A DNA stretch of 55,528 nucleotides, the filler included, from Sluysia triapertura (Eukaryota): assembly GCA_046118255.1 (NCBI GenBank). It is 4 parts of 4 records of this genome, joined end to end, with 100 filler letters (N's around TTAATTAATTAA, not from the genome) between each part and the next. Parts side by side here need not be neighbours in the genome. Positions count along the whole stretch, not along the records: positions 1 to 14,264 come from JBJNIA010001232.1; 3 more parts are not named here. One strand, 5' to 3'. Each line of letters begins with the position of its first letter. Within the stretch, counting starts at the first letter, position 1. A program made the position numbers and the translations under genes. Below are positions 1 to 55,528 of the stretch, piece after piece. The notes below the pieces were generated by a model that worked only from the letters and a program-made list of their open reading frames with translations, had not been told where the DNA came from and did not search any database.

Positions 1-185
1 TAAAAAATATTAAAAATCTGTATTTTAATTTTCCTTACTTCAATAAAAATGTTTTTGATTCTTCGCAATATAAAACTTGAAATTAAAACAAATTTAATTA
101 AGTAAAATATTATATGATATTTTAAAATGTAATATTTGAAGTTAATATTTAAAATTTAAATAATATTTTTTATTATTTCTCTGAA

Positions 186-243
186 ATCTCGCGACATATT
201 TGCACATTTTTCGCGACACACTATTGTGTCGCGACACACACTG
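186..243. mobile_element. hAT MITE end
   Basis: Repeated TCGCGACAC subterminal motif and GTGTCGCGACAC palindrome. Confidence 0.5.
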
Positions 244-438
244 ATCTATACTATACGATTTACACCTATTAGAAGACATGTATAGGCCACAAGCTCTAAA
301 TCAAAATTACTAAAAGTGTAAAGTTTACACAACTAAATTACTAAATTCAGTTAAGATAATAAAAATAATATATTTTACAATGAAATAATCTATGGCAGAC
401 ATTAATATGGATTTTATGATTAGTTTAAATTAAATATG

Positions 439-1352
439 TGCTATGGTTTTCCTTCATGCTAAACCTACGGCAAAATAAAATTGATCAGGGTCGGTTACAG
501 TAAGCCTCTTACAACTAATAGTTGACACCTATGTATGTAAGTAAAGTAAAATCGTACTTAAATCTCTTGAGAATGTAACTTATAACACATTCTCATTATG
601 AGGGTCTTAGACCAATTCATCAGTAAATAAATAACAATATTTAACTTTTATTATTAACATAAAAACAGATTTAATATTATAATAAAGATAATATAATAAT
701 ATAATCAAAATTCCTTAAAATATTTGATTCAAATTGAAAGTTTAATAATCTAAAACTCCTCCCATTACATCGAGGATGAAAAGCAGTTAAATAAAATATT
801 TTAGAGTTTGATTTTAATAATTTTATCTTCTCAGAGAAGATAAAAATACCTTATAAAAAGCAAATTACTGTAGACATGGATGATAAAATAGAATTTCCAA
901 AATCCAGTTATGGTTTTTGAATTAAAAACCAAAACAGAATAGTTGAATAATTTTATATTAACTACAAAAGCGACTGTAAAAGCTATGTATCTGCAATACT
1001 AAAAAATCAAGTTGACTGACTGATTAATTGGTTGAATTATTAAATGGCTGACTAAATTTTAATGGTCGTATTATTAACTTACTGAATAAAATTAAATGGC
1101 GATTTTCATTAAAATGATGTAAGTTTATAAACTAGTCATCAGCCAGTGTAAATCGATGGAATGTTTTAGAACATTCTAGAAGTTTATATTCTATTTATAT
1201 AAGCAAATTTTATTTTTTAGAATTTCTATTTTCTTTTTTGAAAATAGATGTTTTTTTGGATATTTAGAAACTCTAAAATATTTTTTAAATTATTTAAAAC
1301 ATTTTAAATAATATTTTATGTAATTTTGGAGGTTCGTGATAGCTACCTAACA
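439..1352 (-). mobile_element. Solo LTR, family 1
   Basis: Reverse strand TGTTAGGT...AAAACCATAGCA; flanks TATG/CATG; homologous along its length to other copies. Confidence 0.8.
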
Positions 1353-1739
1353 CATGGAAAAGTAATTAATTATTTACGTCAATTTTAGCTCTACCTTGAA
1401 GCAAAGCAATTTTATCAACAATAACAAATGACAAAAAAATGAATGTTTCTTCCGCAATAATGTGGATCAATTGTCCCTTATGAAATTGAGTGTAACTCAA
1501 ACAATGGAATGAAAACGCTTCAATCTGTAAATGTAACCCAAAGTTATATTGTATTTATGTTTTTTTGATTCATATTTGCCCTTCCTATACACTACTATAC
1601 ACTGTTAGGTATTAGTAAATAATAAATTTGATTTGATGTAGTTCTATAAGCTTCATAATTGATTTTCGGTTTTCACACCACATTTTCTAATGAAAATTTT
1701 TTAAGGTTCTTATTCTCAAACAACCACTCTACAGATATT

Positions 1740-2600
1740 TGTTAGGTCTGCCATCACGACCCTTTAAAATCTTATAAAATTTTTTAAAATTATTTATAAG
1801 TGTCAAAAAACACCTAAAAAATATTAATTTTCCAAAAAAGAAATTATATTTTTCCAAAAAAGAAAATAAGATTTCTAAAATAGAAAATAAGCTTCTAAAA
1901 ACAGATTCGAAGCATCTAGAATGTTCTAGAATATTTTAGAACATTCAATCGATTTTCATTGGATGATGACTAGAATATAAACTGGCATCTTACAATGAAA
2001 ATCGCCATTTAATTGATTCAGCCATTATAATCGTCGCCATCTTAATTCAGTTATTCAGCTCATTCAGTTTATTTGGTTTTCTACGCTTTTTGGGAATTTT
2101 ACATTCATTTGGAAGCAAATTCAAATCTATTTATCGAGCATTTTTACAAATCCATGCAAGGGTAAAATATTTTATTATTAAGGGGATTTTGGTTTTTTAA
2201 AATCAGAATCGTAAAATACAGGAAAAATCAATTGTATCATAAATTTTTGTAAGGACCCCAATATAGTGAGGGGAAATTTCATACTTAAAATCTTATTCAT
2301 TATTTGATCAAATATCCCAATAGGATTTTGTTCATAAAATACATTTTATTTCACTCTATTTTCCATTTTCATTTCGTCTTATTTGTAATATTTATTTTTG
2401 TATAAATAATAAATTTAACGAAGTTAATTGATTTTTATTTAATTATTGTGACATTTTAAGGCCCTCTAAACGAGTTAAGAGTAATATTAAGTAAAGTAAG
2501 AATTTTCACTTATAAGCTACAGAGGTGCCAACTATTAGTTGTAAGACGCTTACTGTAGCCGGACGCTGCTCAATTTTATTTTGCCGTAGGTTTAGTATTA
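1740..2600 (+). mobile_element. Solo LTR, family 1 (last bases missing)
   Basis: TGTTAGGTCTGCCATCACGACC start, HSE/TATA block, ...TTTTGCCGTAGGTTTAG end. Confidence 0.8.
1908..1981 (+). promoter_or_regulatory. Heat-shock-element array plus TATA box in family 1 LTR
   Basis: cGAAg cATCt aGAAt gTTCt aGAAt aTTTt aGAAc aTTCa, then TATAAA at 1976. Confidence 0.6.
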
Positions 2601-2982
2601 TGATCTATTTTTATCTATTATGGAATATTTTTCGGCAATTTTAATTAGTGAAATAATTTTTAAATGAATTTCAATATATAACTTCGTTTATTTTATTTAC
2701 TTATAATTTATTATTACTGGCTATAACTATTTTTAAAAAAAGTATATTTAAAACTATTTGTTTCAATATTTATGTTTCAATAAATCATAAAGTATATGAA
2801 TTTTTAAAAATTTATTCACTTAATAAATAGCATGTTTGTATTTTATTTTTAACAAACGATTTCGTTTATGGTGGGTTTAATCGAAAAAAAGTTATTTAAT
2901 TATTAGGCAAATTTATATTTTGGTTTTTATCGTGTTTGAAAATTATATATTTGAATAATTTGTATTATTAATAAAAAAAATT

Positions 2983-3397
2983 ATGATTCGACCAAAGGTC
3001 CTTACATCAACCCTTAATCATTTTATTGGTTCTGGCGTTGATTCTGTTATTTTATTTAATCAAGAAGGAATTTTATTATCACATTCGACTATAAAAACAT
3101 GTGCAGAGAAAATGCGATCTGCAATAGCTGCTAATATTTGGAATATATATCAGAGGCATTTAGAAAACATACAGGCAGTACTCATATTTTTAATATTTGT
3201 GACGCTTTTAGGATGATCAAATACAAGAACTATTGCTGGAATTTGATGATGGGAAAGTTGGTATTGTTAAAGTTGAAAATTCTTTGCTCTGCCTTTGTGG
3301 ATCTAAAGATTCCGATTTTGGATTAATTAGAACAAAAATGAATAATTTAACTAGAATTTTAGCTGAGCCCTTATCAAAATTAACTGCTTTTACTTAA
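2983..3397 (+). CDS. LAMTOR2: Ragulator complex subunit LAMTOR2 (Roadblock/LC7 fold), 2 exons: 2983-3177 + 3212-3397, 126 aa
   Basis: MIRPKVLT start and AIAANIWNIY motif; removing the 34-nt GT..AG intron 3178-3211 gives DDQIQELLLEFDDGKVGIVKVENSLLCLCGSKDSDFGLIRTKMNNLTRILAEPLSKLTAFT*, colinear with the known LAMTOR2 C-terminus (LLC...FG..K.K...L...LEEPL). Confidence 0.93.
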
Positions 3398-4636
3398 TTT
3401 TGTGATAAATGAAAGTTTGATTTTCAACATTGTTCTTACTTTATAATTTTTAGTAATGATTTTAATTACAGTTACACAGTAATTAAATCTACTTAGTTTA
3501 TTCTGCTTAAGTTAGTAAATGTGTTATTCTTTGTACAGCACATTATTGGGCGTTTCAGTGTGTTAAGCTTCTGAGATTAAACAATTAATATCTAATCTAC
3601 GTGTGGTATGTTTTTTGTTGAAGTATTAATTTCAGTTGAGTGGAGTTTTCAGAAGCAAAGATTATGTAAGCATATAAGTCCAACGAACAATTATTTTAGA
3701 CAATGCTTTATCTAGTTTATTTTAATCAGTGTTTGAAGATTAATTGAAGTTCTAAGTCTAATGTGATTACGAATAACCTTGAAGATATTTTTATAAAACA
3801 ACAATTGAACTACATAAATATGCATTTATATAAGTTTTGAATTAATACTTTGTAAATTTTTCTGTTTTACCTTCGTAAATTGTATTGCCGTCATTAATGC
3901 TTTATTTAAGCAGTTATCGTTTAAATCAAGTGATAATAATTTTAAAATGCAAATGTTTAAGTATGTATAATGATAGTTATGAACTAATATTTGCAAATTT
4001 ATTCATCTAATAGTAAAAATTGTCAAGTTTTTTCACTAAACTTTGTAATATGGCTTACCTTTGATAATTTAAATTGAAATAAATTAAAATTACGATTATT
4101 TTTTTATAGGTGAATTTAATATTATAAAGTTCAAAATAACTTGAATAATAGAAAACATTTAATTAATGAATTAATTAAATGATTGTATTTGGGAATATGA
4201 ATTCATGATCTTTTAGTATTGATTCAATCAAAATTTTAAAGTCACGAAAATATGAGTTTCTTTCGAATCTACATAACCAAAGTATATAATGATTTAAGAT
4301 TGTTAATCAGTAACATCAATTTCGCCACTTGTCCATTATGTTAAACTCACTATGTTTTATAAACTAATCATTTCGAAATATAAATGAGTTTTATACTAAA
4401 ATCATAATCTTAATTAATCCTCTACAGGTCTAGCAAAAACACAAAGTTTTCACAACAAACTCAAAAAAAACATAGTCATATCGAATTTAAATTATTTATT
4501 TATTAATTTAATGACGTTTTTATTATATTTATGTAAAAATTGCAATGTCGAGGTTGCTCCGACAGTAAACCGCAAAGGGTTATTTAAAAAAATAATGAAC
4601 TGCATTTTAACAATTGTTAAAAATCTTTAATTAAGG

Positions 4637-5371
4637 TGCTGTAGTTTTTCTTATTCCTAACCTACGGCAAAATATGTTTTGAGCAGGCTCTGGTTACAGT
4701 AAACGTCTTATGTCGTAAAGAGGATGTTTCAGTAACAATATGAGCTAATAATTTATCTAAATTTAGATGTTAAATGACTAGGGTCTCACAATATATCTAT
4801 ATAACAACACAAAAATATCAAATTTATCTAAAATTCAAAATTTTAACGACGATAGTACCAAGATAAAGAATACAAAAATAATTATTTTATGGATTAAAGC
4901 TCCGTCAGCATTTAATCTAATACTAAAATAATTTGAGTTGATTTTAACCCTCAATATATCGGTGATTTAAAAACTTTACAAAATAATATAAAATTTACCT
5001 GTAATGTAAAATTTCAACTTCAAAAATTGAAATTGACCCTACAAATATATAATTTACCAAACAATGGATTTTCAAGTTTTGAATAACTGTGAATTGTGAA
5101 TCGTTACTAAAATTTCACAATTCCTCGTATTGCAGCAAATTGAAATGGGGATGATAAAATGGCGATTTTCATTAAACTGATGTTAGCCAATGAAAATCGA
5201 AAAATAATTTTCTTTTTGGAAAACGATTATTTTTAAAGTGATTTTAAAGATTAATAAATAGTTCTGAAGCATTGTATATGATTTTCATTGATTTTTAAAT
5301 AGTTTTAAATAAAATCTAAAGTGTTATTGACATTTTACATTATTTTACAGGATTGTGATGACAACCTAACA
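4637..5371 (-). mobile_element. Solo LTR, family 1, internally deleted
   Basis: TG...CA termini with perfect AAGG target-site duplication. Confidence 0.87.
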
Positions 5372-5999
5372 AAGGGTGTTAAAATTATATAGTTTTAAGC
5401 TTTTAAAATTAATCTTAGATTATTTTCATACCGTTTTAAATGCGATTGGTAAAAATATTATTTTTAAATCCTATTTAATAATAGATTATAAAATCTTTAT
5501 AATTAAACCCTTGTAAGTACAAGTGGATCAGTAATTAACGAGTTTGTAAACTCAAACAAAGTTAAACAATGAATTTTTAACTTTCCTTGATTATTATGTT
5601 GAATATTTTAATCCTTGAATAATTATGGCAATAGTTCTTTGCATTATATATAAGTTTAAACTTCTTAACCTCTAAACCTTATCACATTGTGAGCCTGAGG
5701 CTGTTAATTTTAATGATGATTGAATTAATTGAGTTTCTGCAGTCTTCTGTAATTAAAACAAATATTAATTAAAAATAAACAAAATAATTAAAATTAAAAA
5801 AAACTCTAAATGAACTTAAAATAAATAGGAAACAATTAACAATTAAGAGTCAATTAAAACAAATTAAAAATTAATTAACGAGCTTAAAATACATTAGAAT
5901 AGTAGCAAAATAAACAGAAAGAACATTAAATTAAAATTATTTAATTTGCAACACTTAGTATACACAAAAAAAGTGTATATAAAGAAGAGTTATAGAATT

Positions 6000-6430
6000 A
6001 TAGAGATTTTAAGATAAGAAAAGAAAATTATAAAAATGTTTAAAAAAATGAAAAGGAAAGTTTTGAGGATTTTACAGAAACGAGAAAGAAAATTATAAAA
6101 TTTCCTTTTAAGATAAGAAAAAGAAAATCATAAAAGTTTTAAAGAAAAAGAAAAGAACAAGAAAGTTTTAAAGATTTTAAAGAAAAGAGAAAAGAAAATT
6201 TATTGTTTTAATAATATTTATTATAAAGAAAGCTACATGCTACATCATACTTTCCAAAGAAGTTCAAAAAATTTGAAAAACTGCATTTTAAAAAATTAAT
6301 ATAAAGTTTTTAAAAGACGCACAAGCTATAATATTAGAAAATTATATTTTGGATTTTTAGAAGACGTGCAAGCTATAATACTAGAAAGTTACATTTTGCA
6401 TTCTTAGAGGACGTGCAAGGTATTAAGTTC
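6000..6430. repeat. Degenerate tandem repeats (about 100 bp x2; about 47 bp x3)
   Basis: TTTTAAGATAAGAAAAGAAAAT twice; AGACGYRCAAG-type unit near 6315, 6361 and 6408. Confidence 0.7.
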
Positions 6431-6500
6431 ACGTCTTATTTTCAAAGTGTGAATTATATTGAATTTCCAGTAAAATTATTTAAATAGAAATATCCGAATA

Positions 6501-6947
6501 ATGACAGATCAAGTTGGAAAATTTTCGCAATTAGAATATACCACGGGAACACAAAATCTTGGATGAAGACAATATTGATCAGTTAAATGATTTAACGTTT
6601 GGCGAAGAACAACCATGGGATTTCGATCAAGCTATATTAGATAACAAACAAGAAGCTGAAGAAATAAAATATGAGCCATTTATAAACCATGATGGTGACA
6701 AAGTTTCGTCAGACTCATTGAGTTTAACAGGCTCACTCTTTAACCGTAGTTTATTTGAATTTGGACAAAAACAAACAGATTGTGAATTTGGAACGATGAC
6801 TTTGAAATAGTAATTAAAAGACTGGAATTAATAGATGATTCACAAACGAGTGTACTTTATAAAACTCTCAACTATCATGAGAAGAAATTTATCGCTCACA
6901 ATTTTTGCGTTACTAAAATTGAGTATTACTTATGTCTTTACTATAAT
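6501..6947 (+). pseudogene. Frameshifted Pat1/PATL-like N-terminal fragment
   Basis: ORF 6559-6810 contains LDEDNIDQLNDLTFGEEQPWDFDQA, resembling the Pat1 acidic N-terminal IDxxNDxTFG...DW/FDF motif. Upstream ATG (6501) and downstream DDFEIVIKRLELIDD lie in other frames; GTAAGT donor-like site near 6948. Confidence 0.4.
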
Positions 6948-7429
6948 GTAAGTTTTTTGTGTGCTTTACGTTTTTATGCTCGAATAAATTCAACTTGTGT
7001 AGTAAATAAAACATGTCTTCTTTATTTTTTTGTGTTAATACAACAATATTTAAATTATAGTAATTTACAGTCATTAATTATTATTTTTATCTGTAAGGAC
7101 CTTATGTCCATGTTGTTTTCAAAAAATTCAAATTTAAATTTTAAAATTATAGCCCAAACAAATCTATACCGGCCATCACAGTGGTGTTAGGAATTAAAAA
7201 CTACACATTTTGATCATTTTTATATGTTCGTTTTTTTTAACGGTGGTTTTTGGAACAAATTGTACGATGTTGGCGGGATGATTTTTTTATCTGTAAAATT
7301 AGTTTAAATAAATGTTTAATTCCTTATAAAATTTCAAATCAATCAAAAAATAAACGTTACATTAATTACACTAATAATGACAACAGTAAAATGACAAAGA
7401 AAAATTCAAATAAATATAAATAGTGTACA

Positions 7430-8700
7430 CAAATAAATAAACTATGCCAATCGAATGATAATATCACGACACAATGTGAACCGCACCAACTCCAGCATCT
7501 GGAACCAATATCACATTTTGTTTGCCCAATAGCTATACAACTCTCAGAAAATGACACATGTAGTACAGCAACACACCCAACATTGAATATAAAACACCAC
7601 ATTAATATTCGCAACATTAACAATCAAAACCAAATAGTAAGTATAAACAAAACCATATCTAAACCGCGTCCAACCATACCAGAACAATCCAATCAGATAA
7701 ATAAAAAACATCAACCTCAAATAGAATATACTCTTAAACCATCTTACGGTAACCTTCACCCACATCACCATGCTAATACCAAATCGCAATATAAAATATT
7801 CCATACCATCAAACGGAACCACAACTGCGACAATAAAATTACAGGTTATGACTTCAATCAAATCGACAGAAATTACGCCTTTTCTACCCCTTCACTTTTT
7901 TCTTCGGAAAATGCAAGTGTCATTAATAGACACATAAACACTGTTCCAACCCTTAATTCCATAAACTGCTTAAGAATAAATACATCGGTCACACAAAATA
8001 ACCTAAAACCAATACTCAAGCACATCAATCATAAAAATACACGTATGACTAACACCAAATGCGAGACCTCTCAACATTCTAAATTAGTTACATATCGATC
8101 TAAACATGTTAGTTGGTCACTAAACCAAAACCTCACACACATCATTTCACGTAACAAGACACCAAACGAGAGGACCAATACCAACTCAACTATATCACCA
8201 ATGCAACCGATAAATCTCAGTTGCTAGCCTTAATAACCAAGTGTAACAAAGAGTTAAATCAACTACGCTTGGATATTGCAAAATATCCTATAACCACACA
8301 TTCACAAAATTCACTTTTACAAGAACATAAATCAACCCCACCAGTTACGGAAACTAAGCACGTTACATTACACGACACAAATAAAGAATCATCACCATTA
8401 GCCCAAAATTTATCATCTAAACAACGAACGACTCTCGTCTGTCATCAAACATAATCCGTACATTTACCAAACAAATTTGCCTCAGTAAACCAAAGATATA
8501 CAACTATACGCAATCAACACATTGACAGGGCCACAATAAATCAAAATTTAATACAAACTAAGCATAAACTTCCACTAGACACACAACACGAAAATCACGA
8601 ACCACCACAAACTTCAAAAATACACGTAACACCTGCAACACTCAAAAAAAACAGCTACAAAATAAATTATTCGCCCAACCCCTAAAAACCGCATTATCTC
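7430..8700 (+). other. A/C-biased low-complexity coding-like region (ORFs 7583-8227, 8221-8454), probably decayed retroelement internal ORF
   Basis: Long Asn/Thr/His/Lys-rich ORFs directly upstream of Gypsy pol; no recognisable domain. Confidence 0.35.
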
Positions 8701-8739
8701 TTCCTTTCTCAAATATTGCACAAAATAAACAATCCATTT

Positions 8740-9880
8740 TTGGATGAAAGCATTTCGAATATTTGCTGCTTCCAGCTCAGTTCATATTAGGATCGGACCA
8801 CAAGCCGCTGTTACACATTTTCAACATGAAGAATCCAACACCCAGGTAACAACGGCACATCAGTTACCTTTCCCAATTCAATTTCCATATTGAATACATT
8901 CCGGGACAAGAAAACGTGGTCGCGGATGCTTTATCCCGTGTAGAAATCAACAGCATAGACTTTCTACCTATGTTTACTGTTGAGGATTTACAAAAAAATC
9001 CACTTACAAGTCCAGATATTTCCAAATTCAGCTCCACGCCAGTATTGCGTGAGGGAATTTATTTTGACTTCCAGTTATCAGGTATATCTCGCCCAGTTTT
9101 AGGCCAACAGCTTAGATTTCGAGCTTTCCAATATATACACAACATTACTCACTGTGCAGCTAAGGCCACATATGAAGTCCTACGCTCCAAAGTGATTTGG
9201 CCATCAATGCACAAAGATATCAAACTCTGGTGTAAAGCTTGTTTGATATGCCAATCTGTGAAAGTTCACAAACATATCAAATCAGGACCACTTCATTTCC
9301 AAACTGGTCACTTATTCGAAACTATTCATATGGACATTGTCGGTCCATTACCACAATCTCGCGGCTACACATACTTGTTAACAATTATAGACCGACATAG
9401 TCGTTGGCCAGAAGTGTTCCCAATCAGAAATATAACTTCGGAGACTATTTCTAAAATCCTAGTTTCAAACTAGATTTCTCGCTTCGGAGTTCCTAAAAGG
9501 ATTATAACAGATCAAGGAGCTCAATTCGAGTCTAGTCTATTCAATAATTTAATACACCAACTGGGCAGTACTGGGCATACCACCCGCAATCAAACGGTAT
9601 GACAGAGAGGTTTCACCGCACCCTCAAAAACTCCTTGCGTACATTGTCAATACATCATAACTAGGTTGACGCACAACTTTTAATACTTTTAGGTTGGCGT
9701 AATATACCACATACTTCAACTGGATGTTCGCCAGCTCAGATAGTCCTAGGCACCAACACAAGGTTATCATTCGAACTATTCGAGTCTAATAATCCTACCA
9801 AAAAACTATATTCACCTCTTTTACGAGATTATTTCAACGAACTGGACAAAACACCTCGTCACAACAACAGCTCCATTAAT
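8740..9880 (+). pseudogene. Ty3/Gypsy pol fragment: RNase H end plus integrase (disrupted)
   Basis: SDHKPL, IEYIPG.ENVVADALSR, zinc-binding H...H...C..C, IHMDIVGPLPQS.GY.YLLTIIDR.SRWP, ITDQGAQFES, HPQSNG..ERFHRTLK; in-frame stops (e.g. 9471) and frameshifts. Confidence 0.93.
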
Positions 9881-9889
9881 TTTCGCGAA

Positions 9890-10823
9890 TGAGCTTGTTA
9901 ACACAAATAATGAAACTATCCCGTTGCGAATATTAAATTATTCAAATTCTAATGTAATATTAAGAAAAGGAACTAATGTTAACCTTTATTACCTACAGAA
10001 TCAGTTAAAGATCCAGTGAAAAATATCAAACAAATAAATCAAATTGATATTCAATTTTTAACACTGGAACAAAACTAGATATTGATGAAATTGTTTAATA
10101 AATTTCAGGTCGTTTTTCGTAAAAATGAAACCGACTCAGGACGAACAAATATAATAAAACATTATATACGTTTTACTGACAAAAAGCCTATAAAACAAAA
10201 ACCATATAGATTACCTTATGCTCTTACAGACGAAGTTACCAAACAAATTGATGATATGAAACAGAATAATGTGATACGACGTAGGTTTTCTCCATGGGCT
10301 TCTCCGATAGTTTTGGTAAAAAAGAAAGATGGAAAATTCAGATTTTGTGTTGATTATAGAAAATTAAATAATTTAACAAAAAAAGATACATTCCCATTAC
10401 CGCGAATTGATGAAATGCTAGATAAATTCAATAATTCTACCTTTTTTTACGTCTATAGATTTGAAAACAGGTTATTGGCAGATTGAAATTGCTGAAGATA
10501 AATTTAAAACAGCATTTACTACACATAATGAATTGTTTGAGTTTAACGTTCTTCCTTTTGGATTAACGGGAGGTCCAGCATCATTTCAGAGATGCATGTC
10601 ACACACATTGATGGATGTGACACACGATATGGTATATATTGATATTCTTATTTATTCAGTATCATTCGAAGATATAGCACAAGTTTTGCAACGTCTTGAA
10701 ATTGCGGGACTGAAGATTAAACCTAGTAAGTGTGAATGGGCCAAAGCTAGTGTAACATTTTTAGGACATGTTGTATCAAAACAAGGTATCCAACATCCAA
10801 AAATTCACATAATACGTATTTAA
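9890..10823 (+). pseudogene. Ty3/Gypsy reverse transcriptase fragment (frameshifted)
   Basis: PIKQKPYRLP, SPWASPIVLVKKKDG..RFCVDYRKLN, FPLPRIDEML, GYWQI, KTAF, PFGL, degenerate YIDD (YID-IL), KPSKC, FLGHVVS. Confidence 0.94.
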
Positions 10824-12187
10824 CAACGTCTGATCACTCTCTTTGTTAAGGTACAATTACGATATAAATTTGGTTATAATACTGACCTATCAAGATATCT
10901 ACAAATGCAGCTAAAGTATATGTAAATCACTTAAAGTAAAGTATATAAAGTATAAGAATTTTCAACCTAATCCTCTTTGCACTGTTGCCACGTTGGTCGC
11001 TGTTATTCTTTGTAGTGAATTGTATTTTAGCGTATAACTCACATATATTTGTCTAATAGCATTTTTTAACGAATTTTATAAAATGCATTGAGGTAAAAGG
11101 TACTTTTTTATATCGTTATTCTTTAGGCATACTTCACGTTACTTATAGATACGCTGTATACTGCAAGCGGACTCTAAATGTTAATTTATTTTGCTGTTTT
11201 AGGCAAAAAAACCCAGCACAATGTAGCACCATTAAGCCGCAATTATTGTTGTTCAAAGTGCTTAAATAATTTTTGTTAATGCATAAATTAAAATAATGAA
11301 AAATGTTTTTGATCACAATTCTTTCACATGTATGCGGCAGCCAGTTCCTGTTTTAAAAATAGGGCTGTAGCCTCAGAATATTGCTTAATTAACGGTGTTG
11401 ATTAGCGGCTGAATTATACATCCAATTCAAATAGCATTCATGTTTTCGAGGTTAGGCAACTTTAAATATTAGCCAAGAAAAAAGTAAAAGAAACTTCAAT
11501 CCTGTATGTGCAATAAAACAATTTCTGTTTGATTTTCCAATATCATTAAGTAATCACAAAGCGACAGTAATTCAAAAAGTAACAGTTCATTGGAAGCATT
11601 TTTATAAGTATTAGAAGTTACTTGACTCTACTTAAGAAAAGCAACACTGATGTTCTATAATTTCTGCGTCAATTCCGTATTTGACATTCAAACTCACATT
11701 TTAGCTCAAATGTAAAACCTAATTGATATTGTGTTGTTTTTATCACATACTTTTCATTAATACGAATAAAATTTACTCATTTTTACGGTCAAAAAATCCG
11801 ATTTTCACTTAAAATCGAATCAACTTCTGAGATTGAGCTAATTTTGACTAAATATCGAAATTAGTTCTAATCACGTTACTCTAATTTTAAATCAACTAAA
11901 ATACATTTCTCTTTAGATGATTACCTCACGTTCATTTAGCACTAATTTAATTGTTAAATATCCAAAATAAATTAAAACTTTTGTACAAATAATAAATACA
12001 TCAAATATTTGACTTCGCCACTCTGAATGATTCAGCAACTTAGAAAACACTCCGGATATTATATTTAAAAATTAATTCTAAAAAATAATTGTATTTCATA
12101 TACAAATTGAAAACACCGATACTTCAATTTACTGTGGAATTTTTCAAAGTTAATTTACAATTCATAACATTTGATTGTACAAAACTT

Positions 12188-12519
12188 TTAATTTCCATTA
12201 ATTTTGTCTGGGCGGCTAACAGAATCTTTGTGACGCAATAGAAAATCTGCTAATGCTTCAATAGGCTTATCCGGTCTGCAAACAAGAAATGGATATTTAA
12301 CAGTAACATCAAAAGGAAATTACAGATTTTAATAAATCATTCAATTATCAAAACACTATAACTCTTACATTAGTTTTACACTAACCTATCTTTCGCTAAC
12401 ATTTTTAGACCTTCTAAAACAAGTGGAGTTACGTAGTTATTTAAGTAAGCTTTAGCTTCATCAGCTTTCTGCAAAAAAAATAAAACGTTAGGAATTAATT
12501 ATACTCTGTTTTGTTCCAT
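12188..12519 (-). CDS. DPY30: Dpy-30 motif protein (COMPASS subunit DPY30-like), 3 exons: 12519-12505, 12468-12386, 12275-12188, 61 aa
   Basis: Manual translation: MEQNR|KADEAKAYLNNYVTPLVLEGLKMLAKDR|PDKPIEALADFLLRHKDSVSRPDKINGN*; matches the Dpy-30 motif (AYL...V.P.LL.GL..LAK.RP..PIE.LA..LL). GT..AG introns of 36 nt (with CCTAAC branch-like site) and 110 nt keep the frame. Exon 1 is less certain than exons 2-3. Confidence 0.85.
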
Positions 12520-13499
12520 TATCCTTTCAAAATTACTATTTTCAGTCATATTGTATTTTATAATTTAACTGTTTATTGAAAATGAGATTTAAATTTATAA
12601 TTTGAAGAAGTACAAAAGTAATAAACAAACAAATTAATTAAAAATATAACAAAATTAAAATTAATTTTAAACTTTTTTATTTTATAAAATCATTAAGATA
12701 TATTACAATTATTCATGCATTTATGTATTAATTTATATTTGTATATTAATATTTGAAGGTAATATTGTAAAAGTAATGGATCCTTCACGTATTTATAATC
12801 GCATAGATTATTAAGTTTAAAAATGGATACTTATTTTTATAGCTTAAATTTAACGCTAAAAACTTATGCCGAATTTTCTTTTTATCCAAAGTATTATATA
12901 TTTTAATAAAAAATTAATTAATTATTTTAGTAGTATTTTGTGCATAATGTAACGCATGGTTTTGCAATAGCTATTGCTGCTAAAATGCTTCTTCCGGCAA
13001 TTATTTTAGGTTTGAAAATGTTGCCTGTACTTGTTTTTGGATTTGGTTAAATTTGATGTATGTAATAGTGTTGATAATCCTGGTATATATTTAAACCTAG
13101 TTTAAAAAGTTTAAAAAATGGTACGGTTGCAATCTACGGCTTAAAACGTATAAAGGAGTATATGTGGCTATTAACAGCATAATAACTAGGGAAACTTACG
13201 TAAAAATTGTAATTGAGTTAATGTCGAACTTATGCACATAATGCAAAAAAATCAATGAGAGGTTAAACTTATATGGTTTGCAATAATACTCACTTAAATT
13301 CAAATTATATTAATTTAGTTTTAAGTAAATCATTAAAACAATTAGACTATGCAAGATTTTATTTTTGACAAATCATGTAAATATAGTGAATTTTACATAA
13401 AATAATGATGTTTAGGGACAAAAGGCAAGATAAAAAATAAGTTATAATTAAAAGTTGACTTTAATAAATTTTACCTTATTAAGTCGCAGTTAATGAAAA

Positions 13500-14264
13500 T
13501 TTAACAAAGAATTTAAGTATTTGATAAAATCTACACTAGCAAAATAGTTAAAATGTGAGTTCGCCTATAATAAGTGACTCATAAAGTGAAATAGGCAACC
13601 ATACAAGATTTTTATTTAAAGTTAAAATTTCTAAATTTAAACGTGATGGTCGATTGTTTTAACCTTAATCTCTTTGTGTAACGTAAGATTTTAGTGTCTA
13701 ATAGTCACCTAACTAAATATTTATTTAAATTTTTATCTATCTACGCTAAAACTGTGACTTGTTAGATCAATTTAATAATGAACCACTTGAATTTATATTC
13801 TTCCAAAAATATGCTATATATATATATGTGCTAGTATTTCCTTATACTTAAGCAAATTATCTGATGAGTCGGTCCGCCTAATATATACGCTTTACACCAA
13901 AATTGGAGACGTATTATTAGGATTTACTATAATTTTTATACTTAGTACTTACCTAACACCTTAACTTACAGGTAATTAATTTATTAATTAAATTAATTCA
14001 AATTTTATGTATGTTTTACGCAACCCTTTTTATGGTGTTGCTTTTGAAAAAATATTTCTTATGAATTTAGAAATTACGCAACCCTTTTTATGGTGTTGCT
14101 TGTTGAAAATTATTTTAAATTAATTAATAACTCTATATGTGATACACAAATTTATTAAATGTACACTTAGAACTTGATACAACTTTGTAAAAATATAATA
14201 TAAATAGTGATTTTATTTAAGCTATTCAACCGTAGTTGATACTTTTGGATTTTAGGATGAAGTT
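13500..14264 (-). mobile_element. Family 4-like LTR, cut by the gap; lower bound approximate
   Basis: Same order of motifs as 15646-16610; homologous to 17560-17690 plus 18911-19251. Confidence 0.6.
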
Positions 14265-14364
14265 NNNNNNNNNNNNNNNNNNNNNNNNNNNNNNNNNNNN
14301 NNNNNNNNTTAATTAATTAANNNNNNNNNNNNNNNNNNNNNNNNNNNNNNNNNNNNNNNNNNNN

Positions 14365-14867
14365 TTTAACAGATAAAACCTTGTAAAGGCTTATTTCTTC
14401 GTATTTTTCATTATTTTATCTTGATTTAAGTATTTTATATGATTATCCTACTATTACAGTTCATCATAATACCTTATCTTAGTTCTTTAATAAAGTTCAA
14501 CTTATTCTGTTATCCTAAGTTTTGACCCTTATATCAACCCATATCCTTCACTAATCCCAACAATTATATTAAGATCTAACTAAGATACATAAAACTATAC
14601 GTTTCTATACAAATATTATCCACATTATTTTTACAGCGTTGGTCTTGATTATTTTTTAAGCTTTTTAATATCAGTTGACATATGCGACGATTTTGTCTGT
14701 TATTTTTTAAGTTAAGCAAATAGTGTTTTACACAGTTAGTTTTGAGAATTGCTCTCTCGTTATTTTACAGGTACGCCATTAGTAAGTGGTATACTGTAAA
14801 CGGACTCAGAATAATAATAGTTTACTTTGCTGCGATTTAGGTTTTGTGTATTAAGAAAACATCAACA
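14365..14867 (+). mobile_element. LTR family 2, 3' part
   Basis: TTTACAGGTACGCCATTAGTAAGT..CTGTAAACGGACTC..AAAACATCAACA; homologous to 21150-21405. Confidence 0.65.
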
Positions 14868-15591
14868 GAATTATAACTATATGCTAGAGCACTACCACTT
14901 TAAAGTATAACTTTTCAGTCCATATTGAATATGTCAAAAATTTATAAACCATCAGCTACTGGTGATTATGTATCAGGTTAAATATGAATCGTGATTTGAT
15001 AATAACGGCAAGTGAAGAATTCGTTTTGCAATTTTACACAATTGTGAATAAATATCCAAAGTCTTTAAAAAATACTTTAATCGAATTAAAAGGTCATGTA
15101 ATGGTTGTAGGAATAACAAAACAGTGGAATCCCAATTAAAAATCTCAGAAAAGAAAAGAATGAATTCAAAAGAAAGTAAACGAAATGAACAAAGAAAAAC
15201 TAATTCAATATGACTTATTAGAAAACAGAAGAATTTAAGTAGAAATCCATTTCGAAATTGCTAAATGTAAAGCCTAATTAGAAAATATAAAAGAAAAAAG
15301 AGATCAAAATTTTATTTTTTAGTTATGAATTTAAACATAGAACACTTACATGCTGATGAAATCAAAGAATGAGAGACTTTAACTTGATAGTCAGGGGAAC
15401 TAAACTGTCATGTAGATGCATTTCAAACGATAAGAGTTTATTTAAAAAAATTAATTCAAATATGTTTCAAAAAGAAAATGAAATCCAAGAATAAAAAGAA
15501 TTTTATGTAAAGTTAAGATGTAAAAATGATAAAGATATGGGGCGGTATTTCAGATATAATAATGACAAAATCACAATTGTATATAATAAAA

Positions 15592-15615
15592 TACTACTAC
15601 TACTACTACTACTAC

Positions 15616-15645
<30 letters not shown>
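15592..15645. repeat. (TAC)n(TAA)n microsatellite
   Basis: Directly visible; similar (AAT)n tracts near 18770, 32420, 51110 and 54660. Confidence 0.9.
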
Positions 15646-15647
<2 letters not shown>

Positions 15648-16610
15648 TGGGTGGTTTTAAGATAAGATAGAATAAAATAAGATTTTTAACGCGAGTCCAC
15701 CAACGTACTAGGCTTACCAGTTAGGGATAGCCGTTGGATTTATAACTTCTTCAAGTGTAAATTTAATTGGATGCTCTTAATTTTATAATTTTGCTATTAA
15801 TTCAGAATTTAAATACTTATCTGTTAAATTTCTGGAGGTATTTTAATAAATGTGAGTCAATGCAAGATGTAAATAACATATGAAAAACTGAAATTTAATG
15901 TTATTAAATTAAAAATATTATTAAGAGTAGTTTACATAGATCTGTAATAATTGATTAAATAAAGCAAAATGTCGATAGTACAATTAGCTATAATAAAATC
16001 AATAAATCTTTTAATCAATTAAAGAAAATACAATCATGTTAAAATATATTCCAAAATGTGTGTTATATGAAAAGAAATCACCTCTATAATAATTTTAGAA
16101 TTTAATTCTAATAGGAGAAATCTCTACTTTAGTTTAGATTTTATATTTGAAACTATAAAAGTGCAAGACAATTTCCTTATGTGCAAAATGGATCTGGAGT
16201 CCGTCCGACTAACTAGGCACGATTTATATCAAAAGATGACGTCCTAATTAGATTTTCAAAGGAGATTTTGAACAAAGTTTAAAGGATCAACTAAGTGACT
16301 TAGACTAACTATTATAATACGATAAATAAGTAAAAGGAAAGTCTTAACTTACTCAGTTAAACCAGCCTTTTTACGGTCTGGTCAAGATAGAAAAATTTTA
16401 GGCGTTAAACCAGCCTTTTTACGGTCTGGCCAAAATAGGAAGATTTTAAACAAATACTTAAAATAACTAATCAAAATCTTATTACTAGATCAAAAATATT
16501 CAATGGCAATATTTAGAATAATAAAAATATTCAATTTAAATCTTAAGCCTACTTGCTTAGATTGAAATAATTTTATTAAGATTTTAAGTCAGCCTTTTTA
16601 CGGTCTGACA
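15646..16610 (-). mobile_element. Solo LTR, family 4
   Basis: Reverse strand TGTCAGACC...AAAACCACCCACA; three terminal-type hairpins, TATA hairpin and 3' stem-loop; TSD not evident (abuts a microsatellite). Confidence 0.65.
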
Positions 16611-17149
16611 TATGTATATAAGGATTTTAAGTAATATTTTAGTTCTATTCTTTAAAATTAGAACGTAAAACTTATTTAATAAACAAGTACTTTTTCATGG
16701 AATATTGATAATTAATTTCTCAAGTTTTCTTTTCTTCTGTTGTTGTCGTTGTTGTCACTGCTGTCGTCGTTATTATTCTGAGTCTTTTCTGAATTTTTTG
16801 TGGTTATTTATACTATTTTTATTTTACCTGTTCTCCATTTTGTTTATTTGATTTATTTAAACAATTTCGTTTATTTGCTTCATTTAAACAATTTGTGATT
16901 TTTGTAAACAGAAAGATTTTAAATTTTAATTTATAATAATGATATTATTTAAATAATTAATTAAAAATAAATAATAAAATAATAAAATATAAATAATAAA
17001 AATAAAAATAAGAAAAAATGAAATAGTTCTTTAAATACACAATTGATAAATAAATAAATAGTTCTTTAAATAAACAATTAATGAATAAAATAAAATAAAT
17101 AAAATATCGATTTATTAAAAAGTCTGTCAATGAATAATGATTGTTAAAA

Positions 17150-17545
17150 TGTTACGCTGTTACCCCGACTACCGATATACCGATACCGACTCCAACACAT
17201 ACAAAATAATTTTAAGAAGTCATAATGACACCTGAAAGTTATTTAAAATCATAAAAAAATATTCTAAAATCATTTAAAATTAATTAAAAACAATTATTAT
17301 CCAAAAAAGAAAATTAGCTTCTATAATTACCACAGAAGCTTATAGAATGTTTTAGAACATTTCATCGATTTTCATTTGATGATGACTAGTATATAAACTA
17401 GCATTTAACAACTTAGCCATTTCTAATAATATTAGTTGTAGTGAAATCAGCCATTTTGTAAGTAGCCATTTGCAATATTATCATTGTCTACATTTTTATT
17501 AAACGGATCTAAATTACCATCCGTTTTATCATCCATGCGCAAGTG
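17150..17545 (+). mobile_element. Family 1 LTR, 5' part
   Basis: TGTTAC start, AGAAGCTTATAGAATGTTTTAGAACA block and CTAGTATATAAACTAGC TATA hairpin. Confidence 0.7.
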
Positions 17546-17559
17546 TTTCTTTTAAAAAT

Positions 17560-18763
17560 ACTTTAAAATCTTATTCTTAACTGCAAATTATCCGAGGAGT
17601 CGGTTCGCCTAATATATACGATTTATACCACTACTGGAAACGTACTATTAGGTTTTCTTAATTCAATTATGCTTAATTAACTTTTACTTATGTGGAATTT
17701 CGTAGTTAAATAATTAAATTAAATTAAGATTTATCTTAAATGTGAGTCCTCTATGACACTGGACTTATTCACTTAAGGGTCAATACATAGATTTTTTGCA
17801 GCTTTAAAGAAAGATAAATACTGGAGGTTTCTTGGCTTATAATATCTTTGATCCTTATAAAATATTATGTCGAAATGCTAACGAAATAACTTGTTGAGTA
17901 ACTTATTAGATAATTACAATACAATTCTAACAAATAACTCGATGGTTAACTTATGCGATAGTTATATGACGTTAATTTATTTGTTTCAATTTTACTCTCT
18001 TTAATATTAAGGGAAAAGTATCTTTTTCCAAAAATTATTTATTAAGTAGTATTAGCTATTAATAATAATAAATTAACAACACCAAAAGTTTATTTAAATA
18101 AATTGTAGCAGTAATAAATACAAAATATTTATAGATAAAATGGTCAATTCGACAACTATACATAAAGTTTAAAATAAATTAAAATGGTAACCCTATGGGT
18201 ATAAAAATGTTTATGCGAATAAAGGCCAAAGTATGTATGTACTTACCAATTTAATTAATAAATTTATATATAACGTAATATATAAAATGTTGAAATTATT
18301 AATTTGTAATTAATATTTACTGATTTGAAGTTTAAAAGCCTTAATTTATATTGTATTGAAACTATACAGATTTATAAACAAGATATCTTAAGTGTAATTT
18401 ATGATCGATATAAATTCTTTAACTTAGAAATAGTAATGCACTAACGATTGTTATAACAATGAATTAGTTTTTATCTTCTTGAAAGTTTATGATTTCTTCA
18501 AAAAGAATTTCAAATATCTTCTAGATAGTTTATAATTTTTTGATGATTTAAAATCTTCTTCAAATTAAACAATAAAATTACAACACTGTAAAAGCAAAGT
18601 ATAAATAATGTATAAACAATGTGTCTAAATTTTGTGAATAACTTGTAGTTTATATACTATTTCTAAGTTTACCAAGAATTGGTTGGTATAGTAACATATC
18701 TGTTTTAAGTAATAAATTTAAACAATAATAATAATAAATTTTTATTAATTTATTTTAAATGTT

Positions 18764-18802
<39 letters not shown>

Positions 18803-19251
18803 TTTTTAATAATTTTAAACATTTATTTATTTTAATAATTTGATATATAAATACTAAATAATTTTAAATATTTTAATATTTTAACTAATTTATCTAAAAA
18901 TACCTTTACACTTGTGACTTATGTCTTATCTTCTATGTTTAATCACTTGGAGCACTCTAATTAATTTATGCTACAACCCTTTACTAGGTGTTATTTAATT
19001 GAGCTTTTATATTTATAATTATGCAACCCGTATTAAGGTGTTGCTTTACAGAAGGAATTTTAAATTAATAACACAAAACCAAAAAAATCGTAAAGATCCT
19101 TAAAGTGTATTAATAACACACGAGTAAAAATCAACTCTTACAAAGAATTAAAACTTATAATAAAAATAATATTTTAATCAGCTACTCATATTGGTTGTTA
19201 GTTTTCAAATATTTTAGAATGAGTTTTTGCAACCCGTATTAAGGTGTTGCA
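17560..19251 (-). mobile_element. Family 4-like LTR 5' part, split by the family 3 insertion
   Basis: Starts TGCAACACC at 19251; TATA hairpin at 17608-17652. Confidence 0.6.
17691..18910 (-). mobile_element. Solo LTR, family 3 (1.2 kb), nested in a family 4 LTR
   Basis: TG...CA termini, flanks CTTA/CTTG; inverted homolog of 31162-32374 over its full length. Confidence 0.8.
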
Positions 19252-19779
19252 TGAAATAAAAAATATTTTAAGTAAAAGTTATGCTTTCTATTAAAGTGAG
19301 GCAATTTATAAAACTAATGCAAAAATTAATTAATTTGCCATGGAAAACATATAAGTTTAATATCAGGAGCTCTTCTTTAATGTTTGGAAATATTTCTAAA
19401 ATTTTTGTTCTAACAAGATACCTAAATTCTTTTCTATTTATATTAATTCTTACTTACAATATGTCTTCCTTTCTCAAATATTAAAATAATTATTTCTTTG
19501 TTTCTTTTCTAAAAATAAAAATTAAAATAATAATTACCTTAATTTTCTTTATTAATTAATAGTTTAAATAATTTCATTTACTTCCTTTATTAATTTTAAG
19601 CATTTAAACAAAAGTAATTTTAATTTTAGTAATTTTAAACAAAATTAAATTTTTAATTATTTTTAATTTTATAATTTATTTATAATATTAATATAATAAA
19701 AATAATAAATTAAAAACAAATAACTAAAACAAATAAAACAAAAATTTTTTTACATATTCTAATAAAAATAAATATCTTT

Positions 19780-20314
19780 ACACATTCTACGCGGATTAAA
19801 AACTTTCAATAAACATTGGGAATCATTAGCTCGGAACTATTTTTCAATCCATGCAACAAGTAATTTGTTTTTATTAAGACTAATATTTGATTTGCCTAAG
19901 AAAGCAAATATTATAAAATCTACGTAAAATCATCTTTCGCGTAATTTAGTCTTAAGGTTCCCCGATATATTGAGGGATAAATTCTAGTGTAAACTGATAT
20001 TTATTAGTTATTAAAGACTAATCGAAGTTTTAATAATAAATTTCACACTTCCTTTTATTCTATCACCTTTGTTTTGTACTATAATTCAAGTTGTATAAAT
20101 TTTTAATTCGTTAATAAAAAGTTTTGCTAGTTGTTTGTGAATTTATTAGACCCTCTAGTTATAAGAGTATAAATTTAACTTACTTTATGTAGTTTAACTT
20201 ATTTTGTTACTGAGGTGCCTTCTTTACGACGTAAGACGCTTATTGTAAACGGACCCTGCTCAATTTTCTATTTTGCCGTAGGTTTAAACTCAAATATTAA
20301 TAAAAACCACAGCA
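19780..20314 (+). mobile_element. Family 1 LTR, 3' part
   Basis: AAGGTTCCCCGATATATTGAGGG, TAAGACGCTTA..GGACCCTGCTC..TTTTGCCGTAGG, AAAAACCACAGCA end. Confidence 0.75.
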
Positions 20315-20363
20315 ATATTATAACGTTTTAAGTAAATTAGAAATATTTTTAAAGGTGTATATA

Positions 20364-20505
20364 TGTTAGACTTCGTAAAATGGACTGACCAGGGATTGAA
20401 CCCGGGATCTTCGCTGCACACTTCGAATACTGTACCACTGAGCTATCAGCCCCATCTACCAATTTCAATTTTGCCAAATGGCACTTTAGGCCTTTTACCC
20501 CAACA
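20364..20505 (-). mobile_element. Mini LTR-like element carrying a tRNA-derived sequence (copy 1)
   Basis: TGTT...AACA termini, TATA on both flanks, 142 bp; homologous to 24601-24729. Confidence 0.85.
20381..20452 (-). tRNA. tRNA-like (pseudo) sequence inside the mini element; anticodon not assignable
   Basis: Minus strand GGGCTGA TA GCTC AGTGGTA CAGT A TTCG AAGTGTGCAG CGAA GATC CCGGG TTCAATC CCTGG TCAGTCC A: 7-bp acceptor stem, A box, B box, T-arm, followed by TTTT. Confidence 0.7.
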
Positions 20506-20617
20506 TATATATAGTAGTTGCCCAATTATTGCACCAAAGACCATTTTTGTGATAAAATTCGACATTGTTCTAGGATATTGTGAAACTATTAATCAAAAGT
20601 TGGATGTTTCACAGTTT

Positions 20618-20878
20618 CTATGACACAATCATATCATCAAATACTTGCAAGGACAACTCGACACTAAAACACACTTGATTCCAGTCATCCTCAATTAAAT
20701 GTTGGTGTTGTGTAGCCCATGTCAACATTTTACGGATCATCCCTGGTTTCAACTTAGCCTTTCTTCTAGGTCGTCTCACTCGCAAACCATTGTTTATAAG
20801 TCTCCTTCTGGCACTAACGTGAATTCCGCAAGTCTCTAACTGCTTCTGCAAAGTCATACTGGTAGTTTTACGATTCAT
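20618..20878 (-). mobile_element. Tc1/mariner transposase fragment
   Basis: LQKQLE..GIHVS.RRRL..NGL..RRPRRK..L......L.WA..H.....DW..V.FS.E is the Tc3-type HTH plus start of the DDE domain (catalytic D mutated). Confidence 0.88.
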
Positions 20879-21052
20879 TGTAGTGTTGGGATTGCCATAC
20901 TGTGTATTGGAAAATGCATGAGAAACATATAGAACTATAAAACGAAGAAAGAACTGATACCAAATGATGGATTGAGCGTTGTAGGCAGAGTTGAAATGAG
21001 AGTCGTAAAAATTAATGCATTTACGGTAATTTTAACAGCTACAGAATACCCT

Positions 21053-21110
21053 GACATTATAGATATTATAGATATTATAGATATTATAGATATATTAAAG
21101 ATATTATAGA
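21053..21110. repeat. (GATATTATA)n minisatellite
   Basis: About six tandem 9-mers. Confidence 0.85.
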
Positions 21111-21149
21111 CGACACGTTTTTATACTCTCATTATTTACTTGAATTTTT

Positions 21150-21405
21150 TATAATAATTCAAATATCTCTTAAGCTAGCTTTGGTCTTAATTAGTTTTTT
21201 AAGTTATCTGTTGTTAATTGACAAACGACGATTTTTGCCACTTATTATTAAGTTAAGGCAAAGCATATTTTTGTACGATTAATTTTGATAATTGTCTTTA
21301 CGTAATTTTACAGGTACGCCATTAGTAAGTAGTATACTGTAAACAGACTCATAATAATTAATTATTTTGCTGTAGGTGAGGTTTTTAGATTAGAAAAACA
21401 CCCAG
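21150..21405 (+). mobile_element. LTR family 2, 3' part
   Basis: Colinear with 14630-14867. Confidence 0.65.
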
Positions 21406-23219
21406 AAAATAAAATCATTGTTATTGATATTAAGAATAAATCTAGTATAATAATAATTGACATAGAAAAGTAGAAAAAGGAATCAGAGAAGTGAAGGTGA
21501 AAACATCTAGAGCCTCCTGAATGCCTTATAAACTATTGAATAACTTTAGAGTCTTAATAAAACCTTTAATCATAGAATAAGATTAAGTCTAAAAATAGAT
21601 TACTTAATTAAAATCTTAATTAACTTAATTAAGAAAAGATCGTTTTCGTTAATAACTTTTGAATGCGAAATGCTATGTTAAATTTAAAACTATGCATGAT
21701 TTGTTTTGAAAAGACCTTTCAATTAAGGTATGGTTTGACCGAGTTCATGCAAGGAAAGCCTCAATATTGATCAAAATCAAATTTTAATTAATTTTTGATT
21801 ATGCAATGTTGAATTTTTAATACTTCGAGTAATGCAAATGTAATGAATTGAATTTTAGATGATTAATATGAGAGAGGAGAATCTATAAGTGAGTTTGAAA
21901 TATTTGTAGAGTTGTTTGTTTGAGAATAAGAAGCTTACAATATTTTTCATTAGAAAATTGGGTGTGAAAAATAGAAAATTAATTAAATAATAAAAAGTAA
22001 AATTAAATCTACTATTTTTAGATATGTTAATAGTATTGCTGATTATTATTTTAATGTAAGAAGTAATTTAAGTAAAAATAGACTGAGTAGAGTAAAAAAG
22101 AAATGATGGTTGATGATAAATCAGATTTCTATGTTTTGTACCTAATAAAGTTTGACAGACCGTACCATGTAGTTGTCAAAGTTGTTATTGTCGGTTTGAT
22201 TCTCAAAGAGATTTGAATGATTTGTGTGAGGGAGTGTTTGGTTGTGAGATTGTGAATTGATTGGATGATGAGAGAGTATAAAATAAAGATTTCTAAACTT
22301 TTACAACACAATAGTAATGATGACCCACTATTAGTTATACGAAGATCCATGTTTGCTGTAAATTTTTTATATTGTTAATTTTATTGTATTTAAATTAAGT
22401 GATAAATTTTATTTGAATTTGATTTATTTTTATTAATAAATTTGTGGGAAACTTCCCTCGTAATTTTCATAAATTTTTAATACTAATCGCATAATTTATT
22501 GCAAAATATTTTGTGAGACTTTTGTTAGGAAACACTTCTTTAAATTCTATTTATATTCAGCTATTTTAGAGAGGTTTTACAGACAACTCTCTGCGCAATT
22601 TTTGGTAAGGATTATATTTAAAATACTTTTGCTTTTCAGCTATTTTAAAGTGATATTACACGCAATTCCTTATTCAATTTTTGATAACGATAATATTTGA
22701 TTTTCAGACATTTTTTAAGATACTTTTGGAGGAAAATCACTACGTAATTTAATTTATCGAAATACTCAGTATTTTATCTTTAGAGATTACTGTTAAGTTT
22801 TTCCTTAAAGTTATTGTTACCAAAAGATTTTATTGTAATCGTGTTCAATTTTTGTTACGTTGGCCTAAAATGTTTAAATAACATAATTACCATTAATTTT
22901 CTAGATATCATTAGTGTCTCTTTCGTCACTCCTGGTTGTTCTATTTTAAAGAAATTGTAATATTTTTTTAGTTTCATTTTGTGAAGATTCATTAATAATA
23001 ATAACAAATTCTATTTTGGTTTTTATTTAATAGTACATTATTATTTTAGTTCTGATTTGATTGTCAAGAAATTTAAATTTGGTATAATAGTTATTGAGAT
23101 AGTTGTAAAAAAGGATCACGGTAAAATTGTACTTGATATACTAACTATTGAAATTATTAAGGTTTAAACTGATCAAGATAATAATATTAAATTTTAATAA
23201 TTAACAATTTTTAAAGACG

Positions 23220-25299
23220 CAACACGTTTTCATATTAGGCGATTTCATGTCCCTCATATAACATGTGTGTTTTCCCATATGACGCGGCTACCTTTTGCAT
23301 ATTGTGTCAATTGTGTTGTTATGAAATTAAATTAGATTATTTTATTAAATTTGTAAAAACATTGATTAAACATATAAATGTGTATAAATGTGTACTGAAA
23401 GGTGTATAAATTTTATTTTTATAATTTTTATTTTAAATATATTTATTTCTCAGGAATGACAAATGAAAAGGAAACAAAACCTTTGATATTTTGGATCAAC
23501 TTAATAATGGTAAGAAAGTAATGGTAATAGCAAAGGATCTGGAGCTAAATGAGTCAACAATACGAACAATTAAACAAAATGAAAGTAAAATTAGGAGTTT
23601 CTAAAAAAATATTCCTATAAATAGTTGTTTAACAAAAGCAAAAGCCCAAAGAATTTTTAATCATTTAAAGGAATTGGAAACTGTTTCTTCCGACGAGCCA
23701 AAATCAAAATTTCTCAGTAGTAATGGCTGCTTTGAAAGGCTTCGAAAAGGTTTCATTATATTATATTCAAATTCAACCAGAGCGCGCTTCAGCTGATTAT
23801 GAAAATGCTCGGAAATTTAAAGAACTTCCGAAAATAATTGATGAAGGTGGATATACAGCTGAGCAAGTTTATAATTCTGACGAAACTGGCTTATATTGGA
23901 AGAAAATGCCTAAGCAAACATATTTATCGAAAAACGAGTTATCTGTTGGTGGGTTTAAGGCATCTAAGGAGAGAATAACCTTGTTTGTTTGTAGTAATGC
24001 ATCTGGCGACCATATAACAAAGCCACTGTAAATCAATCGTTCTTGAACCAACGAGCAATGAAAAGTATTGACAAGACTACACTTCCAATTTACTGGAGAA
24101 CAAATCAAAAAGCTTGGGTCACATCTGCTATATTTCACGATTGGTTTTACAACTGCCTTGTATCAGAGGTCAAAAATTACTCGAAAACTAAAAATATCAG
24201 TTTCAAGACTTTACTCCTAATAGGCAATGCTCCAAGACATCCAGTAAACCTAGTACATCCAAACATAAAATTGCTTTTTTTTACCACACAATACAACATC
24301 AGTTCTACAACAACTTGACCAGGTTTATATAAAAATACTTAAATCTTATTATATACGTAGAACACTTGAACATATATTGGAAAAATCTGAATGCAATCCA
24401 TATATGAAATTACCTGAGATGTTTATATCTGTTCAAGAATTAAAGTCTCCGACATTAAACGCCTGTTGGAAAAATATTTGGCCTGAAATCGTTTTTCAAG
24501 AAACTTTTTTAGATTCTACAAGTATAAATATTGAACCTATATTAAATATTGCTATATCAGTGAGTGCAGAAGTATTTGACGACATGAACGAAGGAGATAT
24601 TGTTAGACTTCATAAAATGGACTGACCGGGGATCGAATGCTATACCACTGAGCTATCAGCCCCGTCTAGCGATTTTATTTTATTATAGTCAATTTTACCA
24701 AATGTCACTTTAGGCCTTTTAGCCCAACAATATTTATGAATTAATAAATAACGCTGAAAATTTAGATGACGAAGAGCTTCTACAATTAGCTGATAAATGA
24801 CACAAATATTATAAATAGTGCTGAAGAAAGCTTAATGCATATTATTAACGAAAATTTATGTACAGAAAACCCGAATAAAATAGTAAAACTGGGTAAACAA
24901 TTGGAAATTCTTGTGACGCATTGTGATACTTCAATTGAATTTAAAATAAATTACACCATTTGTAAAAATGCAGATAAAACATAAAATAGAAAACGAAGAA
25001 TCATTAGTTAGTGAAAGAATAATTAAGACACACGAGGAAAAACATATGCTCTTAAGTTAAGAAAGTAACAAAAATTCAAATGATGAAATCTCTGAACATC
25101 TATTAAAAAAGATGGTGGAACGTTGCTTCAGATAGCTCCGACAGCAGATAAACATGTACTAAAACTGTTTTTGGAATTATGTAATTTATTTGTTTAGTTA
25201 CATATGTATTAGTTTTTTATTGAAAATGTTCTTAGTTTGATTTTAATAAAACGCACATATTTCGTTCATAACATAGTTTTTCCTTAATATTCGATTTAA
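23220..25299 (+). mobile_element. Tigger/pogo-like DNA transposon relic (CENP-B-type transposase pseudogene about 23456-24800); outer bounds approximate
   Basis: IAKDLELNESTIRTI (HTH psq), IIDEGGY..EQVYN.DETGLYWKKMP, GFKASKERIT, NASGD..KPL, KAWVT..IF.DWF, LLL.GNAP.HP, LNACWK.IWPE; multiple stops and frameshifts. Confidence 0.92.
24601..24729 (-). mobile_element. Mini LTR-like tRNA-derived element (copy 2) inserted in the Tigger ORF
   Basis: TGTT...AACA, ATAT TSD; removing it plus one TSD restores NEGDI-YELINNAENLDDEELLQLA. Confidence 0.88.
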
Positions 25300-28200
25300 N
25301 NNNNNNNNNNNNNNNNNNNNNNNNNNNNNNNNNNNNNNNNNNNTTAATTAATTAANNNNNNNNNNNNNNNNNNNNNNNNNNNNNNNNNNNNNNNNNNNNG
25401 AGCCTGGTTTTGTCTTTTATACTCTTACTTTAACTTTACCAATTTCTAACCCAACAATAAAACAAATTCGGAATCTCGATATATTCTTTAATAAAATCAG
25501 AATTATACAATGAAAATTCTTTTATAATAATACACCTCTATTATACAAATAAAATACATTATTCTTTAATAAGAAAACATCTTTTATTATTACCTTCAAA
25601 ATTATAAATCTTTTAATATTAAAAAACTGCAGCCAGGGTTGACGCCCGCATTAATTAAAATATAATGGATATTTTAATTAAGCCTATTTTTAATCGGTTG
25701 TTAAATTTCACTCCTCTACAAATCAATCGAGGCATTGTCCCTAAAGCTAAAAAGTTTGCAATTTCGTTACTGTCTTTCTCTACTCTTGTCTCATTGTTTG
25801 TTTCTTATTTTCTACAAAAATATGACTACTTTACCATCATTTGGGAAATGTAAATTGGAAATTGGACAAGACAGAAATTAAAACACTTCATTCTTTTTAA
25901 GCCGACCAATTTTACTGATTAAATTTCGACGGCAATTTCCGTCTCTGCCCGATTTCATTATCTTTTTAATTATCTACAGATAATAGGACTTGTGGTAAAC
26001 AATCCCTAATCTTTTCAACATCATTAAATTAAAATTTAATATCATTATTGTTGGTGTTTTATTTTATATATAACTACAAAAACAATTATAACAATTTATA
26101 TTTCGGGTCCGCCTGTAATTTGCGATGTATTTGGTGAAGAAGACAAAATTACAGATTTTACTTACAGGAATAATTCCACGAAAAGTTCTATTAAGTTCTT
26201 TTTTTGCAATTAGTCAATGAGGGTCTTTTTATTTTCTTCAAATTGATTCCTTGAAATTATTAGTTTTGTTACTTTAATTTTCAGTTAATTGCTTATTAAT
26301 ATCTTGCTACTTAACTATCTAATCTGAACTTTAATGAATTTAGATATTTGTTCTTAATATTATTCTTAATTTTCTTTAATTGTAGTTTACAAATCTTTTA
26401 TTCATTTCTATCAATCGAATAATAAAACAACTAAGTAACGACACTTTATTACAACACAGAAAGACGTAAATAACGAAATAAATGAATGTGTACTAATTTA
26501 CCAAAATCAGGGAGTTTATACGTTAAATCACAATAACATATAAATAAATAAAAATAAAGGAATAACTCCTGAATTTCTTTGTAGTTTAATTGAAATTAAA
26601 TTAAACCAGGTGAATACTTGGTTTTTTAAAATTATTATGATATATTGCGTAATATATTAACGCTAAGATTATCAAAGCTTTTCCTTAATATTTATTAACT
26701 TACGTGTACAATATTCAAAATCCGAGAAAATAGTTTGATGATATAATCGTATAAATTGCCGAGTTATCTCCACCAGATTGTCAGGACGTATTCAAAGAAA
26801 GCTGACTATGTAACAATATATAAATGACCAAATCGAATTGAAAATAAAATTAATGGTATAATAAATTTATTTTTCTATGGGGATATTTTGTATAGTACAT
26901 TGCACGCCAAGTTTAATAAATATTTCAATTTAAAATATATTTTAATTATACTTAAACATCGGAACATATTTAACTTTAATTTTAAATTATAAAAACTAAT
27001 TAAAATAACTCATTTTTACCTTATCTACGTCGATGTGCTTCGTAATACTTCATGATTAAAAATACTAATAAAACTCATAATTATACACTAAATATGATAC
27101 TATTGTATCACCAAATTATTAAATTAAACAAATATTATTTAATGACATATGCATTTTGATTTTTACTATATGATTTAATTGTTCTTCTAAAGATTAAAAT
27201 TATTGTTCATAAAGTTTTGATATTAATGCATGCAATATTTCTTTTTGTTTATATTGTACCAATTTTGAATTTTAATTTACAGCATTCATGTAAATTGTTT
27301 AAGCTAAATATTATAATAAAATTAATCAGGAATTGCTTGTGTAAAGGAAAATACAACAAGTAGAATAAAGTGTAAAGATAATTTATTAATTTTATATATA
27401 ATTATAATTTTTGTAAATAATTAAAAATATATTAATTTAATAGTATTAATAAATGTATATAATTTGTTTATTTTAATAAAAGTTTTTAATTTATTACTTC
27501 AAATATATTTGTATTTTATTGTTAATCAGAAATAATTAATTATTATTTAAAGACGGTCAGACCAATAAAACCAACAAATAAACAGAAATTATCGCTTTTT
27601 TATAGTATTAGAATAATAACTTTTTTATAAAAATAAAATTCTCACTAAACGGAACATATTGTAATAAATAAATAAATGAACATGTATAAATAAAAATTTA
27701 TCTTAAAACACTCGCAACTTAAAAGAGTCTCAACGAGTTCTTATACATTATTTTTTATCAATTTCTGCATCGGTTAATTTTGGAGAAAATATCAAAATAT
27801 TTTTGAGAAATAACGACAAATTTGCTACAATTTAATTCTAAACAAATTCATCCGTCAAACCGTCAGTTTCTACAGATTGACAAAATTAATTTAACCACAA
27901 CGCATACAATAAGATCCTTCATACAACAAATTAATTATTCTTTTGGATTATTGTACATGTAAGTTGATAATTTGTAGGTTTTGCGCTTTAACAAATTTAG
28001 CGTCAAACTATTACTTAAACTATCGAAATTTTAAAAACCAAGTATTAGTTTAAATAATTAAATTAAAATTCAAATAAAGAAAATTAGCAATTTTCTCTAT
28101 TTTTAATTATTTATTTGATATATTATAATTATAAACTTTTGCCTTATAACTATTTATGTGCTACATTTCTTTAATAATGTTTTGTATATAATAAAGTTTT

Positions 28201-30539
28201 GTGTTATATTTCTTTAATTTTTGACAGTTTAAAACTTGAAACGATAAATTTAGTCTATCAGATTTAAAAGATATTTTTCAAAGTAAATTTAAAGAACAAA
28301 GATAACTTGATAACCTTTAAGATAATATAGAAACCTTTAAGTTATATAGAAAAACATAGTTAAAAGATTACTGCATTATCAATCGCCTAAAAAGACTAGA
28401 ATACAGGGTTGACTATTTAACAAAAATATCCTTGATAAAATTCTTTGCCACGTCAGTGTAGGTAAGCTTTACTTATTACAGAGAAAACTTTTAGAAGTCA
28501 GTTCTGTAGTTGCGTCTTCTTCAAGACATAAACCACAATATACAGACGAACCCGGTGACAATAATATTTACGGCTACGACTACTTAATTTTTATTCATAG
28601 ACGATCCCGAAATTGAAGAAGTTAGTACTATAAAAGTGGATTTTAAAACTCGTAAGAATACATTACTAAAAGAATAAAATTTATATTTGATGATCCTACT
28701 ATTTTAGTTGCCTATTCTTAACTTACTTTCTGGTACTTATACAGAATTTTCTTCTAAATGATACATCATTTATTTCAAATTTGAATTAGTCCACCAATAG
28801 AATATAATTATAATTAAGTTAAAGTAACATGTTCATCATCTTTGCAAAAAGAAATGCTTTCCACAGAAATATGTAAAACTTTATTATCAAAACCAAGTCA
28901 GCATCAAATTAATCGTATTCATCAAAATTCCATTTTATTTAAAAATGAAATTCGTATTATATTTTAGCAGACTATTATGCTAATATATCTTTAGCAGTTA
29001 CGGATTTATTTAGGCATTACCGAAAGAACATCTTAATATGAACAGTAATTGAAAAATTTTATTATTTGATGAAATTAAATCATATCAACTTGATAAGAAT
29101 TTGAAATCTTACGAAGGTACTTTTGCCGATCTAGATAAATGGTTACAGGAAGGAAATCGAATCGATGACAATGTTCGCGATAAATTATATAATGTATTCA
29201 AATGATTCGAATGATATTGCAAAGATTAGTGAAGAGCAGGAAGGAAATCAAGTCGATGACAATATTCGTGACGAACTGGTTAACGCGATATTCATAAGAA
29301 TTAATGCTTTTTCTTTTTACTGTTAATAACAACCTTTATATTTATTGTTTTCACAATTTGAGTATCCAAACGAACCATAGCTTCATTATTATTGTTGTTG
29401 AACTTAATACCACACCAATGTTATTAATTAATTTAATAAATAATAGTTAATATATCAAAATGTATTTGGTGTATGATCTTAACATGTTTTATAATAATTA
29501 ATGATGAAATAAGACAATCCAAGGAATTAATATTAAAACTAAATTATATTTTAATCTTTAGTGTGCGAATGTTATACATATGTATATCTAACATTTAAAT
29601 TAATGGTAAAATAGACACATGTTATATAAAATTTTTTATTAATCACTATAGTAATATTTTTCATGAATAAAAAATCGTAGGATTGTTCATAAAAATGGTT
29701 TAAGTAGGCGCACAATTTTAATATTAACTGGAATTTTATGAATAAAAATGAAATTAAACGTCATTGATTTTAGTAGAAGAAAGATGGCACCTAGAGCACT
29801 TACTGAAGGTGATTATTGACATGTTAACTTCTACAGAGATTGCCTTAAGAAAATGAAGCTAATGCCATTTATCATTATATCGAAATCAAGATCAACGTTA
29901 TTAATTAAAAAAATCCTGAAACTGGCTCATAAACTTTATTAAATATTATTTTGCCTAAATGGTTCATCCAACTCGAAACAACAATAAAAAACAATTTACA
30001 GCATTTAATAATTAATGAATTGAAACAAAAAATTAAAATTATAAAAATTTAAAACAGCTCCCAATATGTATCTTCTCCACCAAAATTAGGAGGTATGTTA
30101 TCTAATAAAATATCACTCGTAACAAATAGTTCGAAGAAAGGATCAGTAACGATTTCAATCAAAACATTCTTACTTCTTAGGAAGAATTTCAAATGTACAA
30201 AAATGCCTTTATAAATCGCAACAAGTTCATATTATATCTATTTCAAAATTCACAAAACATTCAATTACTTGTCCAAATTGATAATCACAATCCATTATTT
30301 ATTTTTCGCCACTTATTATTATACCAGATGTGTCACTGAATGAAATAGTTTTTAAAATGGGAGTATTAAGCAAAGAATATTGAAATTAGTTTTTAAAAAA
30401 TTACCAAATTTGAATAATAGATAACTCCACTTTTTCCATAATCCATTAAAACAACAAATGATCCACTACCCATCTTGGACAATGAGTACCAAAATGTTTC
30501 TAATAAATGATATCTTTCCATTAGAATATTGACCTAATA

Positions 30540-30800
30540 ACATTACAATTGGTGTTGTTGAGTTCGTTAAAGTACTGCCGCAAGAATAATGAGTATATTT
30601 TTTCAGTAGGATTGTCGTTTTCGAATAATTCAAAGGGTAATCTTGTATTGGTTCCTAAAACCATTTGAGCAGGAGAATATCCAATTGAAAAATGAGTAAG
30701 AGTTTTATTGTGACAAACGATTAGGAGTTTGTAGTAAGTAAGAAAATCTGATCCTATTATCGGTTGCTGTACTGCGGTGATTAGTAGCGATTGAAATTCA
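30540..30800 (-). pseudogene. Deleted Gypsy pol relic (protease tail fused to integrase C-terminus)
   Basis: QPIIGSDFLTYYKLLI (aspartic protease C-terminus) joined to GYSPAQMVLGTNTRLPFELFE, nearly the same peptide as encoded at 9720-9845. Confidence 0.75.
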
Positions 30801-31161
30801 TGAAATCGATGTGTTTTATCACTAGACAATTTTTTCAATCTTCAACAAATTTTGTGATGTTTTTTCCATTGAGTTTTGGTTTATTAGTTTTGAAAAGGCT
30901 CATTAGAAAATTTTTTAGATCGAAAGTTAAGTTTGTTATTCATACAAAAAAACTGGAAACTGTATTGAACATATTTAATAAAACATTATAAAATAGTTTT
31001 CGTAATTAAGAAAAATAAAACAATAAAATCAACAATAATAATAATATTAATAAATTTTAATGATGAGATATTTAAAAAATTTACAATTTAATAAAATTTT
31101 ATTTTTAATAACTAATTTGTGTTTGAGATATATTCATTGGATGTAAATTATGAGTTCCTAT

Positions 31162-32374
31162 TGTAAAGGTATTTTTAGATAAAATTGATTAGTATTTTAT
31201 TAAATTTAGTAGTATTTGAAATTATCATAAATATATAAATATTAAATATATATAAAAATTATTATAGTTATAAATAAAATCATTATATTAAAATAAATAT
31301 TTAAAATTATTAAAAATTTATTATTATTATTATTATTAAAACATTTAAAATTATTAAATTATTAAAAAATTTATTATTATTATTATTGAAGCATTTAAAA
31401 TTATTTATTGTATGTTACTATAACAACCAATTGTTGGTAAACTTAGAAATGATATATAAACTACAAATTGTTTTCACGTTATTTATGCATTGCTTTCACA
31501 TTGTCGTAATTTTATTGAAGAAGATTTTTATTCATCAAAAAATTATAAACTATCAAGAAGATAATTGAAATTATTTTGAAGAAATTATAAACTCTCCAGA
31601 AGATAAAAAACTAATTCATTGTTATAGCAATCGTTAGTGCATTACTATTTCTAAGTTAAAGAATTTATATCTATAAAATACACTTAAAGTATCTTGTTCA
31701 TAATTCTGTGTAATTTCATATACAATATAAGTTAAAGTTTTTTAAACTCCAAATTAGTAAATATTAATTATAAATTAATATTTTCAACATTTTATATATT
31801 AAGTTATATGTAAATTTATTAATTAAATCAGTAATTACATACTTACTTTAGCCTTTATTTGTATAACATTTTTATACCCATCGGGTTATTATTTTAATTT
31901 ATTTTAAACCTTTTTGTATAGTTGTCGAATTGATCATTTTATTTATAAATATTTTGTACTTATTAAGTTATTACTGCATACAATTTATTTAAATAAACTT
32001 TTGGTGTTATTAATTTATTATTAATAACTAATACTTGTTAATAAATAATTTTTGGAAAAAGATACGTTTTCCTTAATATTAAAGAGAGTAAAATTTAAAC
32101 AAATAAATTAAGGTCGTATAACTATCGCATAAGTTAATCATAGAGTTGTTTGTTAGAATTGTATTGTATCTGATAAGTTACTTAATAAGTTATTTCATTA
32201 GCATTTCGACTTAATATTTTATAAGGATCAAAGATATTATAAGCAAGGAACCTCTTTCTTTAAAGCTGCAAAAAATCTATATACTGGCCCTTAAGTGAAT
32301 AAGTCTAGTATCATAGAGGACTCACGTTAAGATAAGTCTTAACTTAATTTAATTACTTGACAAAAATTCCCACA
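31162..32374 (+). mobile_element. Solo LTR, family 3
   Basis: TGTAAAGG...TTCCCACA, flanks CTAT/ATAT. Confidence 0.8.
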
Positions 32375-32414
32375 ATATTTTTAATAATAATATTTACTTG
32401 TTTTTAATATTTTA

Positions 32415-32460
<46 letters not shown>

Positions 32461-32899
32461 TTATTTAATAATAATTTCAATATAATAATTTTATTTTATA
32501 ATAATAATTTCTATTTAATAATTTTTTATTAAAAATTTATTTAGTTTTATAATAAAATACAATACTTTACAATTTTTATTTTTACAATATTTTAAATTTT
32601 TTTATTTTTTACCTTTACATTGATATTACATTTTTTTAAGTATATAATTAAACTAATATTATTAATTTTTCTGTTTATATTAATAAATAGATCATAACGT
32701 TCTTTGTGTCTTTTTTAGAACTTGTATATTAGTAAACATTTAAACATTTTGATAATTTTTTGGAATATAAAATAATACTTGAAATTAATATTCTGCATCC
32801 TTCGAATCATAATAATACTCCATTTATTCTTTAAATTATAAAAGATTAAGAAAACTCTATTGCTGTATCTAGATTTTAGAAATACGTAGAATTAAGAAT

Positions 32900-33056
32900 A
32901 AATATAAACATATACCTCCAATCTTATTTTTCTTAAGCTGCAAATCTATATGCTGGTCCTTCAATAAGTAAGTCCAGTATCATAGAGAACTTAGGATAAG
33001 AATAAGGCATCAAATTTAAATCAACTATCTATCTTTAATTATCCTGAATCTCCACA
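32900..33056 (+). mobile_element. Family 3-like LTR 3' end
   Basis: AAGCTGCAAATCTATATGCTGGTCC..TAAGTCCAGTATCATAGAG..CTCCACA. Confidence 0.6.
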
Positions 33057-34451
33057 ATATTGTTAAATGAAAAGAAATGAATTTGGTATTGTATAATAAT
33101 TTTGACAATAACAAAGTTGTATGTTATGATGTAGGCCACAATAATTTTTATTCCTCCAATGAGAATATCAGCGTGAGTACAATAACACAACATAATAATT
33201 AATTATATAATAAAATATTTTACTAATAATAATAATTATTATTATTTCATTTTCCTTTTTATTTATCTTTAATTATGCAGAAATTTCTAAGAAGGAAATT
33301 TAAAATCATTGAAAAGTAAGAAGTTTTTTATGCTTTGACTATGTACCTTTACACCTAATTGGTTTGGATAATTCAAATGAATTTTTTTGCTGTTAAATTT
33401 TTTTCATTTTATTATTATACACTATTAATAATAATAAAACATTATTATTTTTTCACATTGTATAAATTTATAACATCGTTTACATTAATGAACATTTGTA
33501 TAAAAATTAAAATATTAAAAAAAACTTTTATTGGATTTGCCAATATTTATAAAATTAAGTGGCATAAAACTTTAGAAAACTGTTTAATTTTGATTTAAAA
33601 CATATTTATATTGTTTTAAACATTTTATATTCCATAAACAAAATTCAAGCTTCAATTAATGCTTTTTTATGAATGTATGATTTATGTGCCAATGTTAGTG
33701 AAACAAATGTCCTATAATAGGAACATTTAATTTAATTTACACGATTTAAATTTCCAACCTAATATAGTATACCAGTTTAAATACAAGTTTGATTTATTAA
33801 TTCATTTGCCATAACAAAATAATTTATTAAATAATGAAACAGAAAATGACTCATTATTATGTTGCTAGTTTCAAATCTGATATAATAATTTAAACTTTTG
33901 TAATGCGAAAAAATTTTAACAACACTTATATAAATTTGCAGTGAATACTGTTTTGTTTTATTGACTTAAAAGAAACATTATAAGAAGAAAATAATTTTGG
34001 AATACAAATTAATATAGATGTCTCATTGATAACAAAAATGTAACAACACTTTCTAGAATGAAATTAAACATAAGTTTGTTAATTACTGTAAAGAGTCTAA
34101 AGTTTACGATAATTATCAAATTAGCTTCATAAAAGTAATTTCAGAAAAGTTTGAGTTTAATTGATTTAGATTATTATTCAATTATTTCATTTTGTATATT
34201 GGTTTTTTACTTAGCTTTATTTAATTTCGAAATCAAATTTCTTACATTGACTTTTTATTTTATTTGAAACAAATAAAATTAGCAAATTCTATAAAATAAG
34301 CAGGAAAGGAGGAATATAAAAAGAATGTACTATTAAGTAGTCCCATTTATAAATATCTTTGAAAATAAAAAGTATTTTAAATAAAATCATAATAATATTT
34401 TATAAAAATGGATAATAAATTAATTAATATTATTATATCCAATAATAATAG

Positions 34452-34540
34452 TGTGAAAATTTGCTGCTTTTTGCTTATACATCTTACGTGAGTCCTCTAT
34501 GACACTGGGCCTACGCAGTCAAGGGTCAATAAATATCGAA
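34452..34540 (-). mobile_element. Family 3-like LTR 3' end (full extent unknown)
   Basis: GTGAGTCCTCTATGACACTGG..AAGGGTCAATA near-identical to 17742-17785. Confidence 0.55.
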
Positions 34541-35780
34541 ATAAATATTGAGAGAAATAAATATCGAAAATTTCAGGTCAATAATTTTTGAATATAATTG
34601 ATGTGTTATTTTGATCAAAAGGACCATTGTAAAACAGATTTTAATGTGAATAATTTAAACTTTGTCGAATTTTTCTTTAAGTTTATAATTTTGAAAAAAT
34701 TAATGAGTAGCGTAACGGTTGTCTTAAAATTAGTAAACCCACTAAAAACAATGTTTAACTATTAACATATTTTTATAATAAATAAATAATGAAGTATAAA
34801 TTGAACTTAAACAAAAATTATGAAGGTAAATATTAAACAAAATATACAAATTGAATTCCAATAACAAAATAATGAAAATAGAATTTTTATGGCAAGTAAT
34901 AAATGTGGTTTATTATACAACTAATATCGCTTTAAACAAAGTTATAATATAAATACGAACTTTATGAATATTATTAAACAATATTCGACAAATTTAATTT
35001 GTTTGCAAAATTAAATTTCTTGCTCAATCGTTTTATTTTGATTTTATTATTTTCTTAAAATGAACAATTTAATGTACTAACGATTAATTTAAAATTTCTT
35101 TGACTGCTTGTAACGTCTTTCAAAATATTTCTTGTAAATTAAACACTTTATCGCCTTGTAATATTTTTTGTGAATACTGGAACTACACTTGAATGAATTA
35201 AACAAAATAATGAAAAAATTTATAAACAGAGAATCGTATTGAATTATTTTATTGTTTCTTTGCTATTTATACTATTTTTGTTGTTTGTGACACAAATAGT
35301 TATGCATACGTTATTTCTCTTAGTTATTATCCAATAAATATTGTTTTAATATATTAATAAAATAATAATAATAATTTCGGTTTTATAATTTAGTTTTTTA
35401 GTATTTTAATTATTATATTTTTTTAATTTTTTACTATTACATTTTTACATTAACATTTTTACACATGACAATATTTTGTGAAAAATTTAAGAAAGTTAAA
35501 TATGTAATTAAAATTTGCTTCAATTTATTAAAATCTTTTATCGTGTATTTTATTATTTGACTTTAAAATTTTTTTACTAATTAATATAAACTAACGTTAA
35601 TAGAAATTTTCTCCTTAGCAAACAAAATGAAACACGAATCTTAGAACAATTATGTGATATAATAAAGAATTTGTAGATGATTATATCAATATGGTTATCT
35701 TCAAATAAGGACACCAAAAATATATATAATTTAAACTTGAACAAAATAACTTGTAAATAAAACTGAATAGTTTATTAGTT

Positions 35781-36675
35781 TGTTAGGTTGCCATCACAAC
35801 CCTACAAAATAGTTTTATGACGACATAATAACGCCTTAAAATTATTTAAAACTATTTAAAATTACGAAAAAATTATTTAAAACCATAAAAGATATTCTAT
35901 AATTAATTAAAATTAATTAAAACAATTATTTTCCTAAAAGAAATTTTATTTACCTAAAAAGAAAATTGGCTTCTATAAATAGCATAGAAGCTTCTAGAAT
36001 GTTTTAGAACATCCCATCGATTTTCATTGGATGATGGCTAGTATATAAATGAGCATCAATACAATGAAAATCGCCATTCGAAAAAATTGCTATTTTCAAG
36101 TCAGCCATTTTAAAAATCTGTGTTAAGTCACCATTTTAACAAATTCTGTTAAGATTCAGACCATACCAATCGCGGCAGCATTATTATCGGATTTTCAACA
36201 AATTTCTTCCATGATTCAAATAATTTGTTTTTATTACGATTGATATTAATTTCATTTAAGGAAATTAATATCCTAAAATCAACTGAAAATCAATTTCTAA
36301 TAATTTTATTTTTAAGGTTCCCCGACATATTAAGGGGTAAAATACACTGTAAATTAATAATTAAAGTTAATAAATACTCTTAGGAGTTTTAATATTCAAA
36401 TCACAAAATTTGTCTTTAGTCTTGATTTTTTTATTTCTTATTATATATTTTAACTTAGCCATTTAATTTATATAATTTTTTAAATAAAATTTTGTAGTTG
36501 TTTGAAAATTCATTTAGAATTTGTTGACCCTCTAACTATAAGATTAAAGGTTCAATTTATTTTGTTTCGTTTAACTTATTTTGTTGCAGAGGTAAGATGC
36601 TTACTGCAACTGAACCCTGCTCGATTTTTTATTTTGACGTAGGTTTCGACTTAAATTTTAATAAAAACCACAGCA
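35781..36675 (+). mobile_element. Solo LTR, family 1
   Basis: TGTTAGGTTGCCATCACAACC...AAAAACCACAGCA; no clear TSD. Confidence 0.82.
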
Positions 36676-38502
36676 TCTTAAAAATGAAAAATTGAATACA
36701 GTGAAAAATTGATTATGAACAGTTTTTATTTGAAAGGCATAATCAGTACGAATATTCTGAATAACTTGAAACCAAAGGCGATAAACTTAAAAATGAAATT
36801 GTAGAAGGTTTTGAAGCTTATCAATACTCAGAAAAGCTTGAAAATATATTTTCAAATTAATCTTCAGACAAAAAAAGTATGGGAAATTTGTTATTCAAAG
36901 AGAAAGTACTGAGGCAATAGAAAATTTAAAAAATGAAAATTATTGTAATAAATAAAAATTATGAATTGTTTTAAATACTTTTTGTGGGTTTTCATATTAT
37001 TGTTTTAGCATAAATGTAAGTAATAAGTGATACGATGATGTTCATATTGATTATACTCAAAAAAATATAATTGGAATTTTCATTTTTTTAATTCAATCAT
37101 GTGTTATGATAATTTGTTTCACATTCACCTTCTTAATACAGAATTAGACGTTTATCGAGAATATTATTGTTTAAACCGCTTCTTTTTGTGCACCATTCAA
37201 ATTTGACTTTAAACTATAAATAACATTGCACATACAAAAATTAATTTTAATTTTATTCTTGTTTGCATTGATAATCATTAATACCATTTGAAATATTTAA
37301 CTATTTGTTTAATTTTAATAGTAGTAGTCTTGATTTTTCAAAATTTGAGTAGAATATGGTAATGAATACTTTCTGATACTTAAAATTAACTCGTTCATCA
37401 AATTTAAAGCATTGTTACATAGATAAATATGACATTTGAAAAAAATCAAGTATTAAATTTAAATTTTGTCTTAGATTAATGTTTCTAGATAAATTGAAAC
37501 AAAATAAGCAATTTATTGTCGCAGGCACACACGGAAGAGTTATATTTTATTATATTTTACAATTTACACATTTACAATTTTGCATTTAAGAAGAAAAAAC
37601 CAATTGAAAAAACTCAAATTATAAAAAACAGAAAAATATAGAAAAAATAAAATAATCTATAAAAAGAATAATAATAATAGTAATAAAAAATAAAAATACA
37701 AACATGAACTATTTTAGAAAATTTTAAAAGAAAATCAAAAGAAAATTATCTTTAGAAATGTATTAATTTTAAAATCTTTTATTAACTCTACTCTAACTTC
37801 ATCCAAATTTGTTTCCGTCGCCTTTTGACAACAACGATAGTTAAAGGATTAAGAGAATTTTATTTTATTTTTTAAGTATTATATCATTTTATACATTTTC
37901 ATTTTATTAATTTCTAAAATAATTTCGATTCTAATAATTTATTATTAAAATTGTAACTGTTGAAAATATCTTTAAAATAAATTAAATTGGTTTACTATTG
38001 ATTTATGATAAATTCACATTCAAAATGATGAATTGATATAAATTATTTGAGACTTATCTTAATAAAGTAGAAAAGTACAAAAATAAAGAATTTCAATCTT
38101 TTAAAAAGACATTTATTTGATTTATTTCATTATTTATATTTGTAAATTGAAATTATTCATAATTTTATCGATTTGTTATTATAATTTTATAAACTATAAA
38201 AATCAACTTTACTTCAAATTTAAGTTCACCGTGTATTTGTTAAAAATTAAGAAATGCAATATATGCGATATCAATTTTCTATCAAATTTTAAATTTTATC
38301 TAATATTTCTTTAAGAACATTTAATTTTTCAGCATAAACTTTCAGTTTAATATTAGAATTATTTTTACAGAACCCATAAAATTGGTTAACAAAACTTACA
38401 TCTTCGTGGTTTCTACAATTTACAATCTTTACTAAATATTTTAATAAAACTTTTGTTATAATATTGTTAAATAAAATTTATGCGGTTTTATCTACTAAGT
38501 TT

Positions 38503-38775
38503 TGCAAAAACTAAAAACTATGTGCGAATAAAGCGACTTAAAAAATATAAGAAGTGAGTCCACCAACGTATTGGACTTACAAACCTAATGGCCAACCGTN
38601 NNNNNNNNNNNNNNNNNNNNNNNNNNNNNNNNNNNNNNNNNNNTTAATTAATTAANNNNNNNNNNNNNNNNNNNNNNNNNNNNNNNNNNNNNNNNNNNNA
38701 AGTCCAATACGTTGGTGGACTCACTTCTTATATTTTTTAAGTCGCTTTATTCGCATATAGTTTTTAGTTTTTGCA
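38503..38775. repeat. Inverted pair of near-identical LTR 3' ends flanking an assembly gap
   Basis: 38503-38578 is the reverse complement of 38700-38775 with about one mismatch. Confidence 0.85.
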
Positions 38776-41700
38776 AGGATAAATATTAATTTTGTATTTA
38801 AATCAAAATATATTTGGCAATAAATATTTATTTGGACAAGTAACAAATATAAAACACAATAAAAAATTGTAAACCAAACATAAAAACTCAAAAAATACAA
38901 ATTCAACAATAAATAAATAAAAGCATTATGCTTTAGCAGGTAAAAAAATTTCAATGAATAAAAGCAATTATTTCTTTATAAATTTAATAATGAAATTGGT
39001 ACTATTTTAAGAGCTTTAACATTTTAATATTAACAATTAGAAATTTTAACTTATTGCAACAATTTATTAAAATTATCAAATTAGTATTTTAGATAATTTA
39101 ATTATTTTAAATAATGTTTCTTTAATAATAATTATTTTTACAATGTATATTATAATATATACCACTTATATAATTTTTTATTTATTATGTTAACATAACC
39201 ATAAAATGCATTTTAAAAATTAAAAACGTTAATTGTTGTAATGCCTTTGTATTAATGTTTTACTAATATTAATTCATAATTAATCAAGTGAATAAAATGT
39301 ATTCTATTTTTTGAATTCCTATTGGCTAATTTAGTCTAATAAAAATATTAGACTAAATTTTATATTTTGTGTTTCTATTTCCTTAAATATAATTTATCGA
39401 GTTTTAACAATGGAAATTATATTTTTGACTACATTCCAAAGTATGTTTCGATGAATTGCTTGCTATGTTTTTTTGATTTCAAGTAAAATTATAATCATAA
39501 ATAATAATAATTATTATTATAAGTATAATTATAAATGTAAAACAATGGTAGTAATTTTTTAAAAATTGTTTAAATTAATATTAATAAAAAAATATTTATA
39601 GTAATTTAATTAATAAATGAAATAAAATTATAGTAATATAAACATATTATATTAAAATATGTTTTATAAATTATTTTGAACATTAAAATCTCATTTGTTT
39701 TATTTATTTTTTAAATATGAAAATTTATTATATATTTTATTTTAAACTGAATTTAATTTATGAAATAAACAATATAATTAATGTGAAAATATTATTTAGT
39801 ATATTTAATACAATATTTCAATGTATAATAAATATAATAAATATATTATTATTACATTTATTTTAAACATTATATCATTTCATAAGATTATCAATTTTAA
39901 TTATTTAACTTCAAAAATAATTTGATTTAAGCAATTAATAACTATAATTTAGATTTATTATTTCCATTGTTATTATTAATAATAATAATAATAATTAAAA
40001 TAATTTTATTATTAAATCAAAATTTGGAATAAAACAGAAAGGACAAGTTTAAGTATTTTTCAATATTTAAAAATAATTTCATAATCATTTATTACTTAAA
40101 TAAAAATGAAATAAAGCTTAAACATCACACTTTTGATGATCTTATTAAATAATTTTATTTAAAAAATAAAAAAACAAAATTAAAATTAAACTTTTTAATA
40201 ATCATTTATTATACATTTATTATTTTTAATTTAAATATTGTTAATTATAATTATAATAATAATTATTATTATTAATTTTACTTATTTAATAGCATAAGCA
40301 TAAACATAATTAACAAACTTATTTTCAGTATGATTTTATTTTATTTTATTACATTATTATTTACAAAATACACTAAACTAAACTTTAATATACTTTAATA
40401 AATTTTATTACATTTCAAAGAAACAATAAAATTTTATCACTGCAAAACTGTCAGTTTAAATTTAATGTATAACTCTTAAATCACACTAAAAGACGATCAA
40501 AAGAAAAAAAATTAAATATAAAGTAAGTCTTTTTAACGTTAACATGAAAATTATTATTTAATTTGTATGAACTTTTAAGCAGTAATTTATCCAGAAGCTT
40601 TTTATTTATCCAGAAGTTTAATTTTTATTAATTGAAATAAATTTTAAAATTTTGCTTACATTTTCTAATATATATGATGAAAAAAGAAAAGACAATTTGG
40701 TTGTATTCTATTTATGCTTTTAAAAAAGATTATCATTATGAATAATAATACATGATCTTAAATTCAATATGTTTTATTTTCTAAATTTTATTTTTTTAAT
40801 TTTCTGTAAACTAAATTAATAAATATTTGTTTTTGTTTCACTGAAACAATTGTTTAAAGTTTGTACAACAATATTAAATATTTATTTATTACAATTATAG
40901 TCTGAGAATCAAATTCTGAACAAATGTATAAATTATAAAATATTTCAAATATATACTACTTACTGTTTTACATTCATATAACAAATTTAAATATTTTAAA
41001 AGTAAATATTTTGTAACAAGTGACACAAAAGGAAATAAATTCCAAAAACAATTCGACAAAATTGGTATAGTGAGAAAGATATTTTATAATATATATAAGA
41101 ATTGTGAGGCTAGGTCAATACCATATTGCCAGTCGACTTAATTGTTTTATTATTTTAAAAAAACTAAAATTATTTTAAAAAATAAAATAAGCTAGATTGT
41201 CAATTTAAAATTATTAAATGAAAAAGGATTTTTTAAGAACATTCTCAAAAATATCAAATAAAATGAAGTAAAATTAGTTTAAGATGATAACAAGTAACAA
41301 ATGGAGAAAGTATAAAAACAGTTGGCTTTTGAAAAATTTAAATAAATGTCTATGTTAGATATTTACTTTTACAATTAAAAACTATCGATAACTTCACTTA
41401 GTTGACAATAAAAATGGTATACTTGCATGTAATGCTTTTTATAAGATGCGATAAATTAGCGTGGCTTTTTTATTAGAAATTTCGATTAGTTATTTCTAAA
41501 ATTATGATAAAAATCATTTTATATGACTACTTCTAACTATCATGCATCATTTTGATACATTTTCCAGCTGGCTACATGCTAGAACTTATTATATCTAATG
41601 AAAAGATGCATTTACTTTACTCTTTATATTTAATGGAAATAATTCATTAGTACTTGATTTCTAAAATAGTAATGTTCTCTTTCTATAGCTTTTGATAGAT

Positions 41701-42690
41701 TAAAACTATTTCAACAACTTTAGAGTCGCGTATAATCAGATTTATTAAATATTTAGGTATCTCAAATATTGAAAATATTTCTGGTTTGTATCAATATAGA
41801 ATTGTCGATTTTTAAGTTTCTATCTTGACCATGTCTTTTGAAGATCAATTAAACGTATGCTGTCAATTTATTCATTTATTATTAAAATGTTAAATTAAAT
41901 TTAGGTTGACGTTTGAATATTGGGGAATTTTAGATTGTTTAAGCATTTTCTAACTTTATTAATTGATTTTATAAACATATTTAATATAATAAATAAAATA
42001 TATATATAATATTAAAATGTAATAAATTTTTATAATATTTTTTACACTTGTAATACTTTTATAATATAATGTTTTTATAATATTTTTGAACAAAAATAAC
42101 TATCATTAATTTTATTAAATATATACCTATCAAAATATATAATTGTTAAAATATTAAATTTCAAAGATTAAGGCATTTTTCTTAAATGAAAAATAAAAGT
42201 TATAAAGTTAAAGATACTTAAACTTAATAAATATCTTGCAGACAATCATTTTGATTTTCAAATTTTCTATTATTCATTACTTCAAAAATATAACAAGTGA
42301 TAGATTATCATTGAATTATACTCTTAGTTTTATTGTAAACCAATGTGATTCTTTAAGACAAGATATTACAGGAGATTATTTTAATTAAAATAAAAGTCTC
42401 AATATTGTCTGCAAATTTTTCTTTTACACTTATGGAAGTAGCTTTATGTTAAATTAGGCTGAAACTTGAGTTTTAAATGACATTTTCATAGTAAACAGAC
42501 GAAGAATAAAAATATAAATCAGAAAGTTTGTTAATTAGGAGAATAAATTGGTTTAACAAATACCACTACCAAAATTTCATCAGTTTTGAAATTTTTAGAT
42601 TCAGATAAAATAAAAAGAGTAAATAATTAAATAAAATCTTCAATATCTTATAACACCAAACATTTTTCATACATAAATATTAATACATAA

Positions 42691-42985
42691 TGTTTTGGTT
42701 TTTTCTAACACTTAACCTATGGCAAAATATTTTTGACAATGTCCGGCTACAGCAAACGTTTTACAACTTATAGTCGGCGTTTTTACAACTAAATAAGTTA
42801 ATAGTTACCTTAATATTAATATTATTAAAAGTTAAAACTTACAATCAAATTTAATGTTTGAAGGTCTATATTCAAAAATACAAATTATATCAATTATATT
42901 TTTAGAAGCTAATTTTCTTTTTTAGAAAAAAATTATTTTTCAATTGATTTTAAATAATTTTAAAGAGTTTATGTGATTTTAGGCT
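42691..42985 (-). mobile_element. Family 1 LTR, deleted copy
   Basis: aacctatggcaaaata..tccggctacagcaaacgttttacaact matches the family 3' motif. Confidence 0.65.
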
Positions 42986-44702
42986 CCAAATGGCCAAAAA
43001 AACACTTTTAAATTTATTTTATAAAATTTTTACTGAAATGCTATTATTATATTTAATTTATTAAGATTAATTTAATTTTCATTTACAGATTTTAATAAAA
43101 AATAAAATAATTGAAATATTTAACAAAGTTATAATTAGAACATTATATTTATATTTAAATAATAAGTTTTTAAATTTAACAAATTTATTTTTTAAAAAAT
43201 TAATAAAATAAAGTCAAAATTTTCGAAAAATTTAAAATTTTAATTTAAAACTTATTTAATCAATAAAGTTTAATTAATAATAATGTTTTAAATAATACAA
43301 TATGTTTTTAAATAAAAGACGTAACATGAAAATTATAACAAAATATAAGTAGACAAGAATCAATAATAGTTTTGCACTTAATGTATCTATTGTAATATAT
43401 ATCTTTTGATTATTTATTTATGAAATATTATGATAGCAATAATAGATATGTTAATGTATTAAGTTGGTGTTATTATTATTATTATTATTACTATTATTTA
43501 AAATAAGAGTTTTAATAAAATTTATTGATATATTTACAATAAAATCTCTTATAAAAATATAATAATAGTAAAATTAATTTATTACATTTTGAAAATAAAT
43601 GATTAATTATTTTAAAATAATATATTATTCTTCTTTAACGATGGTATTTAGATAAGTTTCTAGTTCTGAATCATGTTATTGTTAAATGACTAACTAAGTC
43701 TAAATATTAACATTGAAATTTGACATTCATATTATAATGCACACAAACTACCACAAACTCATGAATAATTAAACCACACATAATTGTAACTAATTCATGA
43801 TTAATTACTATTTTAATGTATATATTGATTATATTGATTAATTATTATTATTTTATTATTATTATAATTTTTGAATTGATTTACTGGAATATTATAATTT
43901 TTAAAAGTTTAAAAGTATGTTATTATTTTATTTTTATTTTTTAATATTAATTACCTTTAATTATTTTAATAACTTTTAATATTAACGTAACTATTTTAAA
44001 AACATTTTATTTTTAAATAAAAACATTTTAAAAAACATTTTTAAATATTTTGTTTTAATCTGATCTTTCAAGGTCAGATTAAAACTACTATAAAAACAAA
44101 TCTAATGTTCATAATTTACACACAATTTTTAAAGTAAAAGATTTTATAATTTGCTCTTTGGTGAAGCTGCTAAATTCAAAGGATCAGTCACGTTAGATTA
44201 ATTAATTTTAAGATAAGATATTATTATAATATCATTTGAAACATTTCTACTTAAACTTATTTAATAAATCTGGCCCATATAAAGGTCTGTTGTAAAATTA
44301 TTTTTATTTCAAAGCAGACGTGTTAAGATAAATTCATAGATTTGCTAGATCCTATGATTCGAAATTCACCGATTCATGAGATGAATAATTGTGGTTTTTA
44401 AAAACTAGAAAACTCAGTGGAACTTTGAACGTTACATTATGATTACCAAATATGAAATTTAACTTATAGTAGTGATGCGTTATTACAAAATAACCAGCAC
44501 TTATTCTGCATCTGCATTTTTCTGCTACAAATCAAAGAAAATAACAATTTTGCATTTATTAGTTTAAAACAAAATAAAATTATACATACATGAATAAAAT
44601 CAGCATTTATAGCTATAAACACATATAAAAATATAAATATAAATTTGTTTAGAATAAAAATCTTTTGCATCTGATTTGATCAGGCACAAAAAATGTATAA
44701 AT

Positions 44703-44934
44703 CAACGTTTCTCAACCTTTTGACCCCGTGACCCAATAAAATTTTTTTTACATGAAGGAATGCTAAGAAATAAAAAAAGACATACTACTGGCGCTAATTA
44801 GTGTTTTGATTGTATAAATTAATTTTTTTTGTATGTATTTTATATTTATATTATAATATATTATATTATTTATACTAAGCCGCGAGTCCGCGACCCATAA
44901 AAATTTAACGCGACCCAACGGTTGAGAAACCTTT
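44703..44934. mobile_element. hAT (Charlie-like) MITE
   Basis: TIRs CAACGTTTCTCAACC / GGTTGAGAAACCTTT, 8-bp TSD GTATAAAT, subterminal GCGACCC repeats. Confidence 0.88.
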
Positions 44935-45873
44935 GTATAAATCATCGCTTATTTTACAATCAGCTATTAATAGCATGCTAGTTTCCTTATTTAACTTAGT
45001 ACTGTAAAATCTTCTGTAGTAATTGAATAACCAAAATCTGTTACCTATTCATTTTTCTTTGCTTTGCAGTAGTAGAAATTATTAAAGGTTTTAATATGCA
45101 TTTAAACTTCACGTCACACTCATTGACTACTTGGAATTTATTTTAACAAAAGCCGCGTAACAATAATGTCTTCTTCTTCTACTTCTACATAACATACATT
45201 AAATTGTAACTTTCTTTTTTAGCTTATTCTTGAATCTTTAATAAAAAATTAATTTGTAAAATAATACTCATTCACAATCGAATTAACATCGCAATATTTG
45301 AATATAATTTATTAATCATTACATAAATATCTTTTAAAGTAGTATCGCATTTTTATAAAAAGAATATCATCTTTATTTATTACCTGAATGTAATTGAGCA
45401 GTATCTCTTAAAATTACAATCAAATTTGATTTTGATTTTTAATACATTAAATAGGAATTTTTATCACAGGAATACATATCTTATAAAATAACAGAAACCA
45501 ACACAATATGAACATATTTTTATTTGAAAATAAATAAGAGTGGCCTTTGATGCCGTTATTTTAAAATAAAAGAATAAAAAATAAAATTTTTAATAAAATG
45601 TTCTTAAAAATAGTAATAAAAATGATAGAACAATGTTTCTTCGAAAATTTATTGAAATATAGGACAAATATTGGATAGACAACACTGAACTTAAATTCAA
45701 GAAAGAAAATTTTGATATTTTTACATATATAATTTATATCCATTGATTACCTTCTTGTTTCTCTACATGTATAAAGAAACACATAAGAAACAAAAATTGA
45801 AAAATTAAGAAAAGTAAAATTATTTTAAATTTTAAAATTGAGAATTTTAGATTTAGATTATCCCTCACAATGT

Positions 45874-46130
45874 TGTTAGGTTATCATCACAACTCTTAAA
45901 ATTACAAAATTTCAAAAACAGAAAATAATGTTTTCTAAAACAGAAAACGAAAATTATGGAATTTTCCAAATTCTACATGCTTATTATTAATCGGAAATTA
46001 TTAATGCAAATAAGTTTAAGTCGGATATTAAGATGTACCTGTGCGGTACGCCCTTACAAAAATATACTAACGAATTCGGAAGTTAAAATTTTTTAAAAAT
46101 TATTTTGCTGTAGGTTAAGGATAAGGAAAA
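45874..46130 (+). mobile_element. Internally deleted LTR (family 1/2-like)
   Basis: TGTTAGGTTATCATCACAACTC start and TTTTGCTGTAGGTTAAG end only about 250 bp apart. Confidence 0.55.
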
Positions 46131-49100
46131 TGTTGGAATTCGATTTAATGTTTAGTGATTATCTATTTTAATTCGACAATAAAATATAATTATCTGATTT
46201 TTTATGCAAGGATTCTTTGTGAGAAATGTGATTGCTTTAAGAAATGTGATTCACGTAAGTTTCTTACAATATTAGTCTTATACACTTAAGGGCTAAGTTG
46301 TAAGTAGCAAACAAAAATTAGTTAATGGAGGTTAACAGTTATTTTAAATGTCTAATGAATTATAATATTTTTGAAGGGTAATGTCAATATAATGATCAAA
46401 ACTGTTTTAAGAAATAAAGAATTTACTTGGCAATTAGATTTTTGGTGGATTGCAACTATTTTTGTAGAGTAATAATGTTTTACTCGAAAATTTTTTAAAT
46501 AGATAATGAATTTACAAAATTTTTTTATTAAAAACGGTTTTAATTGATTTTACTACAGATAAAATCAGTTTCTACTTTTATAAAAATTTTAGTAAGTTTA
46601 AGTGTATATGTTGCTACCGAATATAAAATCGGTGTCTTATAAACTAAATAACTAATAAAGTTCTGAAATTATATTATATCAATTGTTATGAAATACAGGA
46701 AAAGATTTACAATTCAGTTATTATAATAGAAATAAAAATGAATAGATTATATAATCTTTTGGGATATTAAAGGTTATTTTACTGGATATTTAAAAATATC
46801 TGTTTTTAAATTAATTATTAAAATTTAGTAGAATTTACTATTCTTTTAAAAACGAATTAAAACTTGTACAAAAATTAACTAACGAATACAAGTAGTAGAT
46901 CTCAAATTATTTCTGAAGGACTACAATATATTTCTTAAATAATAATCAAGTTTTCTCCAAAGATTATAATATGTTTCTTCAATACTTCTTTGATAAATAT
47001 TTATAAAAAAATTACTGAATTTTTGTGTGTTCACTACTTTAAATCTGACTTTAACATTTGTTTTGCGTTGGTTAATTATAAGAAATTTATTTTAAATTTA
47101 ACAAAAATTATTTTATTTTATAATTTTAAAATTATATTTTAATATATATAATAATAATATAACACTGCACAAAATTAAAATTCTATTTATAAATTTATTG
47201 ATTTAAAATTTTATTCATAGTTAATCTATAATTTGTAATCTATTTGTAATTTGACATAAATTTGACTGAAATTATAACTTGACATATAATAAGAGATAAA
47301 AATAATTTCTTTTCGAAGCATAATTTATTAATGTATAAATAAATAAACTTAGTAATAAAATTTATAGGCTCGACAAAGGTGTTATGAATTTTTGAGACCT
47401 TTTTAAGACTTGAAAAATTTTAAAGATTTTTGTTTTAAAAGGAAAGTAAACATAAAATTAAGTTAAAAACAAAGTTAAAGTTAAAGTTAAAGTCAAAGAT
47501 AAAGTTAATATTAAATATTAACCAATAAATTCTTTAATAAGTTTAACAAAAGAAAATTTTTTTGGAACCTTAATAGGGTTGGGTCAACACGGAAAATTTA
47601 TAAAGAGATTCGAAATAAGAGTTTTTATACTGAAAGCTTTAAGAAAATAAATATTTAAATATTCCTCAATCTTGGGATTGCAAGAAGTCACCCAATATTT
47701 TAAGATACTACAATTCCTTTATAATTTCACAAAATTATAGATATTTATAAAAAATATTATGCTTGTTAATTTTCTCTAAAATAAAATGTAGCATTGTTTT
47801 AAAATAGGGGCTGCAAAATAACAGTATCCCATTCCTTAACACTAAACGGACCAATGACCGATCAAAACAATATGAAATTGTATTGTTTTTTACCATTTTA
47901 TAATATGACTCTTAATTTTATATATAGGTACCGGTCAAATTACCGTTGAATTTAAAATTTCCTTCGATATCACATTTCATTTGAATCAATTCTTCAAAAA
48001 ATATAACTTGTACTTCATTTATTTTCATCGTTAATCCATATTAAATTTAAATGGCTAGACAGATTGACAGTAACGAAAATCGAGGTGTGATTTATCAATA
48101 ACTAAATCATAAACCGATGAGTTTGTTAAATCTAAAGAATACAATAATCACATTTAATAAATAATTTGTATTTGTATTGCAATTGAATTTTTTTAAAAAT
48201 CTAAAAATTTGAACGATTGAATTAACAAATCAATAAGGTATACAACAGAATAAAACTTTAAAGATCTGATATTAACAAAATTCAAGTATCATTTTCCAAG
48301 AGATAACTTATAAATTAAATATTTAAACTTGATGCAGTAATCGGCGAAGAAAGAACTCAGGTAGTAATTCTCGAACTAATTGAATAAGTATTTTAATAAT
48401 AATAATACTTATTCTTTTTAGTCATATTTATTATGTAAGAAGTTACAGTGTTATTTATAAATAGGAAAAACAAATGAATATTGAAATTTTGCATATGAAT
48501 AAGATCATGAAATAAGTACATTGATGCAAATGCAAATGTCAAGACCATATTGTTATTGTTATTAATGTGATTGAAGTTTTTGTTATTGTTTGAAAATAAA
48601 TTTGTTGCACATCGAATATTAATTGTCTGAGTACATGTCATAGAATTATTCAAGACCTGCAATATCATATATTTAATAGAAAAACAAATATGTAATTTTG
48701 TTTGATTCTGATAGGATGGCAAAATTACACGAAATTATAAAATTGTGTAAGTTGCTTTGGATGTTTAATTTATTATTATAAAGACATACGAAAAATAGGT
48801 TAGTTGTGTTTTCTGTATTAAGTTGTCTACGAATATTTAAAATAAGTGCATAATTTAATCTAATTAAAATTGAAAGGAAATATAACTCGTTCGTGTTGAT
48901 AGTTTCATTACAGAACTTATTACTTAATGTTTAGATTAAAATATATTTTAATAATAAATTTCAGTCCAGATTTCTTTCAATCTGAATACCAAATACAGTA
49001 TGATAAAATTCATTATTCTTTAAAATTATTTTTGGTTTACAATTTTCAAAGTTATCAATTTCGCGTTTTGAAAGTTTATACTCTAAAAAGTACAAACACA

Positions 49101-50283
49101 AACATTTATATAAAACAAAACGAGTATAAACAGAATAATAAAAATATAAGCTAGCAGTTAATTTGTGAACGTCTTTTTGATTTCATTTTCTGAATAAGTT
49201 GTGTGAACATATTAGTAAGTGTGTGTTACTTTTTGTGCTACATTTATGATTTGATTTGTAAATTTGAATTTTTATATATAAATTTGTCTAACTCTTTTTT
49301 TATTTATTTATTTCGCGTAAAACAAAATTTCAACTTGAAGCGTCTTTTTATAAACGAAGTTAAATTTAATTTTAATTTGAATAAAATATTGAGCTTTAAT
49401 TTTAAAATTACATTGATACCTTTTAAAGATGACTTAAAACTCGATATAGAAATTGAAATAAATTAAACCTTAGGCACTCTTGTGAATAATTCAATATTAT
49501 AAAATATTTTATCATAATTCAGTTATATCAATATAAAAGTAAATAATAAGTTTTTTAAAGATGCGTAAGTTTGAAATTTCACTTAAAATGACTTCCATAG
49601 GGATGAAATAAGCTCTTTGAAATTAAACTTTAAAATATGTGATACTATTAGATTTTAATTAGGTTCTATCGTTACAAAATTACTCTAAGTAAATACTTCA
49701 ATAGTTTTCTATTAATCATGATTAAAAGTCTGCCTTCAAATGGTCAAAGATTATCATAACTTAAACCAAGAATATTTCCACGAATTTGTGTTCAAATTAA
49801 ACAATCTTAAAGCTCAGTTTATTAAGTTGCTTACTTCGTACCGTTGAGTATTCCATAAAATCCACCCGGATTAAATTCGTTTCAATTGCAATAGTAACAA
49901 CTACTTTAGTTCAATAATCTATCACATTGACCATAATTTACATACATCTTATAGTTATTATTTTGCTTGGTATATGGACCGTTTTCTGCTCGCATCTCTT
50001 ATGACTTCTTTAAATTATCTATGAGATTGTTCTAGACTTATAATACAATAGCACAGAAAAATTGTGTCATATTTTAACTGAAAAATAGAAAAAATGTGAT
50101 GTAACAATTTACGCAAAATACGTGATATTATTAAAATAAGTGACTGGTATATAAAACTACTATAGGATTATGAAATATTTAAAAGTAAAACTAATGAATG
50201 ATTTATTTCAGGGGTTTATTTATAGCAACAACTATTTATTAAAAAGAAATTGTATTTAATAGTTTTATATTTCAAAATAATAA

Positions 50284-51107
50284 TGTTAGTTTGTTATCAC
50301 GACCCTCTAAAATCATATGAAATACTCTAAAATTATTTATAAGTCTTTAAAATCACTTTAAAATGTTTATTTTCCAGAAAAGAAATTTAAAATTTCTAAA
50401 AAAGAAAATTCGCATCTAAAAATAGAATAGAAGCTACTGGAATGTTCTAGAGCATTCCATCGATTCCTATCGACTGATGACTTTATATAAACTAGCATCA
50501 GTTTAATGAAAATTTTTCAGTTTCTATCCACTATTTTAAAATTTTCAATTTCAATTACATTTCAGTCGCCATTACGAATATTCTTAGGATATTTTGGATT
50601 CTGGGGAAAAATCATTTCAGGAGCTGTTCATGTCCATGTTCTATAAGTTATTTTTATTAAGGTAGATACTCATAGTAAAATATTAGTATCATAAAATCAG
50701 GTGAATATTTAGTAAGTTTCGCCGATATATTGAGGGTTAAAATATACGTAAAATTATCATAAATACAATTAAAGACTCGTGATGGTTTTAATTTTAATAA
50801 TTTTATATTTTTTTATTGCTGCTTAACTTCTAATTTTCTTTATTCTTATAATACTTTTTGATAACACAGTATTGTTAATTATTATTAAAATTGTGCTTTA
50901 ATATAAATTTGTGAATTTATTAGTTCTTATTTTAGATTTAATAAACTACCATTAGATCAGTTAGTAGATCCGAATGTTATGATTAAAGTTAAAGTATTTA
51001 TTAACTGTTCAAGCTACAGAAACGCCCAATGTACGTTGTAAGTCGTTTGCTGTAACTGGATCCTACTCAAAAATATTTTTCCGTAGGTTAAGTGTTAGAA
51101 AAACCAC

Positions 51108-51108
<1 letters not shown>
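50284..51108 (+). mobile_element. Solo LTR, family 1
   Basis: TGTTAG...AAAACCACA with ATAA on both flanks, followed by (AAT)n. Confidence 0.83.
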
Positions 51109-51154
<46 letters not shown>

Positions 51155-51192
51155 TAATTATCTCAAATTTTTTATTTTAAAATTGTCCACAG

Positions 51193-51603
51193 AATCAGTA
51201 TGATCAAAGATCGTCACCACAAACACAACCACAAATGGTTTATCAGCCGGAGACACAAATGATCGGAATGCAAACTGGACCGAAATTAGCTTACTCGGCA
51301 TCTAATTATCCGCAACAGCAGTTGCAACAGCAATATCAAGTACCTGCTCAACAGGGATATGTAATGCAACAATCACAAGGTAAAAATACTACAACTTATT
51401 ATGTACCAAATCAAGCAGCGGCAGGCAATCAACAATCACAGCTGACAATCGGTATCGATGGAACAAATGTCAAACCTAATCCAGTATTTGAAGCTCCTGT
51501 GGAAAAAATACAAGTAGTTAAACGAAATCAATCAATGCCACCACCAGTTCAGCATCACAAACCACAGCAACAGCAAAAATCTGCGGCTCAAATCATGCAA
51601 AAA
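51193..51603 (+). CDS. Gln/Pro-rich coding exon, probably of the titin/kettin-like gene
   Basis: Acceptor ccacag at 51192, open frame including ORF 51235-51627, raised GC; phase-0 donor AAA|GTAAAA at 51603 is compatible with the phase-0 acceptor at 53432. Confidence 0.7.
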
Positions 51604-52163
51604 GTAAAAAATATTTTCAAAGAATAATAAAATAATAAAAGAAAAATAGCTTCCACAGAGGCGGTTAAATAATTTTTAGTTGTCATAGTTTCTAGATGTA
51701 TTATTTATTTTTCACAGAAATTTATAATGTTAAATTTAAATAAATAGAGAAAATGATTTAATTTAAATTTTTTAGAGAATAATTTGATTATTATGTCTTC
51801 ACTTATTAATATCGTACGTGTTTTGTGAATAGAGAGTTTTATACGAAGTGCCCTCTTGCAATTCCTTATCTAAACAAAAGCATTTGCAACAAAAACTGAG
51901 AGAAATCCATATATTCGTCATTAAGTACAAGGCAAACGTTAAGTATTTTTATTGGTATTGTTAACATCGAAGTTTTAAAGATATGACCTGAAAGGCACAA
52001 TTTAATAACGAATTTGTTTATTATTAGTTAAAATATTAATATTTTAATATTTAATTTGTTTGCCATGTTTGTTTAGTTTTAATTTCAAATACTAAATGGT
52101 CATCTTAATCACCATGTACAATGAGGTACATAAAAAAGCATTGAACAAATAAAAAGAATAAGG

Positions 52164-52226
52164 TTGTTATATTAGACAAGGGATTTAACACTGGACCTTC
52201 CCTCTTTGAGCTATCAGCCCTAGTCT
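52164..52226 (-). mobile_element. Degraded third copy of the tRNA-derived element
   Basis: gacaagggatttaacac...tgagctatcagccctagtcta matches the B-box and A-box parts of copies 1 and 2. Confidence 0.5.
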
Positions 52227-52550
52227 AATAATTTGTTTTAATTTTAGTTCATTCCATGTCATTCTTATTAAATCTTATATCACCTAGTCATTTATTAAAG
52301 CAATATATTTATTACGAAAATGCTTCATATTTATTGGAAGTAATGAAATAAATAAATACAAATTCAAAATAATATCAGCTAACAGTTGGTTAGTAGTAGC
52401 AACAAATAAGATATTAAAAACGAAATAAAAAAATGAAAAATACAATTAAGAATGTCGAATATCAGTTAGTATTACAAATTTATTAATTTACAAAAGGTTG
52501 TTGATATAAGTTTGGTAAATAATTTATGGTTTTAACTTATTTAGACTTAA

Positions 52551-52748
52551 CCACTTAAGCATCAAATGTGTTCCGATTTGCGCTATCCCGAGCACCTCTC
52601 GCCACTTATAAATATTATGTTTATATTTTTATCTGGAGCGATACCTTCTCGCAAGTTTATATTATGATTTCTACTTTATCAATATAAATAAAAACAAAAA
52701 ATATGCTTTTTTGACCTCATTTCACAGAAAAACCCTCGCATTAAGTGG
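52551..52748. mobile_element. piggyBac-type MITE
   Basis: TTAA on both sides; TIRs CCACTTAA / TTAAGTGG. Confidence 0.8.
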
Positions 52749-53431
52749 TTAATTTCTTTTAAATTTGTGAATAATTTGGTGTTTTTATATTACCATAAAT
52801 CAAGACCATATAATGTAGCATTTTGCATTTTAAAGTATCAAATTTCTCAACAAAATTATTGCAAAATTATTTCAAAAATTGCTAAACCAATTCATTGTAC
52901 ACGAATATCAAAAACAAGTTACATTGTACGGATAATGAGGTATCTTTTATATTTTAAAAAGCCTTTTAGGAACCTTGAAAAAAAGCAGTTACGCAATTAG
53001 GACCTATTTATAGCTCAAAAGATTTGGAATAAGTTAAAGTCAGATTTAATCCATTGCTCGCCATAATTCAAAAATACAAAAATAATTAAATTAATGAGGG
53101 CGTATTAGCGGCAACCTGAAATTCACAACGATTTAAAACAAAATAGGAGAATTTTTAATACTTTCGTGAAGCACGTGATATGATCTCATTATTTTAACGG
53201 TTGTATTTTATTTAAAAGTTGAAGTTATTAAAAAAACATTTGTAAATGAGTCCCAAAAATGGGACACTGGGGATAATTGGTTAAATATTATTTTTAAATA
53301 TCTTAAACTCATTCAGTGTATTTAATTTAAATAAATTTTGCTAAAAATATGTTACCTATTTATATTACAACCATTATTTGTTTACGATTATAATTGTTAT
53401 TTTGTACAACACTTAAATCATTTAATTTCAG

Positions 53432-53627
53432 TCTTTAAGATCGTCTCGGAGTGAATCTATTGCAGGTATGGATGAAATTACTGAACCACCTAGATTTATT
53501 TTACATCCTAAATCTAGAATAGTGGTACAAGAGGGAGAACCTGTGACGTTTACAGCAAGAGCAGCTCCTGCAGGAGATCCAAATTTGTCAGTACAATGGT
53601 ACAAGGATGGTTGTCCACTGTCAGCAG
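53432..53627 (+). CDS. Titin/kettin-like I-set Ig domain, N-terminal half (exon)
   Basis: tttcag|SLRSSRSESIAGMDEITEPPRFILHPKSRIVVQEGEPVTFTARAAPAGDPNLSVQWYKDGCPLSAG|gttagt; PPRF, EGE, GDP.L.V.W.KDG are kettin/titin Ig hallmarks. An alternative acceptor is possible at 53466. Confidence 0.88.
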
Positions 53628-54762
53628 GTTAGTTAATAATTCTGGCCTCAAATCATTTAAGAAACAATATTTAAAGGAATTAAAACAAAAGATTATATTT
53701 CATAAAGGTTTTAATGATAAAATCATAAAGTGAAGAAGTGCTTCTACCATAATCGATTATAACATCAACCATTTATAATCCAAGGTCAGCTGAGATAAAA
53801 AAACTTAATAGCATATGTATATTCTGGATGATTAATAATATCGTTACTACCTGACTTGGCTATGATTTTCAGGAAGACTAAGAATAAAATCCAAAGCATA
53901 CAATATTTAACATCTTTAATAAAATGTTATAAAAATATGTTCAATTGCATCATCATCACATATTGCAATTAACCTCAAATGCTGTTTGCCAATTTAGATA
54001 AATTTTAAGTGGAATCAATGAAAGTTGACTTGAAAGGACAGCGTAGACAATTTTAGTACAGATACCGATGCGGTAAGCCATTTTTCAGGTTAGAATTAGA
54101 TAATCATCATTTTCGTAATACAATTTAACTTTCAATCTACTAAAAAATACGTATGCTTTGTAAAGTTTAAACCAACCATATAAATAAACACTTTGACTAC
54201 TATATAAAACCATTTTCATGTAACACAATACTAGAAAATAACTAGTGAAATTTACACTCAAGTCATTTGGACCCGAGTGATAGGGATAATAATCTGAGTT
54301 ACTTCATGCGGAAACAAATTCATAGTAGTATTGAAAACCTCAACCAAAATGAATAATGAAAACTATTTTATTGGCTGAAAAATTCAATCCACTTAAATAG
54401 AAACAGAATTAGTATAGGCCAGAAATATGTATTCATAAGATTATTTCTTTTATTTCAGTGTGCTTACTTTCCTTTTCTGTACTAAACGTGCATTATTTTT
54501 ATTTAGGTCGCGAAATGAAAAACTTGGATTAATTTAATTATTAATTAATTTATATGTATTACATACATACATCTAGGCAATTTCGTTTTTACTCTAGACA
54601 ATTTTTTTGACAAAATCACCCAGATAAACCCACATGATGATGATGATGATGATGATTATTATTATTATTATTATTATTATTGAAGCCAAAATAAGCTTCA
54701 ATAATTATTAAACAATTTAATAAGTACTTTTAAAATATAATTGTAATTGTTTTAATATTCAG

Positions 54763-54901
54763 GATCTCGCTTTAATACTTCTTTTGAACGTGGTTTTGCT
54801 GTTCTTCATATATTATATTCTTTTAAAGAAGATGAAGGAGAATATTCTTCTGTTGCAAAAAATAATTTCGGAATGGATCAAACAACTCCGTCCATTTTAA
54901 A
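54763..54901 (+). CDS. Titin/kettin-like I-set Ig domain, C-terminal half (exon); gene continues beyond the window
   Basis: attcag|(G)SRFNTSFERGFAVLHILYSFKEDEGEYSSVAKNNFGMDQTTPSILK|gt; phase matches the previous exon; D.GEY..VA.N..G motif. Confidence 0.88.
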
Positions 54902-55528
54902 GTAAATAGAATATTCAAATGTGTATAATAAAAATAACGAAATGGTTTTAAATTATTTGTATAAATTATCAGTAAGATTCAAACAATTAACTTATTATAA
55001 GATGCCCCATAAACAAGTTCATTCTCAAAAAACATTTTATTAACAAATACACAAAATTTACCAAAAACAGAAATTTTATAAAACATAAAGTAACTTATTA
55101 ATCTACTTAATTTAAATAAATATATAATACTATTAAATCATTTAAAATACTTACTATTTGTACTCAGATATTACATTCAGCCAAACGATTTAAATATGTA
55201 CATACATCATAAATTATGTATATCAATTATTTGACATATTTATTAATTACATTACATAATTATAAATTAATTTCAAGTTTAAATTATATAAATTTAAATT
55301 ACTTTAAATTAATTTCATCACAATTCTTTAATATGACATTTGCCTTAGTAAAGTTTTTTTATAGTAATGCCAAATCATGTTTTAAAGTTATTTCTCTATG
55401 AATTTAAATTCAATCAAAACGGATCTAAAGAAGCTAAAAACATTAACATTTAGTTATATTCTTGCTTTGTTTGAAACTTTGAAAGACAACTTAAAATTTT
55501 ATTCACATTTCCATCTCTTATATATATA

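Follow-up and report, generated by a model that had tools for sequence, protein, structure and literature searches.

LTRs and hairpin copies in the window

The window, by which we mean the whole 55,528-nt stretch of DNA analysed, consists of four AT-rich stretches (22-27% GC) of the 619-Mb genome of Sluysia triapertura. Near its start lies a solo LTR of a Lys-primed family (1740..2603, plus strand) that begins TGTTAGG; the terminal ~20 nt that in its relatives run up to the CA are absent from the window copy. The relatives share 85-95% identity and have LTRs of 790-845 nt, and the twenty recovered with the 3' end of this LTR are 92-95% identical there, all ending ...CA. Two of the four solo LTRs of this family with both ends located have a 4-bp target duplication. 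Another member, locus L008, runs on into a PBS. Apparent terminal inverted repeats at 456-688 and 2377-2598 are in fact a pair of oppositely oriented LTRs from related families.

Downstream of such PBSs lies a gag gene with a CCHC knuckle, followed by a class III fusion glycoprotein (PF24664) and then by protease, RT, RNase H and integrase. Lys-primed elements with the order LTR-PBS, gag, gB-like env and pol were found at G000:C31603 (L120+L168) and C62311 (L127), and gag and env were found in a Met-primed element (L137). Judged by gene order and domains, the elements whose LTRs bear the motif are GAG-ENV-POL Ty3/gypsy errantiviruses. This order is known from errantiviruses of Nematoda, Bryozoa and Platyhelminthes (PMC13524379), and those with a gB-type env share the succession of gag, class III fusion glycoprotein and pol found here. 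The parts of that paper covered here describe no RNA structure. Among the flatworm rows of the master table in its supplement file 2, the PBS type is unassigned for eight of nine flatworm elements. A gag-region query matched at 109 of 179 junctions, and many of the rest are cut by contig ends. Related gag genes thus stand behind the PBSs of the diverged families, which makes the families homologous at the hairpin position, as the sequence-only reading had supposed.

The motif shared by these LTRs is a bulged hairpin. Its lower stem P1 has 6-7 bp and is followed by one bulge (mostly A), a 5-bp P2 with a G-C top pair, and a second bulge. Above this bulge, a Y-R pair closes a segment made up of C, 4-14 nt of free loop and UAA, the last unpaired. 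The window holds about 24 copies, some of them partial, rather than the roughly 17 counted earlier. The tally combines 19 profile matches at E<0.1 (13 of them the seeds), two weak profile copies (13555-13596 and 11147) and three additions from the structure scan (16199-16251 minus, 26103-26154 minus and 28503-28555 plus). Run by itself, the structure scan lacks specificity: it gave 26 matches in the window, and six shuffled windows gave 6-18. The P1 and P2 arms cited in the sequence-only reading were all located, with the first copy beginning at 2517 instead of 2518. The features are as follows.

473..539, minus: degenerate copy, in an LTR of opposite orientation (profile search)
1740..2603, plus: solo LTR of the Lys-primed family
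2517..2558, plus: first hairpin copy, P1 2517-2522/2553-2558, P2 2523-2527/2547-2551
2528/2545, plus: Y:R pair of the first copy
A2552, 2546, C2529, 2530-2541 and 2542-2544, plus: non-helical parts of the first copy (two bulges, the C, the variable loop and the unpaired TAA)
2561..2568, plus: PAS-like site of the first copy, GGACGCTG, complementary to primer tRNA T-arm nt 49-56; position 5 differs from that of most relatives
2578..2584, plus: 5' arm of a U5-IR-like helix, placed from L008 of the same family (7 bp); the window copy lacks the partner arm, made up in relatives of the LTR end and the PBS spacer
4685..4735, minus: copy, Lys-type family (profile and structure scan)
11147..11176, plus: partial copy, 3' half plus site (profile E 1.9)
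13555..13596, minus: degenerate copy with site GAACTCAC (profile E 0.46)
13868..13921, minus: copy of TC/TAAA type (structure scan)
14765..14809, plus: copy, short-loop family (structure scan)
15691..15737, minus: copy, Met-type family (structure scan)
16199..16251, minus: copy beyond those listed in the sequence-only reading (structure scan)
17599..17652, minus: copy of TAAA type (structure scan)
17742..17791, minus: copy, Met-type family (structure scan)
20207..20258, plus: copy, Lys-type family (structure scan)
21308..21352, plus: copy, short-loop family (structure scan)
26103..26154, minus: new copy (structure scan)
28503..28555, plus: new copy (structure scan)
32276..32325, plus: copy, Met-type family (structure scan)
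32945..32994, plus: copy, Met-type family (structure scan)
34480..34535, minus: copy with degenerate 5' arm (profile search)
36585..36631, plus: copy with part of the loop deleted (profile search)
38554..38599, minus: copy truncated by the end of a stretch (profile search)
38700..38737, plus: partial copy at the start of a stretch (profile search)
42737..42789, minus: copy, Lys-type family (structure scan)
46255..46304, minus: copy, Met-type family (structure scan)
51014..51065, plus: copy, Lys-type family (structure scan)

Covariation of the hairpin

Seventeen window copies were aligned by sequence alone before pairs were counted. The predicted partners pair in 88.4% of stem cells, compared with 28-44% for slid partners and 68% for shuffled partners, and none of 500 shuffles reached 88.4%. 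Two-sided changes occur in 10 of the 12 pairs. A wider set of 114 hairpins from 173 junctions, reduced to 34 families, is mixed, partly motif-selected and chosen throughout on pairing score; in it, arms of the same family form 11.9 of 13 pairs, against 8.1 when arms are exchanged among families. The 12 highest values of corrected mutual information among 252 column pairs correspond to 12 of the 13 predicted pairs, and the thirteenth is a nearly invariant G-C. Mapped on a gag tree (29 rows with the hairpin), 65 changes are common to both partners, compared with 24-31 for slid partners, so covariation persists when phylogeny is taken into account. The proposal of a covarying stem-loop near the LTR 3' end is therefore well founded: pairing lies far above the controls and the tree-based check agrees. 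Together with the homology across families, this covariation also bears out the view of a selected RNA element at that position.

G-U pairs outnumber A-C about 3:1 in the stems, which favours the sense strand. Folding energies of single copies on the motif strand are mostly no better than those of shuffles (z from +0.2 to -2.2), and the evidence is therefore covariation, not stability.

The unpaired letters were found to be less uniform than the near-fixed CC, TAAG and GGAC described before; they are conserved, but truly read Y-C, TAAR and GRAC. CC/TAAG alternates with TC/TAAA among copies, and Y tracks R in 105 of 108 (C:G 67, T:A 34, T:G 4, other 3). The first C, previously taken as unpaired, thus pairs with the last base of TAAG, as C-G or T-A. 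The suggested pairing of CC with GG would be C:A in 26 of the 108 copies; as Y pairs with the R of TAAR and not with the second base of GGAC, this pseudoknot fails. Two readings of the letters as DNA or RNA signals were also discarded. A U1 splice-donor reading of G-TAAG meets TAAA in about half of the families, mostly without a preceding G, and a TATA or poly(A) reading of TAAA is at odds with the last base, which has Y as its partner and in half of the families is G.

The hairpin matched none of the Rfam 15 models, with E limits of 5 for the window and 10 for eight loci. The absence of any ribozyme match agrees with the poor fit to hammerhead, HDV, twister and pistol seen by eye. By this comparative evidence the hairpin is a structured RNA element without a catalogue entry. 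In the window, Rfam recognised only a tRNA-like piece (20381-20452, minus strand, 40.6 bits; not called by ARAGORN, with a second copy at 24597-24737), plus chance matches below threshold. Short repeated hairpin units, GCAACCC...GGTGTTGC, lie at 14016-14130 and 18966-19281 and are unrelated to the LTR hairpin.

Primer tRNAs and the adjoining 8-nt site

The junctions fall into two PBS classes, Met and Lys, and each PBS is the exact 3' complement of a genomic tRNA. The Met class matches an elongator tRNA-Met(CAT) gene (L115). The Lys class matches a tRNA-Lys(TTT) with the T-stem TTGGG, found as six 5'-truncated pieces; a search of the genome for a full tRNA-Lys gene with this stem found none. 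The six pieces (L108, L112, L116-L119) have a common 3' flank, four begin at the same anticodon-stem base, and long open frames without a Pfam match lie nearby, possibly those of a tRNA-targeting element. The first tRNA-Lys matches (L105-L107, T-stem CAGGG) were rejected, as they mismatch the PBS and sit on GC-richer contigs. These contigs carry tRNA gene clusters, and together with many foreign-looking GC-rich matches they suggest that DNA from another animal may be present in the assembly. A search for a third primer class, which covered a single spacing and those PBSs whose fifth letter is G, gave 95 matches versus 47 in the control, the excess being mutated Met and Lys PBSs.

In five Met junctions (L109, L110, L111, L113 and L114) the LTR minus strand is joined to nt 39-76 of tRNA-Met, and the extended PBSs all stop within 2 nt of one place. 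These fusions are a direct trace of priming. We take them as likely products of read-through of m1A58 up to the modified A37.

The letters GGAC open a site of 8 nt that is complementary to nt 49-56, in the T-arm, of the tRNA from which the element itself is primed. Its consensus is G-R-A-C-T-C-A-C in Met-primed and G-R-A-C-C-C in Lys-primed families. The site lies in the 3' part of the LTR and mostly starts 53-74 nt upstream of the PBS, which fits the 35-60 nt from the CA end noted earlier once a 5-8 nt spacer is subtracted. Because the first searches had required TAAR and GRAC, a fresh sample was drawn on the PBS alone (406 junctions, 0 in the reversed control); the first 100 were taken, of which 96 were long enough and four too short. 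With the site ignored in the search, the hairpin score of 53 of the 96 exceeds the 99th percentile of 288 shuffles, and GRAC follows within 0-2 nt in 44 of these 53. The remaining 43 junctions are without a hairpin above threshold, many of them decayed.

Among the 53 junctions, position 1 of the site is G in 50 and position 3 is A in 52. Position 2 is a purine in all 53, with G and A both present in both classes; G or A but never a pyrimidine is what pairing with U55 predicts. The Met class forms on average 7.6 of 8 pairs with tRNA-Met nt 49-56, having T at position 5 in 29 of 31 (opposite A52), A at position 7 in 28 and C at position 8 in 28. The Lys class averages 6.8 of 8 pairs with tRNA-Lys and has C at position 5 in 17 of 22 (opposite G52). 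It drifts at positions 6-8, where the tRNA match is 72%, 72% and 44% in a set that includes motif-selected copies. Mismatches inside the site also occur in four Met families (L282, L284, L236 and L234). A free window search found 8 pairs in 42 of 63 Met junctions versus 2.8 in shuffles; for Lys, at least 7 pairs were found in 12 of 37 versus 5.9, little above chance. Mean duplex energies with the own and the other tRNA are -7.0 and -5.1 kcal/mol for Met and -7.5 and -3.6 kcal/mol for Lys. The hairpin loop was compared with the D-arm and anticodon arm of tRNA-Met, and its complementarity is no better than that of shuffles.

A second helix, resembling U5-IR, pairs the 3' part of the LTR with the LTR end and PBS spacer and places the site beside the PBS. 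It averages 7.2 bp versus 5.0 in shuffles, and reaches at least 8 bp in 16 of 34 families versus 3% of shuffles. In some Met families it is weak or absent.

A gag tree (36 rows, 195 columns, fragmentary; FastTree and quick IQ-TREE) needs three primer changes, two of them forced by strong branches, though a tree with all Lys families in one clade is not rejected by an AU test (p 0.087). One supported gag clade holds both Met- and Lys-primed families, and within it position 5 of the site is C in Lys families and T in five of six Met families. Independent primer contrasts, whose direction at position 5 is the predicted one, number two on well-supported branches and three on the best tree; a sign test is not significant, and with so few contrasts significance is out of reach.

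The module is missing from a distant Met-primed lineage, and the statement that all LTR families carry it was too broad. Seven junctions, read by eye, have neither hairpin nor site (L210, L218, L225, L249, L254, L286 and L288; gag 31-37% identical to the queries where matched), and three of them sit on a long outgroup branch. Met priming therefore does not need the module. The lineage forms a natural control group.

Possible functions of hairpin and site

Its position directly before letters complementary to the T-arm makes the hairpin a likely component of a primer-activation device, of the kind proposed for HIV-1. We consider it probable, from the sequence comparisons above, that hairpin and site form one module for primer activation in reverse transcription. 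Binding of the primer tRNA by the site is the surer component and seems quite likely; that the hairpin serves initiation is an even call, its fixed adjacency being the sole tie to the site. Of the roles listed in the sequence-only reading, the priming signal alone has evidence, and a catalytic fold is unsupported.

In tRNA-free RNA, positions 4-8 of the site would pair with positions 12-16 of the PBS. Annealing of the 3' 18 nt of the tRNA to the PBS would free both the site and the 5' strand of the T-stem, and these could then pair as G-C56, R-U55, A-U54 and C-G53, followed by four family-specific pairs. Such pairing would prevent the T-arm from closing, with the U5-IR-like helix holding the parts in proximity. 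As the least secure step, the hairpin may stack on the new helix at its C56 end, and its UAA bulge with the conserved G-C and Y-R pairs might be a docking place for reverse transcriptase or the Gag nucleocapsid. We tentatively speculate that, in these invertebrate errantiviruses, the UAA-bulged hairpin recruits RT while the site pries open the T-arm and co-evolves with primer switches.

A stem with a 1-nt bulge, one pair, a 3-nt UAA bulge and a free apical loop is a typical architecture of protein-binding hairpins. The site could thus be a PAS and the hairpin have a separate job (packaging, dimerisation, control of polyadenylation or a TAR-like protein site), the two being adjacent as U5 is short. 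The lack of tRNA complementarity in the hairpin loop suits this division, as do several copies that retain the site without the hairpin, though these may reflect decay. We nevertheless regard it as unlikely, given that hairpin and site stand 0-2 nt apart in all families and that the lineage without one part is without both.

Positions 4-8 of the site face the PBS as well as they face the tRNA, PBS letters 12-16 repeating the T-stem strand, and predicted folds pair site and PBS in 23 of 30 families. The site might then be a PBS-masking switch that pairs solely with PBS positions 12-16 in its own RNA, with GRA kept for a protein. This is improbable, as it leaves unexplained the purine-only position 2 and the A at position 3, which mismatch the PBS and match U55 and U54. 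In a set that includes motif-selected copies, positions 2 and 3 pair with the PBS in 0% and 2% of Met and 46% and 2% of Lys cases, and with the tRNA in 98-100%. The PBS-masked form is likely, as modelled, the tRNA-free state and compatible with a PAS.

Display of GRAC(T/C) at the hairpin foot as an m6A methylation site appears rather improbable too. In the parts of PMC13594981 covered, planarian m6A follows DRAYW/DRACW and is depleted from 5' UTRs, which counts against a site here, though the host may not be a planarian. GRACH fits DRACH, and the Met class also fits DRAYW, a planarian consensus that may not be the host's. Position 1, however, is G in 50 of 53 rather than A/G/U, 17 of 22 Lys copies break the planarian DRAYW by carrying C where W is required, and in Met families the letters at positions 6-8 track the tRNA.

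A self-cleaving ribozyme or a CC:GG pseudoknot is highly improbable: it could draw on unpaired conserved nucleotides, strong covariation and a G-Y-C...U-A-A-R-N-C string that recalls the twister P4 loop, but Rfam gave no match at the E values stated above, Y covaries with the R of TAAR and not with site position 2 (so that an HDV P1.1-like CC:GG fails), the single unbranched stem has too few fixed bases, and cutting within U5 would sever the template.

The putative primer-activation module most resembles the HIV-1 PAS and its HIV-2 equivalent, in which 8 nt lying 5' of the PBS likewise complement the TΨC arm (PMC3185550; PMC5066621; PMC1865047). The PAS tolerates G-U pairs, as does the site here, and adapts on primer change (PMC3185550; PMC5066621). 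The module differs in its host element, an invertebrate Ty3/gypsy, in a site that adjoins the base of a bulged, covarying hairpin, in masking that is predicted to come from the PBS itself and not from a downstream leader strand, and in a modelled register that reaches C56. Rous/avian sarcoma virus combines the same T-arm contact, from U5 to TΨC, with a helix beside the PBS, the U5-IR stem (PMC3185550, PMC3601003), whereas the primers here are Met and Lys and an extra conserved hairpin lies upstream. The Ty1 boxes, the bipartite PBS of Ty3 and the 3' PBS of Drosophila Gypsy also make extra contacts with the tRNA T-arm, using a short 5' PBS and a second site placed either downstream or at the 3' end of the RNA (PMC3592414, PMC5371799, PMC1635307); the full 18-nt PBS with an upstream site seen here is instead a retroviral layout. 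An LTR-wide motif survey gives SIRs, AATAAA and TATA and mentions U5-IR in the portions covered (PMC3601003). Our literature search, with subscription journals mostly outside its coverage, found neither this hairpin nor a PAS reported for invertebrate errantiviruses. As far as sequence comparison goes, the hairpin and an 8-nt site that matches the primer tRNA T-arm appear to be new, the PAS-type contact itself being already known.

If the module acts as proposed, PAS-type initiation would be older than, or separate in origin from, vertebrate retroviruses. The grip of the HIV-1 PAS on the T-arm is disputed, since mutations there also disturb folding, according to the parts of PMC3185550 covered. 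Dozens of diverged families with two primers form a compensatory series of natural origin in which, among other changes, G and A alternate opposite U55, and the T-arm grip is therefore testable with natural RNA fragments and swapped tRNAs. The module is also a searchable marker for LTRs that are otherwise unalignable.

Other reading frames were noticed in and outside the window. A Roadblock/LC7 (LAMTOR2-like) gene with an apparent intron of ~40 nt lies at 2983-3398 on the plus strand (Pfam E 1.5e-4, first exon). The regions 8850-10823 (plus), 20618-21031 (minus) and 23669-24625 (plus) contain broken gypsy integrase/RT pieces of two elements and a Tc1-type transposase piece, as well as frames resembling Tigger/pogo transposase, one of which was tested and had no Pfam match. 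Outside the window, a frame encoding an Unkempt-like CCCH zinc finger (L136:2331-2942, minus strand) follows a Met PBS and gag at a distance of ~2 kb.
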